In this document: positions 1 through 64,000 of the stretch, one piece after another
How positions within the stretch are numbered: position 1 is the stretch's first letter
How the letters are laid out: each line of letters begins with the position of its first letter
Virus record (IMG/VR): IMGVR_UViG_3300017987_005500
Strand: one strand, 5' to 3'
DNA length: 64,000 nucleotides
Source of the DNA: a virus
Lineage: Duplodnaviria; Heunggongvirae; Uroviricota; Caudoviricetes
The notes under the pieces: generated by a model
Seen by the model: the letters and a program-made list of their open reading frames with translations, nothing else
Databases searched by the model: none
Told to the model about the DNA's origin: nothing
Program-made: the position numbers and the translations under genes

Positions 1-204
1 CTATAATTCTTGAACATTTTTAGCAATGGGACCCTTTTGCCCATTTTCAACTGTAAATTCAACAGCTGCTCCTTCTTCTAAACTTTTAAAACCATCACCG
101 GCAATATCTGAAAAATGTACAAATATGTCAGCTTGTCCATCATCTCTTTCAATGAACCCATAACCTTTTTTGTCGTTAAACCACTTTACTCTTCCGCTTT
201 CCAT
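1..204 (-). CDS. cspA: Cold-shock protein (CSD)
   Basis: [15 protein letters not shown] (RNP1) and DIFVHFS (RNP2). Start moved from 261 to the ATG at 204, which has AAGGAG upstream. Confidence 0.95.
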
Positions 205-272
205 GTCTTTCTCTTTCTCCTTAATAAAAATAAATAATATACTTCTCGTGCTTAATAACACTGCTAATTTCT

Positions 273-347
273 TGGCAGGCCAGACAGGATTTGAACCCGC
301 AACTTTCGGTTTTGGAGACCGATACTCTACCGTTGAGTTACTGACCT
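273..347 (-). tRNA. tRNA-Trp (anticodon CCA), 3' CCA encoded
   Basis: Minus strand AGGTCAG...TCGGT-CTCCAAA-ACCGA...GCGGG-TTCAAAT-CCTGT-CTGGCCT-GCCA. Acceptor, anticodon and T stems pair. Confidence 0.95.
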
Positions 348-658
348 AATATTCTTTTTCTGCATTGAGGGCATCGTCTTTTCAAATCCTCAATATTAAT
401 ATTAACGTCAATTTTACCTTCTTCCCATAATTCACATTCAGGAAGTTCAGACTTATGATTCATCCCTCTTTTTATCATTTCGTCTTTTAATTCATCATGT
501 CTTTTAGATATATTATGTACTTCAACTAAACCTTTCTCAACATAACCTTTTATTGAAGTTCCTTTATTTATCGTTCCAATAAACATATGTGTTTCAACAT
601 GTTCACCGAGTAAATGCTTTCTGCATAGATATTCAGGTTTCACATTCCACATTCTCAT
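338..658 (-). CDS. denV: Pyrimidine-dimer DNA glycosylase / endonuclease V family
   Basis: N-terminal [20 protein letters not shown] and [16 protein letters not shown] match the family pattern. Confidence 0.8.
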
Positions 659-677
659 AATAAATCCTATATAACGT

Positions 678-717
678 AAAAAACGGGGAAGTCACCATGA
701 AAAAATGACTTCCCCGT
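678..717 (-). terminator. Intrinsic terminator (part of a candidate attenuator)
   Basis: 12-bp stem ACGGGGAAGTCA/TGACTTCCCCGT followed by a U-tract on the minus strand. Confidence 0.85.
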
Positions 718-743
718 AAAATATAAATTTGAGAGTCACTTTT

Positions 744-878
744 TCATGGTGGGAAATCACTTTGATTATTTGTTGCATTTTTTGTTTCATAAATTTCTAA
801 CCATGACGATAATTCCAACATACCGAGTCCGTGTGGATAATGACAAACTATCATTCGGCGTTCCACTAGACTTTTCAT
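744..878 (-). CDS. 44-aa candidate leader peptide ending DFPP-stop (absent from ORF track)
   Basis: AAGGAG RBS. Translates MKSLVERRMIVCHYPHGLGMLELSSWLEIYETKNATNNQSDFPP*. The stop codon lies inside an antiterminator strand. Confidence 0.7.
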   Translation of the reverse strand: MKSLVERRMIVCHYPHGLGMLELSSWLEIYETKNATNNQSDFPP

Positions 879-923
879 TGAAGTTATTCTCCTTAATTTT
901 TAAAATAATCATACTTTTGCTCA

Positions 924-938
924 TTTATAATATGTTCT
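924..938 (-). promoter_or_regulatory. Class B promoter-like motif (AGAACA-W-A...TAAA)
   Basis: AGAACATATTATAAA upstream of the leader ORF. The motif recurs before about 11 genes. Confidence 0.55.
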
Positions 939-963
939 CGATAATTTTTAAAACAGATAAATG

Positions 964-1179
964 TTAAAAACTCCTTGGATTAAATGTATCAACTTCGGTC
1001 ATGTCATACTCAACAATCACACAATTGTCATATAAATGTATATTGCTGTGAGCTTTTAGCATTGTCAAATGAGCTTTCAAATACTGTCGTAACCACAATT
1101 TACCTATTTTGTTAAATGTTGGATCAAGTCCACCCTTTGAGAACAATCCTTTATCATTTCTAATTTTATATATCTTCAT
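964..1179 (-). CDS. Hypothetical phage protein
   Basis: AGGAGG RBS, class A motif upstream. Confidence 0.7.
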   Translation of the reverse strand: MKIYKIRNDKGLFSKGGLDPTFNKIGKLWLRQYLKAHLTMLKAHSNIHLYDNCVIVEYDMTEVDTFNPRSF

Positions 1180-1222
1180 AATCCTCCTAAAAAATTATTA
1201 ATCAGTTCATCTTATAGAAAGA

Positions 1223-1232
1223 AATATATATA
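1223..1232 (-). promoter_or_regulatory. Class A promoter-like motif TATATATATT
   Basis: Intergenic and gene-facing. Recurs at 9 sites. Confidence 0.55.
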
Positions 1233-1243
1233 ATGATAAAGGG

Positions 1244-1525
1244 TCATACCAAATTGGGTATTCTTTCAACTCCAACTCCGCCCTTCATGTTAAAACCGTG
1301 TTTACATTCTGCGCAAAATATATTTTGAGACAATCCCCCAGAAGGTCCTTCAATTATACTAGTGCATCCGCAGTCAGGACAACAGTTCCCTTCTTTCATA
1401 ATATTTAAAATCTTGTCAGAGTCATGTTCAAGTTGATCACATTTTTCATCACATACTGTTTTTACAATACATTCCTTACATGGAAATGTATTAGTCTTTT
1501 TAAAAAATATATTAAATGGCCACAT
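1244..1525 (-). CDS. Small Cys-rich protein (PCxxCIVxxxC plus zinc ribbon)
   Basis: FPCKECIVKTVC...CPDCG...CAECKH. Paralog at 52657. Confidence 0.7.
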   Translation of the reverse strand: MWPFNIFFKKTNTFPCKECIVKTVCDEKCDQLEHDSDKILNIMKEGNCCPDCGCTSIIEGPSGGLSQNIFCAECKHGFNMKGGVGVERIPNLV

Positions 1526-1728
1526 TAATCTTCTCTCTTAAACTTTAAACAATCTATATGTTTTGTATCATTTATAGTTTTACCATTGTATGTCAGTCTC
1601 CATGTTCCATCTTTGAGTTTATCAAAATGAATCATTTCAACGTCAGTCATAATTCGTGTTACTTTCGTCAATTCAAGAGAATTAACAACTTCACCAGTTT
1701 TTTCAATTATTTCAATTGATCTATTCAA
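1525..1728 (-). CDS. Hypothetical protein
   Basis: Overlaps both neighbours (translational coupling). Confidence 0.6.
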   Translation of the reverse strand: MNRSIEIIEKTGEVVNSLELTKVTRIMTDVEMIHFDKLKDGTWRLTYNGKTINDTKHIDCLKFKRED

Positions 1729-2464
1729 ATGTATGTCCTTTCTTTACAAAACCTCTAAAACCATGCTCAACAGCTTCAGGTAATGCGCCATCTTGATAAT
1801 GATATAACCACATTTTACTTTTAATGTCATCTTCAAGAGTTCTTAGTTGTTCATAATGAGCATGAACTCCTGACTTAAATGTAGCTAATTCACAATCTTG
1901 AAATATTATATCAGCACTATAATAAAAGTCTTTTATTTGCTCAGGACAAAATTGTGTGTCAGTTGTTAAGAATACTCTTTTTCCATTCAAATTGAATAAA
2001 AGACCAAATGAGGGAACTATCTCAAACCCATTCATAACATGTACAGTTTGTACTGTTTGAAATTGTCTATTATTCCATCTGAAAGAACCATTCTTTGTAA
2101 CGGTTCCCAAATTAAAAAAAGTAGTTAAATCCCCAGGTTTTCCTTGAAGTGTTTCAAGTCCGCTTGCTAATGCATTCCATAATTTAGTTTTCAAGAACCT
2201 ATTGATATATAAAGTAGGTAATTTTATTCTTGAAAAATAAGTATTTAGCGCTAACCACTCTAACCCACCTATATGGTCGCCATGTAAGTGGGAAATGTAA
2301 ACTGAATCAATATCCTTATAATTCAGTCCTACTTGTTTTAATGAATGTCTTATGTCAGTTCCACAGTCGATTAATAAAATTTTACCACCGTCTTCCAAAA
2401 TCATATTTGATTGACGATTGTCCATTGTGAAAGCACTACCACTCCCTAAAAATGTAAACTTCAT
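1721..2464 (-). CDS. apyc1: MBL-fold phosphodiesterase, Apyc1-like (anti-Pycsar)
   Basis: GSGSAF, LLIDCG, HLHGDHIGGLE, DTQF, IFQDC, GVHA, LYHYQD appear in the order seen in Apyc1-family enzymes. Confidence 0.7.
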   Translation of the reverse strand: MKFTFLGSGSAFTMDNRQSNMILEDGGKILLIDCGTDIRHSLKQVGLNYKDIDSVYISHLHGDHIGGLEWLALNTYFSRIKLPTLYINRFLKTKLWNALASGLETLQGKPGDLTTFFNLGTVTKNGSFRWNNRQFQTVQTVHVMNGFEIVPSFGLLFNLNGKRVFLTTDTQFCPEQIKDFYYSADIIFQDCELATFKSGVHAHYEQLRTLEDDIKSKMWLYHYQDGALPEAVEHGFRGFVKKGHTFE

Positions 2465-2511
2465 TACTCATATCTCTCCTAAAAATTAAAGTTTATTCTC
2501 TATTTAAAAGA

Positions 2512-2521
2512 AATATATATA
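2512..2521 (-). promoter_or_regulatory. Class A promoter-like motif
   Basis: TATATATATT about 48 nt upstream of the apyc1-like start. Confidence 0.55.
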
Positions 2522-2531
2522 ATTAAAAGAG

Positions 2532-3329
2532 TTATAATTGATTTGTATATTCTTTTACTTCCCCTGTTGTGTAATTTATTCTTATAAATTTTGGGCATTT
2601 CAAATATTCCATTATTTCATTTTGTCGTCTAATATCTTTTTCACATAAATTTCCATTTTTATCAAAATGTCCCAATTCATCAACTTCAATTACTATATTT
2701 TTTTCTATATCGTAACCATCAACCCAATAATACAACTTTTCAATTTTAAATTCCCCACCATTCATACCATGTTGAAAATTATAACCATGTTTTTTTCCAT
2801 ACTCGTCAATTAATTTGCATGCATCAGGATTATAATTGGGTTCAAATTTCTGACTATCTTTTAAACCCATTTCAATTCTTCTTATATGAGAAATTCTAAT
2901 TTTTCTTCTTGTTTCATCGCTATGAGGTCTACTTGGTTTCGATACTCCTTTTTGCGATAATGATATTTTCAATCTAGATTTAATGCTATGTTTAGTAAAA
3001 GTAGGTTTATGTCCCATTAATGCTAATGATATTTTATTTTTATGATCTTCAGAGAAAGGACCTAATTTTATTCCTTTTTTTGACTTTGATATCTTATCTT
3101 TTGTTTCTTTAGTGTGTTTTTTTCCTGTTTGTATTTTAGATTTTTTTGCTTTTGTTTCTTCACTCTGTTTTTTTCCAGTATTTTTTAAAGTAGACATTGA
3201 TCTTGTATATGGGCATTTAGTAAAAAATTCCCTACAACACCATCTTGTCATACCTTTTCTGGGAGGATATTTAGCTTCCCTCCCACATCCATAACCACAT
3301 ATGGGAGGGTCAAAATATAATATAGGCAT
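2532..3329 (-). mobile_element. Free-standing homing endonuclease (CxYGC Zn module, NUMOD3 repeats, Vsr/PD-(D/E)xK-like nuclease)
   Basis: CGYGCG...WCC...KCP; repeats GKKHTKETKDKIS; C-terminal VDGYD...VIEVDELGH. Confidence 0.75.
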
Positions 3330-3941
3330 TTATATATGAGGAAGTGTATTTATAATGGCAAAGAGTTCAGCTTTACATGGGGCATGAACCATAAAGTCAC
3401 CATAAAGGGAACTGATAAAGCATTTATCAATATACCATAATACAGCAATTCCCTCAGTAACACCTGTCTTAATATCACCATAATGTGTATTCAATCTATC
3501 ACTCATATAACCACAAAAATTTCTTGCTCCTTGAATTGTATTTCCAGTGAAACCTTCTTTTTCGGCGTCAGCAGCAATACTAAGGACAGTATCATCAAGA
3601 TCATTTAAATTTGCATCACAAATCAATGATATAAAAAGTGGCCAACCTTTATGTTGATATTTTCTTACAATGAGAGGACTCCAATTTTTGTCAAGGAGTC
3701 TTGTTGAAGTTGTGCTGTCGTCGCTAGCAAAACCTGCATTTGCGTCCTGTCCCATATTTCCTGCAATAGTGTCTTGTTTTCGTCTGATAATAGTCTCTTC
3801 TGGCATAACTGCTTTGTCTGTGCAGCTACAATCTCTGTCTTGAATAGCTCGTCGAATGTCCATTAAAGCTTCATTGATAGGGGTTATTCGATTTTCAATC
3901 ATTTCATGTATTTTTTGATCTTCCGGACTCATTGATGCCAT
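3330..3941 (-). CDS. Hypothetical protein
   Basis: AGGAG RBS, class B motif at 3981-3995. Confidence 0.7.
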   Translation of the reverse strand: MASMSPEDQKIHEMIENRITPINEALMDIRRAIQDRDCSCTDKAVMPEETIIRRKQDTIAGNMGQDANAGFASDDSTTSTRLLDKNWSPLIVRKYQHKGWPLFISLICDANLNDLDDTVLSIAADAEKEGFTGNTIQGARNFCGYMSDRLNTHYGDIKTGVTEGIAVLWYIDKCFISSLYGDFMVHAPCKAELFAIINTLPHI

Positions 3942-4019
3942 TACATCTCCTATTCATTTTTCATTAATATAAAGTTTTCATTTATATTTTGTTCTAAATG
4001 TAAATTTTACCATCTTTAA

Positions 4020-4457
4020 TTAATCATCACAGGCAGGAGGAATTGGACCTTTTGGTTTTGGTACATTTGGTCCGGCAGTTAAATCAACTTCTTCTGGTAT
4101 AATACCTTTAATAAATAATTGATTTAAATATTTTTCTGCATTTTTCTTTATATCTGTATTTGATTTTATATCTTTGCAAAGCACAATATCCAAAGCAGTC
4201 TCATGCAAATTATCAGGAATATCATCTCTTCGTGGTGTTTTTACAGGAGGCATTGGAATATCTGTTTTAACTTCTGGAAGTATTGATTTCATATTTCGCC
4301 TTTCTATAGTAAGCAAATCGGTTGTTATTTGTTCATGAGTTAAAATTATATTTTTCCCATCGCTTTTGGCATATATGGATTCCTTGAGAAGATAAGCTTT
4401 GCCATTTATATCAATTGTAGTTCCTCTTGGGATTTTAACATCGTGTGATTTAGTCAT
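4020..4457 (-). CDS. Hypothetical protein
   Basis: ATGA overlap with upstream gene. Confidence 0.6.
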   Translation of the reverse strand: MTKSHDVKIPRGTTIDINGKAYLLKESIYAKSDGKNIILTHEQITTDLLTIERRNMKSILPEVKTDIPMPPVKTPRRDDIPDNLHETALDIVLCKDIKSNTDIKKNAEKYLNQLFIKGIIPEEVDLTAGPNVPKPKGPIPPACDD

Positions 4458-5107
4458 TTATTATCTTCCTTTTCTTCCAATGGTAAAACATTAAAATCAT
4501 TTAAAATAAAATCAAAACACTTTCTTATAGAAGGAAAGAATCTACTTGTATGATGACTTAACCAAATATCTTCAACATATTTATCACTTGTGATTACATA
4601 AATTGGTATAGTCTTTTCTAAATTATAAGCATATTGAATTTCCATTACTGTGCCGAATGTAACTCTTTGAATAAAGACAACCATAATGTCAGAATCATTT
4701 ATAGCTTTTTTATCTATATTTACCAAATCAGGATTGTCTTGATCAACCATCTCAATTGGGTCATATAAATTCAAAAACTTTCCATATGCTAATTTAACGC
4801 CTTGTCTATATTCAGTCTCTTGAGCAGCACCTGACAAATAAACTTTAAGATTCTTTTTTACCTTTCCCGATTTCTCAGGTAAATAAAAATCCTTTAAAAG
4901 ATTACGAACTGTGGTGATATTTTTACAACCTTTTATTTTTGCCATTAACGCTTCATATGCATCTATTGTTTCTTTTAGATTATTATTAGAATCGTCAAGA
5001 CCCCTATAACCTAATTTAATTTCTTCAATTCCAGCTATGACTTTATTATGATCTCCCCATGTCCATACATGACCATAGCGAGCTGCTTGTTTAGATCTAT
5101 TAATCAA
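4454..5107 (-). CDS. Nucleoside 2-deoxyribosyltransferase-like protein with extra N-terminal domain
   Basis: VYLSGA...DKKAINDSDIMV...GTVMEIQYA. Confidence 0.7.
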   Translation of the reverse strand: MINRSKQAARYGHVWTWGDHNKVIAGIEEIKLGYRGLDDSNNNLKETIDAYEALMAKIKGCKNITTVRNLLKDFYLPEKSGKVKKNLKVYLSGAAQETEYRQGVKLAYGKFLNLYDPIEMVDQDNPDLVNIDKKAINDSDIMVVFIQRVTFGTVMEIQYAYNLEKTIPIYVITSDKYVEDIWLSHHTSRFFPSIRKCFDFILNDFNVLPLEEKEDNK

Positions 5108-5907
5108 GATTTCACCTCATTCTTATCAATTTTTTTAAATCTTGGAATTTTAACTTGTGGATTTCTATAATTAGGATCATCAACATATTCTTTAAACATT
5201 TCAAGAGGTCGTGTCCAATGTTTATTATGTTTATCCTTATATGTCACTAATGCTTCATTTTCACCTTCTGAGTCAAATGATACACATACAATCTCATATA
5301 CAGACCCTTTGAAATGTTCATACTTTTCTCCTTGGGATGGAGTATCTGATGGGAGTTTTGGTTGATTTACCAATGGTCTTGGAGGATGATTTCTCTTTTT
5401 GATATGGGTTACTAATTTGCTAAAATTTGGTTTTTGTTTATTTGAAGCTTCTTTAGCTCTTTTTTCTTCCCAATATTTAACAATATCCCAAAACATTTTT
5501 TGCTGTCTATCAAGATCTTCAACTCCAACAATTTTAAGATCTCGATCATGTAAGTCCTTAACTCTATCATCAGTTCCTGTTTTAGTTATTTGATAATGCA
5601 TTAGACATAAACAACCCCAAGCTACTTGAGCAAGATGAAAACACCCACTATCTTTATCAAGGTCTTCCCCTCTTTTTGATTTTGATAAATGTCTAAACAT
5701 AGGACCGTACATCCTATTATAACTCATTCCAGCTCGCCAATTTTCATCTTTATATTTTGAAGCTCCATGAGTAAATACTTCAGCAACCTTTTCAAGAGTA
5801 TCATATGGAATCAAGTCCCATCTTACTTTTCCTGCATCATATCTTTTCGCTCCCTCACTTTGTGTCTCTTGTTGATGAGCATCACTACTTTCAAATTCTT
5901 TCGACAT
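5104..5907 (-). CDS. dATP/dGTP diphosphohydrolase (DUF5664-type) fused to DUF1653
   Basis: YDAGKVRWDLIP, GASKY..ENWRAG, DKDSGCFHLA; C-terminal YEHFKG...WTRPLEMF...RF. Confidence 0.8.
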   Translation of the reverse strand: MSKEFESSDAHQQETQSEGAKRYDAGKVRWDLIPYDTLEKVAEVFTHGASKYKDENWRAGMSYNRMYGPMFRHLSKSKRGEDLDKDSGCFHLAQVAWGCLCLMHYQITKTGTDDRVKDLHDRDLKIVGVEDLDRQQKMFWDIVKYWEEKRAKEASNKQKPNFSKLVTHIKKRNHPPRPLVNQPKLPSDTPSQGEKYEHFKGSVYEIVCVSFDSEGENEALVTYKDKHNKHWTRPLEMFKEYVDDPNYRNPQVKIPRFKKIDKNEVKS

Positions 5908-5909
5908 TA

Positions 5910-6629
5910 TTAATCCTCCTTAAAATATTTCGGTATTTTCCTAACTTCACTTGGTTTCGTTAACATTTGACTTGCAATACCTACATATTCACAACCCATT
6001 CGTCTTAGTTGTTCAATCTCAGGTATATTTGTCCAGCTACATCCTGCGATTGGAGTGTCTATTTTAGGAACCCATTTTTCAATATAATCCCAATTATATT
6101 GTTGAGCGTATTGACCTGAGATTCCTCCATAACGTGTTGGGTGAGAATTTATATGGATTCTTTTTATTCTTGAGAGATCATATTTAGTTGGATCTTGTGT
6201 ATGATTCAGCTTTAAATATAGATCATGTTCTGTTTTAGGAATCCTAAAATTCATTTCGTTCTTAACATTTGGACAAGAGTAATTCAACTCAATACCCATA
6301 ATAGGTAAGTATTTCAACCAGTCACACATAATTTGTATTTGATAATCGCTTCCGTGAATTGAAACAATTATATTTTTCAATTTAGGTATTCTATGGTTAT
6401 ATTCATTTTTCATAATCCAACTTCTCAATCCTGGATTATGAAGACTTACTTTATTCCAAGTTGACTTACCATAAAAAGGTAACCATGCAATTGCCCATGG
6501 TTTTCCAACTTTCTTTTCAAATGTCAATGTTTTTGTGACAATTGGGAATTCTGGAAATGGTGTGACATATTTATGCCATTTATAACCATCTCCATATCCC
6601 ATTGCTCCACTTTGATAAAAAAATTTCAT
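5910..6629 (-). CDS. Dihydroorotate dehydrogenase-like FMN TIM-barrel (short, divergent)
   Basis: TKTLT, NKVSLHNPG, IELNYSCPNV, YLKL, GGISG. Confidence 0.7.
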   Translation of the reverse strand: MKFFYQSGAMGYGDGYKWHKYVTPFPEFPIVTKTLTFEKKVGKPWAIAWLPFYGKSTWNKVSLHNPGLRSWIMKNEYNHRIPKLKNIIVSIHGSDYQIQIMCDWLKYLPIMGIELNYSCPNVKNEMNFRIPKTEHDLYLKLNHTQDPTKYDLSRIKRIHINSHPTRYGGISGQYAQQYNWDYIEKWVPKIDTPIAGCSWTNIPEIEQLRRMGCEYVGIASQMLTKPSEVRKIPKYFKED

Positions 6630-6630
6630 T

Positions 6631-7158
6631 TTATTTAAATTCCCTTATTCTTATTTTTTCATGTTTCATTAACCATTCGACTGTTTTATCATATGGAATT
6701 GCTTTGATAAGAATAACTTCAACAACTCCTGCATTTATTAAAGAACCGAAACATTGAGAACATGGAGTTATTGTTGTGTTCATATAAAGAACGGTGCCTT
6801 TTGTTGATACTCCATTTCTTGCAGCAGCTAATAAACAATTTTTCTCTGCATGAATTGCTGGACAATATTCAAGTCCTTCTCCAGATGGAAAATTCAAAAT
6901 TCTCCTTGGGCATTCATTTGATTGCATTGACTCTAAAGGATCCAATCCTTTTTCAATTATCTCTTTTTCCAAGTTATGATCATTTATACATCTTATATTA
7001 CATTGATCAATTCCTCTTGGAGGACCATTATAACCAGTTGAAACAACTATTTTATCTCTGGTCAATACAGCTCCAATTTGTCTTGAAAAGCAAGTTGAAT
7101 TTTTCGCCACTACTTCACACATTTCTAAAAAATAATTATCCCACTTATTCATTTTCAT
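6631..7158 (-). CDS. dCMP deaminase
   Basis: STC..RQIGA, GYNGPP, HAEKN, PCSQC. Confidence 0.9.
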   Translation of the reverse strand: MKMNKWDNYFLEMCEVVAKNSTCFSRQIGAVLTRDKIVVSTGYNGPPRGIDQCNIRCINDHNLEKEIIEKGLDPLESMQSNECPRRILNFPSGEGLEYCPAIHAEKNCLLAAARNGVSTKGTVLYMNTTITPCSQCFGSLINAGVVEVILIKAIPYDKTVEWLMKHEKIRIREFK

Positions 7159-7337
7159 GTCCTTATATTATGAGCATCTGTAAAATTATAATCACTATTT
7201 GTAAATAAATTTCCACTTATAGATAAAGCATATTCCATTCTTTCTTTACAATTTTTACATTTTAAATTACTACCTTTATGAATTTTTGCTTTATGTATGT
7301 CACAATCGTAACATGGACTTCTTTTTATAGTCTCCAA
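7155..7337 (-). CDS. Small Cys-rich protein
   Basis: SPCYDC...CKNCKER, overlaps both neighbours. Confidence 0.55.
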   Translation of the reverse strand: METIKRSPCYDCDIHKAKIHKGSNLKCKNCKERMEYALSISGNLFTNSDYNFTDAHNIRT

Positions 7338-8623
7338 TATCTTTCTCCCATCTTTTGTCTCATAACATTGATGTCAAAAATTGACCTAACGTCAATTAAA
7401 CACCCTGTGCTATTAAGCTTAGAGATGAAGAATTCATAACCCAATTGCTTGAACTCATTATGATCTACAGCAATTATAATTGCATCAAATGATTTATCTT
7501 TGATTTCATCTGTGTTCATATAATTTGCTCTAAAATTACTTGATTCAAATTCGTCTTTATTCACATAAGGATCAACTACAGCAATATCAAAACCATAATC
7601 ACCAAATTCATTAATTAAATCAAATGATTTTGAATTTCTTGTATCTGAACAATCAGGTTTAAATGTAAGACCAAAAATACCAATTTTTATTAAACTCATA
7701 TTACATTGATTTTTTATCAATGCTTTCAATGTATTATTAACAATATGTTTTGGCATCCCATCATTAATTCTTCGTCCTGCTAAAATCATCTCAGGGTGAT
7801 AACCAACCTGCTCAGCTTTAAATGTCAAATAATACGGATCCACTCCAATACAATGACCACCTACCAATCCCGGAGTGAAATCCAAGAAATTCCATTTACT
7901 CTTAGCTGCATCTAATACCTCCTTTGTATCAATGTTTAATTTATCAAAGATTATTGAAAATTCATTCATTAGAGCAATGTTTACATCTCTTTGAATATTC
8001 TCAATTACCTTTGCTGCCTCAGCTACTTTAATACTTGACGCTTCATATACGCCAACTTTAATAATGGAAGAATATAAGTTTTTAATATTTTTTAAAGTCT
8101 CTGGGGTATCTCCAGAAACTATTTTAACAATTTTTGTTAATGTATGTTCTTTATCTCCAGGATTTATTCTCTCCGGAGAATATCCTACGTTAAAGTCCTC
8201 TTTCCATTCTAACATAGAACTTTCTTCTAAGATAGGAATACAAACTTTTTCAGTTGCTTCAGGATATACTGTCGACTCATATATAACTGTGCAACCTTCT
8301 TTCATAAAATGTCCAACAGTTATTGAGGCATCTATCAAATATCTGAAGTCTGGAAAACTAACATCCTCAACTGGAGTTGGGACTGCTATAATTATATAAT
8401 CTGCATTTGATATCTCTGATTCATCAGATGTGAATTTTACATATGTTGATGCTAACATATTAATTTCTGATAATTCTCCTGTCGGATCTATATTATTTCT
8501 ATAACTTTTAATTTTTTCCTCATCAACATCATAAGCAATGGTGTCATAATGTTTACCAAATTCAATTGCTAAAGGAAGTCCTACATATCCCAATCCTACA
8601 ACACAAATTATTTTATCTTTCAA
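7325..8623 (-). CDS. UDP-N-acetylhexosamine C6 dehydrogenase (TviB/WbpO type)
   Basis: GLGYVGLP, ESTVYP, YSPERINPG, GLVGGHCIGVDPYYL, TFKPDCSDTRNS. Confidence 0.92.
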   Translation of the reverse strand: MKDKIICVVGLGYVGLPLAIEFGKHYDTIAYDVDEEKIKSYRNNIDPTGELSEINMLASTYVKFTSDESEISNADYIIIAVPTPVEDVSFPDFRYLIDASITVGHFMKEGCTVIYESTVYPEATEKVCIPILEESSMLEWKEDFNVGYSPERINPGDKEHTLTKIVKIVSGDTPETLKNIKNLYSSIIKVGVYEASSIKVAEAAKVIENIQRDVNIALMNEFSIIFDKLNIDTKEVLDAAKSKWNFLDFTPGLVGGHCIGVDPYYLTFKAEQVGYHPEMILAGRRINDGMPKHIVNNTLKALIKNQCNMSLIKIGIFGLTFKPDCSDTRNSKSFDLINEFGDYGFDIAVVDPYVNKDEFESSNFRANYMNTDEIKDKSFDAIIIAVDHNEFKQLGYEFFISKLNSTGCLIDVRSIFDINVMRQKMGERYWRL

Positions 8624-8639
8624 TGTTTAATTCCTTATT

Positions 8640-8867
8640 TTAACATTCAAATTCTTCTGTCATTATATCTATATAAGAATCAAGTTTTGCTCCAACTTCT
8701 AAAAGCATCCCATGAATTTCTTCAGATTTCTCTTTAATAACTTCAGGTTTAACTGAATGACAACCTACATGACCATATTCTTCAATACTATCACAGTAGT
8801 CATATAAATCATTTATTTTTGATTTTAGATTCTCAAGATTAATAATATCTTTAAAAGTGTTTGACAT
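8640..8867 (-). CDS. Hypothetical protein
   Basis: ORF within the operon. Confidence 0.55.
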   Translation of the reverse strand: MSNTFKDIINLENLKSKINDLYDYCDSIEEYGHVGCHSVKPEVIKEKSEEIHGMLLEVGAKLDSYIDIMTEEFEC

Positions 8868-9468
8868 AATTTCCTATTTCACTCCAATCATCAAGTCTTG
8901 TTACATGAGCATGATGTGTATTGATAAGTTCATAGTCAACATTCCAAGGTTTGTTCATAAGGATTATACCTTTTTTCCATTCCTTTTTATATTTCAATAA
9001 AGAATTGACATGCTTGATTTGATCTTCAACAAAAAAGTCTAATTCTAAATCATTAGCAGGAAGTCCTTTTTCAATATGATGACCTGTCATATAAAGAAAG
9101 TCACATGGAAATCCCCAATTGAATAACCATGATTTTGTATAATTATATCCACTTAAAGATATTGGTCTTGAAGTTATATAATAAATCTCATATCCCATAT
9201 TACTTAATTTTTGTATAACTTCTTGTGCTCCTTCATATGGTTTTGATCTAAATTGAAATTTTGGATCATTAACCACACGAACTAACTCTTTCCCAATTAC
9301 TTTATTATATTCATCATCAGGAGTATACTTTGTATTGATAAGATCATACCCATATGCTTTTGAAAAGTCATAGTCTATATTCCATGTCTTTTTGATATAA
9401 CCTTTCATTTGTGCAAGTAAATTTGATATAACTTCGTCAATGTCAAATCCCAATCTTAATCTATACAT
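8851..9468 (-). CDS. 5'(3')-deoxyribonucleotidase (NT5C, HAD)
   Basis: FDIDEV, ITSR, FFVEDQ, KPWN. Confidence 0.8.
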   Translation of the reverse strand: MYRLRLGFDIDEVISNLLAQMKGYIKKTWNIDYDFSKAYGYDLINTKYTPDDEYNKVIGKELVRVVNDPKFQFRSKPYEGAQEVIQKLSNMGYEIYYITSRPISLSGYNYTKSWLFNWGFPCDFLYMTGHHIEKGLPANDLELDFFVEDQIKHVNSLLKYKKEWKKGIILMNKPWNVDYELINTHHAHVTRLDDWSEIGNYVKHF

Positions 9469-10088
9469 TATAAGTCACCATATCCACTATATACTTCATT
9501 TTCACTAACTCCAAGTCTACTAAGTAAACCCAAAACTAACTCTTTTGAAAATCCCATTAATGGAGCTTGGAAACTTATTGGAGAAGGTCCATTTATTTGA
9601 AGTAAATCATTCACTGAATCAATCCAATCTGGCATACAATCTGGGAAATTATTTAAGAGATCAGAATAGTCTGCTCCATACCAAATTTGATTAATTTCTT
9701 TACTTTCAGCGATTGATGCAGCAATTCCCACAAACATTAAATTCCTTGATGGAACATGCATCTCATGAACTAAACCAGAATCATTCTTGACTCCAGTTCC
9801 GGTGAGTCCACTATTTACCTGTAAGTTAGATAATTCAACTGTTTGATGTTTTATATCAAGTTTGGTCAATTGTCTTTCAGCAAACTCCAATTCTTCTTTA
9901 TGGTGCTGACCATAATCAATTAATACGCAATGAGGGTATTTTCCCAAACTTAATGCTAACTCTAATAATAATCTTGAGTCAGCTCCACCGCTATAAAGAA
10001 TTATCAAATCTGGCCATTGAGGTCTTGAAATTTCATGAACCCAAGGTTTTTTTGGTTCTTCCTTATCTGATTTGTCTTCGTTATCCAT
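9468..10088 (-). CDS. queC: QueC-like PP-loop ATPase lacking the C-terminal zinc site
   Basis: YSGGADS, DYGQHH, VPSRN, FPDC. Ends YSGYGDL. Start moved to the ATG at 10088 with AAGGAG. Confidence 0.75.
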   Translation of the reverse strand: MDNEDKSDKEEPKKPWVHEISRPQWPDLIILYSGGADSRLLLELALSLGKYPHCVLIDYGQHHKEELEFAERQLTKLDIKHQTVELSNLQVNSGLTGTGVKNDSGLVHEMHVPSRNLMFVGIAASIAESKEINQIWYGADYSDLLNNFPDCMPDWIDSVNDLLQINGPSPISFQAPLMGFSKELVLGLLSRLGVSENEVYSGYGDL

Positions 10089-10129
10089 AATTTCTCCTTT
10101 TCGCAATTCACAGTTTATGTATTATTTCC

Positions 10130-10208
10130 TTTATTATTTTGTTCTAAATGTTTTTGTAATTTACTAAAATATAATTTTGGATAAAACTTTATGTTATATA
10201 TATTAATT
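10130..10208. promoter_or_regulatory. Back-to-back class B (minus, 10130-10145) and class A (plus, 10195-10204) motifs
   Basis: AGAACAAAATAATAAA faces queC; TTTTGGATAAAAC-N7-TATATATATTAATT faces 10255. Confidence 0.6.
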
Positions 10209-10254
10209 ACTAGGTAGGAAGAATTGTTTTTAACAAATTTAAGGATAACTTAAA

Positions 10255-10470
10255 ATGGAGGTCATGATCATGGCAAAGAAAGACGAAAAGAAAGATACTA
10301 AGACAGATGAAGAAAAAGAAGAACGTAAAGAAAAATGGAAATTCTTCTTTAAGGAATCAGCAAAGTATGTTGGCGGTTTCATCGTTGGAGTCGGCACTAC
10401 ATTCATTACCCTGAATATTCTTAAGGGTGGCGGAGATGCTTCAAGCGATGCCGGCAGCGAATCATTATAA
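10255..10470 (+). CDS. Small single-TM membrane protein
   Basis: Charged N-terminus followed by hydrophobic YVGGFIVGVGTTFITLNIL. Confidence 0.65.
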   Translation: MEVMIMAKKDEKKDTKTDEEKEERKEKWKFFFKESAKYVGGFIVGVGTTFITLNILKGGGDASSDAGSESL

Positions 10471-10473
10471 AAT

Positions 10474-10522
10474 ATTCCCGAGTTATGGGAATCTTTTGGG
10501 AAGGGTTAAAACCTTCCTTTTT
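10474..10522 (+). terminator. Tandem hairpins, second with U-tract
   Basis: ATTCCC/GGGAAT, then GGAAGG/CCTTCC-TTTTT. Confidence 0.6.
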
Positions 10523-10536
10523 GGTAAGGAGTAATT

Positions 10537-11076
10537 ATGCAGATAAATATTCAGTATGCAAAAGAAGAAAAAGATAAAACAAAAGAGTCAGACTTTGCAG
10601 AGATTTCACCTGAGAATGCAAGTGATGATTATATGATGTGCATCGCAAAGAATCCGATTAAAGCATGGGAAAGAATTAATGCATATTACAAAGATACAAT
10701 GAAAATATCCCTGCGAGATCCAGATTTAACAAGCGATGATGATGAAAAAGTATCACCCTCAGTAGCATTTCCAGATGATGCACTAACTGATGCACTTGAA
10801 GCATATTTCTTCAATACCTCAGCTGTATTGGGTATCAATGGTAATGTGAATAAAATCAAGGCATTAAGATCTTTATATCATTTCAATAAGAAAACTGAAG
10901 TGGATGATCTTCCAGAGGGTATCAGTGAAGAAGATATATTGAAAGCAAAGGAATGGTTTGATAAAAGGAATGATGAAAAACCTGAACCAAGTGAAGCAGA
11001 TAAGAAAAGAATCAAAACAAAAAGAAAAAGAATTATCATTCAAATTGTTAAAGATTTCATCTTAAATGTTAAATAA
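10537..11076 (+). CDS. Hypothetical protein
   Basis: TAAGGAG RBS, 179 aa. Confidence 0.7.
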   Translation: MQINIQYAKEEKDKTKESDFAEISPENASDDYMMCIAKNPIKAWERINAYYKDTMKISLRDPDLTSDDDEKVSPSVAFPDDALTDALEAYFFNTSAVLGINGNVNKIKALRSLYHFNKKTEVDDLPEGISEEDILKAKEWFDKRNDEKPEPSEADKKRIKTKRKRIIIQIVKDFILNVK

Positions 11077-11078
11077 AT

Positions 11079-11119
11079 CCATCCTTAGTTGGGTGGTTAA
11101 AGGGGATTCACTCCTCTTT
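11079..11119. terminator. Tandem hairpins between convergent genes
   Basis: CCATCC/GGGTGG, then AAAGGGGA/TCCTCTTT. Confidence 0.5.
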
Positions 11120-12140
11120 ATTGATTCCATACTTTTATATTTTTTTCACATATTTTTTTGTAGGATAATCTATCCATATTTTTCCCTAACTCTTTATAAA
11201 GAGTATTATAAATATATATAGCATGTTTTACTCGTTCTTCGAAGTTATTATCATTAAATTCAACAACCCCATATTTTTTATAATAAGGTAAGAGTCTTGT
11301 CGTGTCCCTTATTAATAAAGGAGTCCCTGAACAAAGTATCTCAGTTGAAACTCTTGGACATCCATCTTGTAATGTTGAAGCAACGACTCCAAGATAACAT
11401 TGATTTAATATCCTATTTGCAGTTGGTCTATCAACCCAACCTTTAAAAATTATATTACTTACTCCATATTGTTTTGCTATTCTTCTTCCTTCATTTGGAT
11501 TATTTCCAAGATGAACTATTTTAAGAGTTTGTAAATATTTTGATTTAGATATTTCTTTTATTACAAACTTTTGACCCTTCATTTTAACCTGAGAGAAGTT
11601 TGAGATGAAACATATATCATATACAGGGGTTTTGTTTAAACGACGAAATATGAACGGATTGCACGTCTTAAAGAAAGGTATTCTCCCATTGATTAACTCT
11701 CTTTCATCTTCAACTAATATCTTATTATACTTTCCCCCATATTGAGGAGTTGTTCTTTTTCCTGCTCCAAGATATAATGTCTTTCCTAATGATTTTCCTT
11801 TAGCTTTCATTAAATCACAATACTCTTTAAAACCTCCTCTAAAAAAACTTACATCTGGTTTCCCATAATTAAACTTTGGATAATCAACACATTGTTTAAA
11901 ATCATCAACCCATCTTTGAACAAACCTTTTCCCATTAATATCTAATGTATAATGAGATTGTTTTTTAGGAGGATGAAGTCTCCATATTGTAACTTCATCA
12001 AATTCACCCATCTTTAACATTTCAACTCCCATCATTAAATAAAAGTCATGACAGTTTTGTTCAAATGTATCAAAGTCCTTATATGAATGATAATATTCAA
12101 GTGCTCTAATGTCAGATCTAAATATCCAAAGTCGTTTCAT
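11118..12140 (-). CDS. GT-B (family 4-like) glycosyltransferase
   Basis: FKGWVDR...DGCPRVSTEILCSGTP. Start moved to MKRLWIF (12140) because the longer start lies in promoter motifs. Confidence 0.75.
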   Translation of the reverse strand: MKRLWIFRSDIRALEYYHSYKDFDTFEQNCHDFYLMMGVEMLKMGEFDEVTIWRLHPPKKQSHYTLDINGKRFVQRWVDDFKQCVDYPKFNYGKPDVSFFRGGFKEYCDLMKAKGKSLGKTLYLGAGKRTTPQYGGKYNKILVEDERELINGRIPFFKTCNPFIFRRLNKTPVYDICFISNFSQVKMKGQKFVIKEISKSKYLQTLKIVHLGNNPNEGRRIAKQYGVSNIIFKGWVDRPTANRILNQCYLGVVASTLQDGCPRVSTEILCSGTPLLIRDTTRLLPYYKKYGVVEFNDNNFEERVKHAIYIYNTLYKELGKNMDRLSYKKICEKNIKVWNQ

Positions 12141-12152
12141 AAGTTTCCTTTT

Positions 12153-12199
12153 TTTATTTTGTTCCTTTATTATGGTTTTAACTTCCATATATATTAATT
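12153..12199. promoter_or_regulatory. Back-to-back class B (minus) and class A (plus) motifs
   Basis: GGAACAAAATAAA (12165-12153) and CATATATATTAATT (12186-12199). Confidence 0.55.
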
Positions 12200-12238
12200 A
12201 ATAGAAGATAAATTATTAACTCAAAATGAGGGGTATAT

Positions 12239-12478
12239 ATGTTAGAAATTAAAGTAGATGATGGAACCATCATAGTTCCAGAAGCATCAATTCATCACAT
12301 TTTAATTCCAGATTCTGGTAAATTAGAAAAAAAAGAAAAATTTGAATGCGCTGTAGTTTTGCATGGTCATGATTGTATGTATTCATATAAAATTAAGGAT
12401 TATAAAAAAGTTGAAGAATGGAAAAAGGATATTTTAACTCAGCTAAATATGAAGAAAAAGAAAAAAAATAAATTTTAA
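12239..12478 (+). CDS. Hypothetical protein
   Basis: GAGGGG RBS. Confidence 0.6.
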   Translation: MLEIKVDDGTIIVPEASIHHILIPDSGKLEKKEKFECAVVLHGHDCMYSYKIKDYKKVEEWKKDILTQLNMKKKKKNKF

Positions 12479-12512
12479 ACTTTTATTGATTAATTGAGGT
12501 CAAAAGAAAATT

Positions 12513-12968
12513 ATGAAAATAAAATTTGGATGTCACACAAAACTTTTCACAAATAACTTTTCAGAAGAATTTAGCACAGCAAAACTTGCAAGCGATGAAG
12601 AAATCATAGAATTTCTTCTTAGAGATTGTGGAGTTTCATATAAGGAAACTGAAAGGTCAGGTGAATTAATACCTGGAGATCATAATATTTGGTATTTAGC
12701 AACTGGCGAAAAATGGGGTTGGGTTCAAGTTGGAGAAAGAGAATGGAACTGGGGTATTGGAGAATCTTCATGGGAAATTGTAAATCAAGTATTATGGGAG
12801 ATTAAAGCAACCTTTCCAGCAAATCGAAATTCAACAACTGAATTGTATAATGTGATTCAGGAGGGTGAAAAGAATTTCGATTGTTATACTAAAATAGCTC
12901 CATATCTTATATCAAAAATAGATGGAACATTTTGGAAACGCCCTGAAGCACAACTTTGTGTTGAATAG
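12513..12968 (+). CDS. Hypothetical protein
   Basis: GAGGT RBS, Trp-rich, 151 aa. Confidence 0.65.
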   Translation: MKIKFGCHTKLFTNNFSEEFSTAKLASDEEIIEFLLRDCGVSYKETERSGELIPGDHNIWYLATGEKWGWVQVGEREWNWGIGESSWEIVNQVLWEIKATFPANRNSTTELYNVIQEGEKNFDCYTKIAPYLISKIDGTFWKRPEAQLCVE

Positions 12969-12974
12969 AATGTG

Positions 12975-13008
12975 TTTTGGATAGAACGCATAACTATATA
13001 TATTAATA
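12975..13008 (+). promoter_or_regulatory. Class A promoter-like motif
   Basis: TTTTGGATAGAAC-N7-TATATATATTAAT, same spacing as at 10175. Confidence 0.6.
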
Positions 13009-13121
13009 ATTGAATAAGAATTTAATATGTGTTAAATCTTATAGCTTTCACTAAGGAAGCAACCTTGATCCGGGTAACTAGGACGGAGGCGGGAGGGAAA
13101 TAGTCATAAGGAGAATACCTA

Positions 13122-13880
13122 ATGAAAAAAGCACTAATTAATTTAATTGTATTGGCAATGGCAGTAGCATTTAATTCAAACGTTTCAGCTCAGGTAATCG
13201 GCGGTGAGTTTATCACTCATAACGGTCCTGTAACTGTAACTGTAATGGAAAAGAATGCCGGTCATAACAGTACCTGGGGTTATGTAAATCCCGAAACTGG
13301 TGAAGAAATCGAACTGGGAAATACTTCTCAGGAAGGCGAATCTTATGAACTTCCAAACTTTGGTTGGGGAGCTCTATTAAGATTTTGGATTCACAATAAG
13401 ACTATTGACAGAAAGTTTTACACAGGCGCAGCATCTGTAAACTCTGATAACACAGAACATTGCCGTGTATTTGACTTAGATGTTAATTACTTTGAATTTC
13501 AATTTGAAGATCTTCCAGCTGATCATCGTGGATATGATGGGGACATGAATGACCTTATCTTTACACTTGATGGACCTGCTGAAATCGTTACTGATGAAGA
13601 CCCAGTGATCACAGTTGATCCAATGCTTACAGATGTGCCGAGAGTATATTTCGGACGTTACTCAGATAAGTATTATGGTTCAGCATGTGTTCTTGACTTG
13701 GTTATCAGAATTAATGATTCTGAAGCTTTGAATGAAATCGCAGCTGAAAATACTGAAGGTGGCGAATTTAGAATTGACACAATAATTACTTTCCCAAATG
13801 GAAAGAAAATTAGAGTGAATACAATTCAAGATTTGAATGACGCCACTCGAGCAGTTCATAAATTTATGTTAAAGAAATAA
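13122..13880 (+). CDS. Secreted protein with DUF4114-like domain
   Basis: Sec signal peptide (MKK...VSA|Q); FEDLP...DGDMNDLIF. Confidence 0.7.
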   Translation: MKKALINLIVLAMAVAFNSNVSAQVIGGEFITHNGPVTVTVMEKNAGHNSTWGYVNPETGEEIELGNTSQEGESYELPNFGWGALLRFWIHNKTIDRKFYTGAASVNSDNTEHCRVFDLDVNYFEFQFEDLPADHRGYDGDMNDLIFTLDGPAEIVTDEDPVITVDPMLTDVPRVYFGRYSDKYYGSACVLDLVIRINDSEALNEIAAENTEGGEFRIDTIITFPNGKKIRVNTIQDLNDATRAVHKFMLKK

Positions 13881-13891
13881 CCCCGACAGGG

Positions 13892-13929
13892 AGAGAGAGT
13901 ACTCATACTTAGGTATGGGTACTCTCTCT
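13892..13929. repeat. 17-bp inverted repeat
   Basis: AGAGAGAGTACTCATAC-TTAG-GTATGGGTACTCTCTCT, with one G-U pair on the plus strand. Confidence 0.8.
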
Positions 13930-13981
13930 ATCAAAAATGGAAAATCTTTTTTGCGTTTAATTAAAATTAAAAGGAGATAAA

Positions 13982-15085
13982 ATGGAAAGACACAGTTTTG
14001 AAAAATTGTATGCATTAGCTTCAACTGGTAAAGTAAAGACATGGCAAATTGAAGTACATGAAACAATGGAAGGTATTGGAATCATTACAACAAGTCACGG
14101 TTATCTTGATGGAAAGATTCAAAGTAACCCAAAACTTATTAAAAAGGGAAAGAATATAGGAAAGTCTAATGAGACAACTCCTTATCAGCAGGCATTCAAT
14201 GAAGCAGAGTCTAAATGGAAATCTAAAAAGGATCAAAATTATATTGAAACAATTCCTGATCCAAACGATGCTCCTAAAATCATTCTTCCAATGTTAGCAA
14301 TTGATTTCAATAAGAGATCTCATAATATAACATATCCTGCCTTAGCTCAAGCTAAATTGGATGGAGTGAGATGTCTTGCAATTCGCAAAGAAAATGAGAT
14401 TATATTTCAATCTCGAAATGGAAAAATATATGATACATTGGATCATTTAGTTTCAATCTTATTAGATCAGATGAAAGATGGTGATATATTTGATGGAGAA
14501 ATATATTGCCATGGATGGTCATTTCAAAAGATCATAAGCGCTGTTAAAAAGAAAAATGAGGATACCCCTCTCTTACAATTCTGGGTGTATGACAAAGCAG
14601 TTACTGGAGTTAAATTTATTGAAAGACTCCATATGCTTGAAAATACTATATATATAAATTCTTATATAAAGATACTTAGGACAGAAGAAGTTGCAAATAA
14701 AAATGCTGTTTTAGAAATGCATGACCCTCTTGTTAGAGAAGGATTTGAGGGAGTTATAATAAGAAACGTTGACGGAGAATATGTTTTTGACTATAGATCT
14801 AAAGACTTACAAAAATACAAAAAATTCAAAGACGAAGAATTTGTAATTGTTGGTTATGATGAAGGCACTGGACTTGAAGCAGGTTGTATTATCTTTATAT
14901 GTAGACAGGAAGATGGTTTGGAGTTTAGAGTTCGACCAAAAGGTTCTCGAGAATTAAGAAGAGAATGGTTTAAAGACGCTCAAAATATTATTGGGAAAGA
15001 ATTGACTGTAAGACACCAGGAACCAAGGACTGATGATAATATTCCAAGATTCCCAGTTGGAATTGCTATAAGGGATTATGAATAA
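13982..15085 (+). CDS. lig: ATP-dependent DNA ligase
   Basis: KLDGVR (motif I), FDGEIY, FWVYD, EGVIIR, KYK, RFP. Confidence 0.93.
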   Translation: MERHSFEKLYALASTGKVKTWQIEVHETMEGIGIITTSHGYLDGKIQSNPKLIKKGKNIGKSNETTPYQQAFNEAESKWKSKKDQNYIETIPDPNDAPKIILPMLAIDFNKRSHNITYPALAQAKLDGVRCLAIRKENEIIFQSRNGKIYDTLDHLVSILLDQMKDGDIFDGEIYCHGWSFQKIISAVKKKNEDTPLLQFWVYDKAVTGVKFIERLHMLENTIYINSYIKILRTEEVANKNAVLEMHDPLVREGFEGVIIRNVDGEYVFDYRSKDLQKYKKFKDEEFVIVGYDEGTGLEAGCIIFICRQEDGLEFRVRPKGSRELRREWFKDAQNIIGKELTVRHQEPRTDDNIPRFPVGIAIRDYE

Positions 15086-15306
15086 TGAAATGGATAAAAG
15101 ACTTAAAACATTTCGAAGAAGTTGTAGCTGATGCAAAAAGAAGAAAAATACAATTGAAGTATGAGTATGATGACCATGCAGTTATTTTCATTTTTAGTGA
15201 AAGTGAAGACGATGAAACTACAGTTGAATTTGACTATAGTTGGTATATTACAGATGCTATGAAAGCTATATTATCTGAAAAATATAATTTGACAGAGGTG
15301 TTATAA
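15085..15306 (+). CDS. Hypothetical protein
   Basis: TAATG coupling to neighbours. Confidence 0.6.
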   Translation: MKWIKDLKHFEEVVADAKRRKIQLKYEYDDHAVIFIFSESEDDETTVEFDYSWYITDAMKAILSEKYNLTEVL

Positions 15307-15848
15307 TGCCATATACATTAGATATTTTTGATAAAAGTGCTCCAGATAAATCTTACTTTTTTAATAATCGAGATGAACTGATGAAACATTTGCAGGATTA
15401 TCTAATTAGATATGAAGATGATGCTAAAAGATTAGGATATAAGACAATATGGATTTTAGAGTTACAAGGATTAATAAATTTCATGTGGGATTTATTCAAT
15501 GAACCTGATAGCAATTGTTTTCATTTCATTCATCATTACGATGGAAAAGAAGGGACTCTACTAACAAAGAAAGACGATTATATGATTGTTTATCAATATA
15601 AACAATGGGTGGAAAAAGTTGAGATTTTAGATGCTAATAAATTAAAAGATCTATTAATAAAAATGATAATAGATAGTCAAAATCCTGAAATAATTGCTGG
15701 TGATATACCTGTTCATTATTTACCTTTAGATAAGTTAATTCAAAAGGTATATGAAATGGGTGAGATACCAGGAAATGATTTTGGGAGAACCATTTTTAAA
15801 ATAGATTTAAACGATAACTGTTCAATTATAGAAAGGGAAAAAACATGA
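15306..15848 (+). CDS. Hypothetical protein
   Basis: GAGGTG RBS, coupled. Confidence 0.65.
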   Translation: MPYTLDIFDKSAPDKSYFFNNRDELMKHLQDYLIRYEDDAKRLGYKTIWILELQGLINFMWDLFNEPDSNCFHFIHHYDGKEGTLLTKKDDYMIVYQYKQWVEKVEILDANKLKDLLIKMIIDSQNPEIIAGDIPVHYLPLDKLIQKVYEMGEIPGNDFGRTIFKIDLNDNCSIIEREKT

Positions 15849-16300
15849 TTGTAGGAAAACTTATTCTGTGGGGAATGACATTATTGTTTACTTTACTCGG
15901 ACTTACTTCCGGTTATTATGGAAATCGTTTTGGGTTAGGTCTTTTTGGAGGAATCTCTGTTATAGTGTCATTATTATGGGCGTTACTTGTATATGCCTCA
16001 ATTTCAATGATAGATAAAATTAATAAAATTAAATCTATTGAAATATCATTTTGGTCTTTAATGCTTGATAATATGTTTCCCATTTTGATTGATTATCGAA
16101 TGTATAAAGATTATCTTTTAATAGGTATATTTATATGGAAAGCTCATTATATAATTCTCGGTATATATACAATATACACAATACTCAAACTTGCAATGCT
16201 TACATATGAGTCTATTTTATCAGAGTTTACTCCAATGACGGTGATTGAATATTTAAAAGATAAATGGGATAACCGAAATGAAAAAGAAGCAACTGTATAA
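15845..16300 (+). CDS. Multi-pass membrane protein
   Basis: Three or more hydrophobic segments. Confidence 0.6.
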   Translation: MIVGKLILWGMTLLFTLLGLTSGYYGNRFGLGLFGGISVIVSLLWALLVYASISMIDKINKIKSIEISFWSLMLDNMFPILIDYRMYKDYLLIGIFIWKAHYIILGIYTIYTILKLAMLTYESILSEFTPMTVIEYLKDKWDNRNEKEATV

Positions 16301-16709
16301 GAAATACATTCATGAGATGGCATGTATATCAATTGCTGTTGGAAGTGTTTCTTATCTATCAAGGCATTTTCCTGTATTTAAAGAACATCATGCAAAGATG
16401 CAAAAATACATTAATGAATTTGTCCCTAATTGGAATCATATTGGACGATGGGGAAAAGCTACAAAAGAGATTGATAAGAAATATTCAAATTGGATTGATA
16501 ATCATATTCCAAAAAATGAAAAATTAAATGCAATTGAATTTATAACAACTGTAATTGCATTGTTGACTGATCTTCTTACCACTGTCGAATATAGACACAA
16601 AGCATATATTGAGCGTTTATTGCAGATGGTTGAAGAATGTTTAGTTCATTTTGATGATGAAGATATTGAAAATTCCGTATTAGGTTTTGAAATGGCAAAC
16701 GGATTCTAA
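16278..16709 (+). CDS. Hypothetical protein
   Basis: ORF ends just before a terminator. Confidence 0.6.
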   Translation: MKKKQLYKKYIHEMACISIAVGSVSYLSRHFPVFKEHHAKMQKYINEFVPNWNHIGRWGKATKEIDKKYSNWIDNHIPKNEKLNAIEFITTVIALLTDLLTTVEYRHKAYIERLLQMVEECLVHFDDEDIENSVLGFEMANGF

Positions 16710-16712
16710 TTA

Positions 16713-16752
16713 TAAACCCTGACTTAGCAGTAAAGGTCAGGGTTTATTTTTT
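16713..16752 (+). terminator. Intrinsic terminator
   Basis: TAAACCCTGAC/GTCAGGGTTTA plus T-tract. Confidence 0.8.
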
Positions 16753-16763
16753 GCACAATTTGC

Positions 16764-16777
16764 TATATATATTAATT
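16764..16777 (+). promoter_or_regulatory. Class A promoter-like motif
   Basis: TATATATATTAATT followed by AGGTAGGA, as at 10195. Confidence 0.6.
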
Positions 16778-16825
16778 TATAAGGTAGGAGGAGTTGTATT
16801 AATTTTTTTAATATAGGAGGTTTGT

Positions 16826-17275
16826 ATGACAATTAAAGATCTAATGGATAAATATTTAACACTTTATGCAGAATATGAAGTGTTAATTGAATTATGTGAA
16901 CCCATATTTTCGCTTAAATATAAAATAGAGCGGATGGAAAAAACCCCAATACAAGCAGAAGTCTTAATAAAAGGTGTTGCTAAAGATGTAGTTTCACTTG
17001 GGAAAAGTCTTGAAGATAGAATAGATGAAATTGAAGTTGAACAGAGTAATCTTGCAATAAAACTTATGCAGCTATTATATGGATATAAGATTGGTGATAA
17101 GGTCCCATTCGATCATCAAGGAACTGGAGAGTCAGGACATATAATAGCTGAAGAAGCTTCTATTCATAGAATTGAAGGTAATGATCTTAGATTTATTATT
17201 TCAGGAAAGAGGTTTAGAAAAGATGGAAAACTAGGAAAACGAACAACTTCAGCCTACTTTAAATTATCAGACTGA
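16826..17275 (+). CDS. Hypothetical protein
   Basis: AGGAGG RBS; coiled coil plus RFRKDGKLG beta-hairpin. Confidence 0.65.
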   Translation: MTIKDLMDKYLTLYAEYEVLIELCEPIFSLKYKIERMEKTPIQAEVLIKGVAKDVVSLGKSLEDRIDEIEVEQSNLAIKLMQLLYGYKIGDKVPFDHQGTGESGHIIAEEASIHRIEGNDLRFIISGKRFRKDGKLGKRTTSAYFKLSD

Positions 17276-17635
17276 TCAATTGCGTTCTCCAGTATTTGCT
17301 TTCACACCGACTGCCCGATCATCCCAGATTTTCATTATATCTGGAGTCTTGACATTTGTCACTTCAAGGTCGGGTAGTCCATTATCTTTTACCCATTTCT
17401 TTACAGGGTCGATCCCTTTTTTTCCTGAGTCAGCTCTTGCTGTAAAAATTACAACATTTTTTCCTTGCTTAATCCATCGCTTAACTCTACTCATCATTTT
17501 AGGAACGGGTTCTCCAATATGATCATGACCTTTCCATCCATTATACTTCGCAAGAGTCCCATCCAAGTCAACTCCAATTTTTCCATCTTCATTTTCGTTA
17601 ATAAAGATATTTAAATAATTTTCAATTATAGTCAT
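17276..17635 (-). CDS. HAD-family phosphatase (polynucleotide kinase C-terminal-like)
   Basis: VDLDGTL, IFTAR, WDDRAV. Confidence 0.75.
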   Translation of the reverse strand: MTIIENYLNIFINENEDGKIGVDLDGTLAKYNGWKGHDHIGEPVPKMMSRVKRWIKQGKNVVIFTARADSGKKGIDPVKKWVKDNGLPDLEVTNVKTPDIMKIWDDRAVGVKANTGERN

Positions 17636-17645
17636 ATTTTCCTCA

Positions 17646-17699
17646 TTTTATTTTTTGTTCTTAGATTCATTATAGATGCACTTACTATATATATTAATT
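17646..17699. promoter_or_regulatory. Back-to-back class B (minus) and class A (plus) motifs
   Basis: AGAACAAAAAATAAAA (17661-17646) and TATATATATTAATT (17686-17699). Confidence 0.6.
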
Positions 17700-17797
17700 A
17701 CTGAGGATATTAAAATGCCCTCAGCAAATTGGAGATAAACGCACTTCGCGTTTAGATTTTATATTAAATTAATAACTTATAATTAAGGAGAATCATC

Positions 17798-18082
17798 ATG
17801 ACAAAAACAACTATAAATATTGATACAATTAAAAATGCAATTAATCTTTTCAATGAAACAAAGGCAATGGAACTCAAGATCAATGAGACTCTTGAAAGAA
17901 AGAATTTTAGACATTACAAAATTGAAACAATGTCAAAAGAAGCTTTCGTTAACCTAGTAAAAAGAGCAAAGAACAGCAGAGTATATCTGTCAATTATGGC
18001 ATCTAAACTTAAACAATATGTTCAGGATGTTCAAAATGCAGCATACAACTTAACTCTGTTAGTACCTACATTTGAAGTATAA
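17798..18082 (+). CDS. Hypothetical protein
   Basis: TAAGGAG RBS. Confidence 0.65.
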   Translation: MTKTTINIDTIKNAINLFNETKAMELKINETLERKNFRHYKIETMSKEAFVNLVKRAKNSRVYLSIMASKLKQYVQDVQNAAYNLTLLVPTFEV

Positions 18083-18129
18083 CCCTAACTTATAAATAAG
18101 TATAATTAAAATTAAAAAAGGAAATTAAT

Positions 18130-18372
18130 ATGACAAAGAATGAAGCTATAAATAAATTGGAAGAAGCAGTAAGCAAGATTAATGTTGATGCAATCATGAA
18201 AAGTGCTATGCCAGAGTTAGCATTTGGATTTGAAATTAATAAAAATCTTGATGGAGATTTTGATGAGCTTGAAGCTCATGTCCCTAATGAAGAATTCGCT
18301 GAGATCATAGTAAAGATTCACCCTAACCACTTTAAAGTAGAAGGGGTTAATATATGTTTAATTAGGAGGTAA
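18130..18372 (+). CDS. Hypothetical protein
   Basis: AAGGA RBS. Confidence 0.6.
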   Translation: MTKNEAINKLEEAVSKINVDAIMKSAMPELAFGFEINKNLDGDFDELEAHVPNEEFAEIIVKIHPNHFKVEGVNICLIRR

Positions 18373-18593
18373 TCGTGGAAGTTAAAGTTGACTATTATGA
18401 GAAACATGATAATCACGTCCCGCTTGATTATAAGTATAGACGTGATTATAAAAAGAAGTCTCAATATATAGAGACACATGTTAAAACTAAAAGTATTGAT
18501 AAACAAAAGTATGCATGGAAAATAATAGTTCCAATTATAAATGCAATTGGAATATTAAGCATGTATTATACATTTATGTAAGGGGGTAATATT

Positions 18594-18950
18594 ATGAAAG
18601 AAGTTATATTAAATGATACACATCCAGGTAATCATAATGATAAAATAAAAGTTATAATTTGCAAATATGTACAAAAAGATAGTGATTTCACTGACGAAGG
18701 ATTAACTGGAGTAAGAAAAACAAATGAGTATTGCAAAGGTATGTTTGATGAGGACACTGACCCAATTCAAGATATCATTTATGAAGATGGAGAATATCAT
18801 TTCACTATGTCTAACATAACCACTATTTCAAGAGAACAAGTTGATCAGCTTTTGAAAGATGGTGAGCTTCATATTCAAAGAAAATTTGAAGATATTGGAG
18901 ATGAGAATGATGGTAAAGTATACTTTGATCTTAAAATTACAGTATTATAA
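18594..18950 (+). CDS. Hypothetical acidic protein
   Basis: AAGGGGGT RBS. Confidence 0.6.
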   Translation: MKEVILNDTHPGNHNDKIKVIICKYVQKDSDFTDEGLTGVRKTNEYCKGMFDEDTDPIQDIIYEDGEYHFTMSNITTISREQVDQLLKDGELHIQRKFEDIGDENDGKVYFDLKITVL

Positions 18951-18959
18951 GGGGATACC

Positions 18960-19127
18960 ATGAACGAAATTGATAAATTATTAAAGGATCTTGATGATAA
19001 AAAGATAACGGTGAAGGAATTCCATAATCAATCAAAAATTATATTTGCTATCAGACGAAAGAAGAGAAGAAGAGAAATGATGGACTTGATAAATATAATT
19101 AACAATGCAAAAGCAGTTGTCAGTTAG
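18960..19127 (+). CDS. 55-aa hypothetical protein (absent from ORF track)
   Basis: AAGGGG RBS; MNEIDKLLKD...KAVVS*; ends before a terminator. Confidence 0.55.
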   Translation: MNEIDKLLKDLDDKKITVKEFHNQSKIIFAIRRKKRRREMMDLINIINNAKAVVS

Positions 19128-19131
19128 TATT

Positions 19132-19164
19132 AAACTTGGGGGAATGATCTTCCCCCGAGTTTTT
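19132..19164 (+). terminator. Intrinsic, probably bidirectional terminator
   Basis: AAACTTGGGGGA/TCCCCCGAGTTT between convergent genes. Confidence 0.8.
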
Positions 19165-19556
19165 TATTTTAAATTATCATCAATTTGTTTTTTCAATATT
19201 GTTTCTGTTCTCAATAGATTTTGATATTCAGTCATCAATAATGTATTATTTTTATCTTCACTTAATTTCATTCTTAAGTCAGATAATTGATTTACTATCC
19301 ATTGATGTTTGAGTTGAAGTATTTGAATTTTAGTTAGCTTTTCTGATCTTTCTATTTTTGCAGATTGAGCAGCTTCGAATTGTGCAAATGTACTAACTGC
19401 TGCTTTTTCAAGTTTCTCTAAATCATCACCTTTTGCATATCTATCATCAAATGCAAATATAGCAGCTACCATTCCAAGAATTGTAGTAATTGCTGCAGCG
19501 GATGCTAAAACTTTCTTAGTTAAGTATTTTCTCTCTGTTGTTTTCTCTAAGTCCAT
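19164..19556 (-). CDS. Membrane-anchored coiled-coil protein
   Basis: N-terminal TM segment followed by a heptad-rich region. Confidence 0.6.
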   Translation of the reverse strand: MDLEKTTERKYLTKKVLASAAAITTILGMVAAIFAFDDRYAKGDDLEKLEKAAVSTFAQFEAAQSAKIERSEKLTKIQILQLKHQWIVNQLSDLRMKLSEDKNNTLLMTEYQNLLRTETILKKQIDDNLK

Positions 19557-19564
19557 AATTCCTC

Positions 19565-20704
19565 CTATTTATAAAATTCCTTAATTTTCAATACTACATA
19601 CCTTATCATTTCATCTGTTAAATCTGGATAAATAGGTAAAGCTAAAGTATTTTCAGCTGCATATTCAGAGTTAGGAAAATCTCCTTTTTTATATCTTAAA
19701 TCTCTAAAACATGGTTGAAGGTGAAGAGGTACTGGATAATAAATTTCAGTTTGAATGGCATTATCAAATAAAAATTCTTTTAATTCATCTCTTTTATTTG
19801 GAGCATATATTACATATTGATTATAGATGTGGCGACTTTGAGCTTCAACAGGAAGTGTAATATGTTTAGTTAAATCATTTTCCTCAAACCATTCATTGTA
19901 TTTAGTTGCATTTATTTGACGTGTTAAAGTCCACTTATCCAAATACTTTAATTTAACTGATAATATAGCTGCTTGAATTGCATCAAGTCTAAAGTTTCCT
20001 CCAATGATACCATGATGATATTTTGGAGCTGCTCCATGAGTCCTTAATAATTTCATCCTCTTATATAACTTTTCATCATTTGTAGTAACCATTCCACCAT
20101 CGCCAAATGCTCCTAAATTTTTTGATGGAAAGAATGAGAAACAACCAATGTGACCCATAGATCCTGCTCTATAATTATTATGGACAGCTCCAATTGCTTG
20201 AGCAGCATCTTCAATAATTGAAATTCCATGATTGTTTGCAAATTCAGCTATCTTAGACATATTGGCACATTGACCAAATAAATGAACAGGAATTATTGCT
20301 TTGACTCGAGAAAATCCATATGACATTTCAGTTAACTTTAAAATGATTTCGTCTAAATGATCAATAGATATATTAAATGTGTCTTTATCAATGTCCATAA
20401 AAACAGGAGTCGCTCCGACTCTCGCAATTGCTCCAGCAGTTGCAAAGAATGAATAAGGAGTTGTTATAACAATATCGCCTTGTTTGATATTGAGTGCCAT
20501 AAGAGCTATAATTAGAGCGTCGGTACCTGATGAAACTCCAAGAGCATATCTTGAAACACAATAACTTTTCATTGAATGTTCAAATTTCTCTACAGATTCT
20601 CCAAGAATAAATTGTTGATTTTCACATACTTCATTTATAGCTTCTTGAATCTCTCCTTTGATTTGACTATACTGTTTTTTCAGATCTAATAAAGGGACTT
20701 TCAT
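19565..20704 (-). CDS. DegT/DnrJ/EryC1/StrS sugar aminotransferase (WbpE-like)
   Basis: SSGTDAL, VHLFGQ, EDAAQA, SFFPSKNLGAFGDGG, NFRLDAIQA. Confidence 0.93.
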   Translation of the reverse strand: MKVPLLDLKKQYSQIKGEIQEAINEVCENQQFILGESVEKFEHSMKSYCVSRYALGVSSGTDALIIALMALNIKQGDIVITTPYSFFATAGAIARVGATPVFMDIDKDTFNISIDHLDEIILKLTEMSYGFSRVKAIIPVHLFGQCANMSKIAEFANNHGISIIEDAAQAIGAVHNNYRAGSMGHIGCFSFFPSKNLGAFGDGGMVTTNDEKLYKRMKLLRTHGAAPKYHHGIIGGNFRLDAIQAAILSVKLKYLDKWTLTRQINATKYNEWFEENDLTKHITLPVEAQSRHIYNQYVIYAPNKRDELKEFLFDNAIQTEIYYPVPLHLQPCFRDLRYKKGDFPNSEYAAENTLALPIYPDLTDEMIRYVVLKIKEFYK

Positions 20705-20705
20705 T

Positions 20706-21782
20706 TTATTTTTCCTTTAATAAAATTTCGCATATTCTTTCAGCTGCTTTTCCATCTCTAAGTCCATCATCCAATTTACCTAATTTATAATCAGGATTCA
20801 ATCTTTCTTCTGTATATCTTATAATTTTATCAAAATTGCTACCTGCTAATATATTATGTCCGCTATCTATTGTATCAACCTGTTCTGTATTTTCTCTTAA
20901 TGTGACACAAGGAACTTGTAGAGCAGCTGCTTCAATTTGAAGTCCACCTGAATCAGTTAAAACAACTTTTGCATATTTAACTAAAGTTATAAAGTCCATA
21001 TATCCTAAAGGTTCTAAAACAATAATATCTCTTAAATAATGTTGAAATTTAAATTGTATTATTTTATCTTGAGTCCTTGGATGAATTGGAAAAATTACTC
21101 TATTATTCATTGATAAATAAGAAAGTGCTTTAAGTATAAATTCAAGATTTTCTTTATTATCAACATTAGAAGGTCTATGCATAGTTACTGCGATATAAGG
21201 TTTCTTTCCATATGGATTTTTTGTAATCTTTTTAACATTATATAAAAGATTGTCAATCATTGTATCACCAACTACAAAAATTCTTTTTTCACTATAATTT
21301 TCTTCTAATAAATTTCCTCTTGCTTCATTGATTGTGCAAAATAAATAATCTGAAACAGAGTCTGCTACAATTCTATTTATTTCTTCAGGCATTGACATAT
21401 CATAACTTCTCAATCCTGCTTCAACATGAGCAACCTTTATATGAAGCTTTGAAGCAACTAATGCACAAGCTAAAGTTGAATTGACATCTCCTATAACAAC
21501 TACAAGATCAGGTCTTTCTTTAGTACATACCTTTTCAAATTCAAGCATTACATGAGCTGTTTGATGAGCATGAGATCCTGACCCAACTCCTAAATTATGA
21601 TGAGGTTCTGGAATCTCTAATTCCTGGAAAAAGACCTCCGACATTTTATGGTCGTAATGCTGGCCAGTATGAACAATTTTAAAAAGGACGTCAGGTTGTT
21701 GAGGATACTTTTTTAGTGCTCTTACAATTGGTGCAAGTTTCATAAAGTTTGGTCTTGCTCCAGCAGTTAATAATATTTTCAT
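20706..21782 (-). CDS. Non-hydrolysing UDP-GlcNAc 2-epimerase (WecB/WbpI-like)
   Basis: GARPNFMK, HTGQHYD, GDVNST, HVEAGLRS, PEEINR, TDSGG. Confidence 0.93.
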   Translation of the reverse strand: MKILLTAGARPNFMKLAPIVRALKKYPQQPDVLFKIVHTGQHYDHKMSEVFFQELEIPEPHHNLGVGSGSHAHQTAHVMLEFEKVCTKERPDLVVVIGDVNSTLACALVASKLHIKVAHVEAGLRSYDMSMPEEINRIVADSVSDYLFCTINEARGNLLEENYSEKRIFVVGDTMIDNLLYNVKKITKNPYGKKPYIAVTMHRPSNVDNKENLEFILKALSYLSMNNRVIFPIHPRTQDKIIQFKFQHYLRDIIVLEPLGYMDFITLVKYAKVVLTDSGGLQIEAAALQVPCVTLRENTEQVDTIDSGHNILAGSNFDKIIRYTEERLNPDYKLGKLDDGLRDGKAAERICEILLKEK

Positions 21783-21806
21783 TTTTCACCTATAAGGAAT
21801 CTTATA

Positions 21807-22175
21807 ATGTTAAAATTTAAACAAATTCAAGTTCTTCAATATTCTGTTTTTCCAAAAACAAATTTATGTCTTAAAATGGATGACCGATATAAAAAAATAA
21901 TAGAAAATAGCACACCGTTTTTAACAAGTGAATATAAAACAATAATTGATTTTTTATTTTGTGAAATATTTACTCAATGGAAAAAGAATTGCATGGATTT
22001 CTATTATAATAATGGTCCAAAAATGACTAACGATCCATATATAACTCAAAAAGAAATTAATGCCTTTGATACAATTCTTACTGAATTTGTACTTGGATCA
22101 TTATTGACAATAGATTTTGAAAATCATACATGGGACGAGTTTAAAGTTACTATTAATGATTTAATTTTTGCATAA
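21807..22175 (+). CDS. Hypothetical protein, antisense to the glycan operon
   Basis: 122-aa ORF filling the gap between the epimerase and wbpB-like genes. Confidence 0.55.
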   Translation: MLKFKQIQVLQYSVFPKTNLCLKMDDRYKKIIENSTPFLTSEYKTIIDFLFCEIFTQWKKNCMDFYYNNGPKMTNDPYITQKEINAFDTILTEFVLGSLLTIDFENHTWDEFKVTINDLIFA

Positions 22176-23030
22176 AAATCTTTTATCTCTCATTTTAGTA
22201 ACTAATTCAATAGCTGGCATAACATCTTTAATTGTAAATCCTCTTCCTGCTAATATCTCCTTATATGATTCTATATGAAAATCTGAAAATATATCGTCGA
22301 ATCTTATTTCTTTTCCACTCACAGTTATTGATCTAAAAAATTTTAAATTAGAATCAGGTAAATTGTTTCTATCTACAGAAAGCATCCATTTTATTTCGGC
22401 ACATTCTAAATCAAGATTTCCTCGCACTGTTTTTTCAGTTCTCTCTTCTATAGTCATACTCTCAGGTTTTCCAAACATCCATATAAGCATATCAAAAAAG
22501 TGTATCCCAATATTAGTTTCAATTCCTCCACTTTGCTTTTCATTTCCTTTCCAAGATCTATGATACCATTCGCCCCGCGGGGTTATATATTTCAATTCAA
22601 CATTATAATGTTTATAATCAAGAATTGTATCTTTTAACTCTTTAAGTCTTTTATGTAATCTCAATTGTAAAATATTATATATTTTCTTTCCTGTCTCTTT
22701 CTCAAGTTCTTCTAATTGAGGAAGATTCCAATTGCATAAAACCAAAGGTTTTTCACATATTACATTTGCTCCTAATCTTAACGCCATTTTACAATGAAAT
22801 TCATGAAGATAATTAGGAGAGCATATTGATATATAATCAACTTTATTCTTTGATAAGTATCTATCAAATTGTTCTGTCTTAGTAAAAAATTTACAATTCG
22901 GAAAATAAGAGTCTAAAATTCCAACTGAATCATGTGGATCAAGAGCTGCAATTAATTCATGTCCTGTTTCTTTAATTGCTTTCATATGTCTTGGCGCAAC
23001 ATAACCTACTCCAATTAATGCAAATTTCAT
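22161..23030 (-). CDS. wbpB: UDP-GlcNAcA 3-dehydrogenase (Gfo/Idh/MocA)
   Basis: MKFALIG.GYVAPRHMKAIKETG, DSVGILDSYFP, ICSPNYLH, CEKPL, SWKG, TNIGIHFFD. Start moved to 23030. Confidence 0.9.
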   Translation of the reverse strand: MKFALIGVGYVAPRHMKAIKETGHELIAALDPHDSVGILDSYFPNCKFFTKTEQFDRYLSKNKVDYISICSPNYLHEFHCKMALRLGANVICEKPLVLCNWNLPQLEELEKETGKKIYNILQLRLHKRLKELKDTILDYKHYNVELKYITPRGEWYHRSWKGNEKQSGGIETNIGIHFFDMLIWMFGKPESMTIEERTEKTVRGNLDLECAEIKWMLSVDRNNLPDSNLKFFRSITVSGKEIRFDDIFSDFHIESYKEILAGRGFTIKDVMPAIELVTKMRDKRFLCKN

Positions 23031-23046
23031 AATTATAATTCCTTTC

Positions 23047-23991
23047 TTATATACAAATAGTTTGTGATATTTTACCTGTTGAGCATTCATCTTTATGTCC
23101 ATATTTATAATGACATTTTTTACAACAAGCAATTCCAAAGTCAGGATCTAATGCAAAAAATGGTTCTAATTTTTGTGGTTTAATATGATGAACATCTATA
23201 GCTTCATCTTCACAATATTCGCATTTATAATTTGCTCTTTTTAATACTTCAGTTCTCCAAATATTATATTCAGATTGTGTATAATTATATAACCTCTTAT
23301 TATTTATATTCATTAACTGTTTTATAGTTTTTCCATATAAGGGACATTCGTATTTGCATTCTTCAGAACAATAAAAATATGAAGTATAAGTGCCATCAAT
23401 AGATTCAATTGAAGAAATTCTAAATTCAATTTGTCTTGTTGTTGGAGTGAACCAACCATTTTGTTCTTTTGAATTTGGGCAATTATGATTTTTGCAATGA
23501 ACTTGAATTTCTTTTTCATTTGGTTTGTCAGGGTTATATCTCATTTCTTCAATTTTTGAAAATAATGGATATTTTAAATTGATGTTTTTTATTGTTCTTC
23601 TTTTTCCTGGTGGTTTTTGCTTTTTTCTTGCTTCTTTAATTTTAGAAATATGTTCTTTAGAAAATACTCTTCCTTTTAATTTATTACTTATTTTTTGTCT
23701 CGTTTTTTCAGAAACAATTCTATTTTTCATTTTTTCACAAACTTCATTTGATCTCTTTTTTCCTTTACAAGATTTAGATATTTTTTTTTTAGTTTCTTCA
23801 GTGTGTTTATTTCCTATATTACAATCTCTAATTTTTTGTTTAGTTTCTTCACTAACTATTTTACCTATTAATTTTTTACTAATTTGTTTTTTCATATTTG
23901 GGCAATATTGCCATTTAGATGAACAACACCATTTGCCATTTTTAAATGGAAATTTTGCAGTTTGTTCACATCCATATTCACAAATTTTCAT
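23047..23991 (-). mobile_element. Free-standing HNH homing endonuclease (CEYGC, NUMOD3, WFTPT module, HNH)
   Basis: CEYGC...GKWCC...CP; YPLFSKIEEMRYNPDKP; CEYC...HHIKP...CCKKCH. Confidence 0.8.
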
Positions 23992-24476
23992 ATCAATTCT
24001 CCCTTAGGAACTTTCCCAATATCTTTTGCTGGATGACCCATATACATTCTTCCTGCCATTGTACTTTTTGAAACTAAAGACCCTGCTCCAATTAATGTAT
24101 TCGAAGCAATATCAACTCCAGGTAAGATAGTTACTCTTGCTCCAATTCTTGCTCCATATCTTATAATAGGAGGTTCTGCAATATCTTTATAATCCCTTTT
24201 ATATGCAATAATTTTTGTATTTGTAGTCATACAACCCATCCCCACAAAAACATAATTTCCAATATAACATTCTCTACATATATTTGAAAATTGCATAATC
24301 TGGGTATGTTCTCCAATGATTGCATCAGCAGCTATAAAACAATGAGCTCTTATTTGAGAATGATTTCCAATTTTAACGCCAGGTCTTATAACTGCATAGT
24401 GACCTATATAACAACCTTCTCCAATTTCAGCACCACTTTCAATTATTGCAGTTCGCTCAACTACAGTTTTTTTCAT
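23988..24476 (-). CDS. Hexapeptide-repeat N-acetyltransferase (WbpD-like)
   Basis: Left-handed beta-helix repeats; IGAGSLVSK...GHPA. Confidence 0.85.
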   Translation of the reverse strand: MKKTVVERTAIIESGAEIGEGCYIGHYAVIRPGVKIGNHSQIRAHCFIAADAIIGEHTQIMQFSNICRECYIGNYVFVGMGCMTTNTKIIAYKRDYKDIAEPPIIRYGARIGARVTILPGVDIASNTLIGAGSLVSKSTMAGRMYMGHPAKDIGKVPKGELI

Positions 24477-25042
24477 TAAAGTCTCCTTGAATGAAACATA
24501 AATATTTTAGCGTCTTTTGCTGGATTAGTTTCGATTATTCTCCACTCACAATTATCAAAATCTATAAGACTTTCATAACGATTTATTATTACATTTTGAT
24601 TCTTAAAATATCTTACATGAGATTCATAGTCCCTATTAGGAACTGAAAATATTACTGGACTTCCTGATGGAATTCTTCTTATTACATCCATATCTCTCAC
24701 AATATGCTCAAGAGCTTCAATGCAAACATATATAGCATCATCTGTAAATAAGCTATTAATATCATCGCTTAAAAGATCATTGCATATAAAAGTCTTATCA
24801 GGACTTATTCTTTTAGCTTCTCGAATTACATCTTTTGAAAAATCAATTCCATAATATTTATGTTTCCTAACTAACAATGAGAAATAACCAACTCCACACC
24901 CAAGATCAACAACTGTCCTATAATCTTTATGAGATGGTAAGAGCTTTTTAGCTTCTTCATATATTTTCATATTATGTTCCAAAGCACCCTTTTTTAAATA
25001 ACCTTTTCCTGTATAAAACTCAGGACCTTTTTCAGTTCCCAT
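24476..25042 (-). CDS. Class I SAM-dependent methyltransferase
   Basis: VVDLGCGVG, GIDFS, EALEH, FSVP. Confidence 0.85.
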   Translation of the reverse strand: MGTEKGPEFYTGKGYLKKGALEHNMKIYEEAKKLLPSHKDYRTVVDLGCGVGYFSLLVRKHKYYGIDFSKDVIREAKRISPDKTFICNDLLSDDINSLFTDDAIYVCIEALEHIVRDMDVIRRIPSGSPVIFSVPNRDYESHVRYFKNQNVIINRYESLIDFDNCEWRIIETNPAKDAKIFMFHSRRL

Positions 25043-25963
25043 TTATACCCCCAATTCATCTTTGATTATTTTAGTCATTTCTTTTACTCTCTGTTCACAA
25101 CTATGATGTTTTCTTACAAACTCCATACCTTGATTAGCAATTTTAGCTCTTCGATTTTCATTCTTTGGATTCATATAAAATTTTGCTTTATCAACTAAGT
25201 CATTTAAATCTTTATATATTACTAAATGCTTTTCATCTTCTAACCCTACAATACCTAAATCTTCAGGTTCATCAGCTAAAAGAAAACCTCCACAAGCTAA
25301 TGTCTCAGTATATTTCATTGACAATGATCCAAATATATTATTACTTGTCAATGTAATTTTACAGCGATTAATGTTACTAATTAATTGTTGATGAATAACT
25401 CTTTTCTTTGTTACTTTAAATCCATTTTTTTCAAGGATTTTTCTTGCAGCTTTTCTATGAGGATATATGTCAATTCTATCTGTATAAGCTGCCAATATTC
25501 TATTTTCTTTTTTAGAATTAAAATTTTTATAAATATTTGTATCAACTGAAAAGGGCAAGAGTTTAACCTTATCACATACCTTATTTTTAATATGTAATTT
25601 CAATGCTCTTTGAGTTATAGCAAATACTAAATCATATTTATTTTCTGCAAAGAAAATATTCTGTTTTGAAATTCCAGGTTCTCTAACATAATCAACATTG
25701 ATATGAACTTTTAAAATATCTTTTATTTCTCCAAGTCCTTTAAATGGAACTGAATATCTCCATCCATGTGTCAATATAATATCAGGTTTATCCTTCTTAT
25801 AAAACTTATCTATAACCTTCATAACGGTCAATTTTGGGTTGTAATTTGGATACCCCTCACCATAATATACAACGTCATGTTGTCTCCCTATCTCCTGTCT
25901 AAATAGAGCATGTCCCCAATTATAGCTATGAAATCTATTTGGATGAAGTATTAATATTTTCAA
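25043..25963 (-). CDS. GT-B glycosyltransferase (CgeB/Glyco_trans_1_2-like)
   Basis: LPFSVD; KYTETLACGGFLL; RRAKIANQG..FVRKHHS..QR. Confidence 0.8.
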   Translation of the reverse strand: MKILILHPNRFHSYNWGHALFRQEIGRQHDVVYYGEGYPNYNPKLTVMKVIDKFYKKDKPDIILTHGWRYSVPFKGLGEIKDILKVHINVDYVREPGISKQNIFFAENKYDLVFAITQRALKLHIKNKVCDKVKLLPFSVDTNIYKNFNSKKENRILAAYTDRIDIYPHRKAARKILEKNGFKVTKKRVIHQQLISNINRCKITLTSNNIFGSLSMKYTETLACGGFLLADEPEDLGIVGLEDEKHLVIYKDLNDLVDKAKFYMNPKNENRRAKIANQGMEFVRKHHSCEQRVKEMTKIIKDELGV

Positions 25964-25965
25964 TT

Positions 25966-26634
25966 TTATTTCCTAACTTGAAGTAAGTATGAAAAGCGTC
26001 GTCCGTCTTTTGTAATTTGTTCCGTATCATGAAACTCGCATCCTTTTAAATGTTTCATTTCTTCAAAAAGACGTTCTTTAAGTACAGGTTTATGCATATC
26101 ATCAAATAAGATTATAGTTTGATCATGACAAAAATCTTTGAATAAAGGTTTGAAATAACCTAATCTCTTTTTAGTCATATCAATATCAAAGAATATCAAG
26201 TCAGCTGATTGTTTTGGCACATCTTTCCATGTATAAAAATTGTCAGATGATACCTCATTATGTATACAATATTGTTTACTTTTTTCTAACCAAACTTTAT
26301 CAGAGTCAACTGAAATAGATTTAATATCTTCTCCAGCTGTTTTTATATATTTTCTTATGGCAAATGAGCTGAAACCACTTCCAAAATCAATTACAGTTTT
26401 AGGTTGAACAATTTCTATTAAATGCAAAAAATATGAACAACAAATTAATGATGCTGCCATGCTTCTTGTTGAAACTTCAGTTGTATAATTTTCATAATCT
26501 CTCCTCAGAAGTGAACTATATCTATCCAATTCAAATGTTTCATGTAACTCTCTAATATTAAAATCATGTAAGTTCATTAATTTCTCCCAATAATTGTAAT
26601 ATGTTTCTGAAAAATGTAGGTCCTTTATGTTCAA
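25966..26634 (-). CDS. SAM-dependent methyltransferase-like protein
   Basis: VIDFGSGFSS, SVDSD, DLIFFD, ILFDD. Start uncertain. Confidence 0.65.
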   Translation of the reverse strand: MNIKDLHFSETYYNYWEKLMNLHDFNIRELHETFELDRYSSLLRRDYENYTTEVSTRSMAASLICCSYFLHLIEIVQPKTVIDFGSGFSSFAIRKYIKTAGEDIKSISVDSDKVWLEKSKQYCIHNEVSSDNFYTWKDVPKQSADLIFFDIDMTKKRLGYFKPLFKDFCHDQTIILFDDMHKPVLKERLFEEMKHLKGCEFHDTEQITKDGRRFSYLLQVRK

Positions 26635-27322
26635 TATCTGCTAACTCTATACAATATTTAGCAATTCTTAAATCTGCATAAGGTTCGTCAGATCCAAAAA
26701 TAATTCTTTTACATCCTAATTCATCAACTGCTCTTTCAATTAACCATGGCAATTTAACTGCAGAAGTATCTAAATAAATATTTGGTAATGGCAATGGAGA
26801 TAATATATTAATAGCTTCATCAATAAGATCTGAAGCATTTCCTCCTAAATGTGCAGCAATAAAATTAACATCAGGATTATTTGTAGCTGCTTTAATTAAA
26901 TGAGATATATGACTCTTCTTATCTCTTCCACAATGAACCAAAATAGGTAATTTAAATAATCGAGCTTTATTAATATATGGTTTTAATACATTACTAGAGA
27001 TAACATGTCTGTATACACTTGGGTGATATTTAAGTCCATATATTTCTTTTCTGTGTCTGGTTATTTGATTAAGAACTAATTTATTTTTTGGTTCTATTAA
27101 AAGGAAAGGATATAATTTAAAATTATCTCTATTTTCAAATAAATTTACATCTTTTATTAGATCTAAATTTAATTCATATGTAGCATTAAGATTAGAGATG
27201 TTGGGCATTATAACAGCTCCACTTATATTATGACTTCTTGCAAATTTAATATATGATTTAATGGTGAAATGTCTAGTGCTCTTTTCAGTTTCTCCGATGT
27301 GGACATGTCCATCAATCACCAT
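26564..27322 (-). CDS. Amidohydrolase_2 family metallohydrolase
   Basis: IDGHVH, KYHP, LVHCG, AAHLG, LDTS, FGSDEP. Confidence 0.85.
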   Translation of the reverse strand: MVIDGHVHIGETEKSTRHFTIKSYIKFARSHNISGAVIMPNISNLNATYELNLDLIKDVNLFENRDNFKLYPFLLIEPKNKLVLNQITRHRKEIYGLKYHPSVYRHVISSNVLKPYINKARLFKLPILVHCGRDKKSHISHLIKAATNNPDVNFIAAHLGGNASDLIDEAINILSPLPLPNIYLDTSAVKLPWLIERAVDELGCKRIIFGSDEPYADLRIAKYCIELADIEHKGPTFFRNILQLLGEINELT

Positions 27323-27920
27323 ATGGATACCTCACTTTCCGAGCAATGAATCCCTCAGCATGAATATTATCTGTTGAAATTATAGATCCCCAAAATGCTT
27401 CCCTCTTATCAATTATATCTACATTGATTGCTCCACATTCTATCTGACTTTTAAATAGTTGTAATATTTCTTTCTTTTTTGAAAAATCAATTTTATTAAA
27501 TACATTTGGATTAAAATCATATGTTGAACCACTTGAATAAAAGAAAGTTGATGTATTTCTCTTTCTTCCTGCTGCTTGACCAATTACAGATGCTCTTCTA
27601 TGATCTTGATGTGTATCAAATTCCCAAGGTACAAATAAAATATCTGGAGAATCGCTATCTATATAATTGATTATTCCCTCAGCATTATCATTTGAATTAA
27701 ATGTTTTTAAATGAACTTTCATTCTTGTTTCAATTGTTGTCATTTGTTTAAGCACATTTAATTGTTCAGTAGCTCTATTATTAGGATCTCCTGTCAAATG
27801 TTCATCTTTTTTGATTATAATAAATTTGACATCATCTCCTTTATTTATATGCTTTGATAATGTCCCTGCACAACCTATTTCAATATCATCATAATGAGAA
27901 CCAATAGCAACAATTTTCAT
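27312..27920 (-). CDS. PIG-L/LmbE family N-deacetylase
   Basis: SHYDDIEIGC, DTHQDH, FKSQ. Confidence 0.88.
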   Translation of the reverse strand: MKIVAIGSHYDDIEIGCAGTLSKHINKGDDVKFIIIKKDEHLTGDPNNRATEQLNVLKQMTTIETRMKVHLKTFNSNDNAEGIINYIDSDSPDILFVPWEFDTHQDHRRASVIGQAAGRKRNTSTFFYSSGSTYDFNPNVFNKIDFSKKKEILQLFKSQIECGAINVDIIDKREAFWGSIISTDNIHAEGFIARKVRYPYGD

Positions 27921-28270
27921 GTAGTTTCCTCATAAGATTTTAGTTTTTCAAAACCTTTTGTTTTTAACAATGTAGCTAAATCTCTCCCATCCTTTAACTG
28001 AATTGAGCATTCATATCTTCCATAAATTCCTGCTGAGCTTTTAGATGAAGACAATGTAACATTTTCATCTTCAATTAATCTTCTTACAAACTCATTTGCT
28101 TTCAATCCATGTGTTCTTTCAGCTTCACTTTTAGGACGCCATGTTTCAGGAGTATCAATTCCCATAAGACGAAATCTCTCAGTTCTCTTTGTATGAAAAC
28201 CTAAATCAATTTCAATATCATAAGTATCTCCATCAACGACTCTTATAACGCTTCCTTTATATTGATACAT
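27917..28270 (-). CDS. Thermonuclease (SNase-like)
   Basis: RVVDGDT, RLMGIDTPE, YGR. AAGGAG precedes MYQY at 28270; the ORF is open to 28381. Confidence 0.85.
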   Translation of the reverse strand: MYQYKGSVIRVVDGDTYDIEIDLGFHTKRTERFRLMGIDTPETWRPKSEAERTHGLKANEFVRRLIEDENVTLSSSKSSAGIYGRYECSIQLKDGRDLATLLKTKGFEKLKSYEETT

Positions 28271-28381
28271 TTGAGGTCTCCTTTCGTAATTCAGTTCACC
28301 AGTATTTTCAAACACAATGATTGACATATTAATGTAATCATCTTCAGTGTCTTTCATATGTCTAAATTTTTCAAGTCCCAT

Positions 28382-29146
28382 TTAGAAATTCCAACCTTCT
28401 GGTTTCTCTTTTAAAAACTTTGCTGGGTTACCTGCATAAATTCCTGGAACTTTTATATCTTTAACAACTACAGCACCTGTCCCAATTACAACATCATCAC
28501 AAATTGAAATTCCATTTCTTATAATACAACCTGTCCCAAACCAACAATTTTTTCCAACTGTGACAGATCCTGAAGTCAAAACTCCAGCTGCAAATACACA
28601 ATCATCTCCAATAATATTGTTATGACCTATATTGCAATGAGCTCCAATCTTACAACCTTTTCCAATTTCAGTCATATCCATTGAAGCTCTATGAACAACT
28701 GTGTAAGGTCCTATTTCAGTATTTTCTTTTATCGTAACTCCACCAGTATGAATAAATTGTATTTTCTTTCCGCTCTTTTCATATGCAACTTTCAATCCCT
28801 CAGCATCTAAAATTACAGTTGGGTGAATATGGGTTTGAGGGGAAACAACAAGAAAATGTTCATTCATACGTCGATTAGGTGTATGATTATTAAGTCTGCA
28901 AAATCCATTATGAATTAAAGTAAAATCATAATCAACATTCTCAGAGAAAAAAAATCTAACATTATCAGGAATATGATCAAATGACTCCTTTTCAAGTTCA
29001 GCTGGAATTATACATGCTAAATTAAATATATTATCCCTTAATTTATCAACATATTTCATTGTTCGTGCAAAGGTTACACAACCTTCATCTAACTTATCTA
29101 TTGAGCAAGTCCCATTATACTTTGTTGTAAAATATTCGATATTCAT
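28382..29146 (-). CDS. LpxD-like hexapeptide acyltransferase
   Basis: HTGGVTI..NTEIGP.TVVHR, IGHN, GAVVVKD, GNPA. Confidence 0.8.
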   Translation of the reverse strand: MNIEYFTTKYNGTCSIDKLDEGCVTFARTMKYVDKLRDNIFNLACIIPAELEKESFDHIPDNVRFFFSENVDYDFTLIHNGFCRLNNHTPNRRMNEHFLVVSPQTHIHPTVILDAEGLKVAYEKSGKKIQFIHTGGVTIKENTEIGPYTVVHRASMDMTEIGKGCKIGAHCNIGHNNIIGDDCVFAAGVLTSGSVTVGKNCWFGTGCIIRNGISICDDVVIGTGAVVVKDIKVPGIYAGNPAKFLKEKPEGWNF

Positions 29147-29157
29147 TTATTCACCTA

Positions 29158-29313
29158 TTAAAAGTATTTATCCCATAATCCAAATACTGAAAAACCAATT
29201 GAAATAAAGATTGTTATTAGTACTAATGTTAATAATCTTGATAAGAAAATTTTGAATATTTGAATTGGTTTTTTATTGACTGATGTTTCAAAGCCTAATT
29301 TTATCCATTGCAT
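29158..29313 (-). CDS. 51-aa membrane peptide (absent from ORF track)
   Basis: MQWIKLG...LLTLVLITIFISIGFSVFGLWDKYF*, fills the operon gap. Confidence 0.5.
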   Translation of the reverse strand: MQWIKLGFETSVNKKPIQIFKIFLSRLLTLVLITIFISIGFSVFGLWDKYF

Positions 29314-29314
29314 T

Positions 29315-29851
29315 TTAATATCCCTTTTTCATCTTCTTATATTCAGCGGGAACTCCAGTATAAATAGCATTTTTTATTTTACAATCTTTTGATACAAATG
29401 CTTGTGCTCCAACTATAACTCCTTCTTCAACCATTACATTAGGACCTATATTTGCAGCAGTTCCTATAAAAGCTCCCTGTTTAATAAGAGTCTTTTTAGA
29501 TTCATCTCCAGTATATTTCTTATAAATTGTCATTACATTTGGAGATATAAATACATCATCTTGAATCTCTACATTCCGAGCAATCGTAGCACCGAATCTA
29601 ATTGTAACGTTATTGCCAATAACATTATCACCAGAAGATCTAGCATAACTATCAATAAAACAATTATCACCAATAACCGTACCTTTTTTAAGTAAAACAT
29701 AATTGCCAATCTCCACGTTATCACCTACAGTAACGCCGTCTTCGATTACACAAAAATGCCCCATTTTTACATTTTCTCCAAAATCTGAAGTAAGATCAAC
29801 TATGTTATTTGGAGGAAATTGATAAGCGTAATGCCATTCTCTTTCAGTCAT
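29315..29851 (-). CDS. Hexapeptide-repeat acetyltransferase
   Basis: Left-handed beta-helix repeats; VGAQAFVSKD...GVPA. Confidence 0.85.
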   Translation of the reverse strand: MTEREWHYAYQFPPNNIVDLTSDFGENVKMGHFCVIEDGVTVGDNVEIGNYVLLKKGTVIGDNCFIDSYARSSGDNVIGNNVTIRFGATIARNVEIQDDVFISPNVMTIYKKYTGDESKKTLIKQGAFIGTAANIGPNVMVEEGVIVGAQAFVSKDCKIKNAIYTGVPAEYKKMKKGY

Positions 29852-29852
29852 T

Positions 29853-30608
29853 TTAATCTCCCTTTTTATTCTCTACCCATGTTAAAAATTGGGACCCATC
29901 TCTTGGTTTCGCATATTTGCTTTGTTGTCTCCAATGGAGTCCATTCTTTCCCCAAACAAGAGTTTTGTCTCCAGGTTCTCCATAAATTCCATATTTCCAT
30001 CTCATGACAAAATCTCTCATTTTTTCATTACCATATCTAAATTGTTTTTCAGGATTCTTATCTTCAACCATTAAAGGAAGTGCTTCTTTAATAAAAGTCT
30101 CTCTGATTAAAACAGGATTTAATCCGAATTGTTTTTTACTATCATTAGCTTGAAAGAATCTACCTTTCTCATTATAAGTATAAGGTGAATTAAACAATCT
30201 TGGATTTTTCTTCTTTGGTATGTCATGTTTATATAATCTCAGACATGCCAATTGAGGATTTTTATGTAATACTTTGGTTAATCTTTTTATATCAACCGGT
30301 CTCTTGATTATCCAATCATCTTCTAAATGAAAAATGTAAGGTGTATTTATTTGTTTCCAAGTCCATATTACAGCTTTAGGAAATGATGGTTTATCCGGAA
30401 CATTAAATTTTATATCATTAAAGTATTCATTGCATACTTCTAAAACATCATCTGCAGTTGTTTTTTCATCTCCAACTGGATCAATATTTATAATAAGTCT
30501 ATATTCATTCCTATTTATAAACATATTTTCACAGAATGTTTTGAGTGTCTGTCGTATCACAGTCGGGCGCAATACTGCAGTCATTGTTATATCAACTCTA
30601 AAAGACAT
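29853..30608 (-). CDS. GT-A fold glycosyltransferase
   Basis: TAVLRP, IINIDP, FHLEDDW, LNP. Confidence 0.7.
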   Translation of the reverse strand: MSFRVDITMTAVLRPTVIRQTLKTFCENMFINRNEYRLIINIDPVGDEKTTADDVLEVCNEYFNDIKFNVPDKPSFPKAVIWTWKQINTPYIFHLEDDWIIKRPVDIKRLTKVLHKNPQLACLRLYKHDIPKKKNPRLFNSPYTYNEKGRFFQANDSKKQFGLNPVLIRETFIKEALPLMVEDKNPEKQFRYGNEKMRDFVMRWKYGIYGEPGDKTLVWGKNGLHWRQQSKYAKPRDGSQFLTWVENKKGD

Positions 30609-31203
30609 ATGTTTGTCCTATTAAATTACCAAGTAATGAAGCTATGAAAACTCCTATAATGTAACTAATTATTTTAACCCACTTAGAAATTTTTGGATGT
30701 CTTTGACTTAACCTAAAAAGGTGAGATATTCTTAATTGTGTTTTATATTGGTTAAGTAAATTCTTTGCAACAAAATTATTATATGATTTATATATTGGAG
30801 TCATGAATTATCCTCAATCTGTTCATTTAATTTGTTTATTAATTCATCTCTCTTTTTCATATTTATATCATCGCCTTCATATTGTATTAATTTCCCAGTT
30901 GGTTTATGTGTTATTCTGATAGCTACAATTCCATTATTATTGGAATAAGTATCAATCATTAGATCTTTTAAATTCAATTTCATATCAATTTACACATTTT
31001 TACAGTTAAGCGTATAGTTGGAATATCTTGAGGAACATTGTCATCTTCAATTAAAAAATATATAGCAATATCTCCAGCTTTTTTATCATCATCTTTAACT
31101 CTATACTTTCCACCTATTTTATATTCTTCTGTCCTATTACAAGCTAAAGGTAAATTTATAAAATCTTCAAATTTCATTTCTTCTATTTTATTTTTTTCGC
31201 TCA

Positions 31204-32028
31204 TTATAAAAATCCCTTATATTGTTTACTATCTTCGGTTAATTTAAACTCTAATTTATTATTAGGATTTTGTTGCAAGAACATAGTAAGTCTATCTGGT
31301 ATTTCACCCTTGTCCCAATACTCTGCTATATATCCCATATCAATTGCAACTCCACCCAAATGTTTAATCAACCCAGTATAAAGACGTCCCAATTCTCCAG
31401 CAGATACTAACCACATATCATATTTATCCCAATCATCTTCAATTGTCTTAATCACTTTTGAAAATGATTTATTATAATGATCTTCATAATGCTTAACTAT
31501 ATTAATTAAAGTTATGTCATATTTTTCAAGATTTCTTTTAACTCTTGGACATGCTGTGATGAAAGCTATTTTTCTTTTATTCATTACATTGAGAATATTT
31601 CTTTGGTTTCCCAATTTAAGGCAAAGTAAAAAATTAATTTCAGGATTGCAATATGTATCTATATCAAATTCAGCAAGATTATATAATTCTTTCCACATTT
31701 TCAATCTTCTGTCAGTTTTACCTGACATTGGTTTATAATTCTTTCTACATCGTGGCCAAAATTCTCCATCATAATATACTTGAGGGGTATCTATATAATT
31801 TGCTCGAGATGAAAAGAATGCCCAGGAATTTAAAACATCATATAATTTATGATGAGGAATTCCTTCTTTAAGTACAATTTGATTTATTTGCTCAGTATCG
31901 TTATTAAGCAATGAATGTATATACTTAATTCCTCCATCTCCATATCTTATCAACGAAAAAGGTTTCTTATTTTTAATACATTCATCAATTTCATTAATAA
32001 GATATTTTAATTTGACAACAGGTTGCAT
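31204..32028 (-). CDS. GT-D fold (DUF1792-like) glycosyltransferase
   Basis: FSLIRYGDG...LVSAG...GGVAIDMG. Confidence 0.7.
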   Translation of the reverse strand: MQPVVKLKYLINEIDECIKNKKPFSLIRYGDGGIKYIHSLLNNDTEQINQIVLKEGIPHHKLYDVLNSWAFFSSRANYIDTPQVYYDGEFWPRCRKNYKPMSGKTDRRLKMWKELYNLAEFDIDTYCNPEINFLLCLKLGNQRNILNVMNKRKIAFITACPRVKRNLEKYDITLINIVKHYEDHYNKSFSKVIKTIEDDWDKYDMWLVSAGELGRLYTGLIKHLGGVAIDMGYIAEYWDKGEIPDRLTMFLQQNPNNKLEFKLTEDSKQYKGFL

Positions 32029-33056
32029 TATTTAATACCTTGTTTTATTTTTCTATTTTCAATAAGTTTTTCAAAATGTTTAACCATTTTTCCCATATTC
32101 TCTTCTCTGTTACCCAATTTAAATACTCTCTGTCTTGCTACAGAACCATAATTGAACATTTCATTTCTATTCTTTAATAAATATTCAATTGTATTGTAAA
32201 ATGATTCATAGTTATTTTCGGCAATAAGTCCATTCTCTCCACCAACTACATAGTCCTGCATTCCTGACATTGGAGCATTTGTACACACAACTGGGCAACC
32301 TGTCAACATTGCCTCAGATGGTGGAATATGTAAACCTTCAAGTGAAGTAGGAGCTAACCATAAATTGATATGATTATAAAATGTATTTTTAGTTTTCTTG
32401 TCAGGTCTTTGAAAATATTTATCAATGACTTCAATGTGATGAGGTTGAGATTCATTTCCCATCATCCATAATTGAATTCTATATTTTCTTCTTAGTTTTG
32501 TGACTGCATCAATAATCCATTTAACTCTTTTGGTTTGTCTTTTACCACCTTCATTATAAAGACCTCCCAATATAGTTACATCGTTTGTTTTATTTCTAAT
32601 TTTCAATTGAGTAAAATCAGCAAGGTCATAACCTGGTCTTATTATTTCAGATAAAAAGTTAAGGTCTTCCAATTTACGTTGAAGACAATTGCTATTTACT
32701 ATCTTTTCAGTTGGAGCTTTAAGGACTGAATTGATAATTTGTTTCTCATTCATATTCCATAGCTCAAATCCTCTTATCCAATGTGTTTTCAATCCACATC
32801 TTTCAGGGAGTCTTACAGTAGACCTTACAGTACCAAAACCTGTAGCAATTACAATATCAGCATCTGGCACATTATTAAAACTTCTAATAATTTTATGATC
32901 AGCAATAAGAGGAGTCCAGGTGTGTTGATTTCTTCCAGTATCAATTATTGTGACTTTGTGTCCCAACTTTTTAAGAGTGTTAGCGGATTTAATGATTGTC
33001 ATAGACCCACCGTTATTTCCAAGAGAACAATTCATTAGATTAAATGTTATTCGCAT
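32028..33056 (-). CDS. GT4 family glycosyltransferase
   Basis: GNNGG, DADIVIAT, EGLHIPPSEAMLTGCPVV. Confidence 0.85.
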   Translation of the reverse strand: MRITFNLMNCSLGNNGGSMTIIKSANTLKKLGHKVTIIDTGRNQHTWTPLIADHKIIRSFNNVPDADIVIATGFGTVRSTVRLPERCGLKTHWIRGFELWNMNEKQIINSVLKAPTEKIVNSNCLQRKLEDLNFLSEIIRPGYDLADFTQLKIRNKTNDVTILGGLYNEGGKRQTKRVKWIIDAVTKLRRKYRIQLWMMGNESQPHHIEVIDKYFQRPDKKTKNTFYNHINLWLAPTSLEGLHIPPSEAMLTGCPVVCTNAPMSGMQDYVVGGENGLIAENNYESFYNTIEYLLKNRNEMFNYGSVARQRVFKLGNREENMGKMVKHFEKLIENRKIKQGIK

Positions 33057-33867
33057 TATATTTCTCCTCTAATTCTTTTTGAGTTATCCAACATTTATCT
33101 CGTTTCATAATATTATCTTTCCATGGCAATATTTGAAGGTTTGCTTTATTTCCAATTATTTCAGGTTTAATATTTCTTCTAAATCCTTCTGCTATAGAAA
33201 AAATATGATCAACGTTATAAAAACCATCACCTATTCCTATAGGTAAATTATCAGGATTTATATTTTCTACAGATTGTTTTGTTATAGTTAATACTTTTCT
33301 ATAATAAGCATTGCGTTTTCCAATTTCTTCATCAGTTCTTTTTAAACCTTTCTTAATAAGAGATTCAGAATACATTTTTCTGTATTCTTCTGATAACCAT
33401 CTATCTTTAATTATTTTTGACATATTATCTTTATATTCTTTACTGCTACAAATATATTTATGTTTTATTTTAACATCTTTATCATTCATTGGATTATTAT
33501 TTTTAATAAATAATGAATGATCTGGTCTTTTTCTTCCAAATAATTTACTATTTTCTCCTTTTGGTATTTTTTTACCAATTTGAGATTTAGAATTAACTCT
33601 TCTGTTAATTAAACATTTTCTATGGTTATCATTACAATATAATTTACCTTCACGGGAAATATATTTTGCTATTTGACCACATCCATTTTCGCAAAGGTTG
33701 TTATTAGGATTATTAATTGATTCAAAATTATTTAATTTTCTACCTCTGTTAGATTCACTATTCACTTTTCTTAACCCAGGACATTTATTACAACTTTTTT
33801 CACAACACCATTTACCATTTTTAAATTGATGATTTGCTTTTTGTCCGCATCCATATTCACAAATCAT
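33040..33867 (-). mobile_element. Free-standing HNH homing endonuclease (duplicated CxxGCG module, type-2 HNH)
   Basis: CEYGCG...WCC..KCP and CENGCG; VDHIFSIAEGF...NLQILPWKDN..K. Confidence 0.75.
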
Positions 33868-34703
33868 AATTCAAATGTCTCCTTTTTACTAAAATCATAA
33901 TCATTTAATAAATAAATATTTGTATCAAGAGGATTTATTGTTTTGATAAAACTTTCAGAATAATCTCTACATAAATATAATTTAGTACCCAACAATAATG
34001 ATAAATGTGAAGTCTCTGATAAATTAACAGATATTGTAAATAAAGATCTCTTAATAGCTGTGATCAAACATCCTATAAGACTTATTGATGTATCATATTT
34101 AATTGCATTTAAATTTATAAGTTCTCTTGTTGTAAATAATAAATCTGTAAATGAATTAGATGGATCATGTATAATAAATCTTATTTTTTTATCAAGTTCT
34201 CGATCAAGTTTTTCAATATAATAAAATGCTTCTTCGAGATAAAGACCAGATGTATCAACAACAATATGATCAAAATCTCTCATTAAAGATGACATTATTT
34301 TTTCATTGTCAACTCTTGGATTAAAATCATATAACATTTTTTCTTTTGGAAATTGCCATTTGATTAATGATCTCTTTCCAAATATATCAGGATAAAAATG
34401 TTCTTTAGCTTTATAATGTGCTCTATATTTTCTCTCAAATATATGAACCATTTTCTTATAATTTTCTTGTGTAATGCCTTTAAGATTAAAATTTTGTTGA
34501 AGGTTTATGTTATCATTATTAATTCTTAAAGGCACTAAAATATCAGCATAAGAACCATATAAATCAAAACGCTCAGGTCTTGTATACACAAGTATGTTAT
34601 GATCCGGAAATTTATGTTTAAGATGAATCGCATAAGGAGCAAATCTAAATAATTCCCAAGATAAACTTCCTATAAATGGTCCAAATAAAAATGCTGGTTT
34701 CAT
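33864..34703 (-). CDS. Putative glycosyltransferase-like protein (paralog of 35340)
   Basis: GPFIGSLSWE, FDLYG.YADILVPL, SHLSLLLGT; island context. Confidence 0.5.
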   Translation of the reverse strand: MKPAFLFGPFIGSLSWELFRFAPYAIHLKHKFPDHNILVYTRPERFDLYGSYADILVPLRINNDNINLQQNFNLKGITQENYKKMVHIFERKYRAHYKAKEHFYPDIFGKRSLIKWQFPKEKMLYDFNPRVDNEKIMSSLMRDFDHIVVDTSGLYLEEAFYYIEKLDRELDKKIRFIIHDPSNSFTDLLFTTRELINLNAIKYDTSISLIGCLITAIKRSLFTISVNLSETSHLSLLLGTKLYLCRDYSESFIKTINPLDTNIYLLNDYDFSKKETFEL

Positions 34704-34906
34704 TTTTTATCCTTTATTTCTATTTTATCTACAAAACCTTCAATTTTAAAAGTACCATTTTCTTGTTTAACAACTCTACCTAAAAACATAACTTCATCTG
34801 AATAATCAAAATGTATATCTGTACATTTCATTTCTGCTTCAAATTTATCTGTTTTAAAGATTATAGTTGCTTTATCATATATTTTAGTATCGCTCATGAT
34901 CATTCC

Positions 34907-35335
34907 TTAGTCAGTAATGACATCTTCATCTTTCATAATTTTAATATCATTTTCCAATTTCGATATTGTTACTTCAGCTTCAATTTGTTCAGTTTCACGC
35001 TCTTTATTTATTCTATCAATCGTTTCAGTTAATTCAGTTACCATTTTTTCATGAGCGATTGTTTTTTCTTTAACTGTATCATTCAGCTCTTGAATTGCAT
35101 CCTTGAATGAATTTATTTCAAGTCTAACGCTTTTCAATTCATCAACTTCAAGTTGAGCTTTCTCAAGAGCAAATACTAAACCCTGCAATACAAAAATGAT
35201 TTCTGTATAATTGACATCACCCTCATATGTATTTTGAAATCTCTTTTCCTCAATGACAGTCAATATATCTTTAACACGAGGTCCATAAGAATTCCACCAT
35301 TCATTCTGACATTTTAATTCTCTCATTTTAGCCAT
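34907..35335 (-). CDS. Coiled-coil protein
   Basis: Heptad-rich C-terminal half. Confidence 0.6.
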   Translation of the reverse strand: MAKMRELKCQNEWWNSYGPRVKDILTVIEEKRFQNTYEGDVNYTEIIFVLQGLVFALEKAQLEVDELKSVRLEINSFKDAIQELNDTVKEKTIAHEKMVTELTETIDRINKERETEQIEAEVTISKLENDIKIMKDEDVITD

Positions 35336-35339
35336 TTAT

Positions 35340-36242
35340 TCACCCCTTCTTTTTTAATAGTTTATTCATAGTGTTGAATACTTTCTTTGGATCTAGATTA
35401 AATTTCATGTCATCTAAAAAAGTAATCGGCGTATTTGTATAATTATAAGTCTTAGTATGAAGCATTCTTTGATTGCCCCATTCTAAAACATCTGTACTTA
35501 ATAACAATGATAAATTGGGTATTGCTGATTGAGAACCAACTGTTAAAACAGAATTATAAACAATTGATATTGTCAAACCTATTAAAGAGCTGTTATCATT
35601 TATAGGAATTTTATTAATATCAAAAAATCTATTCTTTTCATCAGGTTTATATTCAGGACTTCTTCCTATTATAATAAATTCAAATCTATTTGGTAAATCA
35701 CTATCCCAAATCATATCATAAAAAGTTTGCCAATGATTCCAATTCCTTCTAAATCCTTTTCTAAATCTTGGAGATATAACAACCCAAGGTTTATCTTTTG
35801 AAATATATTTATCAACTAACTTTTTATTTTCAACTCTTGGTTTAAATTTAGCAAGTAATTGATTTTGAGGAAATTGATTCTTTTGTGTGAATTGTTTTCC
35901 TGCTATCTTTGGATATATATGATCAACTATTTGATATTTTTTATTATATTTTCCATTAAATCTTTTAATGATTTTTTCATAATTTTCAAGTGGATAACCA
36001 TCTAATCTAAAACAATTCGGTTTGTATTTTATAAAATCTCCCTCTATTTTTAATGGAACTAATATATCAGCATGTTTACCATATAAGTCAAACTCTTGTT
36101 CTCTACATAAAACTATAAGTTTTACTTGATTGTTATATTGTTTTATTTTTTTCCATAAAGCATGTGGAGCAACTCTAAGAATATGCCACCCTAATTCAGA
36201 ACATATTGGACCGCACAGAATAGCTTTTTCTTTCATATACAT
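35340..36242 (-). CDS. Putative GT9-like glycosyltransferase (paralog of 33864)
   Basis: GPICSELGW, FDLYG.HADILVPL, RNW..W, VGSQSAIPNLSLL. Confidence 0.55.
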   Translation of the reverse strand: MYMKEKAILCGPICSELGWHILRVAPHALWKKIKQYNNQVKLIVLCREQEFDLYGKHADILVPLKIEGDFIKYKPNCFRLDGYPLENYEKIIKRFNGKYNKKYQIVDHIYPKIAGKQFTQKNQFPQNQLLAKFKPRVENKKLVDKYISKDKPWVVISPRFRKGFRRNWNHWQTFYDMIWDSDLPNRFEFIIIGRSPEYKPDEKNRFFDINKIPINDNSSLIGLTISIVYNSVLTVGSQSAIPNLSLLLSTDVLEWGNQRMLHTKTYNYTNTPITFLDDMKFNLDPKKVFNTMNKLLKKKG

Positions 36243-36633
36243 ACCTTTTGTGCTAATTTACCAGTTGAGCATTCATCTTTATGACCTTTTGAATAATGAC
36301 ATTTTTCACAACAAGCAATTCCAAAGTCAGGATCTAATGAGAAAAATGGTTCAAGTTTTTGAGGTCTTGAATGATGAGCATGATTTGCTTTTTCTCCACA
36401 ATATTCACATTTGTAATTAGACCTTTTTAAAACTTCCCTTCTCCATATATTATATTCTTCAGCTGTATAATATTCTTCTTTGATAATTCCAGCTTTTATT
36501 TTGCATTGTTTATCAAGTTGACTAGTCTTTATATTATATAAGGACATCTATTCCAATTATCTTCACAACACCACTTACCATTTTTAAACATATATTTTGC
36601 TTCTTGATTACAACCATATTCACAAAGTCTCAT
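36233..36633 (-). pseudogene. Internally deleted, frameshifted HNH homing endonuclease
   Basis: 36633-36529 encodes MRLCEYGCNQEA...WCC...RCPYII*. 36547-36233 encodes the HNH end in another frame. Confidence 0.8.
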
Positions 36634-36920
36634 TACCATTTACCTTTTGCTTTCCTCTTTTTAATCTCACTTGATAACTGTGTTCTTATATTACCTATAC
36701 AAGGATTTTTTATTTTACCCATACGAAATCCCGTTCCTGTAAGATAATTTATTGTTATTCTTATTTTATCATTAGACGTTTTATTAATAGGTCCTAAATA
36801 AGTTTTAAGTTGTTTACAACACCAGTCTGGTTTAAGATTCCATTGTCCTACTAAAGATTGTCTTATACTTTGCCATTCTTTATTTTTGACAAGGTCTTTT
36901 ATACTTTTTTTACCAGTCAT
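36633..36920 (-). CDS. Hypothetical basic protein
   Basis: Likely start MTGKK at 36920 (AAGGA RBS). Confidence 0.6.
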   Translation of the reverse strand: MTGKKSIKDLVKNKEWQSIRQSLVGQWNLKPDWCCKQLKTYLGPINKTSNDKIRITINYLTGTGFRMGKIKNPCIGNIRTQLSSEIKKRKAKGKW

Positions 36921-37725
36921 TATGTAGTTCCTTCTTATTAACAATATATTTATAAAATTCATCAAATTTCATTTTATCAATATTTGTATTTTGTTTCTCA
37001 AATTTTATGTCTTTATGTCTATTTTTTGTTAAAGCATTGCATACAGAACCTGCCATTCTTCCACAGTGAATACCTAATTTAGTTGAGAGTCCGAGAATAT
37101 ATCTATCTCCGCCTGCTGCCTGAGAAAGTTTTCTCCAATAAACTTGATCATGTCTTTTATTATGATTTACAAGTTCCCTTAAATCTAAATATCCAACGTC
37201 TCTAAAGAAGTTATTTCTTACACACCATAAAGCTGACCCACCAAGTTTACCTGCCATAGCATCTAACCCAGCGATTTTATAAGGAAGTTTTTGACCATTC
37301 CTAATACCACCAGGACGTTGACCAATCACTTTTATATTTTTCAACTTATATTTATTAACTTCTTTCCAAGCAGCTCTAAGAGTTTTATCCCAACCAGGTC
37401 TTACAATAATATCATTATCTAAAAATACTAAAAACATAATATTATCTTTTTCAGGATCTTGTTCATGTACAGCTCCAAAATTATTACATGCTGAAGCTTT
37501 TGAAAATGCTTTAAATGTTGATGTTGCTGTATTAAAAGTTACTTGAGCAACTTTTCCTTTAGATAATAATTTATGATAATAATTAAAATGCTCATCCAAT
37601 TTATGATTAGTTAAATTATCATAAAGATAAATTTGATGAGGAATTTTAGAATGTAATCTTAATGCCTCTAAGCATTTTTTTGTAATTGCTAATCTATTTC
37701 GGACAGTTATCATTATCTTGTACAT
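36910..37725 (-). CDS. GT2-like glycosyltransferase
   Basis: ITVRNRL, YLYDN, VFLDNDI...GW, VGYLD. Confidence 0.8.
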   Translation of the reverse strand: MYKIMITVRNRLAITKKCLEALRLHSKIPHQIYLYDNLTNHKLDEHFNYYHKLLSKGKVAQVTFNTATSTFKAFSKASACNNFGAVHEQDPEKDNIMFLVFLDNDIIVRPGWDKTLRAAWKEVNKYKLKNIKVIGQRPGGIRNGQKLPYKIAGLDAMAGKLGGSALWCVRNNFFRDVGYLDLRELVNHNKRHDQVYWRKLSQAAGGDRYILGLSTKLGIHCGRMAGSVCNALTKNRHKDIKFEKQNTNIDKMKFDEFYKYIVNKKELHNDW

Positions 37726-37738
37726 AGTATATCCTTAT

Positions 37739-38074
37739 TTACTCAAAATTAAATTCATAATGTATGTTAACATTTGTACCATTGCCAACTTTTACAGGTC
37801 TGAATTCTCTGCACATAAAAATATTCATTTCCTCAATTTTAAATTCTATAGAATCAATAAACTTAATTTCATCACTGTATATATTAACATCGAAAGATAC
37901 TTGTTTAATATTAATAGGAACCATTTTACTTAATACCTGAGTTCCATCTATATAAAATATAGCTTCTGTTTTATAAACATCACTTTTATCTTCTTCTGTT
38001 AAAAACCAATCTTTAAAAGATTTATATGATCTTATTGTAATTTTAAAATTGTTTATCTCAACCTTACTGAACAT
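37739..38074 (-). CDS. Hypothetical protein
   Basis: ORF within the operon. Confidence 0.5.
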   Translation of the reverse strand: MFSKVEINNFKITIRSYKSFKDWFLTEEDKSDVYKTEAIFYIDGTQVLSKMVPINIKQVSFDVNIYSDEIKFIDSIEFKIEEMNIFMCREFRPVKVGNGTNVNIHYEFNFE

Positions 38075-39353
38075 GTGCCATTGCTTTATTAACTTTCTCT
38101 TCTAATTCATCAAATGGAAAGTCATCAAAACAAATTCCATGATCGTCAATTGCATTTTTACATGGGAGATGTCCATGAATATAGCAGGGTGCGCAAGATA
38201 CTTTATTGCATTCTATGCTATCTGCTAAATCTCCATAAGTTGAAATTCTTACTTTTGATGGGAAGGGACCATATAATGTCAAGGATCTTTTTCCTAAAGA
38301 TGCTGCAATATGGACAAGTGCGGAGTCAATTGAAAGGACTAAACTTGAATGTGCCGCTAAGGCAATTGTTGAATCTAATGTTTCAGAGAATGGTGCATAA
38401 TTAAATACACGCTCTCTATTTTCTTTTGAGATAAAAGTCTCAATGAAATTTTCGATACCACTCTCAAATCTCTTATTATCAGTTATTACAATATTATACC
38501 CTTTGCTTGCAAGAAGATCTAATGCTTTTCCCCATACTTGAGGTCTTGGTGTTCTTATTGGAGAACTTGCTCTTAATTGAGCTAATATAAAAGGTTTATC
38601 ATTAATTCCCCATGACCACAAAGCACCTCTTGCTTTTTCAAACCATTCTTTTTTAGCTTCTTGTTTTGGTATAAGTTTTTCATCAGGAAGGTCTAATCCC
38701 ATCCATTGTGTAAAAAGTCTATATGCGTTGACTTCCTTAGCTTCCTCACATCTCTCAATAACTCCCTCAAATGTAACATGATAATCTGAGCGAACCATTT
38801 GAAGATAATTAAATGGAAGATCGACTAATTTATCTATACAATCCCATGTCTCAACCATTGCATGATATTGAGGTCCACATGCAAATAAGATTTCAGACGT
38901 TGGATATTTTTCCTTAAGATGAATCATATTAGGTTGGATAAATAATAAATCACCTATCCCGCCTGTTCTCCATATGAGGAGACGCTTATTATCTAAGTTT
39001 TCTCCTCTATATGGTTTATAAAGTTTCTCAAATTTTGTATTACATGGTCTTAAAACTTTGGCACCAAAATGATCATTATAATGAAGTTGTCTATATACGC
39101 TCAAGCTCATGACATATTTATTTTTCTTTTTCAAAACTTGAGTCTTAAATTTATTTTGCATAAATTCGCATTGACGTTTACATTCTGCTACAATCATATT
39201 AGGACCGTGATCTCTTAACGTATTTAAATTTGGAACATGAGCATATACTTGATCTCTTTCAATTCCAAATTTTCTAAATTCTTCAGAAGGAATTGGTTTC
39301 CCTTCTAATTTTCGATTCGCTACATCGGGCATTAAACTTTTCATGGTATTCAT
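38064..39353 (-). CDS. GT9 (heptosyltransferase-like) glycosyltransferase with N-terminal extension
   Basis: RTGGIGDLLF, IDSALVHIAASLG...LYGP, CAPC. Confidence 0.85.
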   Translation of the reverse strand: MNTMKSLMPDVANRKLEGKPIPSEEFRKFGIERDQVYAHVPNLNTLRDHGPNMIVAECKRQCEFMQNKFKTQVLKKKNKYVMSLSVYRQLHYNDHFGAKVLRPCNTKFEKLYKPYRGENLDNKRLLIWRTGGIGDLLFIQPNMIHLKEKYPTSEILFACGPQYHAMVETWDCIDKLVDLPFNYLQMVRSDYHVTFEGVIERCEEAKEVNAYRLFTQWMGLDLPDEKLIPKQEAKKEWFEKARGALWSWGINDKPFILAQLRASSPIRTPRPQVWGKALDLLASKGYNIVITDNKRFESGIENFIETFISKENRERVFNYAPFSETLDSTIALAAHSSLVLSIDSALVHIAASLGKRSLTLYGPFPSKVRISTYGDLADSIECNKVSCAPCYIHGHLPCKNAIDDHGICFDDFPFDELEEKVNKAMAHVQ

Positions 39354-39380
39354 CCTTCATAAGTTTTAAATATTCACGTA

Positions 39381-39788
39381 TTATTTTTTGAGATTCATCA
39401 TAGTCTTTTTATATTTTGCTTTAATTCTTTCTTGTTCTCCTTCTGACATATCAACTTGAGATTTTTGTACAATGTCTGCTGCAATTTTACCTGCTGCGGA
39501 ATCATAATCTTCATTTAAAATATCTTTTGCGAATCCCATAAATGATTCAGTGACTTCCTTTTCAATATCCTTCAAAGTCTTTTCAGGATTTTCTTCAGGA
39601 ACATCATCAACTTCATTTCTATCTGGTTCTGGGAAATCGCTTCTTTTGTCAGCTTCAAGAAATGTATCAACCATATCTAAAGCTGAATCAATTGTATTTT
39701 CAGCTGTAACTTCTTTCTTTTCAGCTGCAACAGTCTTATCCTCTTTTGTTCCATAATTTTCTTGTAATTTTTGTGCTAAGTCACTCAT
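39381..39788 (-). CDS. Acidic protein, possible head-internal protein
   Basis: Class B motif at 39844-39857; several LxE motifs (LQEN, FLEA, LNED). Confidence 0.5.
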   Translation of the reverse strand: MSDLAQKLQENYGTKEDKTVAAEKKEVTAENTIDSALDMVDTFLEADKRSDFPEPDRNEVDDVPEENPEKTLKDIEKEVTESFMGFAKDILNEDYDSAAGKIAADIVQKSQVDMSEGEQERIKAKYKKTMMNLKK

Positions 39789-39865
39789 AATTTCCTCCTG
39801 GTTTTATAGTAAATCTTTCATCATGTGCTACAATAAAAGTTATCATTTATTTGTTCTTAATATTA

Positions 39866-40939
39866 TTACTTGATTCCAATATCTGACATAGTCTTAACAA
39901 GGAGTCCACTTGAAATTGCAGTTTGTGGATTTTTTGCCATTCTTATTGAAGAAACATCAAATGGTAATTCATATTTTTTAATTGTCTCTTTGAAAAGTTC
40001 TAAAAATCCAGGGACTGAAGAAGTTCCTCCCGCTATTACAATAGGAATATCCTCATCAAGTTCTAAATCAAAATTTTCATTAAATTGTGATATTATATTT
40101 TTAACTGTGTAATTCATCAATGCAGAGTAATAATATGTTAGCGCTTCTAAGACTCTACGTCGTTTTTTATTTTTTTCTGTGCTAAATCCTTTACTTAAAT
40201 CTAAATATCTTTCTTTAATATTTGTAACTCGATTTGGAGTTATACCTAAATCGTTTGCTACATTTGTGTCTATCCAATCTCCAGATCTTGAAGTTGAAAA
40301 TGTAAATGCTTCAACTGCCTTATATGCGCAACATACATTACACATTCCAGCTCCAAATGATAATCCTATTCCAGAGAATTTCTCTTTAGCACATTCAGAA
40401 TAAATAACTGCCATTGCTTCATTACAACTTGTGTGATTAACTCCAATTGCGCCAAGTATTCTTGTGAATACCTTTTCATGATATGTTACACTTCTGTCCA
40501 TATCAATTGCTTCAGCAGGAACTGAATATGAACAATATACATCTTTATCTTTAACATTCCCAAACATATTTTTAATTATAAGAGCAAGAACATCAACTGC
40601 ATCAAGTTCGCTTGGAGAAATCATTCCTTTCTCCATAGGACGAGACACAGGTTTATTAAAAAGATTTGCCATTTTAAAAGCGTCATCTCCAATAATATAT
40701 GTATTCCCATCTTCAGATTTAATATGAGATAAGTCTGAAAATTCAGATATTGAAACTTCATCTGTATCAATTGATAAAAACATATTTCTTGTTATATTTG
40801 CAGAAGTCGGTTTATCTGAAGTTGATAAAATAATAGTCATTGTACCAATGTCCAAACCAGCTGCTATTTTTTTATTCTTTGTGGTTTTTGGTTTCTTTCG
40901 AGTATCTTCGTTTGGGTCCGTTATAATATCATCTGTCAT
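39866..40939 (-). CDS. Actin-fold ATPase, volactin-like
   Basis: GLDIGTM (phosphate 1), NEAMAVIYSE, GLSFGAG (phosphate 2), GDWID, IVIAGGTS (adenosine). Confidence 0.85.
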   Translation of the reverse strand: MTDDIITDPNEDTRKKPKTTKNKKIAAGLDIGTMTIILSTSDKPTSANITRNMFLSIDTDEVSISEFSDLSHIKSEDGNTYIIGDDAFKMANLFNKPVSRPMEKGMISPSELDAVDVLALIIKNMFGNVKDKDVYCSYSVPAEAIDMDRSVTYHEKVFTRILGAIGVNHTSCNEAMAVIYSECAKEKFSGIGLSFGAGMCNVCCAYKAVEAFTFSTSRSGDWIDTNVANDLGITPNRVTNIKERYLDLSKGFSTEKNKKRRRVLEALTYYYSALMNYTVKNIISQFNENFDLELDEDIPIVIAGGTSSVPGFLELFKETIKKYELPFDVSSIRMAKNPQTAISSGLLVKTMSDIGIK

Positions 40940-41472
40940 TCTTTATCTCCTTTTAATTCACGTAATATATCAGCACTCTCAGAAATATCAGACTCTACAT
41001 ATATTTCTTCTGATTTTGTATCAGATATTTCCATTCCGTCTAAACTAATCTCTGGTACAAATTCATCATCATCTAATGATTCAATTTTAGGTCCTGTTGA
41101 AACTGTTTTACTGAAAGATTTTTTGGGTTTAATGACTCCGCCTTCCATTAATTTATTCATCCCATCCATCAATAATTCAAATTTTCTATTTAATTTAGAT
41201 AATTCTTTTGAGCTAACACCATCTTTAATTCTTTGTACAATAACTTTTTCTGGTTTTTTAGCTTTAGCAATTTTTGTATTTTTCGGAAGAGTTTTAATTA
41301 CTTGAGGTTTTTCATCCTCAACTATTTGATATTTTGAAAGTCCATTCATTTTCAATGCTACAATAACTAAATTAATATCAACTCCAGATATCTCAATATT
41401 ACATGGAGTTCGTACCAATCCAACTCTTGGTAATGTAAATGAGCATCCTGGATCTTTAACTATAAGTCTCAT
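40936..41472 (-). CDS. Hypothetical protein coupled to the actin gene (candidate adaptor)
   Basis: ATGA overlap; small N-domain, short coiled coil, acidic linker, terminal amphipathic helix ISESADILRELKG. Confidence 0.6.
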   Translation of the reverse strand: MRLIVKDPGCSFTLPRVGLVRTPCNIEISGVDINLVIVALKMNGLSKYQIVEDEKPQVIKTLPKNTKIAKAKKPEKVIVQRIKDGVSSKELSKLNRKFELLMDGMNKLMEGGVIKPKKSFSKTVSTGPKIESLDDDEFVPEISLDGMEISDTKSEEIYVESDISESADILRELKGDKE

Positions 41473-41482
41473 AATTTAATTC

Positions 41483-42901
41483 CTATTCATAATTATAAAT
41501 ATATAATTCAAGTAAATCATTTTTTCGTAAATCAACATGTTCAGCATTAATAGTTATTGTTACTCCATCATCATCTAATGTATAATGATCTCCATATAAT
41601 AGCGGACCTTCCTTTCCTATCAATACTAATAAATCTTTAGTTACTGTCTCAGGAACTGTTATATCATATGAAGTCGTTGAATCTGCTTCAGCTTGTGTTG
41701 TGAGATGTATATATCTTATTTTAAATATTGTCTCTCTTTGTTTACATTCTTTAACTTCTCCCGATGGAGAGTATTCTCCACTTGAGGTAGAGTCAAGTCC
41801 AGTCTCCCATGTTTTAGTAAATCTCATTTCATGTTCATGAGGTTCGTATTGCAATTGTTCTTCTGTTTTACTTGATGGATCAATTGTAAAGAATGCTTCT
41901 CTTGATTCTTTTGGAACAATTTCTTTTACTTTATCATCTTGAACTAAATCTTGTCTAACTTGACTTAATTTATAATCCTTTCCATGTTTATCAATAATAT
42001 AATTTAAAAATTCTTCCTGCTCTTTAGGTTCCAGTGTTCCCATCATATTATTGAACATAGCATTTTCAGAATACGAAGTCGCTGATGAAACATCCATATT
42101 TGTTTTAATTGATTGAACTAAATAATCAGTTTCTAAAACTAAAAAAGATGGAACTTCAAGTTCATATTCAACTTCAACAGTTAATCTCCAGTCAGCTAAT
42201 TTATCAGTACCCCCATAACGAGTGCTCCCATCGCTCATACCTGTCATTTTGTATATGGGTTTAATTTCAACAGGAATGACGTATTCGTCGCGATTTGTGG
42301 TCTTGACTAACTGATTGAAAGCTCCAGCTGATTCCCAATTTAATCTATGATGAGCACCTGTATCAGGATTGACATATTCATAATTTATGAATTTTTCAGG
42401 AAGAATTAAAAATGTATTAAACCATATAGGGTAAATATATCTATCAATATCACCCATAATTTGAATCATAAATAATCTTAAATCACAATATTCATAAAAT
42501 GAATTTGTAAGCATCAATAAATTAAATGTTCCTTTTAATCTTGTGAAACCTACATTTACTTTAACATCTTCATCTTGATACACTGGTTCATATATCCTGC
42601 TTATCAGTCCAGCTGCTAAATTAGGATATCTATATAATTGCTTTCCTCCAGCATTTGCATCTGCTGTGGTCATTTCTCCAGATGGATCTAAAATCAATGC
42701 TGGTAACATTGGCATATCAGTTTCTCGATCATACTGTTCTTTTTTACTTAAAAATTCAACAGCTTTATCATATGTACCAACCACACGATATTTAAAACGT
42801 TCATATAAATATGGAGCAAAATAATCTAAGGTGGAATGAAAAAAATCACCTATCACATTATGTATAAAGAAATAATGATATTTTGCTTCTTGATTTGTCA
42901 T
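41483..42901 (-). CDS. Hypothetical 472-aa protein, possibly virion structural
   Basis: Long ORF with alternating beta-strand patterns; no diagnostic motif. Confidence 0.55.
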   Translation of the reverse strand: MTNQEAKYHYFFIHNVIGDFFHSTLDYFAPYLYERFKYRVVGTYDKAVEFLSKKEQYDRETDMPMLPALILDPSGEMTTADANAGGKQLYRYPNLAAGLISRIYEPVYQDEDVKVNVGFTRLKGTFNLLMLTNSFYEYCDLRLFMIQIMGDIDRYIYPIWFNTFLILPEKFINYEYVNPDTGAHHRLNWESAGAFNQLVKTTNRDEYVIPVEIKPIYKMTGMSDGSTRYGGTDKLADWRLTVEVEYELEVPSFLVLETDYLVQSIKTNMDVSSATSYSENAMFNNMMGTLEPKEQEEFLNYIIDKHGKDYKLSQVRQDLVQDDKVKEIVPKESREAFFTIDPSSKTEEQLQYEPHEHEMRFTKTWETGLDSTSSGEYSPSGEVKECKQRETIFKIRYIHLTTQAEADSTTSYDITVPETVTKDLLVLIGKEGPLLYGDHYTLDDDGVTITINAEHVDLRKNDLLELYIYNYE

Positions 42902-43527
42902 TATTCATCCCCTTTATCATCTTCCAATTTAATCACCTTATTTGTATCAATATTTGGCATTTGAACACGATTCATGAAAGACTTTTTATATTCTCTATTA
43001 AATTCATCTACAACTTTAATAGACTGTGATGTTGATAATTGAACTGCTGTTGTCCTTACTATTTTCTTTTTAAGTTTTGCTACAATATGTTGTCTTTCAG
43101 TTACAATAAAAAGAAATTCTTTTTCATAACCGACCAATGTCAAACCATATAACATAACCGTATTATAAAATGTTTTTCCTTCATAATCATACTTTGAAAG
43201 ATTGATTGATTCATTGAATGTAAATACCACGTCAGTATAATAATCATCTTTAATTTTATTAAACTGGTTAGTAATATCTAAATTATTTCCTCTATAATTA
43301 TGTAGCTCTAAAAATGTTTCACAGAATTTAGATGACTCTAAATTTTTAAACATATTTATTTTAATACCATGACTCTGCTGAGAATGTCCCATAAAGTCAG
43401 GGTCTACACGAAATAAAAGAAAGTTTGATGATTTATGAAAAAATACTCCAATGTTGTAATAACCATCTAAAAATGGTACTCTCAATGAGTAATGTCTGTC
43501 AAATGATTTACCTAATTCGAGTGGCAT
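42901..43527 (-). CDS. Hypothetical protein
   Basis: AAGGAG RBS, TAATG coupling. Confidence 0.65.
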   Translation of the reverse strand: MPLELGKSFDRHYSLRVPFLDGYYNIGVFFHKSSNFLLFRVDPDFMGHSQQSHGIKINMFKNLESSKFCETFLELHNYRGNNLDITNQFNKIKDDYYTDVVFTFNESINLSKYDYEGKTFYNTVMLYGLTLVGYEKEFLFIVTERQHIVAKLKKKIVRTTAVQLSTSQSIKVVDEFNREYKKSFMNRVQMPNIDTNKVIKLEDDKGDE

Positions 43528-43543
43528 TTAATTATCTCCTTCG

Positions 43544-45556
43544 CTAAAAATCTATATCATCCCAATTATCTTCTTCTTTATCTTCTTTAACTTCTTCTTT
43601 ATTTTCAGCTTCTACAGTTTTCAATCTTGCTAACATTAAATCTTTTGATAGCATACATTGTTCAAAATTATTTGCTACAAAATTCTTGAAGGTTCCCTTT
43701 TTATCACTTTCATTCCACACATATAATGCCTTAAGAACATTCTCACCTAATTCCTCAATTGCAGAATTAAATTCCCACTCAACATCTTTTGTACCAATAT
43801 CTTTTAGATAATTTAATAAAGCATCAACAGTTTGTTTTGGCACTTCATTTCTATATTTATAAACCAATCTGTAAACATGAGCTTCTTTAACAGCTTGAGG
43901 TGCTTTCGTGGGTGTTGATTTTTTAGGTGCTGCTTTAGCTTTTGGTTTTTTCTTCTCATCAAATAATTCTAAAATATCATCACTGAAAGCTTTTTTATCA
44001 ATATTTTCAAAATTACCTAATTTCTTTTCAACCTCAAGTTTTATGAGATCATTTATTTGTTCTAAACTTAATTTGTTAATAGCAGGTAATATAACTTCAC
44101 CGCTTTTATATAAACTATCATGCATCTCAATTACAGTTTGACCTTTACCAACTATATTATCAATTACCTGTGTAATAAATGAGTCTACGTCCAAACCTGT
44201 AACTGTTGTGCAACTATAAGATGCAAGAATTTCCTCATATTGATTGAATACACCTTTCGCCTTATATGCATTGAATCTTTCCATCACACAAGTCTTAATT
44301 GCATTCTTATCAATCTTATCTAAAAATGAAAAAATTAGAACGTCAGAAAAACTTCTAAATGCCAAATATAAAATTGCCTTATTGTGCATTGCATCTGACT
44401 CTTTGTCTTCTAATCTTTCTCTCATTATTTTAATATATGCTCCAACTGTTAATAGATCATATAATAATTCAACATTTTGAATTGGTAAATCATCAACTCC
44501 TTTATATTTCAAAATATTTGTAGTTGATGGCAGAGGTGTTGAATTTCTTGAATAATTCTGAAGATGTGTATGAAATATCAGAGTTGAGATATATGAATAT
44601 GATTCCATATCAGCTTCAGTGAAATCTGGTAATAAATCAACATCATATGCTTCTTTTATAGTCAATATAAATTCCATAAAAGGATTTGGTTTTGTGATTG
44701 ATGAATAAAGCATATTTTCAAGAGTCTCAATCTTTCCGTCCAATACCTTATTTATAAAAGGACTATCAAACTCTCTTATAGCAACCTTTTGTTCTTTATC
44801 TTTAGTTGCTTCAATTTCAGGAACTTTAATGTTATTTATATTTTCATCCATAAATCCACTAAAACTATCTTGTGCTTCGGAACTCTCTGGAGGACTTTGA
44901 CCAGTATATTTTTCAACCTCTTCAGATGTTGTCACGCTTACAAAATTATTGACAGTGTCGCCGTCCTGCGCAACACCCGAACCTATCGCCGCCGCAATCT
45001 GACCGGGAATACTTTTGATGTCCCCTCTCATTCCATCATTTGTCTTTAGTAAATTTGCCATTATTTGTCTATTCACTAAACTCATCGCCATTTGATCACA
45101 TGTATTAGAAGTTGTTTCTAACTTTTTAACAAGTGCTAAAAATGAAGATCCCATTGGCAAATATATCTTTCCAAAGTCAGATTCATTATGTCTAATTTCA
45201 ATTTGAATGACATTTTCATTTGTTGATTCAGCAACTAAAAATGAAAATTTTAATGTACGTCCTCTTTGATATTTACATAAAATTTCCGCTCCGGATTGAA
45301 ATGCATGTGCTATATCTTTTTGGACTTGTCTCAATCGAAGTATTAAATCAATTACATCAGTATATGAAAGGTTACATGACTTTCTTGATCTGTCAGAATC
45401 TGCAATAATTGAAATTAAAATATTTGGAGCTGTAAAATAATTGAAATCATTGGTGTTACATGAAAGTGCCATTTCAATTGAGCTGTTACTTCCATATATT
45501 TGATCTCGGTAGGAATATAAAGTTTGGTTAAACCATGTCGTGTTTTCGTTATACAT
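43544..45556 (-). CDS. Hypothetical 670-aa protein with acidic C-terminal tail
   Basis: AAGGAG RBS; ends EEDNWDDIDF. Confidence 0.7.
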   Translation of the reverse strand: MYNENTTWFNQTLYSYRDQIYGSNSSIEMALSCNTNDFNYFTAPNILISIIADSDRSRKSCNLSYTDVIDLILRLRQVQKDIAHAFQSGAEILCKYQRGRTLKFSFLVAESTNENVIQIEIRHNESDFGKIYLPMGSSFLALVKKLETTSNTCDQMAMSLVNRQIMANLLKTNDGMRGDIKSIPGQIAAAIGSGVAQDGDTVNNFVSVTTSEEVEKYTGQSPPESSEAQDSFSGFMDENINNIKVPEIEATKDKEQKVAIREFDSPFINKVLDGKIETLENMLYSSITKPNPFMEFILTIKEAYDVDLLPDFTEADMESYSYISTLIFHTHLQNYSRNSTPLPSTTNILKYKGVDDLPIQNVELLYDLLTVGAYIKIMRERLEDKESDAMHNKAILYLAFRSFSDVLIFSFLDKIDKNAIKTCVMERFNAYKAKGVFNQYEEILASYSCTTVTGLDVDSFITQVIDNIVGKGQTVIEMHDSLYKSGEVILPAINKLSLEQINDLIKLEVEKKLGNFENIDKKAFSDDILELFDEKKKPKAKAAPKKSTPTKAPQAVKEAHVYRLVYKYRNEVPKQTVDALLNYLKDIGTKDVEWEFNSAIEELGENVLKALYVWNESDKKGTFKNFVANNFEQCMLSKDLMLARLKTVEAENKEEVKEDKEEDNWDDIDF

Positions 45557-45587
45557 TTATTCAATCTCCTTTGAAATTCGTTATTCT

Positions 45588-46268
45588 CTAAAAAGTCAAT
45601 TCGTTAAACTTAAAATCTAGTTTATTCGGTTTCTTTTTATACTCTTTTTCATTTGTTCTATGACTCATGTCTATTTTCTCATATAAAACATCTACTAATT
45701 TACATAATACATGTCCTATTAAAATATGCATTTCTTGTATTCTTGCTGTATTATATGAAGGTACTTTAATTAATACATCATATTTATCAAATTCAACTTT
45801 ACAGTTACCTGTAAGAAGAATTGTTTTAATTCCCATTTCTTTAGCTCTATCAAGAGCAAGTCTTACATTAGGTGATGTTCCAGATGTTGAAATACCAATA
45901 GCAACATCACCTGGATTGCCAAGAGCAGAAATTTGTTTTGAAAAAATCTCTTTGTAATTGAAGTCATTTGAAATTGCTGTAAGAGCTGAAGTGTCTGTAG
46001 TTAGAGCAATTGCAGGAAGAGGTTCTCGGTCAATTGAAAATCTATTTGTAAATTCAGCAGCTATATGTTGAGCATCAGCAGCACTACCTCCATTACCAAA
46101 TAAAAATAATTTCCTCCTTGTAATTGGATAATCTCTTTTCTCAGGATTTGGATTGAATATCTCTTCTAATAGTTTACTAGCTCTAATAATAAAATTATGA
46201 CATTTACTTAATGTAAGAGCTGTTAATTTTTCATGTTCAAAAAATATCTCATCAACTATAGTTACCAT
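45588..46268 (-). CDS. gmhA: Phosphoheptose isomerase
   Basis: GNGGSAADAQHIAAE, SND, ISTSG.S.NV, TARIQEMH. Confidence 0.95.
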   Translation of the reverse strand: MVTIVDEIFFEHEKLTALTLSKCHNFIIRASKLLEEIFNPNPEKRDYPITRRKLFLFGNGGSAADAQHIAAEFTNRFSIDREPLPAIALTTDTSALTAISNDFNYKEIFSKQISALGNPGDVAIGISTSGTSPNVRLALDRAKEMGIKTILLTGNCKVEFDKYDVLIKVPSYNTARIQEMHILIGHVLCKLVDVLYEKIDMSHRTNEKEYKKKPNKLDFKFNELTF

Positions 46269-46683
46269 GTTGTAGAAACTCCTTTCTTTTTGAAAGTTAT
46301 ACGTTTACGTTGGCGTAAACCATCACGCACCAGCGTTGTGGTTTTGTCTGCGCAACTTCCTAATTATAATTACTTACAAATTCCAGTACTTTTTTTATTT
46401 ATTACTTAAAAACTTTTTTTATTAACCTATTTTGGAGTCGTCACTAAGGTGACTCCCTTCTAATTCTAATTCCTGGGGAATTCCAATTCTTAAAGGACAT
46501 ATATTCAATATAAGTTATTATTATCATTCTTATTATTGTACCTATCAAAAGAACTAATTATTACTTTTTTTAAAATACATGTACCAAAAAGGTTAATATT
46601 TGACCAATTATTACATTTTCAAAAAAACTAGAACTATTTATTTTATTTTTTAAAAATTAAGAACCAAATGTTATATTTTAGCA
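46269..46683. other. Candidate replication origin
   Basis: Longest non-coding gap in the window. GC-rich hairpins, AT-rich tracts and phased direct repeats beside a Rep-like gene, close to the coding-strand switch. Confidence 0.55.
46551..46680 (+). repeat. Iteron-like imperfect direct repeats (about GAACYAAWTATTAYATTTT)
   Basis: Copies start at 46551, 46601, 46631 and 46661, with a weak copy at 46581. Confidence 0.55.
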
Positions 46684-47667
46684 TCATTTGAAGAATTCAA
46701 AAACATTATTTTCATATGTCCAATTTTTAATTAATGAGTTATCTTTAAGAACCAATAATCCTTTTTCAATAGCTTTTATATTTTCTGAATGACTTTTATT
46801 CATAAAACCTAATCCTGATATAATTGTACAATCTTTAAACCTTTTATGTTTAAAACCATTTCTTGATAAAATATATTTTCTATAAATAAGTTGAGATGTT
46901 TCAGATAAATTGAAAAAATCAACTTTTGAAGTAATCCAATCAAAATTGATACATATTAAATTATACAAAAATAACCTTCCAAAATTAGTATTGAATGTTA
47001 TTTTATATTTTTTATTATTTCTTCTTCCAGATGGAGTAATATTACATGAAGCTAATTCACAATCAAAAATATTTTCATTTTCTATTTTTACAGGATTTTC
47101 TGTAAATTTTTTCATTTGTTTATTATATACTCTAATAGGATAATAAAAATTAAATTTACAACTTGCAGTTGAATTAAAAAGATTTTCGATTGCTATAGAA
47201 GATAAATTTCTAAAAAAATAATTTTGTTTGATAGTTTTTTCTTCTATGCACATATTAAAATCTTGAGGAATAACTGAAGTTGCAGCTTCATTATAATCAA
47301 TTTCATCTTTCTGATTTTCAACTTGAATTACTATTTTATTTGTATGTCTATTATATGGATTAGCAGGAATATAATTTTCTTTTTCTTCATCTTCATAATA
47401 TTTTTTAGTTTTATACCAATGATTAGCTAACAAATGACCAATATAATCAATCAACATAAAATTTCTAGAATCCCAAAAACTTGACATTGTTACAACATTT
47501 TTTTCATGTTTTGGATAAGGAGATAGAGTTAATGGGAATTCAATATCTCTATGACCTCTTCGTTTAGAAATTCCTATCAATAATCTATTCAAACTTCTTT
47601 CACTTATCATATCTTTTTTAATTTTTTCTTTTTTCATAAAATTTTCCTTTAGATATTCATTTTTCAC
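46684..47667 (-). CDS. Putative plasmid-type replication initiator (TrfA/RepA-like winged helix)
   Basis: YKITFN..FGRLF...FDWI....FFNL...SQLIY and terminal IEKGLLVLKDNSLIKNWTYENNVFEF resemble initiator wHTH ends. Confidence 0.5.
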   Translation of the reverse strand: MKNEYLKENFMKKEKIKKDMISERSLNRLLIGISKRRGHRDIEFPLTLSPYPKHEKNVVTMSSFWDSRNFMLIDYIGHLLANHWYKTKKYYEDEEKENYIPANPYNRHTNKIVIQVENQKDEIDYNEAATSVIPQDFNMCIEEKTIKQNYFFRNLSSIAIENLFNSTASCKFNFYYPIRVYNKQMKKFTENPVKIENENIFDCELASCNITPSGRRNNKKYKITFNTNFGRLFLYNLICINFDWITSKVDFFNLSETSQLIYRKYILSRNGFKHKRFKDCTIISGLGFMNKSHSENIKAIEKGLLVLKDNSLIKNWTYENNVFEFFK

Positions 47668-47739
47668 TTTAATATATGTTACTAATAATAAAAATGGATT
47701 CTTATTTAAAATAATAAAAATACTTTAGGTTCTATGTGT

Positions 47740-47749
47740 TATATATATT
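47740..47749 (+). promoter_or_regulatory. Class A promoter-like motif
   Basis: TATATATATT upstream of the helicase. Confidence 0.5.
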
Positions 47750-47810
47750 ACTTTGTAATAACGAGTATCCAATATTACTTTTAGTAACAAAATTAAAAGG
47801 AAATATATGT

Positions 47811-49064
47811 ATGAAATTATCGAGTGAACAAGAAAATGTAACGTCCATTTTGACTAAATGGGCGATGAGGAGAGTGAAACCAAATAACGACCCATTATTA
47901 GATAATTACACAACAATGGGTGGTTATGCGGGCACTGGAAAGACGACATTAATAGCTGAATTAAGACGACGAATATATAATCAAGCGCCAGGACTTAATG
48001 TGGCATTTGTGACATTTACAGGAAAAGCTTCTTTGGTACTTGACACTAAATTACAAGAAGCTGGAGTTGTAAGAAATAATGATTATGTAGGTACTATTCA
48101 TAGACTTATTTATAGACCAATTTTCTCAGAAGATAAACAAAAGGTAGTTGGATGGGAACCTAGATATAAGGGTGAATTGGAATGTGATTTAATAATAATT
48201 GATGAAGCTTCTATGGTTTCAAAGAAGATATGGGATGATTTAATTTATTATGAAATTCCAATAATTGCCATTGGAGATCATGGACAGCTTCCTCCAATTG
48301 GTGATGCATTCTCATTAATGCAAAATCCAAATATGGCATTAACACAAGTTCATAGACAAGCATTGAATCATCCAATTATTAAATTATCTATGCACATAAG
48401 GAAATATGGGTTTATTCCAAATGGATTATTTGAAGATGACATTCCATTGAAAGAGCAGAGAGTATTTAAACTCAGCTGGAATAATGATCCAATGTGTCAA
48501 AGAGTATTCAATAAAATTCAATTCGATGATGAAAAGAATGATGTTATTGCTTTATGTGGCATGAATAGGACGAGAGTTGGTATTAACAACCTTATAAGAA
48601 ATATGATTGGAAATACTGAAAATTATCCTTATGCAAATGACAAAGTTGTTTGTCTAAAGAATAACTATGATACAAAAATATTCAATGGACAGATAGGAAG
48701 TGTTGCTGGATTTGTCACACATTTCAATGATGAATTATATAACATGACTATTGACTTTGGTTATGAGGAAATGATAGAATGTCTTGTGCATAAGCATTGT
48801 TTTGGAATGGAAAATCACAGTGAAATATTCGACAAGATATATGCTGGAGAAATGAAAAAGATGATTTCTTCAACAGGTTTTAATTCAGTTGATTTATGTG
48901 ATTGGGGTTATTGTGTATCTGTTCATAAATCCCAAGGTAGTGAATGGGATAAGGTAATTTTATTTGAAGAAAGATCACAACATTGGGATGATGATTTTTA
49001 TAAGCGCTGGTTATACACAGCAGTTACCAGAGCAAAAGAGAAATTATTCGTCATTACAAATTGA
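47811..49064 (+). CDS. dda: SF1B helicase (Dda/RecD2-like)
   Basis: GYAGTGKTT, IIDEASM, GDHGQLPP, HRQ, HKSQGSEW, YTAVTRA. Start moved to 47811. Confidence 0.9.
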   Translation: MKLSSEQENVTSILTKWAMRRVKPNNDPLLDNYTTMGGYAGTGKTTLIAELRRRIYNQAPGLNVAFVTFTGKASLVLDTKLQEAGVVRNNDYVGTIHRLIYRPIFSEDKQKVVGWEPRYKGELECDLIIIDEASMVSKKIWDDLIYYEIPIIAIGDHGQLPPIGDAFSLMQNPNMALTQVHRQALNHPIIKLSMHIRKYGFIPNGLFEDDIPLKEQRVFKLSWNNDPMCQRVFNKIQFDDEKNDVIALCGMNRTRVGINNLIRNMIGNTENYPYANDKVVCLKNNYDTKIFNGQIGSVAGFVTHFNDELYNMTIDFGYEEMIECLVHKHCFGMENHSEIFDKIYAGEMKKMISSTGFNSVDLCDWGYCVSVHKSQGSEWDKVILFEERSQHWDDDFYKRWLYTAVTRAKEKLFVITN

Positions 49065-49125
49065 GAAATAAAATATTTTCATAAGAACATAAACTAAAAT
49101 AAACATTATTAGTGAGGTATGTCTT

Positions 49126-49527
49126 ATGAAGATTAAGCAAATTAAAGCTTTAGTGGAAGAGACATTAGAGATCAACGCGGTTACTATCATGGAAACATAT
49201 GATAAATCTGGAGATACTTATTATTTATGTGATGGGGTGATTATAATAATCCATCATTCTAAACAACAGATCAATCTATGTTTCCATGTCGCGATGAGAC
49301 CAGACACAGCAGCATTAATTTCAATTGCACTGACAAAGATTCGATATCCATTTATTTTTAGTCTTCCATTTATATATGACAAAGATGGAAATGTAGTCGA
49401 CGGAGAAAAAGCTGAAAAATTATTTCAATCAAATTTATCAACAACTATAATAAATGAATTTATGCAAGAGCAACAACAATTACAATTATTAAATATGATT
49501 GTACCTGAAAACACATTAAGTAATTGA
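49126..49527 (+). CDS. Hypothetical protein
   Basis: GAGGT RBS; class B motif at 49084. Confidence 0.65.
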   Translation: MKIKQIKALVEETLEINAVTIMETYDKSGDTYYLCDGVIIIIHHSKQQINLCFHVAMRPDTAALISIALTKIRYPFIFSLPFIYDKDGNVVDGEKAEKLFQSNLSTTIINEFMQEQQQLQLLNMIVPENTLSN

Positions 49528-49538
49528 AGGAGTGAATA

Positions 49539-50507
49539 GTGAGTTTACTTGAAGCGATATGGGTGGATAAATATAGACCGAAATCAATAGACGACGTTGT
49601 ATTTTCGGGTGAACAGAAAGACGACTTTGCGAGATATGTGAAATCAAGAGAAATTCCACATTTATGTTTATATGGTCCTCCAGGAGGAGGAAAAACAACA
49701 ATTGCATTAATTTTAGCATCACCATATGGAGTATTGAATAATCCAAATGATAATTTACTTGAGATAAATGGATCTGCTAAAAGCTCAAGAGGAATTGGAT
49801 TTGTAGAAGATGTAATTGTGCCATTTCTTAAACTTCCTCCAATGGGTAATGATAAACATAAAATTGTTTTTATTGACGAAGCTGATTATTTAACTGATGC
49901 AAGTTTTCATTCATTGAGAAATCCTGTTGAAAGATTTAGTAAAACTACAAGATTTGTTTTCACATGTAACTATGTGTCGAAACTGCCAGAAGCTTTACAA
50001 TCTCGTTTTCAATTTTATGAGTTTAAACAGATGTCAATTGAGTATGTAACAAATCATTGTAAAAATATTTTAGAATCTGAAAAGATTAAATATAAAGAAA
50101 AGGATATACAATATATAGTAAGTAATTTATATCCTGACATAAGAAGGATTGTAAATAGTTTACAAAGATGTTCAGTAACAGGTGAATTGAAAGTTAATAA
50201 GGATGTTGTATTAACTACTGAAAAATTAGTAATTGCAGCTACAATTGAAATTATTGCAGCAATTATGAATAATGAAAATAGTAAAATTGGAAAGAAAGTA
50301 AATGAAATACTGAAGTTAATAAGTGAGAAAGATATTGAATTCAGGAGTTTATATTCTTCTCTTTTTTTTACTAAAAATGTACCCCCGCCAGTTAAAATTA
50401 TTATAAATAAATACACTAATGAACACGGTAGCTGTTTGGTCCCAAATATGCACTTTATGAGTCTTATATTTGATATAATTCAATGTTTAAAAAGTTATGG
50501 AAAATAA
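49539..50507 (+). CDS. Clamp loader AAA+ subunit (T4 gp44/RFC-like)
   Basis: WVDKYRP, GPPGGGKTT, IDEAD, TCNY, LQSR, DIRR. Confidence 0.92.
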   Translation: MSLLEAIWVDKYRPKSIDDVVFSGEQKDDFARYVKSREIPHLCLYGPPGGGKTTIALILASPYGVLNNPNDNLLEINGSAKSSRGIGFVEDVIVPFLKLPPMGNDKHKIVFIDEADYLTDASFHSLRNPVERFSKTTRFVFTCNYVSKLPEALQSRFQFYEFKQMSIEYVTNHCKNILESEKIKYKEKDIQYIVSNLYPDIRRIVNSLQRCSVTGELKVNKDVVLTTEKLVIAATIEIIAAIMNNENSKIGKKVNEILKLISEKDIEFRSLYSSLFFTKNVPPPVKIIINKYTNEHGSCLVPNMHFMSLIFDIIQCLKSYGK

Positions 50508-50509
50508 TT

Positions 50510-51520
50510 ATGTTATGTGAATATGGATGCGGTCAAGAAGCAACTCATCAATTTAGAAATGGTAAATGGTGTTGTTTAAATCATGTAAATAAATGTCCGT
50601 ATGTAAAGAAAAAGTATATAGGGAAAAATTTAAGTATAGAAACTAAAAATAAAATATCAAAAATACATAAAGGAAAAATAGTTAATGAAGAAATTAAGAA
50701 GAAGATGAGTGAATCTCATAAAGGAAAAATAGTTAGTGAAGAAACTAAAAAAAGAATGAGTAAATCTCATAAAGGAAAAATAGTTAGTGAAGAAACTAAA
50801 AAAAGAATGAGTAAATCTCATAAAGGAAGAATAGTAAAAGAATCAACAAGAATTAAAATAGGAAATGCTCATAAAGGAAAAATAGTTAGTAAAAAAACTA
50901 AAAATAAAATGAGTGAATCTCGAAAAGGAAAAATTCCATGGAATAAAGGACATAAATTAAATATACAATATTACATAGATAATTATCCATTATTTTCAAA
51001 AATTGAAGAGATGAGATATAACCCTGATAAACCAGGTGAAAAGGAAATACAAGTACATTGCAAAAATCATAATTGCTCAAATTCAAAAGAACAAAATGGA
51101 TGGTTTACTCCAACTGAAAATCAACTTGATGGAAGACGAAGAGCATTAGAAGATAAAAATGGTAATGGAGGACATTATTTTTATTGTTGTGATGAATGTA
51201 AAGAAGAATGTCCTTTATATGCAAAAAAAGTTTCTCAATTAATTAAAGAAGATCAAATAAAAGCGGGAATTATTAAAAAAGAATATTATACACAATCTGA
51301 ATATAATATTTTGAGAACTGAAGTTTTAGAAAGAGCAGAATATTTATGCGAATATTGTAAAAAAGAAGCTATAGATGTTCATCATATTAAACCACAAAAA
51401 TTAGAACCATTTTTTGCATTAGATCCTGATTATGGAATTGCTTGTTGTAAAGAATGTCATTACAAATATGGACATAAGGATGAATGCTCAACTGGGAAAT
51501 TGGCGAATGAACAATGTTAA
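50510..51520 (+). mobile_element. Free-standing HNH homing endonuclease with tandem NUMOD3 repeats
   Basis: MLCEYGCG; six KGK.VSEETKKRMSKSH-type units; WFTPT module; CEYC..HHIKP..CCKECH. Confidence 0.8.
50720..50821 (+). repeat. Exact 51-nt tandem duplication (NUMOD3 unit)
   Basis: AAAGGAAAAATAGTTAGTGAAGAAACTAAAAAAAGAATGAGTAAATCTCAT occurs twice, with degenerate copies on both sides. Confidence 0.85.
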
Positions 51521-51615
51521 AAACATCAATTATTATATTGTATATATGGTGTTTTATTTTAACAATTATTTTTATATATATTATACAAAAAAATAAATTA
51601 AAGAAAGGTACGAAT

Positions 51616-52050
51616 ATGGAAGATGAAGAAAAATTAAGAAGATTCAATGAGGAAATGGAAAAACAACAATTCACTTCAAATGTAGACCCAAATACAATAG
51701 CTCAAAATCCTCAAGGACCACAAGGTCCTCAAAATACTGCAATTCAAGAGCAAGCACAAATTAGTAATATAATGAATAATCAAGGTCCGCCTCCTTCTCC
51801 AATTCCAACATCATCTGGGAGATGTGAGCAATGTGGTACATATCATCCTCCTATTAAAGATGGAGAAAAATGTCCAGTTGCTCCTGTAAAGGGGCATGAT
51901 GGAGAAGAGCTTGATTTAAATCCTTTTTTTGCACAATTAAAAAATATTTGTATGAGTCAAATTCAACAAAAAGGAATTAAAAATTATAAAAAATTATTTC
52001 AGTTTATAATTATTGAAATTACAAAATCATTGGAAAATTACAGTGAATAA
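51616..52050 (+). CDS. Hypothetical protein with Pro/Gln-rich linker and CxxCxxxH...C zinc motif
   Basis: Start moved to MEDEEK (AAGGT RBS; class A motif at 51573-51582). Confidence 0.65.
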   Translation: MEDEEKLRRFNEEMEKQQFTSNVDPNTIAQNPQGPQGPQNTAIQEQAQISNIMNNQGPPPSPIPTSSGRCEQCGTYHPPIKDGEKCPVAPVKGHDGEELDLNPFFAQLKNICMSQIQQKGIKNYKKLFQFIIIEITKSLENYSE

Positions 52051-52339
52051 TCCATTTTGTCAATCAAGAATTAATACATCTCATTATGAAGCAATACGTG
52101 ATAATGAGAATTTAAATGAAAGATATATTAGAGTTAGAGAATTAGATTTATATTATAAATGCATTGCATGTGATGGGACAGGATTGGATAATTATTCACA
52201 GTATAAAGACGTAAAGTTATGGGATGGAAAATCAATATGTGAAGTATGTAAAGGTAAAGGAATATTTGATTGGGTTGAAAATACAATGTGTGGATGTAAA
52301 ACAGAAAAAGTTGAAAACAAAGAGGAGGAAATACCATGA
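52043..52339 (+). CDS. DnaJ-type zinc-finger protein
   Basis: CIACDGTG...CEVCKGKG. GTG start assumed. Confidence 0.6.
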   Translation: MNNPFCQSRINTSHYEAIRDNENLNERYIRVRELDLYYKCIACDGTGLDNYSQYKDVKLWDGKSICEVCKGKGIFDWVENTMCGCKTEKVENKEEEIP

Positions 52340-52644
52340 TTAATATTAAACTTTCAGTCACAACCCCATTTCGTGTTGCAATTATATCTTCAATGGTTTT
52401 TATTTTTGCTTGTGTAGCGTCAAATTATGAGTTTGCAAAAGATCCAGGTCCAACTGATAATGAGATTGGAGCAACATATCCGAATTATGAAGTGACAAGT
52501 ATTGAATATTTAGAAGATTGTAATTATATACTTAATATGTATAGTCATGCAGAGGATGTAAGTATAATTATGAATATTGAGTGTGATTGTCAAGGTGATA
52601 AAGCAACTTTATGTAGAGTAATGAATGTTGAGAGAAAAGAATAA
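52336..52644 (+). CDS. Exported protein, possible lipoprotein
   Basis: Hydrophobic stretch ending IFAC. Confidence 0.5.
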   Translation: MINIKLSVTTPFRVAIISSMVFIFACVASNYEFAKDPGPTDNEIGATYPNYEVTSIEYLEDCNYILNMYSHAEDVSIIMNIECDCQGDKATLCRVMNVERKE

Positions 52645-52656
52645 AGGAATTTAAAT

Positions 52657-52932
52657 ATGGAAACACTTGTACAGTTTCCTTGTAAAGAATGTATTGTTAA
52701 AGTTGTTTGTACTGAAGCATGTGAATTATTAGATATTAATTCAAAAAGGTCTAGAATGAATACTTTAATAAAGAAAAATAAATGTCCTGATTGTGGAAAT
52801 ATATTAAGTAGAAGACAAAGTATAAATCATTCCGCAACAATAGGATATTCTAAATGCAATGAATGTGATCATAGATTTAAGTTTATGAACACTGGGAAAG
52901 AATTTCAATTTCTCGAAAGAATGTTCAAATGA
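52657..52932 (+). CDS. Small Cys-rich protein (paralog of 1244)
   Basis: FPCKECIVKVVC...CPDCG...CNECDH. Confidence 0.7.
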   Translation: METLVQFPCKECIVKVVCTEACELLDINSKRSRMNTLIKKNKCPDCGNILSRRQSINHSATIGYSKCNECDHRFKFMNTGKEFQFLERMFK

Positions 52933-53921
52933 TAGGAATATATAAAGATGAATTCCTCGACCTTTTAAAGCAAACTGTCGGAGAACCAATAAAAGTAACT
53001 AATAATCAAATTATATGCAGATGTCCTTGGTGTGAATTTGAGCAAGAAAAGGATCATTATCATTTATGGATTTCATTAGATGCTCCTATATTTAATTGTT
53101 TTCATTGTGCTGATGAAGCTGCTCATAAAGGAATTATAAGTAAGCTTATTAGGAAGTTGCATGGTTCTGACATATCTGACAATTTTGTAGACAGAGATAA
53201 GATAAAAGAATTTATACAGACAAAAGTAAAATTATCAAATGTAGTTGATAAAAAAGTAGAGTTAAGCATTCCCCCATTACAAGAAGAATTATATTCGCAT
53301 AAAGCGAGTTATTTAAGAGGAAGGTTGAAATACTCTGATGTAGAACTCAATTCAATAAAAGGATTAATATTTGATATTCAACAATTTATAAATATAAATC
53401 CAATTCCAATAACAGACACATTAGAAAGACTTCAACCATTTCTTCATAGCAACTTCATAGGATTTTTAACTGAAAATAATTCAACATTAATTTTAAGAAA
53501 TATAGATCCTACATCATCATTTAGGTATTATAAATTAAAAATATCTGATGGATTATTTTTAGATTATTATAAAATCAAAGGATTTAATCCAAATTCAAAA
53601 AATATAGTATTAGCGGAAGGAATTTTTGATATATTCTCAGAGCAAATTTTTGATCATTTAGGACTCAGACAAGATATTTTATTATATGCAACAACTAACT
53701 CAAAGAAATTTCATACATTGGTAAAAAGTATTGTATTTAATGAGTCCATATTTAGACCAAATGTTTATATATTATCAGATCGTGGTATAAATATTGAAGA
53801 GTATAAAAAGATGGCACATTACAATAAACATCTAATTAATTCGCTAATAGTGTATTACAATAAAATTGGAAAAGACTTCAATGATGTTCCATGTATTGTT
53901 GAAAAAATACAAATAAAATAG
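52929..53921 (+). CDS. DNA primase (zinc finger plus TOPRIM, T4 gp61-like)
   Basis: CPWC...HL...CFHC; LAEGIFD; KDFND. Confidence 0.8.
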   Translation: MIGIYKDEFLDLLKQTVGEPIKVTNNQIICRCPWCEFEQEKDHYHLWISLDAPIFNCFHCADEAAHKGIISKLIRKLHGSDISDNFVDRDKIKEFIQTKVKLSNVVDKKVELSIPPLQEELYSHKASYLRGRLKYSDVELNSIKGLIFDIQQFININPIPITDTLERLQPFLHSNFIGFLTENNSTLILRNIDPTSSFRYYKLKISDGLFLDYYKIKGFNPNSKNIVLAEGIFDIFSEQIFDHLGLRQDILLYATTNSKKFHTLVKSIVFNESIFRPNVYILSDRGINIEEYKKMAHYNKHLINSLIVYYNKIGKDFNDVPCIVEKIQIK

Positions 53922-53990
53922 GGTTGCTATTAATAAAAAAGAGAACTAAATTAAAAAAGGACATGTTATATAATAGACGGGAGGAAGTTA

Positions 53991-54380
53991 ATGGGAGAAC
54001 GACAACAGGAAAAACTTTTAGCACTATTTGAAAAATGTAAAGATAGTGGTGATTTAGTTGAGGGAAAGATTGAGGATATTAATTATTTTAATTTGATGAG
54101 TAGAGCAGGAACCTCGGGTAAATTAGAGACTTGGGGAGATATGCATGTATGTGCATATAAGTATGATTTTTTGCGAAAACCATCAATTTTAATGATTATA
54201 AGCATTCCAATTAACTCAGCTAAAGAGTCTTGTACAAGTAAAAATATTGCTGAAAGAATTATGGAGATAGTTAAAGACTCGGAGTTATGTTTTACGACAT
54301 TAGATTTTAATACCTCAACCGAAATAAAGAAGGAGAAGTTTATTTATATAACATTGGTAAAAGTCATTGAGGAGGAATGA
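53991..54380 (+). CDS. Hypothetical protein
   Basis: GGAGG RBS; class B-like motif at 53942. Confidence 0.65.
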   Translation: MGERQQEKLLALFEKCKDSGDLVEGKIEDINYFNLMSRAGTSGKLETWGDMHVCAYKYDFLRKPSILMIISIPINSAKESCTSKNIAERIMEIVKDSELCFTTLDFNTSTEIKKEKFIYITLVKVIEEE

Positions 54381-54555
54381 TGAACGGAGCAACCACAAAA
54401 TTTTTAAGAAGTGTGATAACACCATATCCGAATAAAGTGGTTTTAGATGAATTAATTGGAATCCATGGAGAAGACAATGTTCTTAATGGAAAAATTGATT
54501 TATGGAAAGAAGTCAAGAAAATCTGGCAATCGAAAAATGCAGAGGAGAAAGCACA

Positions 54556-55338
54556 ATGGAGACAAGCGTTACCTTAAGCGGTGAAAATTTTAATGAATTT
54601 CTAAGAGTATTATCTCTTTTGAAAGAAGCATGTAATGATGTAGATGTTAGAGAAGGAATTATCAGACAGAGATCAAATGAAAATTCATGCATCTTTCAAA
54701 TAGATCTGACAACTATGTTTCCTGAAATGGATATTCCTATCACTGACATTAAACAAAAATTTGATCTACTTAAAATATTTTCAGATCAAGAAGTGACTGT
54801 ATCAGTTAATGATGAATATTGCACATTCAATGATCAATTCTCATCATTATCATTCAAAAAACCAAATCTTGATTACATTGATAATAAGTTCATGACAGAA
54901 ACTGAAATCAATGCAACATTTACATTAGACGATGATCACATGCTATTGAGCACTGAAATTCCGACTACAATTTCAGATAGAATCTCAGCAGTAAGACAAG
55001 GTTTCAATGTTGACACAGTTCAGGTAAACCTTCAAGGTGAATTGGCAATGATCACAGCAAAGACACAAGCTAAAGATCAGAGTGCTAAATTGATGGAAGG
55101 TATTGTAACTGAAATGACTATTCACAGCAAGACAGACCTTTTAATTGTTCCATTTATTATTGACCATGACGGCGATATGGAATTTAAGATGTTTAATGTA
55201 CAAGAAGGTGTTGCTGTAAACAAATTCGATACCTCAATTGGTGATATGGACATTATTGTTTATAGTCGCTCAAGTTTAGAGGAAGTTGAAGCTACTGAAA
55301 CTCCAGCACCGCCTGCTGATGGAGCAGCTCCATTTTAA
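54556..55338 (+). CDS. Sliding clamp-like protein (T4 gp45/PCNA fold)
   Basis: About 260 aa, acidic, repeating beta-alpha-beta pattern; near clamp loader and primase. Start moved to 54556 (GAGGAG). Confidence 0.6.
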   Translation: METSVTLSGENFNEFLRVLSLLKEACNDVDVREGIIRQRSNENSCIFQIDLTTMFPEMDIPITDIKQKFDLLKIFSDQEVTVSVNDEYCTFNDQFSSLSFKKPNLDYIDNKFMTETEINATFTLDDDHMLLSTEIPTTISDRISAVRQGFNVDTVQVNLQGELAMITAKTQAKDQSAKLMEGIVTEMTIHSKTDLLIVPFIIDHDGDMEFKMFNVQEGVAVNKFDTSIGDMDIIVYSRSSLEEVEATETPAPPADGAAPF

Positions 55339-55340
55339 AT

Positions 55341-55382
55341 ATGCATCCAACCATACTATTATCCTATAAGAACAAATATTAA
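55341..55382 (+). pseudogene. Orphaned former 5' end of the RNase H gene
   Basis: MHPTILLSY versus MHPASLLAY at 56466. Confidence 0.65.
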
Positions 55383-55395
55383 AAAGGATAATAGT

Positions 55396-56466
55396 ATGGA
55401 ATGTAAATATGGTTGTGGTAATGAAGGAAAATATCAAAATAAACAGGGTGAATGGACTTGTTCTAAATATTGGCAACAATGTCCAGTAAAAAGAAAACAA
55501 ACATCTGAGATATCAAAAAGAACTCATAATACAAAAGAGTTTAAAGAAAAAGCAAAAATAAATGCAATTAATCAATTTAAAAATGAATCTTTAATTGATA
55601 GACAAAATAGAATTAGAAAAGTTAAACAAACTTGCAATTCAAAAGAATTTATTGAAAATAGTAGAAATAGGTCTATTGAAATATGGAAAGATGAAGAATT
55701 AAAAAATAAAATGTTAGAAGGTATAAGGAAATCTAAAAAAGATCCTACATATAGAAAATTAGCTTCTAATGCTGCTAAAAAAAGATTTAAAAATGAAACA
55801 CCTGAAGAAAAATTAAAAAGAAGTTTATTAGCAAAAGAAAAATCTAAACAATATTTTGATAATGAAACTGATGATCAAAAATTAAAAAGAATAAGATCTA
55901 AAAAAAGAACTATTGAAAAGATTAATAAAAAATACCCTCTGTTTTCAAAAATTGAAGAGATGAGATATAATCCAGATAAACCTGGAGAAATTCAAGTTCA
56001 TTGTACTTATGGAGAATGTAAAAATAGCAAAGAAAATAATGGATGGTTCACTCCAACAAATAAACAAATTGAAATGAGAATTACATCGTTAGAAAAACAA
56101 AGTTATGATGGTTCATATTTTTATTGCTCAGATGATTGTAAAGATAAATGTTGTTTATATCACTCTAAAGGAATATTATATAACAAAAGTAAATTTGAAC
56201 AATATATACATAATGTTTATAAACTTACAGAAAGAACGTTGAAGAAACATAAAATTGAAAATTTGCATTTACGAGGAATAAAATTTAATTATGATTTGGA
56301 TCATAATTATTCTATTTATGATGGTTTTATGAATGATATAGATCCAAAAATTATATCACATTGGAAAAATTTGAGAGTAATACCATCAAGTGAAAATAGA
56401 AGCAAAGGAAATAAATCAACTATTACATTAAATAACTTACTACAAATAACTAAGGAAACTAACTAA
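55396..56466 (+). mobile_element. Free-standing HNH homing endonuclease (CxYGC, WFTPT module, type-2 HNH)
   Basis: CKYGCG; YPLFSKIEEMRYNPDKPG; LDHNYSIYDGF...NLRVIP..EN..K. Confidence 0.8.
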
Positions 56467-57608
56467 TGCATCCTGCATCACTTTTGGCATACTATCCGTC
56501 ATTCGGAATTTTAGACGAGATATTATCTTACGGAGAATATAATCAGCTAAATCTATATATTGATTTAAAGAATTGTTTACAAACAACTTATATGGAACAT
56601 GCTGTAATAAATATTATTGAATCAACAGAGAGATCTCAATATTTTGATACATCTGTATTTTCATCATTAATATCATTCCTTGCATTTCATAAAAGATTTA
56701 CTTTAAATAGAAAAGTCAAATTGAATTTTTATATATTTTTTGAGACAGGAAGATCATTATATCATAAAAATATAAGCAAGACATATAAGGTAGGTAGACG
56801 AATTGATGAACTCTATGGTTTGGACAATGCTAAAAGAGAGACCTTTTATAATACACTACAAAAGAATTTTCAACTTATTGAAATGGCATGTAATAAAATT
56901 CCAAATACAAATGTAATAAGACTTAAGAATTTAGAAGCTGACTTCATTCCTTATTATTTAACTAAGAGAAAAATAGTCGATAGATCTCCTAATGTAGCAC
57001 ATGTAATATATTCAAATGATCATGATTTACTACAATGTTTAGATGAAGATGTATTTGTATTTCAAAAAGTAATGTCAAAAGTTAAACGAATTGCTAAATC
57101 AGGAATGGCAATGGATTTAGAATTGAAAAAGAAAACTTCAATTGAAGATGAATTTCAACCATTAGCTATGGCGATTATTGGAGATCCTGGGGATGATGTT
57201 ATAGGAATTAAAGGAATTGGTCCAGCAACTTTCATAAAATGTTTTCCTGAAATTATGAAATTAGTAGGAAGTATGGATAAATTATATGAAAATATCCTTA
57301 ATGGAGAACCTATATTCGATCTTTCTCAACTCAAGATTCCGAACAAAAATACACAGAAAATTATCAAAGCTGAACAGGATGATAAAACAGTATCTAATAA
57401 TTTAAAATTAGTTTCATTTGAATTATTATCAAGAGCAATTGAAAATCCTGACAGTATTGAAATGGTAGAAAGATCAAAACAAATTAATAGACTTATAAGA
57501 AATAAAGAGATAGCAAACATTGAAGCTTTGCAAATGTCATTATCCAAAGTTGGAGTAGAGTTGGAACATAAAGCTCTTGACATTTTATATCATCAAAATA
57601 CAAGTTGA
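56466..57608 (+). CDS. rnh: 5'-3' exonuclease / T4 RNase H-like flap nuclease
   Basis: YK..R, LEADF, SNDHDLLQ, GDPGDDVIGIKGIG. Confidence 0.85.
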   Translation: MHPASLLAYYPSFGILDEILSYGEYNQLNLYIDLKNCLQTTYMEHAVINIIESTERSQYFDTSVFSSLISFLAFHKRFTLNRKVKLNFYIFFETGRSLYHKNISKTYKVGRRIDELYGLDNAKRETFYNTLQKNFQLIEMACNKIPNTNVIRLKNLEADFIPYYLTKRKIVDRSPNVAHVIYSNDHDLLQCLDEDVFVFQKVMSKVKRIAKSGMAMDLELKKKTSIEDEFQPLAMAIIGDPGDDVIGIKGIGPATFIKCFPEIMKLVGSMDKLYENILNGEPIFDLSQLKIPNKNTQKIIKAEQDDKTVSNNLKLVSFELLSRAIENPDSIEMVERSKQINRLIRNKEIANIEALQMSLSKVGVELEHKALDILYHQNTS

Positions 57609-57618
57609 GGAGTATGTT

Positions 57619-58338
57619 ATGTTAAATGAATCATTAGTCTTAGAGTATGTTAAAGCTGAATTAGGATTTCCTTTTCAACCCTTAGAATTTGATGACAAAA
57701 CAATCCTTGAACACATTCAAAAATTCACAATTCCTACCTTCTCTCATTACTCACCACAAAAGAAAAAAATGAGTTTAAGTTTTAATAATACTCGAGCTCA
57801 AGTCGAAGGAAGACGTAATGAATATTATTTAGAAGAACCTCATGGACTTGAAATTTTGAATGTGGTTGATGTACTGTTTAATCAATCCGGACTAATTATT
57901 CATGGACATCCACCTATGAGTTCATTCTCTCAAATAGGTTTGAGAAATTGGGCACTTGATGTTGAAACTTCAATGACACAAAAAATGTTCTCAACATGGG
58001 ATTATACTCATGAATTTGAACATCCAAATATTATAAGAATAAGTCCTACCCCAACACCTACATTTAGTCGATGTACGATTGAATACGAAAGGATGCAACC
58101 CATTGACTTCAGAGGGATTGATAACGATCTTAGGACCCCATTTTTGGAGTTAGCACTCGCTGATACAATGATTCGTATAGGTCGAATTAGAAAGAGATAT
58201 GGTGATGGTCAATTAAGAACTCCATTTGGAGAAATTCCTTTAAGTGCTGAAATATTAGATGAAGGTAAAGAAAAACGAAGAGAAGTAATTGAACAATTAG
58301 AGAAAGCAACACCTAACGTTATAATTGACTTTGGATAA
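57619..58338 (+). CDS. Putative neck/head-completion protein (T4 gp13-like)
   Basis: LEYVKAELGFP...LEFDD.TI; terminal IGRIRKRY...PFGEI.L.AE..DEG..R. Confidence 0.6.
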   Translation: MLNESLVLEYVKAELGFPFQPLEFDDKTILEHIQKFTIPTFSHYSPQKKKMSLSFNNTRAQVEGRRNEYYLEEPHGLEILNVVDVLFNQSGLIIHGHPPMSSFSQIGLRNWALDVETSMTQKMFSTWDYTHEFEHPNIIRISPTPTPTFSRCTIEYERMQPIDFRGIDNDLRTPFLELALADTMIRIGRIRKRYGDGQLRTPFGEIPLSAEILDEGKEKRREVIEQLEKATPNVIIDFG

Positions 58339-58343
58339 ATAAA

Positions 58344-58574
58344 ATGAAAAAAGAAGAATTAATTGAAGCATTGGATAACATAAGAGCAAAGCATATGTGC
58401 GCTTATGTATCAATTGGTGGAAAACCTAATACATTTTGTGATTGTAAATTCTCAGAACATTTTGGAGGATTTGGTAAAAAAGCAATGCACCGTGGTAGTG
58501 AAAATAATAATGGTTGTCCTGAAATGAGAACAATTATTGATTTTATTAAACGACTTGATGAAAACGAATTTTAA
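58344..58574 (+). CDS. Small Cys-containing hypothetical protein
   Basis: CAY...CDCKF...GCPE. Confidence 0.55.
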   Translation: MKKEELIEALDNIRAKHMCAYVSIGGKPNTFCDCKFSEHFGGFGKKAMHRGSENNNGCPEMRTIIDFIKRLDENEF

Positions 58575-58584
58575 AGGAATTTAA

Positions 58585-59082
58585 ATGGAAGATTATGTTC
58601 ATGATAAAGAGTATTTTGTAGGAATCGATCCTTCACTTAGTGCTTCAGGATTAGTAATGATAAATGAACAGGGTGAAATTGTTGTAGAAAAATTAATCAA
58701 AACTTTCACTGAACATTATATTTGTATTGAGCAAAGACTTTTAGATATCATGGAATCAATTACATTTTTAAGTGGAGTATTAAAACTTAATTGTGTATAT
58801 GTTGAAGAATTGCCATATTTATCAAAAGGTGGAGCAATATTTGAAAGAGCTGGATTGATGTACATGATTACTTCATTTTTATTTTCAAAAGATATAGCGT
58901 ATTCATTAATAAAACCAACTACATTGAAAAAATGGGCAGTTGGAAAAGGTAATGCTGATAAAAAAATGATGATGGAATTATCAGGAGAAAGATGGGGAAT
59001 AAATTTTACTGATGATAATATATGTGATGCATATAACTTAGCGCAAATGTGCAGACACACTGAGGGAGATGTCAAAGAATGA
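58585..59082 (+). CDS. ruvC: RuvC-like Holliday junction resolvase
   Basis: GIDPSL..SG, VYVEE, P..LKK...GKGNA.K, DDN.CDA. Confidence 0.85.
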   Translation: MEDYVHDKEYFVGIDPSLSASGLVMINEQGEIVVEKLIKTFTEHYICIEQRLLDIMESITFLSGVLKLNCVYVEELPYLSKGGAIFERAGLMYMITSFLFSKDIAYSLIKPTTLKKWAVGKGNADKKMMMELSGERWGINFTDDNICDAYNLAQMCRHTEGDVKE

Positions 59083-59780
59083 ACACCATAGATAACTATT
59101 TAACACAATTGAATGAAAATACTATTTTATATGAGGGTGTTATATCTAATTGGGTTTCTAAATTGAGTGGGAAATCTAATCAATTACAAACTGCATTTGA
59201 TAAGAAAGATATTAAAAAAGCGAAACAATTATTAGGATCTCCTCCGGTCAAAGGTGTTGACAAAATCAAAAAAGATACATTTTCTAAAGTTCCAGATTTA
59301 AAGAAAGAATATAATTCAAATTTAGTAAAGTATAGAGCAAAAGATGATAAAGCTAAGACTTCTTTAGTTTTAGGATATACTATTGCAAAGAGAGTAGTTG
59401 ATGATATTGGAAAACAAGATAAGTCAACTAAAATGGATGGTTTACATTCAGCTCTAAAAAAAATATCAACTATATTAAAAACAACTTCTTCAGGATTATA
59501 TTCAGCTGGAGCATTAACAATTCCAATAGTCCTATTAGGAAAAATAGGAGTCATTGCACTTAAAAAATCAACTATGTTAAAATTGAGTCGTGTTGGAATG
59601 GCAACATTTTTAATTGGAATGATTTTAGTATTAGTCAGTGAAATTATAGGAGAAACAGCAAACCTTATCAAACCCAAAGATCTTTCAGGAATTGATAGAA
59701 CTTATAAGGATAAGTATTTTAAGGGTGGTGGGAAAGATAGTGGGAAAGGTGGAAAAAACCCTATAAATTCACGAATATAA
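59079..59780 (+). CDS. Hypothetical protein with two C-terminal hydrophobic helices, possible virion protein
   Basis: N-terminal IDNYLTQLNE motif. Confidence 0.55.
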   Translation: MNTIDNYLTQLNENTILYEGVISNWVSKLSGKSNQLQTAFDKKDIKKAKQLLGSPPVKGVDKIKKDTFSKVPDLKKEYNSNLVKYRAKDDKAKTSLVLGYTIAKRVVDDIGKQDKSTKMDGLHSALKKISTILKTTSSGLYSAGALTIPIVLLGKIGVIALKKSTMLKLSRVGMATFLIGMILVLVSEIIGETANLIKPKDLSGIDRTYKDKYFKGGGKDSGKGGKNPINSRI

Positions 59781-59791
59781 AGGGATTACAA

Positions 59792-60436
59792 ATGAATAAA
59801 AAAATTAAATTTGTAATACATGATCATGATGCTAAAAAAGCAGGAAAACATCAAGATTTAAGATTCCAAAAACCAGGAGATATGAAGAATTGGTTATCTT
59901 TTGCAGTAAGGAAAGGAGTTCCTAAAAAACCTGGTAGTCGTGTATTAGCAATTAAAACACATTTACATTCCGAAAAAGAAGCAATGACTGTTGGAGAAAT
60001 TCCTAAAGGAAAATATGGAGCAGGGACATTAAAAGTATTTGATGAGGGAACTGCCACAGTTGAAAAATATAGTCCAGCTCATATAGCACTTACACTTAAA
60101 GGAAAAAAGTTAAAAGGGCTTTATCATTTAATTAATATAGGAGTTACAAGAAACCAAAAATATAAAGCTAATCAATATCTTCTATTCAAAGGAGGTAGTT
60201 TAAAAAAGATGAATACTGTAGAAGCGTATTTAAGAAAGCTTTCCGAGTCAGTTGGAAAACATCGCAATGTACCAGATTCCAACTATGATGAAAAGGAATT
60301 ACAGATGGGGATTGAGATTGAAAAAGAACATACTGACTCTGAAGAAATAGCAAAACAGATAGCTAAAGATCACCTTGAAGAATGCCCAGATTATTACACA
60401 AGACTTAAAAAGTTAGAATCTAATTGCGAGAATTGA
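59792..60436 (+). CDS. LigD-type 3'-phosphoesterase fused to DUF5661-like domain
   Basis: H.AKKAG.H.DLR, SFAVRKG, LAI.T..H, G.YGAG; MGIEIEKEH...IAKDHL.E.PDYY. Confidence 0.8.
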   Translation: MNKKIKFVIHDHDAKKAGKHQDLRFQKPGDMKNWLSFAVRKGVPKKPGSRVLAIKTHLHSEKEAMTVGEIPKGKYGAGTLKVFDEGTATVEKYSPAHIALTLKGKKLKGLYHLINIGVTRNQKYKANQYLLFKGGSLKKMNTVEAYLRKLSESVGKHRNVPDSNYDEKELQMGIEIEKEHTDSEEIAKQIAKDHLEECPDYYTRLKKLESNCEN

Positions 60437-60513
60437 ATCAAAGAAACCAATCGAATTTTATGCGAACAAATTAATATCTAAATAATATTAATTTAAATGT
60501 GAATTGAGGGAAT

Positions 60514-61533
60514 ATGATAATTATAACTGGCGGCGCGGGATTTATAGGTAGCAATCTCATTCAATTATTAAATGAAAATAACATAGACAATATTGTTGTT
60601 GTTGATGATTTTGAAGAAAATCCCGATAAATGGAAAAATTTAATAGGTTTATCAATATACGAATATATTGATAAAAATGATTTCTTAAAATTTATAAAGA
60701 ATAGCAAATATCAAATCCAAGGTTATAAAATATCAGTAATCATTCATCTCGGAGCTTGCACAGATACAACAAATAATGATGTAAAATATATGATGGATAA
60801 CAATTATAGTTATTCAAAAGAGTTATTAGAACTTGCTCTTTATAATGATGCACAATTTATATACGCTTCAAGTGCTGCAACATATGGAGCAAGCACTGAA
60901 TTTAAAGATGAATTAATACCTTCCTTAAGTCCTCTCAATCCATATGCCCTTTCTAAACATTTATTTGATCAGTATGTATTCAATAGTAAATATCGTACGA
61001 AAGCAGTTGCTTTGAAATTTTTTAATGTATATGGTCCTAATGAATGTCACAAAGGTAAAATGTCAAGTTTTATCAATCATGCGTTTTATCAATTTAAAGT
61101 CAATGGACGCGTCAAATTATTCAAATCAAACGATCCAAATATAGAAGACGGAGAACAATCAAGAGATTTTATTTATGTTAAAGATGTTGTTAATGTAATA
61201 TATAAATTTATGCAAGATTTTAAATCAGGTATTTATAATGTTGGTTCTGGATTAAGTATTTCTTATAATACTATTGTAAGAAGTGTATATAAATCAATGG
61301 GATTCTCTAATGGATTTTATACATCAAGAGGAAAATTTATTGATTATATTGATATTCCAGGAGATATAAGTAAGCAATATCAAAATTTTACAAAAGCAAA
61401 CATTAGTAAATTAAAACAAGAATATCCAGATGTTGTAAAGTCTTTTAAGTCTATTGAGGAAGGAATTAATGAGTATGTTATGTTTTTAATGGACCGTAAT
61501 AATTACGGAAGGAGAGTGATTGATGAGCGATAA
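60514..61533 (+). CDS. hldD: ADP-L-glycero-D-manno-heptose 6-epimerase
   Basis: TGGAGFIGSN, HLGACTDTT, YASSAATYG, LNPYALSK, NVYGPNE.HKGKM, GEQ.RDF. Confidence 0.93.
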   Translation: MIIITGGAGFIGSNLIQLLNENNIDNIVVVDDFEENPDKWKNLIGLSIYEYIDKNDFLKFIKNSKYQIQGYKISVIIHLGACTDTTNNDVKYMMDNNYSYSKELLELALYNDAQFIYASSAATYGASTEFKDELIPSLSPLNPYALSKHLFDQYVFNSKYRTKAVALKFFNVYGPNECHKGKMSSFINHAFYQFKVNGRVKLFKSNDPNIEDGEQSRDFIYVKDVVNVIYKFMQDFKSGIYNVGSGLSISYNTIVRSVYKSMGFSNGFYTSRGKFIDYIDIPGDISKQYQNFTKANISKLKQEYPDVVKSFKSIEEGINEYVMFLMDRNNYGRRVIDER

Positions 61534-63253
61534 CCCAATGTCAGAGAATGCTTTGGAAGTTGCAACAAGTCGTTATTTTATGAAGGGTGAAACATGGAAA
61601 GATTGCACATATAGATGTGCTGAAACAATGGCAAGTATTGAAAGAAATAACAAAGGTAAATTTACTGATTCATTTCATGAGATGATTTATAACATGGAAT
61701 TTTTACCTGGAGGAAGAATACTAAGAAACTCAGGTAGAGCAAGAGGTTCTTTATTTAATTGTTTTCATTTACCCATCGGAGATTCGATTGAAGAGATTGG
61801 ACAATTTATTAAAGACTCCTTAATATTGTGGTCAGAAGGTGGCGGAGTAGGATGTAACTTTAGTTCTTTAAGACCTAAAGGTGATTCAATAATGGGAAAA
61901 GGAGGAGAATCTTCAGGACTTGTAAGTTTTATTGAAGCGGCAGATGGAGTTTCTCATACAATTGAGTCTGGTGGAGCAAGAAGAGCTGCAGCAATTGCTC
62001 ATGTTGATGCTAGACACCCCGAAGTACTTGATTTTATTAATGCAAAAATTGTTCAAGGTAAACTTGCACATTTCAATATTTCAGTTTCAGTGACTGAAGA
62101 ATTCCTTCAAACAGTCGAAGCGGATAAACAATGGGAATTTAGATTCAAACAAAGAGGTTATGGCAAAATACCTGCAAGAGAATTGTGGGATCAAATTGTT
62201 TCAAACATGGTAAATTTTGCTGAACCAGGACTTTTAAATTGGGACAAATTTACTAAAAATAATTCTTATTATTTTGCTCCAGTTATGGGAACAAATCCTT
62301 GTGGAGAAACAACTCTAGAACCTTATGGAGTATGTAATTTAGGGTCTTTGGTTCTTCCTAAATTTGTATCAAATAAGAATACGAATTGGATAAAATTAGA
62401 ACAAACAATTGAGTTAGCAGTAAGATTTCTTGATAATGTAACTGATATTAATAAATATGTATTAAAACAAAATGATATCACAGCTCATAATTCAAGACGA
62501 ATTGGTATTGGAGTCATGGGTGTTGCTGATTATCTTTTTGCTAAAAAATTAAGATATGGGTCAGATAAAGCGGTTCAAGAAATTGAAAGACTCATGAGAT
62601 TTATAAGAGATAAAACATATGAATCATCAGTTAAATTGGCAGTTGAAAAAGGTGCATTTCCTAAGTTTGATCATGTACATTATCCTAAGGCATCATTTAT
62701 AAGGAAACTTCCTGCTGCATTAAGAATGGATATTAAGAAACACGGAACAAGAAATTGCACTTTACAAGCAATTGCTCCAACTGGAACAATTTCATTATTA
62801 GCTGATTGTGGAAGCGGGATTGAACCTTTATTTTCAAAAGCTTATCTGAGAAAAGATAGAGTAAGCGAAAGAACATACATTCATTCAAAATATGAAGATA
62901 TAATTAAAGAGAATAAAGGAGAAATACCTGAATGGTACGTTGATACAACGGACTTAACACCAGAAGAGCATCTTGAAATTCAATCTGCAGTTCAAAAATT
63001 TGTTGATGGAAGTGTAAGTAAAACCATTAATCTTCCTAAAGAAACTACAGATGAGGATTTAAGTAAATTATTATTAGAGTATATTTATGATTTAAAAGGG
63101 GTAACTGTCTATAGAGATGGTTCAAGAGAAGGACAAATTTTAAATAAAATATCTCATGAGGATGTTGTCAAACATCTGGAACAAAAAGATGGAATTGAAA
63201 ATCATTTAACACCAATTGATGTATCGTGTTCAACAGGAAAATGTGAAATATAA
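61523..63253 (+). CDS. nrdJ: Class II (B12-dependent) ribonucleotide reductase
   Basis: LFNC, GGGVG, EPG, TNPCGE, CNLGS, APTGTIS, SKTIN, YRDGSR; C-terminal CSTGKC; no ATP cone. Confidence 0.9.
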   Translation: MSDNPMSENALEVATSRYFMKGETWKDCTYRCAETMASIERNNKGKFTDSFHEMIYNMEFLPGGRILRNSGRARGSLFNCFHLPIGDSIEEIGQFIKDSLILWSEGGGVGCNFSSLRPKGDSIMGKGGESSGLVSFIEAADGVSHTIESGGARRAAAIAHVDARHPEVLDFINAKIVQGKLAHFNISVSVTEEFLQTVEADKQWEFRFKQRGYGKIPARELWDQIVSNMVNFAEPGLLNWDKFTKNNSYYFAPVMGTNPCGETTLEPYGVCNLGSLVLPKFVSNKNTNWIKLEQTIELAVRFLDNVTDINKYVLKQNDITAHNSRRIGIGVMGVADYLFAKKLRYGSDKAVQEIERLMRFIRDKTYESSVKLAVEKGAFPKFDHVHYPKASFIRKLPAALRMDIKKHGTRNCTLQAIAPTGTISLLADCGSGIEPLFSKAYLRKDRVSERTYIHSKYEDIIKENKGEIPEWYVDTTDLTPEEHLEIQSAVQKFVDGSVSKTINLPKETTDEDLSKLLLEYIYDLKGVTVYRDGSREGQILNKISHEDVVKHLEQKDGIENHLTPIDVSCSTGKCEI

Positions 63254-63265
63254 GGAGAAAAAAAT

Positions 63266-63469
63266 ATGTTAACTTTAGCAGCTAATCAAGTATGTCCACA
63301 CTCTGCAAATTGTCCTCATAATAGAGGAGTTGAATCATGTATGGGAGCAAATCCTGATAGAGGAAATATGTTTACATGTGAATTTGTTGATTCTTCAGGA
63401 AAAATATCAGAGTCAGGATTTAGAAATCCTCAAGACCAAACAGGAAATCAAACCATCCTACGAGGTTAA
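63266..63469 (+). CDS. Small Cys-rich protein
   Basis: CPH...CPH...C...CEF; AAGGAG RBS. Confidence 0.6.
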   Translation: MLTLAANQVCPHSANCPHNRGVESCMGANPDRGNMFTCEFVDSSGKISESGFRNPQDQTGNQTILRG

Positions 63470-63519
63470 GAAGCTAAATTATTCATTTAGAACAAACTAT
63501 TAAAGGATAGGAGTTTTAA

Positions 63520-63741
63520 ATGAATGTTCATAGAAAGGCAAAATTTTCGCTTGGAAAGACTCCATTTAATGATCCGTGTATAGATTGTATTGTTGGAGTT
63601 GTATGCAATAAAGATGAATGTGTCGATAAAATAAAATATGAAATGGCACAAAATAAAGATAAACCAGAGACAATTAAAATAAAAAAGAAGAAAGTTAAAA
63701 AGACTAAATTATGGAGAAATATAAATGGAATCAGAAATTAA
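63520..63741 (+). CDS. Small Cys-rich protein (PCxxCIV family, short form)
   Basis: DPCIDCIVGVVC; class B motif at 63489. Confidence 0.6.
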   Translation: MNVHRKAKFSLGKTPFNDPCIDCIVGVVCNKDECVDKIKYEMAQNKDKPETIKIKKKKVKKTKLWRNINGIRN

Positions 63742-64000
63742 CAACAAAGAAGATAAATTTCAATCATTATTAGAAGAATTTACTAAGGTAAGAGATTCTA
63801 TTTATAAAATGATTGAAGATGTTGAAGTCATTTCAGCAAATGTAAAAGATCTTTTTCCTGAGAAATTTGATGCAAGATATAGGATGATTTTTCAAGAAAG
63901 AGTTAAAGCAACAACTGAAATATTCAAAACATTGCTTGATATGAAGAAAGAGATAACTAAAAACATCAAGGATGAAATTGACATAAGACGAAAAATTCAA
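63725..64000 (+). CDS. Helical protein truncated by the window edge
   Basis: GGAG RBS; MESEINNKEDKF..., open to the end of the window. Confidence 0.6.
   Translation, partial: MESEINNKEDKFQSLLEEFTKVRDSIYKMIEDVEVISANVKDLFPEKFDARYRMIFQERVKATTEIFKTLLDMKKEITKNIKDEIDIRRKIQ

Follow-up and report, generated by a model that had tools for sequence, protein, structure and literature searches.

Leader-peptide attenuation is a textbook control of bacterial amino-acid operons and of some resistance operons, and the classical 1:2 pairing is not required in every leader-peptide attenuator. The TnaC leader has a conserved Trp, ends in Pro and stops at UGA; termination there is Rho-dependent and a stalled ribosome leads to read-through. 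In the trp attenuator (trpL, RF00513; likewise hisL, pheL, leuL and thrL), a short leader is combined with a terminator and an exclusive antiterminator; a ribosome that has come to the leader stop covers the antiterminator 5' strand, which lets the terminator form, and the dwell at the stop, ended by ribosome release, sets the basal level of read-through (PMC1183508). In bmrB-bmrCD of Bacillus subtilis, as in similar ribosome-mediated attenuators that respond to antibiotics, a leader of about 40-50 codons gauges the speed of translation, efficient translation blocking the antiterminator and leading to termination and slowed translation to read-through (PMC4191407). In the trn operon of Anabaena PCC 7120, supernumerary tRNA genes are silent and are induced when translation is impaired (PMC8421152), and this cellular array is controlled by a transcriptional repressor (TrcR; PMC10272220).

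Here we analyzed a 64-kb stretch of phage DNA (the window) and describe in it a locus that we read, with a probability of about 0.65, as a ribosome-dependent leader-peptide transcription attenuator of a phage operon. As in trp, a short leader is joined to a terminator and an exclusive antiterminator, and a ribosome at the leader stop would mask the antiterminator 5' strand. Unlike trp, in which an untranslated leader super-attenuates, the locus has no significant anti-antiterminator; its leader is threefold longer and contains no runs of identical regulatory codons, the genes to be controlled are phage tRNAs, a cold-shock protein and a repair enzyme, and the promoter motif is of phage-polymerase type. 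The length of the leader and the proposed gauging of translation speed recall bmrB. There, however, an anti-antiterminator is predicted and the terminator is located inside the coding sequence of the leader, whereas here the terminator comes after the stop codon, which is itself part of the antiterminator 5' strand; bmrCD yields a drug pump, while the output of the phage locus would be translation capacity (tRNAs and CspA). With TnaC the leader shares a conserved Trp, a C-terminal Pro and UGA, and in both a ribosome held at the stop would decide downstream termination, but at the phage locus it would favour intrinsic termination. The Anabaena array resembles it in what is induced and when, the differences being that the present locus is viral and uses a leader ORF and a terminator. 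Our literature search found no leader-peptide attenuator for phage tRNA genes or behind the promoter of a phage-encoded multisubunit polymerase; the closest published cases are the stress-induced tRNA array of Anabaena (PMC8421152) and the 5'-UTR premature-termination RNAs of phages 201phi2-1 and PAK_P3 (PMC11512511).

Anatomy of the leader, its fold and the operon

The elements of the locus are collected in Table 1. The initial annotation had reported a 44-aa ORF with a ribosome-binding site and a Phe-Pro-Pro-UGA end, an 18-bp helix containing a G-U pair possible on this strand only, and a 12-bp terminator incompatible with that helix, and we recovered each of these on the minus strand at the positions given there. 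The strands 751-734 and 710-693 form 18 uninterrupted pairs whose sole wobble, G739-U705, would be a C-A mismatch if read on the plus strand, and in the terminator stem two U-G pairs lengthen a run of 12 Watson-Crick pairs (717-706 with 694-683). Antiterminator and terminator are mutually exclusive because both need 710-693. An 89-nt piece of the locus folds as one long helix (-28.6 kcal/mol, z = -4.75; 0 of 200 shuffles did as well). The best duplex of the upstream 243 nt with the terminator 5' arm and loop reaches -30.7 kcal/mol, which was matched by 0.2% of 1310 genomic windows, a set that includes the plus-strand copy of the locus as the probable source of the matches. The locus thus holds the parts by which a leader-peptide attenuator is recognized: a short ORF with a ribosome-binding site between a promoter motif and the first structural gene, an intrinsic terminator, and an exclusive antiterminator of comparable stability.

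Table 1. Elements of the locus and their positions in the window
Feature	Position	Strand	Remarks
cspA-like cold-shock protein gene	1..204	minus	runs to the window edge; Pfam PF00313, E = 9e-31
tRNA-Trp (anticodon CCA)	273..347	minus	5' end overlaps the last denV codons and stop
denV-like pyrimidine dimer DNA glycosylase	338..658	minus	first gene past the attenuator; Pfam PF03013, E = 3e-17
Block ACGTTATATAGGATTTA	661..677	minus	near-invariant; includes the denV Shine-Dalgarno AGGA (668-665)
Intrinsic terminator	678..717	minus	G+C-rich stem of 12-14 bp (717-704 with 696-683), 7-nt loop, six-T run 683-678
Antiterminator 3' strand	693..710	minus	distal terminator 5' arm, entire loop and 2 nt of the 3' arm
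Antiterminator 5' strand	734..751	minus	last 5 coding nt, UGA and the next 10 nt
Leader ORF	744..878	minus	44 codons and UGA stop (746-744); C-terminus D-F-P-P
AAU AAU CAA (Asn-Asn-Gln)	762..770	minus	8, 7 and 6 codons before the stop; within the conserved Asn/Gln patch; candidate regulatory codons
W26, sole Trp codon of the leader	801..803	minus	invariant in 6/6 known leaders
Leader ribosome-binding site AAGGAG	889..894	minus	10-nt spacer to ATG
GAACA motif GAACATATTATAAA	924..937	minus	non-early, AR9-late-like (GAACAWA-N4-AAA); 45 nt 5' of the leader ATG
71-aa ORF	964..1179	minus	syntenic neighbour upstream of the leader
Early-type motif ATTATATATATT	1223..1234	minus	written TTATATATATT at 1233-1223; resembles the AR9 early (virion RNA polymerase) promoter; 5' of the 71-aa ORF

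Canonical hairpin-plus-T-run sites are few, only five being present in the 64-kb window; three of these terminator-like sites are on the plus strand, all at 10.5-19.2 kb, and one on the minus strand lies inside an ORF. The present terminator lies in the midst of a co-directional block, directly after the promoter-like motif and the mini-ORF, and 85 nt separate the leader stop from the start of denV.

Two kinds of promoter-like motif precede the leader. The GAACA motif is found 23-52 nt upstream of the leader ATG in all four loci compared (the window and three relatives, see below), and its remaining copies in the window stand mostly directly 5' of gene starts when the flanking sequence is inspected, with 4 of 9 scored intergenic against a crude gene map. 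The early-type motif is a recurrent one, standing 40-80 nt 5' of gene starts. It is similar to the AR9 early promoter, the consensus of which is AAATATATATTAT-N6-G (PMC5312081), and is kept upstream of the homologues of the 71-aa ORF in the relatives L021 and L022 (35-42% identity; the 71-aa ORF had no match in Pfam or PHROG). In a third relative, L025, where no homologue of the 71-aa ORF was identified, it lies about 60 nt 5' of the GAACA motif. Judging from this arrangement, transcripts from the early-type motif would continue into the leader. Phage polymerases of the AR9 type show strong termination at predicted terminators (PMC5312081), indicating that such polymerases can obey hairpins of the type seen here, and we infer that the polymerase of this phage does so.

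Beyond the attenuator, denV, tRNA-Trp and cspA are all present, as the initial annotation had it, but the operon, judged from relatives, is larger than these three genes. The overlapping arrangement of denV and tRNA-Trp is repeated in relatives, in which cspA is followed by tRNA-Gln(UUG), tRNA-Leu(UAA), an HNH gene, a small membrane-like ORF and tRNA-Asn; tRNA-Leu(UAA) is confined to the L021/L022 group, and some relatives add tRNA-Pro or tRNA-Asp to the block. In L021, L022, L023, L026 and L036, the stretch from the terminator to the last gene of the tRNA block contains neither a GAACA nor an early-type motif, and in L024 the next GAACA motif comes only past the tRNA block. No further terminator was found in the loci of L021-L024, L026 and L036. 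It might be that cspA has a promoter of its own that we did not recognize.

Conservation of the two alternative folds

Scanning metagenomes with denV retrieved contigs that belong to one sample series and carry denV genes sharing 89-66% identity with that of the window. L021, L022 and L025 carry a GAACA motif, an open leader ending in UGA, the terminator, denV, tRNA-Trp and cspA in identical order, with leaders of 43, 41 or 37 codons, and L021 and L022 keep the spacing of the leader ribosome-binding site seen in the window; L023 is identical to L022 at the locus and L024 to L025, and L026, which begins within the terminator 3' arm, shows only the 3' end of the module. Both the ORF and the helix, whose conservation the initial annotation had wanted to see checked, are therefore kept in three further lineages. 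Farther afield, the module was absent entirely from more distant denV loci, matches in annotated phage records were confined to cspA, tRNAs and short pieces of denV, no close relative being among them, protein and DNA pattern scans of IMG/VR gave no syntenic locus, and a pattern scan of genome contigs gave five matches in unrelated MAGs, presumed to be due to chance.

In all four loci the UGA stop is part of the antiterminator 5' strand. When about 230 nt upstream were searched for the best partner of the terminator 5' arm and loop, this partner ran from about 7 nt before to about 14 nt past the stop. The duplex energies are -30.7, -28.7, -23.5 and -21.3 kcal/mol, placing them in the top 0-0.5% of 1310 genomic windows, and in a control set of 16 other terminator hits from the fetched loci (about nine distinct sequences) the corresponding upstream duplexes stayed between -8 and -15 kcal/mol. 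Once loops are taken into account, the two states come out close to isoenergetic in each lineage (antiterminator/terminator, -27.8/-23.4, -25.8/-25.3, -24.3/-24.2 and -23.6/-21.3 kcal/mol). In the nascent RNA, the antiterminator (-18 to -22.5 kcal/mol) forms before the terminator 3' arm exists, and folding length by length showed it to remain the lowest-energy fold up to the point at which the 3' arm is complete, or at every length.

Two pairs of the antiterminator change in a compensatory manner. The pair after GUGAC is C-G in L021 and L022 but U-A in the window and L025; in L022, pair five of the outer helix is U-A instead of C-G. The 3' base of this second pair lies in the terminator loop and is therefore constrained by the antiterminator alone, and its 5' base holds the second position of the final sense codon, so that the change turns Pro-Pro into Pro-Leu. 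Several one-sided G-U changes are also present, and the terminator covaries too, as seen in a consensus fold of the four lineages. These counts come from four full and related sequences and are accordingly small, and the antiterminator pairs were tabulated by hand using invariant anchor words because MAFFT misplaces the indel-rich 5' strand. Covariation across homologous loci, a check named in the initial annotation, is seen in some pairs of both folds.

We also searched for an anti-antiterminator, in which the upstream leader would pair with the antiterminator 5' strand. The best such pairing was unremarkable at each of the four loci, a fraction of 0.18, 0.05, 0.42 and 0.33 of genomic windows doing as well. 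One candidate, pairing the CAUGG of the Trp codon with the CCAUG of the stop in the window and L021, was rejected as no better than the genomic background and is absent in L022. A hairpin at the 5' end enclosing the leader AUG is clear in L021 and L022, with unremarkable z-scores and no conservation across the loci.

The helix itself may suggest a different use of this RNA. The transcript from promoter to terminator, about 240 nt, could be a small or dual-function RNA, or its long helix could be a processing site, e.g. for RNase III. Premature-termination RNAs from 5'-UTRs, one of them directly 5' of a tRNA gene, were mapped in 201phi2-1 and reported for PAK_P3 (PMC11512511), and the window helix has 18 bp. 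In the relatives, however, the helix is split into 5+11, 5+8 or 4+9 pairs, which is short for RNase III, and the kept leader frame and stop position would go unexplained. Rfam matched only the tRNA in the window at the gathering threshold and no leader family, and at E values up to 10 gave only chance microRNA and sRNA matches far below gathering scores, leaving a small RNA without an Rfam match. We consider a small RNA or processing site very unlikely.

The near-invariant Shine-Dalgarno block raises yet another reading, that the switch acts chiefly on denV translation, the post-stop strand or the spacer pairing with the denV ribosome-binding region when the terminator is formed. Pairing of the block with the CU-rich stretch after the stop reaches -12.3 kcal/mol in L025 and -9.4 kcal/mol in L022 (top 2% and 5% of genomic windows), but only -3.7 kcal/mol in the window, at the 75th percentile, and the 34th percentile in L021. 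Given also that the hairpin carries a full T-run, as a transcription terminator does, control chiefly of denV translation seems highly improbable.

Selection on the leader frame and its product

The leader frame is open in all four loci, whereas each of the other frames contains 2-5 stops. Differences between leaders are spread evenly over the three codon positions (17, 17, 18 and 9, 10, 10) versus 9, 1, 28 for denV and 11, 12, 41 for cspA. Such a frame, open yet with substitutions blind to codon position, agrees with translation of the ORF without selection on the peptide. Maintenance of the frame while its residues drift like non-coding DNA would be expected of a regulatory leader and argues against an ordinary small protein. 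Searches of PHROGs, Pfam and the protein atlas gave no match to the leader peptide, and a profile search of 1.8 billion proteins yielded two additional leaders, P0004 and P0005, ending in DPP and VPP.

This pattern bears on the simplest account, in which an ordinary small phage gene is followed by the constitutive terminator of the upstream unit, the complementarity being a by-product of, e.g., the Pro-Pro codons and the hairpin. Small genes of unknown function are common in the region and the 71-aa neighbour is likewise poorly conserved; a terminator followed by a new promoter is a common arrangement in phages, and a TTATATA past the T-run partially matches the early-type motif. But TTATATA stands only about 7 nt before the denV ATG and adjoins the Shine-Dalgarno, so that a transcript from there would lack a ribosome-binding site, and no GAACA motif follows the terminator. 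Moreover, four diverged lineages keep the complementarity in one position, where it shows compensatory changes and energies matching those of the terminator; other terminators have no such upstream partner, and the substitutions in the ORF are not those of a protein gene. Together, these points make an ordinary gene with a constitutive terminator quite unlikely.

A more elaborate alternative keeps the attenuator hardware and makes the nascent peptide the sensor, its arrest at the stop being tuned by a small molecule or factor, as by free tryptophan for TnaC, and the duration of the arrest choosing between termination and read-through. Each of the six known leaders has one Trp, Pro-Pro precedes the stop in 5/6 and the stop is UGA in 4/4 with DNA; the block PHFLHE.GSLNSW.G.Y.YT, common to the leaders of four close relatives, could reflect a peptide with a function of its own, and C-terminal Pro-Pro arrests termination (PMC3834316). 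On the other hand, the spacing from Trp to the C-terminus varies from 16 to 18 residues and the stretch from YT to ES by 2-5 residues, while tunnel sensors need fixed spacing, and the TnaC-type motif W-x3-D-x7-P before UGA is missing, no Asp being found at +4. L025 has almost nothing of the conserved block. Between L021 and L022, the codon differs at 2 of 22 identical residues of the block versus 21 of 96 in denV; residues that are identical and mostly keep the same codon, together with the even substitution over codon positions, suggest that the constraint on the leader may act on the RNA. Finally, the initial annotation had built on Pro-Pro before the stop, which stands in five of the six leaders and fails in L022, whose C-terminus is Pro-Leu; since Pro-Leu arises there from the compensatory helix change, the helix appears at least as constrained as the dipeptide. 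We therefore regard sensing by the peptide as unlikely.

Proposed mechanism and candidate signal

From footprints and toeprints it is known that a ribosome whose A site holds a stop codon shields RNA up to about 12 nt downstream of the codon's first base. The helix 5' strand in the window spans 5 nt before to 12 nt past this base and ends, at 734, just at that limit, as the strand of L021 also does. Since the strand ends at the edge of the footprint, only a ribosome at or near the stop would mask it.

On this geometry we propose that the attenuator works as follows. Transcription would start at the phage-type GAACA promoter 45 nt upstream of the leader, and probably also at the early-type promoter further up, and the leader, we infer, is translated. 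Once transcribed, the terminator 5' arm and loop would pair with the antiterminator 5' strand, unless a ribosome has by then reached the stop; in that case its footprint would mask the whole 5' strand, the terminator hairpin would form and transcription would end. If the ribosome is late, absent or stalled at least six codons upstream, the antiterminator would form first and persist, allowing read-through into denV and tRNA-Trp, probably into cspA and, as in the relatives, into tRNA-Gln, tRNA-Leu and tRNA-Asn. The module would thus gauge whether translation keeps pace with transcription, and faltering translation would yield more phage tRNAs and RNA chaperone. The course suggested by the initial annotation, termination with a ribosome at the stop and read-through with no translation or an upstream stall, gains comparative support from the synteny, the position of the stop, the isoenergetic folds, the covariation and the lack of an anti-antiterminator. 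Given that no significant anti-antiterminator is found, an untranslated leader should read through.

Csp proteins are also known as antiterminators, and a positive loop through cspA is therefore conceivable. C-terminal Pro-Pro impaired termination in all contexts tested (PMC3834316) and would probably lengthen the stay of the ribosome at the stop. In trp, release of the ribosome at the leader stop sets the basal read-through (PMC1183508); given that early release leads to basal read-through there, a slow stop would tighten the off state here.

What would slow the ribosome was approached through the codons of the leader. The enrichment of the leader for codons read by the operon tRNAs, using the main codon set, is weak (P = 0.07-0.44 per leader; P = 0.04 to 0.009 when pooled over related sequences), and we dropped the view of the leader as a codon mirror of the downstream tRNAs. 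Rare codons were likewise set aside as a consistent feature: ranked by rare-codon content, the leaders of the window and L025 fall at the 5th and 2nd percentile, those of L021 and L022 near the 35th. The initial annotation had W26 sense the loss of tRNA-Trp; the Trp is indeed invariant, yet it lies 16-18 codons before the stop and the codon enrichment is weak, so that sensing by W26 is not established.

Asn and Gln residues occupy 16 of 24 positions 6-9 codons before the stop in the six leaders, in varying order, which none of 20000 shuffles reached (11 of 20000 with the three most divergent lineages alone); the region was picked after inspection of the data and the sequences are related, so this result is a lead. 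The Asn/Gln patch occupies the last A-site positions from which the ribosome footprint spares the antiterminator strand, and tRNA-Asn and tRNA-Gln are found downstream in the operon of the relatives, making the patch a candidate for regulatory codons that is better placed than W26. It is possible, though rather doubtful, that the attenuator is a gauge of charged tRNA for Asn and Gln, and perhaps Trp, which leads to transcription of phage tRNA-Trp, tRNA-Gln, tRNA-Leu and tRNA-Asn together with an RNA chaperone, i.e. a trp-style feedback on tRNA genes carried out by a phage multisubunit polymerase. Such a gauge, if true, would be useful against depletion of host tRNAs, against tRNA-cleaving defences and in the cold.

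If the attenuator works as proposed, phage tRNAs and CspA would be made on demand when translation falters and not simply on a temporal programme. This would bear on why phages carry tRNAs, be it for codon supply, for host shut-off or for escape from tRNA-cleaving defences. It would also mean that the phage polymerases of this group terminate at hairpins, with ribosomes following closely enough for coupling to matter, and that the module is a compact, portable sensor of translation stress.

Genes and promoter motif around the module

Directly upstream of the attenuator block lies a gene for a metallo-beta-lactamase-fold protein that matches the anti-Pycsar Apyc1 family of Pfam (PF23023) with an E value of 6e-20, above the cut-off. 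The module is adjoined by NUMOD3-repeat, homing-endonuclease-like ORFs in the window and in the related metagenomic locus L021, and in relatives an HNH gene is placed between tRNA genes. Mobile endonucleases seem to have a hot spot here. We also found the motif nTATATATATT(A), positioned 40-80 nt 5' of gene starts, which closely resembles the consensus for early (virion polymerase) promoters in Bacillus phage AR9, AAATATATATTAT-N6-G.

Coordinates of the features in the window and in related metagenomic loci (L-numbers).
Feature	Position	Strand	Basis
Metallo-beta-lactamase-fold protein	window 1721-2464	minus	Pfam PF23023 match
NUMOD3-repeat, homing-endonuclease-like ORFs	window 2532-3329; L021 1507-2403	minus (window)	
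nTATATATATT(A)	window 1223-1234, 2512-2523, 10193-10204, 12993-13004, 17684-17695, 47738-47749, 51571-51582		
Long leader hairpin	L021 2765-2875; L022 2775-2885		pairing of leader start region with codons 21-24
Mini-ORF overlapping leader stop	window 736-747; L021 2914-2922; L022 2914-2922	minus (window)	sequence
TTTTACGTTATAWAGGRA block	window 661-681; L021 2966-2990; L025 1714-1735; L026 1-39	minus (window)	near-invariance
denV-tRNA-Trp overlap	window 338-347; same junction in L021, L022	minus (window)	sequence

Elements within the leader and ahead of denV

Exploring the leader of L021 and of a second related locus, L022, we found that its start region (UUCAAUGAA) is paired with codons 21-24 (UUCGUUGAA), immediately 5' of the Trp codon. 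This hairpin is weak in the window, and z-scores are unremarkable. Leader translation could be gated by the start-region hairpin, for instance with temperature.

At the other end of the leader, the stop codon is overlapped by a start codon (AUGA) at which a mini-ORF begins. It reads AUG AAA AAG UGA for the window and AUG AAG UGA for both L021 and L022, and it terminates within the invariant GUGAC; the mini-ORF is absent from the related locus L025. Given re-initiation at the mini-ORF, ribosome cover of the antiterminator strand would be extended.

The TTTTACGTTATAWAGGRA block, located between the attenuator T-run and the denV ATG, is almost unchanged in five lineages, with divergent flanks. 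It includes the denV Shine-Dalgarno sequence and is similar to the flank and arm on the 5' side of the terminator itself.

Junction and linkage of denV with tRNA genes

At the denV-tRNA-Trp junction of the window, L021 and L022, the 5' end of the tRNA gene overlaps the last codons and the stop of denV, and from this overlap tRNA-Trp maturation should sever the denV mRNA at that stop. The two genes are set apart by a spacer of ~15-23 nt in the related loci L025, L024 and L026. In other large phages, represented by the metagenome and viral contigs L043, L051, L057 and L015, more distantly related denV genes are likewise found in the midst of tRNA genes (Arg, His, Ser, Asp, Val), at loci without the leader module. 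An association between denV and tRNA genes may be a more general habit.

What the first reader, a model, noticed from the sequence alone, without database searches (positions are those of the whole stretch)
19565..24476. Apparently complete viral pathway to a 2,3-diacetamido uronic acid sugar
Seen: acetyltransferase, WbpB-like dehydrogenase, 2-epimerase and aminotransferase clustered, with the C6 dehydrogenase at 7325-8623. Established: WbpA-B-E-D-I of Pseudomonas aeruginosa (Wlb in Bordetella) convert UDP-GlcNAc to UDP-ManNAc3NAcA. Inference: the phage can make this rare surface sugar itself. The first step is a TviB/WbpO-type enzyme encoded 11 kb away.
Basis: partly seen in the sequence, partly recalled or inferred. 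Interest (0 to 1): 0.7.

Follow-up and report, generated by a model that had tools for sequence, protein, structure and literature searches.

The report
Jumbo-phage diacetamido uronic sugar pathway
An uncultured phage of about 300 kb carries its own genes to turn the host's UDP-GlcNAc into a rare acidic 2,3-diacetamido sugar; this recurs in uncultured phages, but the last enzyme here is an unusual, untested type.

Summary
On the minus strand lie a DegT aminotransferase (19565-20704), a 2-epimerase (20706-21782), a true WbpB relative (22161-23030) and a left-handed-helix N-acetyltransferase (23988-24476). A C6 dehydrogenase sits at 7325-8623.

Four steps, from UDP-GlcNAc to UDP-GlcNAc3NAcA, are well supported by sequence and by linkage in 165 WbpB loci from elsewhere. 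The C6 dehydrogenase is the TviB type, not the type that sits directly beside WbpB.

The fifth step is the weak point. The epimerase is not a WbpI/WlbD orthologue. It belongs to a sister family that looks like UDP-GlcNAc 2-epimerases, and it lacks the A/Y/W signature of the Thermus enzyme. However, its whole phage clade (8 of 8) has replaced the arginine that binds the C3' hydroxyl with glutamine. That clade also stays linked to WbpB. So a manno product is likely but not shown.

This is not unique. IMG/VR phage contigs carry WbpB modules, and earlier notes of this scan report similar pathways in at least four other phages. No GenBank phage record has a WbpB orthologue. The acceptor is unknown: many soluble glycosyltransferases surround the genes, and the window encodes no membrane assembly proteins. 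Interest is moderate.

The parts
7325..8623 (-). UDP-GlcNAc C6 dehydrogenase, TviB/WbpO type (432 aa, TTG start). Proposed step 1: UDP-GlcNAc to UDP-GlcNAcA.
   Evidence: It has all three UDPG_MGDP_dh domains. The NCBIfam TviB model gives 442 bits (cut-off 592), against 195-220 bits for the UDP-ManNAc dehydrogenase models. GLGYVG and the catalytic Cys258 in GGHCIGVDPYY are present. The same subtype lies within 6 kb of WbpB in 19 of 165 loci. A 91% homologue sits on a contig of the same length (57,655 bp) as the closest WbpB and epimerase relatives.
23988..24476 (-). Left-handed beta-helix N-acetyltransferase (162 aa). Proposed step 4, like WbpD/WlbB: UDP-GlcNAc3NA to UDP-GlcNAc3NAcA.
   Evidence: Hexapep E = 5e-26. 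The best solved relatives are nucleotide-sugar 3-N-acetyltransferases: 7S43, 4MZU, WlbB 3MQG (56 bits) and QdtC. Of 112 acetyltransferases of this type found beside WbpB, 100 match this ORF better than its paralogue at 29315.
23047..23991 (-). Free-standing NUMOD3 + HNH homing endonuclease between the acetyltransferase and WbpB. It is a passenger, not part of the pathway.
   Evidence: Pfam NUMOD3 E = 1e-11 and PHROG HNH and homing-endonuclease families. It is 57% identical to the copy at 50483-51520, and at least six related copies lie in the window.
22161..23030 (-). WbpB/WlbA-type UDP-GlcNAcA 3-dehydrogenase (289 aa). Proposed step 2.
   Evidence: It scores 284 bits against WbpB 3OA2 and 277 bits against 3O9Z; the next oxidoreductase scores 41 bits. 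The EKP lysine (K94) and the NIGIHFFD histidine are conserved. There are thousands of homologues, which JGI names UDP-N-acetyl-2-amino-2-deoxyglucuronate dehydrogenase.
20706..21782 (-). Non-hydrolysing UDP-sugar 2-epimerase (358 aa) of a phage-specific L/I-I-Q subtype. Proposed step 5: UDP-GlcNAc3NAcA to UDP-ManNAc3NAcA. This step is an inference.
   Evidence: Epimerase_2 E = 7e-108. It scores 326 bits against the M. jannaschii UDP-GlcNAc 2-epimerase 4NEQ, 301 bits against the T. thermophilus UDP-GlcNAc3NAcA 2-epimerase 8SXV, and about 150 bits against WecB chains. Catalytic and allosteric residues are intact. At the three specificity positions it has L16, I97 and Q301, where Thermus has A18, Y96 and W307.
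19565..20704 (-). DegT-family sugar C3 aminotransferase (379 aa). Proposed step 3, like WbpE/WlbC.
   Evidence: DegT E = 1e-115. The PLP lysine K195 lies in SFFPSKNLGAFGDGG. The top 13 PDB matches score 224-338 bits and include QdtB, WbpE and others that I recognise as C3 aminotransferases. The score then drops to 172 bits for perosamine synthases, which are C4 enzymes. It is 50-54% identical to aminotransferases in WbpB-AcT-AT operons, for example L039, L056, L065, L069, L079 and L081.
24476..39353 (-). Flanking glycan-modification block, a likely consumer of the sugar. It holds two methyltransferases, at least five glycosyltransferase-like genes (25043, 31204, 32028, 38064, probably 29853), a PIG-L deacetylase, an amidohydrolase, an LpxD-like acyltransferase and a second 3-N-acetyltransferase-like paralogue. 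It also holds two unnamed paralogues (33864, 35340) and two more homing-endonuclease copies.
   Evidence: A hydropathy scan found no ORF with more than two hydrophobic segments anywhere in the window.

Best explanation
The phage carries its own Wbp/Wlb-like nucleotide-sugar pathway and feeds it with host UDP-GlcNAc.

1. The distal TviB-type dehydrogenase oxidises C6 to give UDP-GlcNAcA.
2. WbpB oxidises C3. By analogy with WbpB/WlbA, it recycles its NADH with 2-oxoglutarate.
3. The DegT aminotransferase puts an amino group on C3, using glutamate and so returning 2-oxoglutarate.
4. The small left-handed-helix transferase acetylates that amine, giving UDP-GlcNAc3NAcA.
5. The adjacent 2-epimerase then most likely inverts C2 to give UDP-ManNAc3NAcA. 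It comes from a different lineage than WbpI/WlbD and has glutamine where UDP-GlcNAc epimerases hold the C3'-OH with arginine.

The neighbouring soluble glycosyltransferases probably add the sugar to an acceptor that does not need phage-encoded lipid-carrier machinery. The most likely acceptors are phage proteins or a host surface intermediate.

Shown by sequence: enzyme families, catalytic residues and linkage. Inferred: every substrate, the order of steps, the manno product and the acceptor.
For: - **WbpB:** membership is unambiguous, at 284 bits against 41 bits for the next chain, with catalytic motifs kept.
- **Aminotransferase:** it ranks with sugar C3 aminotransferases. It is 50-54% identical to aminotransferases in WbpB-AcT-AT operons.
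- **Acetyltransferase:** its best solved relatives are 3-N-acetyltransferases, including WlbB. It matches 100 of 112 WbpB-adjacent acetyltransferases better than its paralogue does.
- **Dehydrogenase:** it is the TviB type, at 442 bits against 195-220 bits for the UDP-ManNAc dehydrogenase models. That subtype lies within 6 kb of WbpB in 19 of 165 loci. No TviC-like 4-epimerase is in the window; the only SDR there is an ADP-heptose 6-epimerase.
- **Epimerase, active site:** catalytic and allosteric residues are intact. The arginine that binds the C3' hydroxyl in UDP-GlcNAc epimerases (paper PMC10622841) is glutamine in all 8 members of the phage clade, which span 58-100% identity. Of the 120 homologues listed, 107 keep the arginine.
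- **Epimerase, linkage:** in loci picked only for WbpB, 15 of 18 epimerases within 6 kb of WbpB lack that arginine. Six clade members lie on contigs of exactly the same length as the six closest WbpB homologues.
- **Operon:** the genes are co-directional with overlapping or near-touching stops and starts.
Against: - The epimerase scores higher against a UDP-GlcNAc 2-epimerase (4NEQ, 326 bits) than against the UDP-GlcNAc3NAcA enzyme (8SXV, 301 bits).
- It has Leu and Ile where the Thermus enzyme has Ala18 and Tyr96, and Gln rather than Trp307.
- In the tree it is sister to an arginine-retaining family, not to the WbpB-linked A/Y/W clade.
- A few arginine-retaining epimerases also sit beside WbpB (L009, L034, L121, L215), so arginine loss is not a strict marker.
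- The C6 dehydrogenase is about 11 kb away among nucleotide-metabolism genes. It is below the TviB cut-off.
- The acetyltransferase is only 25-37% identical to WbpB-adjacent ones and scores 56 bits against WlbB.
- A second, similar paralogue exists at 29315.
Confidence: 0.6

Rival explanations
1. The pathway stops at the gluco sugar UDP-GlcNAc3NAcA. The epimerase is an ordinary UDP-GlcNAc 2-epimerase that supplies UDP-ManNAc as a second, separate donor for the neighbouring glycosyltransferases.
For: The best solved match is the M. jannaschii UDP-GlcNAc 2-epimerase. The enzyme is sister to a large arginine-retaining family. Members of that family often sit beside a sugar C6 dehydrogenase with no WbpB in view, although the flanks held were short. 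Most WbpB loci (144 of 165) have no epimerase within 6 kb, so gluco products are common. Gln could still hydrogen-bond a C3' hydroxyl.
Against: The Arg-to-Gln change is fixed in all 8 clade members, while 107 of the 120 listed homologues keep Arg. The His/Gln that faces the C6' hydroxyl in UDP-GlcNAc enzymes is Ile here. The clade stays linked to WbpB across 58-100% identity. WbpB-adjacent epimerases overwhelmingly lack the arginine.
Confidence: 0.28
2. The distal C6 dehydrogenase serves another purpose. In that case the WbpB/aminotransferase/acetyltransferase trio either uses host-made UDP-GlcNAcA or acts on UDP-GlcNAc itself, giving the non-acidic UDP-GlcNAc3NAc as in Psychrobacter or GnnA/GnnB-type routes.
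For: The dehydrogenase is 11 kb away, between a dCMP deaminase and a nucleotidase-like gene. Only 29 of 165 WbpB loci have a C6 dehydrogenase within 6 kb. A non-uronic diacetamido pathway exists in bacteria (paper PMC8040287, listed).
Against: The phage enzyme is about 50% identical to authentic WbpB over 281 residues. It scores only 23 bits on the UDP-GlcNAc 3-dehydrogenase model. The same TviB-type dehydrogenase is the commonest C6 dehydrogenase near WbpB. The closest relative contig keeps dehydrogenase, WbpB and epimerase within 57.6 kb. No TviC-like partner for the dehydrogenase is present in the window.
Confidence: 0.09
3. The aminotransferase and acetyltransferase work on a dTDP-3-keto-6-deoxyhexose, like QdtB/QdtC or FdtB/FdtC, and not on the WbpB product.
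For: QdtB (283 bits) outranks WbpE (234 bits) for the aminotransferase. dTDP-sugar 3-N-acetyltransferases (7S43, 4MZU) outrank WlbB for the acetyltransferase.
Against: No RmlA/RmlB-type 4,6-dehydratase or 3,4-ketoisomerase was found among the annotated ORFs of the window. The only source of a 3-keto sugar encoded here is WbpB, which lies between the two genes.
Confidence: 0.03

Closest known systems
Wbp/Wlb pathway to UDP-ManNAc3NAcA: P. aeruginosa WbpA-B-E-D-I, Bordetella WlbA-D, and the Thermus thermophilus HB27 five-gene set (paper PMC10622841)
   Same: The same five chemical steps are encoded. WbpB is a clear family member. The aminotransferase and acetyltransferase belong to the same enzyme classes and sit beside WbpB, as they do in bacteria.
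   Different: The C6 dehydrogenase is TviB-type and 11 kb away. The epimerase belongs to another lineage, with L/I/Q where the Thermus enzyme has A/Y/W. A homing endonuclease sits inside the gene set. No Wzx, Wzy or initiating transferase accompanies it. The carrier is a phage of about 308 kb.
T. thermophilus UDP-GlcNAc3NAcA 2-epimerase (PDB 8SXV-8SYH)
   Same: It has the same fold, the same catalytic Asp/Glu/His residues and the same UDP-GlcNAc allosteric site residues. It also lacks the C3'-OH-binding arginine. The bit score is 301.
   Different: Trp307 is replaced by Gln, Tyr96 by Ile and Ala18 by Leu. The phage enzyme branches with a different epimerase family.
Methanocaldococcus jannaschii UDP-GlcNAc 2-epimerase (PDB 4NEQ) and the bacterial [I/V]-V-R epimerase family
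   Same: This is the highest-scoring solved relative (326 bits). The phage clade is sister to the [I/V]-V-R family and shares its NFMK and GDVNST motifs.
   Different: Those enzymes keep the TER-P arginine motif. The phage clade has TEQ-V/I-D.
WbpB modules in uncultured phage contigs (IMG/VR loci L001-L006), and Wbp-like pathways noted earlier by this scan in other phages and in a giant virus
   Same: These are phage-borne WbpB genes with an adjacent acetyltransferase and aminotransferase, sometimes with an epimerase. L002 carries UvsX-like and gp46-like genes, and L004 carries PhoH.
   Different: They are only 50-54% identical to this WbpB. Their epimerases, where present, are the V-Y-W (WbpI-like) type. 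None is a close relative of this phage.

Membership tests
WbpB/WlbA UDP-GlcNAcA 3-dehydrogenase (EC 1.1.1.335) | Sequence membership separate from other Gfo/Idh/MocA oxidoreductases | tested here: met
   284 and 277 bits against WbpB structures 3OA2 and 3O9Z; the next chain scores 41 bits.
WbpB/WlbA UDP-GlcNAcA 3-dehydrogenase (EC 1.1.1.335) | Conserved catalytic motifs: the EKP lysine and the N-x-G-x-H-F histidine | tested here: met
   K94 lies in ICEKPL and H177 in NIGIHFFD. Both are invariant in a 25-sequence family alignment.
WbpB/WlbA UDP-GlcNAcA 3-dehydrogenase (EC 1.1.1.335) | 2-oxoglutarate-dependent NADH recycling, and activity on UDP-GlcNAcA | not testable with these tools
   This needs an enzyme assay.
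WbpE/WlbC UDP-3-keto-GlcNAcA aminotransferase | DegT fold with the PLP lysine | tested here: met
   PF01041 E = 1e-115. K195 lies in SFFPSKNLGAFGDGG.
WbpE/WlbC UDP-3-keto-GlcNAcA aminotransferase | Closer to WbpE than to other sugar C3 aminotransferases | tested here: inconclusive
   WbpE scores 234 bits, while 7B0D scores 338 and QdtB 283. However, aminotransferases in WbpB operons are 50-54% identical, at 380-407 bits.
WbpD/WlbB 3-N-acetyltransferase | Small left-handed-helix transferase of the QdtC/WlbB class, next to WbpB | tested here: met
   The best solved relatives are 7S43, 4MZU, WlbB 3MQG and QdtC. It is separated from WbpB only by the homing endonuclease.
WbpD/WlbB 3-N-acetyltransferase | Orthology to WlbB/WbpD | tested here: inconclusive
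   It scores 56 bits against WlbB and is 25-37% identical to WbpB-adjacent acetyltransferases. A paralogue at 29315 is almost as similar.
UDP-GlcNAc 6-dehydrogenase (WbpA function; TviB/WbpO subfamily) | Three-domain nucleotide-sugar dehydrogenase with catalytic cysteine | tested here: met
   All three domains are present. Cys258 lies in GGHCIGVDPYY.
UDP-GlcNAc 6-dehydrogenase (WbpA function; TviB/WbpO subfamily) | Reaches the NCBIfam TviB equivalog cut-off | tested here: not met
   It scores 442 bits against a cut-off of 592. WbpB-linked bacterial examples of the same subtype score 494 and 602 bits.
UDP-GlcNAc 6-dehydrogenase (WbpA function; TviB/WbpO subfamily) | The dehydrogenase subtype that sits directly upstream of WbpB (probably the WbpA-like type) | tested here: not met
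   Dehydrogenases touching WbpB (L063, L065, L080, L029, L215) are only 33-35% identical to the phage enzyme. They form another subfamily.
WbpI/WlbD UDP-GlcNAc3NAcA 2-epimerase | Non-hydrolysing 2-epimerase fold with catalytic Asp/Glu/Glu/His and allosteric-site residues | tested here: met
   GARP, HTGQH, GD at 98-99, VEAGLRS, PEEINR, HR, HPRT and DSGG all align with the Thermus enzyme.
WbpI/WlbD UDP-GlcNAc3NAcA 2-epimerase | Ala18/Tyr96/Trp307 specificity signature (Thoden et al. 2023) | tested here: not met
   The phage has Leu16, Ile97 and Gln301. The WbpB-linked epimerases that carry Trp at the third position (14 near WbpB) have A, V or H at the first, Y or F at the second, then W.
WbpI/WlbD UDP-GlcNAc3NAcA 2-epimerase | Absence of the arginine that binds the C3' hydroxyl of UDP-GlcNAc | tested here: met
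   The motif is TEQ rather than TER, fixed in 8 of 8 clade members.
WbpI/WlbD UDP-GlcNAc3NAcA 2-epimerase | Branches within the WbpB-linked epimerase clade | tested here: not met
   The FastTree places the phage clade (support 0.99) as sister (0.89) to the [I/V]-V-R family, apart from the x-Y-W clade.
WbpI/WlbD UDP-GlcNAc3NAcA 2-epimerase | Activity on UDP-GlcNAc3NAcA | not testable with these tools
   This needs an enzyme assay.

The most novel reading that the evidence does not exclude
The phage clade's epimerase is an independent, second invention of a UDP-GlcNAc3NAcA 2-epimerase. It would derive from a UDP-GlcNAc 2-epimerase family by an Arg-to-Gln change (with Ile at the C6'-facing position), where bacteria use Trp/Tyr/Ala. 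Its product, with heptose and other sugars, would be built by about eight soluble phage glycosyltransferases directly onto phage proteins. That would give a jumbo phage an acidic glycan coat made without lipid carriers.
Probability: 0.25. Interest if true: 0.65.

Novelty: new member of a known kind. Interest (0 to 1): 0.4.

Why it matters
If the pathway works as read, a jumbo phage does not depend on its host for a rare acidic diacetamido sugar. Until now this sugar has been described mainly in O-antigens and in archaeal N-glycans (the latter from my own knowledge). It adds to growing evidence that large phages carry whole glycan toolkits.

The practical gains are modest:
- a compact enzyme set for making UDP-GlcNAc3NAcA or UDP-ManNAc3NAcA;
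- a natural test of how 2-epimerases choose their C3' substituent;
- a marker (WbpB plus acetyltransferase) for finding phages that decorate themselves or their hosts.

It does not open a new kind of biology by itself.

Tried and rejected
**Searches that found nothing useful**
- Megablast of 19000-27000 against 50,697 GenBank phage records gave no match.
- tblastn of WbpB against the same records gave only generic oxidoreductases at 29% identity or less, so no cultured or deposited phage has an orthologue.
- An IMG/VR scan with the epimerase found no relative.
- An IMG/VR scan with the C6 dehydrogenase found nine loci, none with WbpB in view.
The 70-99% relatives seen in the protein database could therefore not be fetched.
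- Literature searches found no paper describing a phage Wbp pathway. One virome survey lists wbp genes as auxiliary genes. Searches for 7B0D and for a WbpE structure paper gave nothing, and PMC2694220 is not held.

- No whole genome is held for this window.

**Readings considered and rejected**
- A TviB/TviC pair making UDP-GalNAcA: the only SDR in the window is an ADP-heptose 6-epimerase.
- An epimerase-first route through UDP-ManNAc: the dehydrogenase is not the UDP-ManNAc type.
- Und-P-based assembly encoded by the phage: no polytopic membrane protein was found in the window.

Full report
**What the window is**

The window has about 30% G+C. It encodes a Dda-like helicase, a gp44-type clamp loader, a ribonucleotide reductase and a DNA ligase. 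It also holds many HNH homing endonucleases. It has no nucleotide match among GenBank phages, and its clamp loader is only about 30% identical to those of T4-like cyanophages. The exact epimerase protein occurs on a contig of 308,335 bp. That fits earlier notes of this scan, which describe an uncultured phage of about 300 kb. No whole genome is held for it.

**Checking the observation**

All five ORFs are real and lie on the minus strand. In transcription order the cluster reads:
- acetyltransferase, 23988-24476
- NUMOD3 + HNH homing endonuclease, 23047-23991
- WbpB, 22161-23030
- a 378-nt stretch with no minus-strand gene
- 2-epimerase, 20706-21782
- aminotransferase, 19565-20704

The true WbpB start is the ATG at 23030, behind an AAGAAAGGA ribosome-binding site. 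The C6 dehydrogenase is at 7325-8623. It is an intergenic insertion: it overlaps the acetyltransferase stop and ends 17 nt before WbpB. It belongs to a family with at least six copies in the window.

**Steps 2 to 4**

- **WbpB.** It scores 284 and 277 bits against the two solved WbpB/WlbA proteins, at about 50% identity, and 41 bits against the next Gfo/Idh/MocA chain. The EKP lysine and the NIGIHFFD histidine are conserved. Thousands of homologues exist, which JGI names UDP-N-acetyl-2-amino-2-deoxyglucuronate dehydrogenase.
- **Aminotransferase.** It has the DegT fold and the PLP lysine. Its 13 best solved relatives score 224-338 bits and include QdtB, WbpE and others that I recognise as sugar C3 aminotransferases. 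After them the score drops to 172 bits for perosamine synthases, which are C4 enzymes. It is not specifically closest to WbpE (234 bits). In bacterial WbpB-AcT-AT operons, however, the aminotransferase is 50-54% identical to it.
- **Acetyltransferase.** It is a small left-handed-helix enzyme. Its best solved relatives are nucleotide-sugar 3-N-acetyltransferases, including WlbB.

I collected 165 WbpB loci: 6 from IMG/VR, 80 from genomes and 80 from metagenomes (165 of these 166 had a WbpB ORF above 200 bits). In 112 of them this acetyltransferase type lies within 6 kb of WbpB. In 100 of those it matches the ORF at 23988 better than the phage's second copy at 29315. A DegT aminotransferase is within 6 kb in 67 loci. 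The window encodes no other source of a 3-keto sugar, and no dTDP-sugar genes were found.

**Step 1**

The distal dehydrogenase has all three domains, the Rossmann motif and the catalytic cysteine. It scores 442 bits on the TviB model. TviB is a UDP-GlcNAc C6 dehydrogenase. The score is below the 592-bit cut-off, but the UDP-ManNAc dehydrogenase models score only 195-220 bits.

Two dehydrogenase subtypes accompany WbpB in bacteria. The TviB type lies within 6 kb in 19 loci and is 43-52% identical to the phage enzyme. A second subtype touches WbpB directly in five or six loci and is 33-35% identical. The phage therefore uses the commoner TviB type, not the subtype that I take to be WbpA proper. 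That assignment is my inference, because no WbpA reference sequence was available.

A 91% homologue lies on a 57,655-bp contig. The closest WbpB relative (99%) and epimerase relative (89%) lie on contigs of exactly that length. The window has no TviC-like partner. Its only SDR, at 60514-61533, is an ADP-heptose 6-epimerase (346 bits, cut-off 274.6).

**Step 5, the weak point**

Thoden et al. 2023 (PMC10622841) solved the Thermus UDP-GlcNAc3NAcA 2-epimerase. They named three changes relative to UDP-GlcNAc 2-epimerases:

| Role in UDP-GlcNAc enzymes | UDP-GlcNAc enzymes | Thermus enzyme | Phage enzyme |
|---|---|---|---|
| Binds the C3' hydroxyl | Arg | Trp307 | Gln301 |
| Faces the C6' hydroxyl | His/Gln | Tyr96 | Ile97 |
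| Packing next to the lysine | Leu/Met | Ala18 | Leu16 |

The phage enzyme keeps every catalytic and allosteric residue. The arginine is gone and the C6'-facing polar residue is gone, but the residues are not the Thermus ones.

A tree of 108 epimerases gives three groups:
- **Classical WecB**, with M/L, H/Q, R at the three positions.
- **An x-Y/F-W clade.** All 15 of its members come from WbpB loci, and 14 lie within 6 kb of WbpB.
- **A large [I/V]-V-R family.**

The phage clade has eight proteins of 58-100% identity, all L/I-I-Q. It is sister to the third family. Members of that family often sit beside a C6 dehydrogenase of the second subtype, with no WbpB in view, although the flanks held were short. 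That fits UDP-GlcNAc epimerases.

Three facts point the other way for the phage clade:
- The Arg-to-Gln change is fixed in all eight members, while 107 of the 120 listed homologues keep Arg.
- Six clade members lie on contigs whose lengths equal those of the six closest WbpB homologues: 57655, 14546, 4549, 3156, 13250 and 71220 bp. The linkage therefore appears to persist across deep divergence.
- Among loci chosen only for WbpB, 15 of 18 epimerases within 6 kb lack the arginine (14 Trp, 1 Ile). The Ile case, L088, belongs to the same third family and overlaps WbpB.

Against this, L009, L034, L121 and L215 show arginine-type epimerases beside WbpB. I put the manno product at roughly 55-60%. 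A plain UDP-GlcNAc 2-epimerase making a separate UDP-ManNAc donor gets a little under 30%. An epimerase-first route is unlikely, because the dehydrogenase is not of the UDP-ManNAc type.

**What the sugar is for**

The genes lie at the end of a long leftward block that runs to about 39.3 kb. That block contains:
- two methyltransferases;
- glycosyltransferase-like genes at 25043, 31204, 32028 and 38064 (GT9), and probably 29853;
- a PIG-L deacetylase, an amidohydrolase and an LpxD-like acyltransferase;
- a second 3-N-acetyltransferase-like gene;
- two unnamed paralogues, at 33864 and 35340.

A simple hydropathy scan finds no ORF with more than two hydrophobic segments anywhere in the window. 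So no flippase, polymerase or polyprenyl-phosphate transferase is encoded here. The acceptor is most likely a soluble or peripheral one, such as phage proteins or a host surface intermediate. This is inference only.

**How new it is**

No GenBank phage record has a WbpB orthologue. The full-text library yielded no description of a phage Wbp pathway beyond wbp genes listed as auxiliary genes in a virome survey.

IMG/VR, however, holds phage contigs with WbpB plus acetyltransferase and aminotransferase. L003 and L004 also carry a V-Y-W epimerase. L002 carries UvsX-like and gp46-like genes, and L004 carries PhoH. Earlier notes of this scan report Wbp-like pathways in at least four other phages and one giant virus. 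I did not check those notes beyond my own IMG/VR loci.

The finding is thus a new member of a recurring, so far unpublished, kind of phage auxiliary pathway. Its distinctive features are completeness on paper, the unusual epimerase lineage and the endonuclease inside the gene set.

**Limits**

Only 64 kb of about 308 kb was visible.

Noticed in passing
window 2532-3329, 23047-23991, 33040-33867, 36233-36633, 50483-51520, 55396-56466: At least six related NUMOD3/zinc-finger + HNH homing endonuclease copies lie in 64 kb. The copies at 23047 and 50483 are 57% identical. The one at 36233-36633 looks split into an N-terminal piece and a separate 104-aa HNH ORF. Three of the six lie inside the glycan gene block.
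   Followed up: partly
window 60514-61533 (+), with 38064-39353 (-): There is a phage-encoded ADP-L-glycero-D-manno-heptose 6-epimerase (HldD; 346 bits, above the 274.6 cut-off). A GT9 heptosyltransferase-like gene lies 21 kb away. Heptose may therefore be another component of the phage's glycan.
   Followed up: partly
window 27312-29851 (-): A PIG-L/BshB-like de-N-acetylase, an SNase-like nuclease, an LpxD-like N-acyltransferase (254 aa) and a second QdtC/WlbB-class acetyltransferase (178 aa, 30% identical to the one at 23988) lie in a row. One possibility is removal of an N-acetyl group and re-acylation with another acyl group.
   Followed up: no
window 33864-34703 and 35340-36242 (-): Two paralogous proteins (33% identical, E = 2e-38) have no Pfam, NCBIfam or PHROG match. 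They sit among the glycosyltransferases and may be a new transferase family.
   Followed up: no
window 21807-22175 (+): A 122-aa ORF lies on the opposite strand, in the only gap of the pathway operon, between WbpB and the epimerase. Its composition looks protein-like. It was not searched.
   Followed up: no
window 5104-5907 and 1721-2464 (-): A dATP/dGTP diphosphohydrolase N-terminal domain (MazZ-like, E = 3e-28) is fused to DUF1653. An Apyc1-like metallo-beta-lactamase-fold protein (anti-Pycsar family, 72 bits) is also present. A dCMP deaminase, an NT5C-like nucleotidase and a QueC-like gene lie nearby.
   Followed up: no
loci L215 (G035), L063, L065, L080, L029: In several bacteria a C6 dehydrogenase subtype sits directly upstream of WbpB. 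It reaches neither the WecC nor the TviB cut-off. In L215 it also follows an arginine-type [I/V]-V-R epimerase, in the order AT-Epi-DH-WbpB. This may be an alternative order of steps to the same sugar.
   Followed up: partly
window 11118-12188 (-): A further GT4-type glycosyltransferase (356 aa) lies apart from the main block, 2.5 kb from the C6 dehydrogenase region.
   Followed up: no

Follow-up and report, generated by a model that had tools for sequence, protein, structure and literature searches.

The stretch of DNA analyzed here (the window, 64,000 nucleotides) carries on its minus strand a gene for an actin-like protein of 357 amino acids and, overlapping it on the upstream side, a gene for a partner protein of 178 amino acids. 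Both open reading frames are present as described in the original prediction. The coordinates of this cassette and of the features around it are collected in Table 1.

Table 1. Features at the actin locus of the window
Feature	Position	Strand	Basis or remark
Volactin-family actin-like ATPase, 357 aa	39866..40939	-	Pfam PF25216, AlphaFold2 model, motifs
Partner (putative adaptor) gene, 178 aa, unnamed family	40936..41472	-	ORF, iterated profile, model
Partner tail (conserved C-terminus, aa 138-178)	40939..41061	-	Alignment, hhalign, model
Translational-coupling junction	40936..40952	-	Read directly from the sequence
472-aa protein	41483..42901	-	Separated from the partner by 10 nt; conserved only within the window's clade
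208-aa protein, clade-specific	42901..43527	-	Stop overlaps the start of the 472-aa gene
670-aa protein with acidic C-terminus, clade-specific	43544..45556	-	L004 homologue, 29% identical
Promoter-like motif TAAGAACAAATAAATG	39844..39859	-	Just past the actin stop, directed at the 135-aa gene that follows

The 357-aa protein is a genuine member of the Volactin family. The Pfam model PF25216 matches it with 250.2 bits (E = 4.8e-74, gathering cut-off 35) and the alignment is near full length, with residues 26-348 on positions 2-319 of the 321-position profile. Volactin was the sole Pfam match at E ≤ 0.01; at this threshold MreB_Mbl (PF06723) was absent from the Pfam matches and the ParM/StbA families were absent from the Pfam and NCBIfam matches. 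The NCBIfam models of MamK (NF040964, 28.1 bits) and salactin (NF053533, 19.3 bits) remained far under their cut-off of 400. The claim that the protein is volactin-like, and not an MreB, FtsA or ParM, is thus upheld, and the translation contains all of the motifs quoted for it, namely GLDIGTM, RNMFLSI, YIIGDDAFKMANLFNKPVSRPMEKG, YSVPAEAID, YHEK, NEAMAVIYSE, GIGLSFGAGMCNVCCAY, GDWID and VTNIKE.

The nucleotide-binding motifs of the actin are intact. Phosphate-1 is formed by G28-D30-G32-T33, E174 is the predicted catalytic Glu, the phosphate-2 loop reads S194-F-G-A-G198 and the adenosine motif is G304-G-T-S307; all four are kept in phage and cellular volactins. The S-F-G-A-G loop, which the window actin has in common with the cellular volactins, is unusual among actins; typical actins have an Asp where both of these have a Ser. 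The motifs were compared column by column with 15 Thermoplasmatota volactins (373-413 bits) and one non-volactin actin as an outgroup. The Ser phosphate-2 loop, GDWID, RPM-x-x-G and the NE catalytic helix were common to the window actin and the Thermoplasmatota proteins, while the outgroup reads IDIGAGTTD at the phosphate-2 position. Many relatives of the actin carry inteins inserted in the phosphate-2 loop; inteins tend to sit at functionally critical sites of important genes.

An AlphaFold2 model of the protein (pLDDT 88, pTM 0.86) has the actin fold. The nearest solved folds in a search of the PDB were the MamK filament (PDB 5ljv; TM 0.68/0.74) and the BeeR filament (PDB 8r2n; TM 0.70/0.71), followed by MreB and actin, all of them filament formers; EutJ and Hsp70-type proteins were placed lower. 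The protein is 11-17% identical to the solved structures of MreB, MamK and actin. A PDB profile search with the actin returned nothing at E ≤ 0.01, and the Volactin family has no solved structure. Both its family and its fold place the protein with polymerising actins and not with the non-polymerising ASKHA enzymes, and together they suggest that it polymerises.

The 178-aa partner has no match in Pfam, PHROG or NCBIfam. In its model an N-terminal beta4-alpha-beta domain (aa 1-51, pLDDT about 96) is followed by a central helix (aa 88-111) and the C-terminal tail. Fold searches with the N-terminal domain returned nothing above Z 4.3 and no ribbon-helix-helix (RHH), HTH or other recognisable fold; with a best Z of only 4.3 its fold can therefore be neither assigned nor excluded. 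The tail consists of the motif F-V/I-P at 138-140, a linker rich in acidic residues and, last, an amphipathic helix with the pattern D-A-x-x-L-x-x-L-K/R-K. The acidic linker and the terminal helix are the best conserved part of the partner, and P140 and L170 are near invariant across 42 partners. When the profiles of partners from the near and the distant clade were aligned, the tail was the sole region that linked them (hhalign 90%, E 1.5e-6). An acidic linker and an amphipathic helix had already been noticed at this end of the protein; the net charge of -14 over residues 131-178 and the AlphaFold helix at 164-174 agree with this description.

The two genes are conserved as a pair, as the original prediction required. 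With an iterated profile the partner was located at 88 of 94 actin loci, each time upstream of the actin gene and on its strand; in 66 of those 88 loci it adjoins or overlaps the actin gene. A word-indexed search with the partner profile gave at least eight proteins among the matches listed. Many family representatives have N-terminal extensions of 130-350 aa, which we considered as partner-actin fusions; the extensions had no match to the partner profile and therefore provide no Rosetta-stone support for the pair.

In the window the two genes are translationally coupled. An AAGGAG Shine-Dalgarno sequence (40952-40947) lies within the last codons of the partner and is followed, after a 7-nt spacer, by the ATGA in which the start codon of the actin (ATG, 40939-40937) overlaps the stop codon of the partner (TGA, 40938-40936), as had been predicted. 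In the window's clade the cassette is apparently co-transcribed with the three conserved proteins of 670, 208 and 472 aa, and the 670-aa gene is probably the first or second gene of this transcription unit. The promoter-like motif TAAGAACAAATAAATG, judged by its sequence and position, would mark the 3' end of the unit. Its core, (T)AAGAACAWA, occurs on the correct strand 25-70 nt upstream of at least eight genes, and no copy was found inside the block from the 670-aa gene to the actin gene. Sigma-70-like sites are not enriched in the window (72 vs 64.8 expected). The window has an excess of the T4 late motif TATAAATA (30 vs 16), none of which lies upstream of the actin cassette. No RNA run was listed as covering this locus.

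The 670-aa protein encoded upstream of the cassette is 29% identical over its full length to the L004 homologue. Pfam, PHROG, NCBIfam and the phage database gave no match to it and the Atlas no usable one, and it could not be recognised as chimallin by these searches; the 208-aa protein had no match in Pfam, PHROG or NCBIfam. The 472-aa protein, present in 24-25 loci, is 54% identical to its L004 homologue across the N-terminal 270 aa and had no match in deposited phages. It was considered as a T4 gp15 tail completion protein on the basis of a weak Atlas lead (0.88; TM 0.60), which was not confirmed by Pfam; scans of five relatives with PF16724, which served as the control, gave no match anywhere and so say little about this lead.

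Modeling of the complex, one of the checks proposed for the partner's C-terminus, placed the tail on the actin with a score of 0.77, while the best control reached 0.48. This score is a model's confidence; the mark for it is reached by 58 of 80 solved complexes and by 2 of 110 mismatched pairs. At least 84% of contacts are shared between the runs, and the pLDDT of the partner is at least 63. The predicted contacts are between partner residues 139-174 and actin residues 39-50, 68-76, 115-125, 153-165, 180-188, 207-208 and 336-357. Within these, the terminal helix is predicted to touch residues 180-188, 207-208 and 344-352, which belong to the helix before phosphate-2 and to the C-terminal helix. 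The model thus supports, and does not show, binding of the tail to the actin, and the order of the motifs, as opposed to a measured superposition, suggests that the contact site would be the cleft between subdomains IA and IIA. The same cleft is used on eukaryotic actin by WH2-type helices, and Gayathri et al. in 2012 are said to have found that the tail of ParR inserts into the IA/IIA cleft of ParM. Because ParM-ParR, actin-WH2 and FtsA-FtsZ peptide complexes have been solved, the score of our complex may reflect likeness to them.

The source of the DNA is an uncultured marine jumbo phage, T4-like and roughly 300 kb in size. The viral nature of the window, already assumed in the original prediction, is evident from a T4-type gp44 clamp loader, Dda, RNase H, denV, NUMOD3 endonucleases and Apyc1; a ligase is also found among its T4-type replication genes. 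The window's close relatives are jumbo-phage contigs of IMG/VR, and one of these, which has terminal repeats, is a complete genome (277,131 bp). The gp23 capsid gene (PF07068) was found in all five close relatives, which provide the gp23 evidence, the window's own capsid gene lying outside the 64 kb. The close relatives also contain two RNA-polymerase beta genes, and four of the five encode the peptidoglycan hydrolases SLT or Amidase_2; tubulin was found in none of the five. Because of this combination (gp23, two RNA-polymerase beta genes, peptidoglycan hydrolases and no tubulin) the host is probably bacterial.

Some of the close relatives are labeled Heimdallarchaeota, Thermoplasmatales or 'uncultured archaeon'. 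An archaeal host is unlikely, since any copy of the actin occurs in only 2 of 201 Asgard genomes, the contigs in those two share the phage synteny and the relatives carry Amidase_2 or SLT. The 'Heimdall/Thermoplasmatales' records look like mis-binned phage contigs. The presence of phage contigs with a volactin-type actin in public 'Heimdallarchaeota' and 'Thermoplasmatales' MAG records matters for inferences about the evolution of the Asgard cytoskeleton.

Relatives of the window actin are encoded by 315 IMG/VR contigs, some of them longer than 600 kb, and the family comprises 954 clusters at 50% identity. It also has bacterial members, for example Hyphomicrobiales and Wzz-kinase fusions. With PF25216 the phage copies score about 170-280 bits and the cellular proteins about 373-413 bits. 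In a tree that sampled one cellular phylum and a single outgroup, with the Haloferax sequence absent, the phage volactins form their own clade (SH-aLRT 98), which is separate from the cellular archaeal clade (90); the two clades group together, apart from the single, very long-branched outgroup. We found no publication on phage volactins.

Taken together, we propose that the two genes encode an actin filament and an adaptor that binds its end, in the manner of AlpAC and ParMR; we would give this reading a probability of about 0.55. In the infected cell the actin would most likely bind ATP and assemble into dynamic filaments. The partner, translated in step with the actin through the ATGA overlap, would act as the adaptor: its tail, with the FVP motif, the acidic linker and the amphipathic helix, would lie along the actin, the terminal helix would insert into the cleft between subdomains IA and IIA, and the N-terminal beta4-alpha-beta domain would hold a phage cargo. 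Growth or turnover of the filament would then move or position this cargo, as in AlpAC and ParMR. For the cargo itself we tentatively favor a virion-assembly intermediate or another phage protein complex over phage DNA, which we think unlikely.

In the larger clade the cassette is flanked by a homologue of Neck1/tail-completion proteins (phrog_5, E 3e-6), whose cluster is present at 33 loci, and by a giant tail sheath (phrog_2839, E 4e-31), present at 31, and all these genes share a strand; one representative was annotated per neighbor cluster. This arrangement suggests that the filaments may form late in infection and serve as a track or scaffold which organises or transports particles, with the partner tethered to a component of the neck, tail or capsid. 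The apparent co-transcription of the window's cassette with three conserved proteins, one of which gave the gp15 lead, points in the same direction. However, this lead was not confirmed, adjacency does not show interaction, and in the complete relative the actin gene is 138 kb away from the sheath gene and 47 kb from the capsid gene. We therefore consider a role in virion assembly to be possible, at less than even odds.

The neighborhood in the window's clade is different. Here Dda and the clamp loader are transcribed divergently at a distance of about 7 kb from the cassette, and this proximity to the replication module would fit a function in DNA positioning or segregation in the strict sense of AlpAC and ParMRC, in which the partner binds repeats in the phage DNA, the filaments move or anchor replicating genomes and the actin replaces the PhuZ spindle. 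The order adaptor to actin is shared with AlpAC, and the AlpAC adaptor is a DNA-binding protein; the window's partner has a strongly basic middle (+12), and tubulin was not found in the relatives. On the other hand, no RHH or HTH fold can be recognised in the N-terminal domain of the partner, the basic middle is not kept in the family (median +0.5) and the cassette of the larger clade lies among neck and tail genes instead of replication genes. Furthermore, no centromere-like repeats or iterons were found beside the cassette, where only 10 nt separate the partner from the gene upstream, and the nearest sizeable gap (46269-46683) contains only weak, imperfect two-copy repeats. The earlier placement of the cassette about 5 kb from a candidate origin was not borne out: the strand and GC-skew switch occurs at about 47.7 kb and the gap is without good repeats. 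Altogether this strict form of DNA positioning seems unlikely. Searches with hhalign of the 670-, 208- and 472-aa proteins, the GT9 and a 271-aa protein against the clusters of the distant clade revealed no shared neighbors; among the cassette genes and their neighbors only the partner tails are related between the clades. Since the gene neighborhoods differ between the clades, the cargo cannot be read from the context.

It is quite improbable that the partner regulates monomers by sequestering or capping (as a thymosin/WH2-like protein or an inhibitor), or that the protein with the actin fold is an ATPase that does not polymerise and has the partner as its cofactor. The tail is indeed predicted to wrap a single protomer and to fill the cleft used in longitudinal filament contacts, a Ser replaces the phosphate-2 Asp, and the N-terminal domain of the partner has no identifiable cargo-binding fold. 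Simple sequestration, however, would need neither the well-folded, conserved N-terminal domain nor the central helix; the Ser is also present in cellular volactins, of which the Haloferax namesake polymerises, and the top structural matches are filament formers. Least probable is a take-over of the host, in which the phage actin co-polymerises with or displaces MreB/FtsA-type proteins and alters cell shape or blocks division, with the partner as a regulator: it would fit the role of cellular volactin in Haloferax cell shape, the presence of MreB among the nearest folds and the 20-kb envelope-glycan island that the window carries directly downstream, but the low identity to solved MreB, MamK and actin, the lack of an MreB Pfam match and the dedicated phage-encoded partner, which argues for a self-contained system, speak against it.

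The occurrence of the same actin-adaptor cassette across hundreds of large uncultured phage genomes suggests a widespread phage actin cytoskeleton. Ideas in phage cell biology owe much to the PhuZ spindle, made of tubulin, of the nucleus-forming jumbo phages, and to our knowledge AlpC, from one actinobacterial prophage, is the only phage actin that has been studied. The Volactin family has so far been discussed only as an archaeal cell-shape cytoskeleton. The window actin may be a counterpart of PhuZ for positioning, transport or host reshaping, as was first suggested, and the absence of tubulin in the five relatives fits this idea. A broader version is somewhat unlikely: that a large, global set of jumbo phages with their own RNA polymerases and without PhuZ relies mainly on a volactin-type actin and its adaptor as a cytoskeleton, an actin counterpart of the tubulin spindle that organises replication or assembly sites in bacteria. 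If this is true, volactins would also have been carried between archaea and bacteria by phages. With a defined actin, a partner whose short, conserved tail is predicted to attach to it and a complete 277-kb genome of a relative, the way in which giant phages organise the infected cell becomes testable with recombinant proteins, before the host is cultured.

Among known systems, the nearest solved structures are those of MamK (5ljv) and BeeR (8r2n), which align over the full length of the window actin with TM values of 0.68-0.74. They are nevertheless only 15-17% identical to it, and the 28 bits of the MamK model compare with a cut-off of 400. The PhuZ/TubZ jumbo phages combine a cytomotive filament with their own multisubunit RNA polymerases, the latter being found also in the relatives of the window phage; the PhuZ/TubZ fold, however, is that of tubulin, which is unrelated to actin and was not found in the five relatives, and no shell protein resembling chimallin was recognised.

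The volactin that gave the family its name, VolA (HVO_2015) of Haloferax volcanii, belongs to the same Pfam family as the window actin (PF25216, 250 bits over the full length). Live imaging has shown that it forms dynamic filaments in vivo and it governs cell shape in Haloferax (PMC10869688); it is the one cellular member of the family that has been studied, by imaging only. The cellular (Thermoplasmatota) volactins and the window actin have in common the phosphate-2 loop G-i-S-F-G-a-G-M-x-N, GDWID and RPM-x-x-G. Unlike the cellular proteins, the phage copies form their own clade, have a dedicated upstream partner and probably function in a bacterial host.

The cassette resembles ParM/ParR/parC in combining an actin-fold protein with a small adaptor, the C-terminal helix of which is predicted here to enter the IA/IIA cleft. 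It differs in that the gene order is reversed, the actin has no ParM family match and there is no adjacent centromere. Furthermore, the N-terminal domain of the ParMRC adaptor is a ribbon-helix-helix, while that of the window's partner is a predicted beta4-alpha-beta domain whose fold searches stay at Z ≤ 4.3.

A parallel in architecture is AlpAC of the Corynebacterium glutamicum prophage CGP3, in which the gene of the DNA-binding adaptor AlpA is upstream of and co-transcribed with the actin gene (PMC4446434). Compared by description, AlpAC involves another actin family, the window's partner, of an unnamed family, shows no DNA-binding fold that could be recognised, and repeats like alpS were not found; moreover, AlpAC belongs to a temperate prophage, whereas the window is from a jumbo phage of the lytic type. 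In spite of these differences, AlpC and AlpA represent a phage-encoded actin-like protein and an upstream filament-binding adaptor (PMC4446434, PMC5539076), arranged in the same order, adaptor before actin, as the two genes described here.

The partner and actin genes meet at the junction AAGGAG-N7-ATGA, where the partner stop overlaps the actin start; this confirms the ATGA overlap in the original prediction, and every motif cited there is present in the translated actin. The volactin signature given in that prediction proved correct: the single Pfam family found for the 357-aa protein is Volactin (PF25216, E 4.8e-74; 250 bits with a cut-off of 35, profile positions 2-319 of 321). With the NCBIfam models of MamK and salactin the protein scores 28 and 19 bits (cut-offs 400 each), and searching the whole PDB with a sequence profile gave no match at E <= 0.01. 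Judged by its sequence, it belongs to the Volactin family. No variation is seen among 30 relatives in the phosphate-1 residues G28, D30, G32 and T33, the catalytic glutamate E174, the phosphate-2 residues S194 and G196-G198 or the adenosine motif G304-S307. Serine replaces the usual phosphate-2 aspartate in 15 cellular Thermoplasmatota volactins as well and is a hallmark of the family; the classical D-I-G-A-G is present in an actin outgroup from outside the volactins. Inteins occur in P0122, P0124, P0150, P0191 and about 13 more of the best 150 family representatives (P-numbers), exactly in the phosphate-2 loop (profile position ~190-197). They are either full inteins (Intein_splicing plus HNH) or mini-inteins (Hint_2). 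No intein interrupts the volactin gene of the window.

The AlphaFold2 model of the actin is confident (pLDDT 88, pTM 0.86). The PDB folds closest to this model are those of filament formers, namely the MamK filament (TM 0.68/0.74) and the BeeR filament (0.70/0.71), with MreB and eukaryotic actin likewise among the best matches; EutJ and FtsA rank lower. Haloferax VolA, the sole family member studied, forms dynamic filaments in vivo (PMC10869688). From the conserved motifs, these fold matches and the VolA filaments we infer that the phage actin polymerises.

Relatives of the actin are encoded on 315 IMG/VR contigs, some of more than 600 kb, and an exhaustive search of 1.84 billion representatives gave 954 family clusters at E <= 1e-3 and 300 at E <= 1e-30. 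Among deposited phage genomes, matches were restricted to two uncultured huge phages (30-37% identity). In a maximum-likelihood tree of 96 rows, which has a very long outgroup branch and samples one cellular phylum, all 76 phage-type sequences (72 labelled IMG/VR viral contigs, the window and three 'archaeal' MAG contigs) form one clade with an SH-aLRT support of 98. The 15 Thermoplasmatota volactins form a second clade (support 90), and three Hyphomicrobiales MAG copies, without a partner, fall outside both. The Hyphomicrobiales copies (loci L093-L095/L097) have an N-terminal extension of ~86 aa and lack the partner gene, P0125 (729 aa) is a tandem double volactin, and in P0176 (1160 aa) volactin is fused to Wzz, GNVR and a ParA-like tyrosine-kinase module of the polysaccharide co-polymerase type; the family thus occurs in bacterial-type genomic contexts as well.

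Several of the close homologues come from records labelled Heimdallarchaeota, Thermoplasmatales or 'uncultured archaeon'. We read them as binned phage contigs: the one inspected closely (L004) shares the phage synteny of the window, the labelled copies nest inside the phage clade, only 2 of 201 Asgard genomes have any copy, and the Thermoplasmatales MAG G001 holds a canonical volactin (406 bits) and a phage-type copy (243 bits) on separate contigs. The public archaeal MAG records concerned are L089/L099 and L096 (G001), L091/L098 and L119 (Asgard MAGs), P0059 and P0086; their contigs with the phage-type volactin look like jumbo-phage fragments.

The window has a GC content of 30%, and its DNA was detected in marine sediment and seawater metagenomes; a protein identical to its actin was found on contigs of up to 308 kb. 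Among the genes of the window are those for ligase, Dda helicase, RNase H, RNR and a clamp loader of the T4 gp44 type (~30% identical to T4-like cyanophages), together with a denV-type glycosylase and a tRNA-Trp. Five close relatives, with actins 57-61% identical to the window's, were searched as whole IMG/VR contigs. Each of the five has RNA-polymerase beta-type genes (two copies in four) and a capsid gene of the gp23 type, four have a peptidoglycan hydrolase (Amidase_2 in three, SLT in two), and tubulin and FtsZ_C domains are absent from all five. One relative is complete (277,131 bp, direct terminal repeats). On this gene content the lineage is classed as T4-like jumbo phages encoding their own multisubunit RNA polymerases, and the host is most likely bacterial. 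The nucleotide-modification cluster (dCMP deaminase, 5'-nucleotidase, QueC, a dATP/dGTP diphosphohydrolase N-domain fused to DUF1653 and a weak nucleoside 2-deoxyribosyltransferase-like match) suggests modified DNA bases (7-deazaguanine and/or purine exclusion). The Apyc1 homologue is probably a nuclease that counters defence through cyclic-nucleotide signalling. One NUMOD3 gene overlaps the clamp-loader gene just 3' of it, and another lies within the glycan island.

Features of the window and their coordinates
Feature	Position	Strand	Remark
Anti-Pycsar Apyc1 homologue	1721-2464	-	metallo-beta-lactamase fold; Pfam 72 bits, cut-off 50
NUMOD3-motif homing-endonuclease-like gene	2532-3329	-	
NUMOD3-motif homing-endonuclease-like gene	23047-23991	-	
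NUMOD3-motif homing-endonuclease-like gene	50483-51520	+	
Nucleotide-modification gene cluster	4454-10106	-	
Glycan-biosynthesis island	19565-39353	-	~20 kb, directly downstream of actin unit
Actin ORF	39866-40939	-	357 aa, overlaps partner ORF
Partner ORF	40936-41472	-	178 aa, overlaps actin ORF
GmhA-like SIS protein	45588-46268		upstream of glycan island
AT-rich gap	46269-46683		415 nt, near strand and GC-skew switch
NAD-epimerase	60514-61533		
(T)AAGAACA(A/T)A, intergenic	3994, 10144, 17660, 39856	-	
(T)AAGAACA(A/T)A, intergenic	49085, 55370, 60464, 63490	+	

The partner has no match in Pfam, PHROG or NCBIfam. An iterated profile search over the ORFs of 94 actin-bearing loci, four of them copies of the window's phage, found it in 88-89, always upstream of the actin and on the same strand, so that the gene pair is conserved. 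The spacing is <=50 nt or overlapping in 66 loci and 69-6016 nt in 22; the loci without a partner include three Hyphomicrobiales contigs and two with the actin near the locus start. The architecture is conserved: an N-terminal domain of ~50 aa (four strands, helix, strand; model pLDDT ~96), a variable middle with a helix at 88-111, and a conserved C-terminal tail with an (F/Y)(I/L)P motif containing the nearly invariant P140, a linker and a terminal amphipathic helix D-A-x-x-L-x-x-L-K/R-K with the nearly invariant L170. Partners of the window's own (near) clade and of the larger, distant clade of phage loci are linked via the tail only (profile-profile comparison, 90%, E 1.5e-6). Comparison of the N-domain with structures gave no convincing match (best Z 4.3).

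Complex prediction with the actin alignment and partner residues 125-178 gave a score of 0.77 versus 0.48 for the best control, a value that may partly reflect likeness to solved complexes, since those of the ParR-ParM and WH2-actin type are already solved. Among solved complexes 58 of 80 attained the mark for this score, among mismatched pairs 2 of 110. Three runs share at least 84% of contacts, with a partner pLDDT of at least 63. The model supports binding of the partner tail to actin, as the original prediction had proposed for the C-terminal helix. The terminal helix (163-171) is modelled against actin 180-188, 207-208 and 344-352, and the FVP motif and linker over 39-50, 68-76, 115-125 and 153-165. 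In the actin model, 174-182 is the helix before phosphate-2 and 341-354 the C-terminal helix; by the standard motif order of the fold, these two helices would border the cleft that separates subdomains IA and IIA, where ParR binds ParM and WH2-type helices bind actin.

The reading with the best support is a cytomotive filament and an adaptor tethering phage cargo: the actin would form the filament, the partner would bind its end or side, and the other end of the partner would hold the cargo. A virion-assembly component is a possible cargo, at less than even odds. In the distant clade the cassette has a Neck1/tail-completion homologue on one side and, a few kb downstream on the other, a giant tail sheath, a neck/tail context that fits this cargo; however, the window's clade offers only a weak, unconfirmed lead. 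Among the neighbours compared, those of the distant clade show no relationship to the window's, and the partner is the sole constant companion of the actin across clades; the two genes are a mobile cassette.

DNA as cargo, in strict analogy to AlpAC/ParMRC, is doubtful. The gene order fits and the cassette stands beside replication genes in the window, but no DNA-binding fold was recognised in the partner N-domain, no centromere was found and the partner has no conserved basic region. The AT-rich gap contains a weak 39-nt imperfect direct repeat (46550, 46630; 77% identity) and a terminator-like hairpin (46434-46456, +). A purely regulatory or sequestering partner and a takeover of host shape by the phage actin are both less likely.

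In the near clade the cassette is preceded by three conserved proteins of unknown function (670, 208 and 472 aa), with junctions ranging from overlap to 31 nt; this block adjoins divergently transcribed replication genes and lies upstream of the glycan island. The motif (T)AAGAACA(A/T)A stands 25-70 nt 5' of at least eight gene starts on the matching strand, one copy being directly 3' of the actin stop and facing the next gene. Because it is absent inside the five-gene block, the block is probably one transcription unit. We regard the motif as a candidate promoter of an RNA polymerase encoded by the phage; relatives have two RNAP beta genes. The glycan island encodes a DegT aminotransferase, UDP-GlcNAc 2-epimerase, GFO/IDH oxidoreductase, three hexapeptide acyltransferases, methyltransferases, a PIG-L deacetylase, several GT1/GT-D glycosyltransferases and a GT9 heptosyltransferase; the sugar-modification capacity of the window is unusually large for a phage.

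In the literature searched on volactin and on actin in jumbo or huge phages, no report of phage volactins or of the partner was found. With its filament and tethering adaptor, the phage pair would work like the ParM and AlpC systems, yet it is a member of neither; ParMR and AlpAC are, like it, mobile two-gene cassettes. Actin-plus-adaptor cassettes are already known, but not with this family and this adaptor, nor with such breadth in lytic-type jumbo phages.

Follow-up and report, generated by a model that had tools for sequence, protein, structure and literature searches.

A Rep-like initiator gene and a probable plasmid-like replication origin at a strand switch of a jumbo phage genome

The main finding of this study is that a jumbo phage genome contains, at a switch of gene orientation and back to back with genes of its replisome, a gene for a 317-aa protein folded like the replication initiators of plasmids, and that degenerate repeats follow directly past its stop codon. 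We favour, with moderate confidence, the interpretation that this protein (Rep) is an origin-binding initiator of the RepE/pi/RepA double winged-helix kind, that the repeats are its sites and that the origin lies here. The phage probably begins copying its DNA at this locus. An earlier note on the 64,000-nucleotide stretch analysed here (the window) had claimed an initiator plus origin at the strand switch. This remains the best reading, supported by the initiator fold, by repeats found 3' of the gene across the family and by the position beside the replication block.

The rep gene and the strand switch

The locus consists of the following features, in the order of their coordinates.
45588-46268, minus strand: gene of a SIS-domain protein (PF13580, E 1.5e-21)
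46311-46393, minus strand: promoter-plus-leader block upstream of the SIS gene
46434-46456, plus strand: conserved G+C-rich hairpin between the repeats and the SIS promoter
46490-46700, no strand: AT-rich stretch, a candidate unwinding region, 13-20% G+C, overlapping the repeats
46524-46674, minus strand: degenerate iteron-like repeats directly past the rep stop codon
46684-47637, minus strand: Rep-like initiator gene, 317 aa, two winged-helix domains, of an unannotated family
47638-47810, no strand: divergent control region with two promoter-like motifs, a palindrome and an extra core copy
47811-49064, plus strand: Dda/RecD-like SF1B helicase (phrog_325, E 3e-88), first gene of the plus-strand replication block
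49539-50507, plus strand: clamp-loader AAA+ subunit of the T4 gp44 type (phrog_168)

Gene calls bear out the 415-nt non-coding gap that had been claimed, which runs from 46269 to 46683 between the SIS gene on one side and the rep ORF on the other. This ORF is open up to a GTG at 47667 (46684-47667), so the gene of 327 codons in the earlier note is present as an ORF, but the product indicated is 317 aa. We place the start most likely at the ATG at 47637, because a ribosome-binding site precedes this codon and all relatives begin there. Minus-strand genes occupy the window between about 19 kb and 47.6 kb, and from 47.8 kb onward the genes lie on the plus strand. The divergence described beyond rep, with a helicase on its far side, is confirmed and falls in the 173-nt spacer between the two genes (47638-47810). 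Downstream of the helicase come, in this order, a conserved 133-aa gene, the clamp loader and a NUMOD3/HNH homing endonuclease, and further along the plus strand a 5'-3' exonuclease, a virion protein and a ribonucleotide reductase. The label "T4-like" that had been given to the virus holds for replisome parts (the Dda-like helicase, the phrog_168 clamp loader and the 5'-3' exonuclease) and for nothing beyond these. DNA similarity of the window to cultured phages is confined to 120 nt of the helicase gene. The homing endonuclease (50483-51520) is inserted past the clamp-loader gene and carries 51-nt coding repeats (50666-50934), while the clamp-loader homologue of the P0007 contig has an intein domain instead. 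Sugar-nucleotide genes are numerous in the window (7325-8623, 19565-21782, 32028-33056, 45588-46268 and 60514-61533); the set comprises UDP-glucose dehydrogenase, aminotransferase, glycosyltransferase, SIS isomerase and epimerase, and suggests modification of DNA or of surface glycans. No tRNA was found near the gap.

The Rep protein has no match in Pfam (E up to 1), NCBIfam or PHROG, and it reaches the threshold of neither Pfam Rep_3 (PF01051/PF21205) nor any other named Rep profile. Nor do any of 58 aligned family members show a relevant domain in Pfam (E up to 0.01), and tblastn with Rep and two relatives as queries returned nothing from cultured phages or from PLSDB plasmids. The sole match in a sequence search of the PDB is a weak one, to Fur (E 0.15). 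An AlphaFold2 model of Rep was obtained with the family alignment as input (pLDDT 90.8, pTM 0.90). Its top structural match is the R6K pi-iteron complex (2nra_C, Z 11.1 over 206 residues, rmsd 3.6, model residues 5-317), followed by RctB domains 2-3 (5ubf_A, Z 9.7), RepE (2z9o_A, Z 6.5) and the WH1 domain of pPS10 RepA (1hkq_B, Z 5.5), and generic winged-helix proteins rank lower, at Z 5 or less. The Foldseek comparison with Rep initiators that the earlier note had called for places RepE54 at the top with probability 1.00; its list is almost all RepE54, plus RctB, pi and a Rep-DUE complex. The nearest clusters in the ESM Atlas, by features and structure, carry Rep3_N, RepC, RepA_C, RPA or TrfA labels, and matches in BFVD include "replication initiator" proteins of uncultured phages. 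The winged-helix pattern like that of TrfA/RepA, which had been noticed at the end of the protein, is real and reaches further than was proposed. Both WH1 and WH2 are found, and together they extend across the whole protein in the double winged-helix architecture of the Rep_3-type initiator superfamily.

The Rep family and the repeats past the stop codon

An exhaustive HMMER search with Rep recovered no fewer than 94 cluster representatives (18 with an E-value of 1e-10 or better), and the family spans jumbo-phage contigs and bacterial integrative elements. The syntenic phage contigs share the order helicase (divergent), rep, gap, SIS and a 670-690-aa gene, with Rep identities of 48% in L001-L003, 49% in the P0007 contigs and 30-33% in L021-L023; the L024 contig holds the N-terminus of rep. 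The gene diverges from the helicase/clamp-loader block in five phage lineages, and in L025, a 277-kb contig, a distant member (hhalign probability 98.4%) is located at another strand switch. The closest relative, L007, came from a metagenome scan and its Rep is 54% identical. In the integrative elements, which come from bacterial MAGs, the rep member encodes about 400 aa, or 330 aa, and lies 2-4 nt behind, or overlaps, the gene of a Prim-Pol/PriCT_1/DnaB_C primase-helicase, with an integrase nearby. A 0.8-kb gene-free stretch that opens with 21-22-nt arrays lies behind rep in L008-L018 and L026-L027, and this arrangement is an unannotated island replication module.

At, or just past, the rep stop codon, seven other lineages have 2-6 tandem repeats of 20-22 nt, as listed here.
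L021: 5.5-6 copies of 20 nt, starting 15 nt before the rep stop
L007: two perfect 21-nt copies from 12 nt past the stop, and a third degenerate copy
L008 and L017, integrative elements: four copies of 21 nt each at the rep 3' end
L014, integrative element: 2.8 copies of 21 nt at the rep 3' end
L026, integrative element: 2.4 copies of 22 nt at the rep 3' end
L025: two 14-nt copies with a 20-nt period, directly past the stop

L001, a close relative of the window, has no clear array, and its repeats, like those of L004, are loosened in a similar way to those of the window. The initiator fold, the association with a primase-helicase and the phased arrays at the rep stop recur over seven lineages, and together they indicate that the Rep family consists of origin-binding initiators with the origin 3' of the gene. 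L007 also has a second array (1460-1582), about 260 nt past the rep stop, with at least five perfect tandem copies of 23 nt; the contig ends inside it, and the array is probably the reason for the assembly break there.

The gap of the window has units of about 30 nt (46664-46635, 46634-46606, 46584-46555 and 46554-46524) and an odd 21-nt unit (46605-46585). Read on the rep strand, each unit opens with GTTC (or GTAC) and closes with a GTAATAAT-like block. Cores of 14 nt start at 46551, 46601, 46631 and 46661 and have 10-11 of the 14 positions in common, which bears out four of the five repeat positions proposed in the earlier note; the fifth, 46581, is weak (6/14). The self-identity of the gap peaks at offsets 30 and 50, and the cores are spaced 30/30/50 nt apart, compared with 20-22 nt in the relatives. 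The earlier note had made significance against the AT-rich background a test of these repeats, and within the window alone they stand at best marginally above that background. Exact k-mers are not significantly enriched in the gap, and the mismatch-tolerant repeat families that beat shuffles there are T-tracts, not the listed motif. At one length setting, all but 3-7 of 500 dinucleotide shuffles fall below the periodicity at offset 30; at two other settings it is not significant, and other real AT-rich segments of the window reach the same periodicity scores as the gap. TRF reports no array in the gap, and none better anywhere in the window. On the window alone, the gap repeats would not be called iterons. 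An iteron origin is expected to have at least three direct repeats of about 17-23 bp, in phase with the helix and adjacent to the initiator gene; the arrays of the relatives fit this description, and the window has four degenerate copies that are marginal against shuffles.

The gap repeats gain credibility only because of the arrays in the relatives. The L007 repeat, read across its unit boundary, shares its core with the best copies in the window: a GTAAT-type block, three variable bases and GTTC. When a 14-mer from this repeat is allowed up to three mismatches, one of its five matches in the window falls in the gap, on the rep strand, against a chance expectation of about 0.02 in 415 nt, given 6 per window. 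The 30-nt unit of the window aligns with the 21-nt unit of L007 via a 9-nt insertion, and the sequence directly past the rep stop is also common to the two. A version of the core that ends in GG or AG and has one optional base is found at just three places in the 64 kb, two of them in the gap and the third in the rep-helicase spacer, so all at this locus, and always on the rep strand; the pattern was picked after the data had been seen, so this count is supporting evidence only. GTAATA occurs 8 times against 1.4 expected. Judging from these sequence comparisons, we lean towards the view that the listed gap repeats are probably degenerate Rep sites.

The alternative that we take most seriously, though we consider it unlikely, is that Rep is real and the listed repeats are not its sites. 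They would be chance likenesses in AT-rich DNA or weak promoters of the AACA-N6 type, directed antisense into the 3' end of rep, and the true Rep sites would be fewer or elsewhere, for example at the GTAATA palindrome of the spacer. The marginal statistics of the repeats within the window are in line with this view. So is the distribution of (T/A)AGAACA-type motifs, whose intergenic copies without exception point toward the gene that follows and stop 10-12 nt short of the ribosome-binding site of that gene, a distance that implies very short leaders.
3994, 10144, 17660 and 39856, minus strand: intergenic GAACA-type motifs
53943, 55370, 58528, 60464 and 63490, plus strand: intergenic GAACA-type motifs
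These motifs fit the pattern of the AR9 late promoter, AACA-(6N)-TA/G; some antisense RNAs of AR9 are made from this promoter too (PMC5312081). The gap copies retain the N6-T[A/T] part and their cores fit the promoter-like pattern save for one base, and the hairpin at 46434-46456 with its T tail on the plus strand also counts for this alternative. However, all four gap copies have T or C at the fourth base of AACA, where eight of the nine gene-facing intergenic copies have A, and the gap copies face no gene. Furthermore, the core recurs in L007 as a perfect 21-nt tandem repeat in the same place, and the arrays of L021, L008, L017 and L026 do not resemble promoters.

Other elements of the locus and a proposed mechanism

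If the repeats are Rep sites, as we favour, Rep would bind them from its own stop codon onward (46524-46674), and bound Rep would open the adjoining, very AT-rich DNA. The opened DNA would serve as the lytic origin, the entry point at which the phage's own helicase is recruited and its replisome assembles. Genes of this replisome (the Dda-like helicase, the clamp loader and the exonuclease) begin 170 nt from rep on the opposite strand. A predicted Rep-helicase complex scored 0.00 in a run without controls, a value that speaks neither for nor against binding. AT-rich tracts beside the repeats had been pointed out before, and 13-20% G+C was indeed measured. The stretch 46490-46700 is the most AT-rich part of the locus, yet the whole locus including rep has about 20% G+C, against 30% for the genome, so composition is not discriminating. 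GC skew, which the earlier note had proposed as a check, was rejected as evidence for an origin: it flips here, but it does so wherever else the genes of the window change direction (near 10 kb and 20 kb), and it follows gene orientation rather than marking an origin. No DnaA box (up to one mismatch) occurs in 46269-46683 or 47638-47810, and such boxes are not enriched in the window; this feature is not universal among origins.

The spacer between rep and the helicase has the layout of a control region. Two promoter-like motifs of the AACA-N6 type, at 47675-47683 (minus strand) toward rep and at 47781-47789 (plus strand) toward the helicase, are both kept in relatives. Between them lies a 15-nt palindrome of two GTAATA half-sites (47746-47760), adjoined by the extra copy of the iteron core (47769-47778, minus strand). 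Rep probably also binds both of these elements, which lie in the promoter region of its gene and may act as an operator through which it would limit its own synthesis. RepE-type autoregulation involves an inverted repeat in the rep promoter region that contains part of the iteron; the palindrome is not conserved in the shorter spacer of L001. A sigma-70 promoter scan gave no more matches than shuffles.

The hairpin at 46434-46456 shows compensatory stem changes in L001 and has a T-rich tail on the plus strand only. The SIS leader block is about 96-100% identical to its counterpart in L001 (11225-11305), though the SIS coding DNA is about 80% identical, and it is unique in the window. It probably lies outside the origin and may be a structured 5' UTR or a site for a regulator, with too little variation for a pairing test. 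Its predicted RNA fold is unremarkable (z = -0.8), its core was not found in IMG/VR, and Rfam gives no family in the gap, either at the gathering threshold or at E up to 10. L021 has a different G+C-rich leader in a similar place, behind a terminator.

A further question is whether Rep and its repeats serve the lytic cycle at all. They might instead form the replicon of a plasmid-prophage or carrier state, comparable to P1 repA/oriR, with lytic replication starting elsewhere or by recombination. Rep/iteron replicons are known to maintain phage-plasmids of the P1 type. The actin module that the earlier note had connected with such a lifestyle is confirmed 6 kb away, where the actin-like gene at 39866-40939 belongs to Pfam Volactin (PF25216, E 4.8e-74) and overlaps an upstream partner without a family (40936-41472). 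Furthermore, pBtic235 has been described as a circular jumbo plasmid-prophage (PMC9700832). However, the module stands back to back with replisome genes of a lytic type, rep and the helicase bear the same promoter-like motif, and neither a partition ATPase nor a repressor nor an integrase was seen in the scanned parts of the window, so that we regard a separate maintenance replicon as quite improbable. Least probable of all, in our judgement very unlikely, is that Rep, with its two winged-helix domains, regulates transcription or binds DNA in some other role, and that the gap is only a terminator plus SIS promoter and leader; winged-helix domains are common in regulators, the lower structural matches are generic proteins of this kind, the sole PDB sequence match is the weak one to Fur, and the gap does hold a hairpin and a conserved leader, but the full-length match spans both initiator domains and lies above the generic ones, in mobile elements rep is linked to genes of primase-helicases, and tandem 20-22-nt arrays lie behind it across the family.

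Comparison with known systems and divergence among related phages

The interpretation that we prefer, an initiator with its own repeated sites, places the locus next to several well-known systems. Like the members of the Rep_3 or RepE-pi-RepA group (F RepE, R6K pi and pPS10 RepA, and also TrfA/RPA and domains 2-3 of Vibrio RctB), Rep has two tandem winged-helix domains. As in iteron plasmids, the direct repeats of the relatives have a period of about two helical turns and adjoin the gene, AT-rich DNA, a candidate unwinding element, lies beside them, and there is a possible inverted-repeat operator built of a partial repeat. The locus differs from iteron plasmids in that its initiator has no sequence match to PF01051 or to any named Rep profile, the repeats are placed on the 3' side of the gene, from its stop codon onward, and those of the window are degenerate and about 30 nt apart. 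Moreover, the replicon is here a phage of roughly 300 kb with its own replisome genes, and there is no DnaA box. SaPI/PICI islands likewise have origin repeats directly downstream of the initiator gene, and the integrative elements of the Rep family show the order primase-helicase, initiator and repeats near an integrase. In SaPI, however, the initiator is the helicase itself, whereas here it is a separate double winged-helix protein.

Among phages, P1 with repA/oriR and lambda with O/ori also encode a protein that binds the origin at repeated sites, which lie inside the gene of this protein or adjoin it. As in lambdoid phages, the initiator and its putative sites diverge together here among related phages. 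P1 uses RepA for plasmid maintenance and has a separate lytic replicon; lambda has its sites inside gene O and borrows the helicase of the host; and the combination of a jumbo genome with T4-type replisome parts is absent from both. The origins oriF and oriG of T4 combine a promoter with an unwinding element and are primed through R-loops. The locus shares with T4 the Dda-type helicase, the clamp-loader genes and promoter-like motifs in an AT-rich region. T4 needs no dedicated initiator, whereas the present locus has a protein of the Rep fold with predicted cognate repeats and with arrays across its family, and it does not correspond to an R-loop origin of the T4 type.

Rep/iteron origins are textbook knowledge for plasmids and some phages, so the kind of origin is already known. 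What is new is the unprofiled family, the placement of the sites 3' of the gene, the setting in a jumbo phage beside T4-type replisome genes and the pattern of a hypervariable cassette. We are not aware of any described origin of replication in jumbo phages outside the T4 type, those of the phiKZ/AR9 type included, and full-text literature searches turned up no report of Rep/iteron origins in jumbo phages. The locus is a concrete origin candidate, and through it a family that lacked annotation, with no fewer than 94 cluster representatives, is given a probable function. Relatives with clean arrays, such as L021 and L008, would provide minimal origins for vectors or replication assays.

The divergence between the window and L001 deserves attention in this context. 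Rep is 48% identical between the two (46684-47637 versus 10001-10936), compared with 88-94% for the clamp loader, the 133-aa protein, the helicase and the p670 protein, and 72% for SIS, and the DNA past rep cannot be aligned with that of L001 until the SIS promoter and leader. Rep and its putative sites behave as a fast-evolving specificity cassette between conserved neighbours, as is expected of co-evolving specificity pairs. We tentatively propose, as a possibility and not yet as a probable conclusion, that a clade of uncultured jumbo phages, equipped with T4-type replisome parts, starts replication at a plasmid-like Rep/iteron origin, of which Rep and its sites form a hypervariable module that is exchanged or driven apart between phages otherwise about 90% identical. 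If so, this would be the first defined origin for such jumbo phages, and it would mean that relatives or satellites infecting the same cell compete with or exclude one another at the level of the replicon. The contrast of 48% with 88-94% suggests diversifying pressure on initiator-site specificity in these phages.
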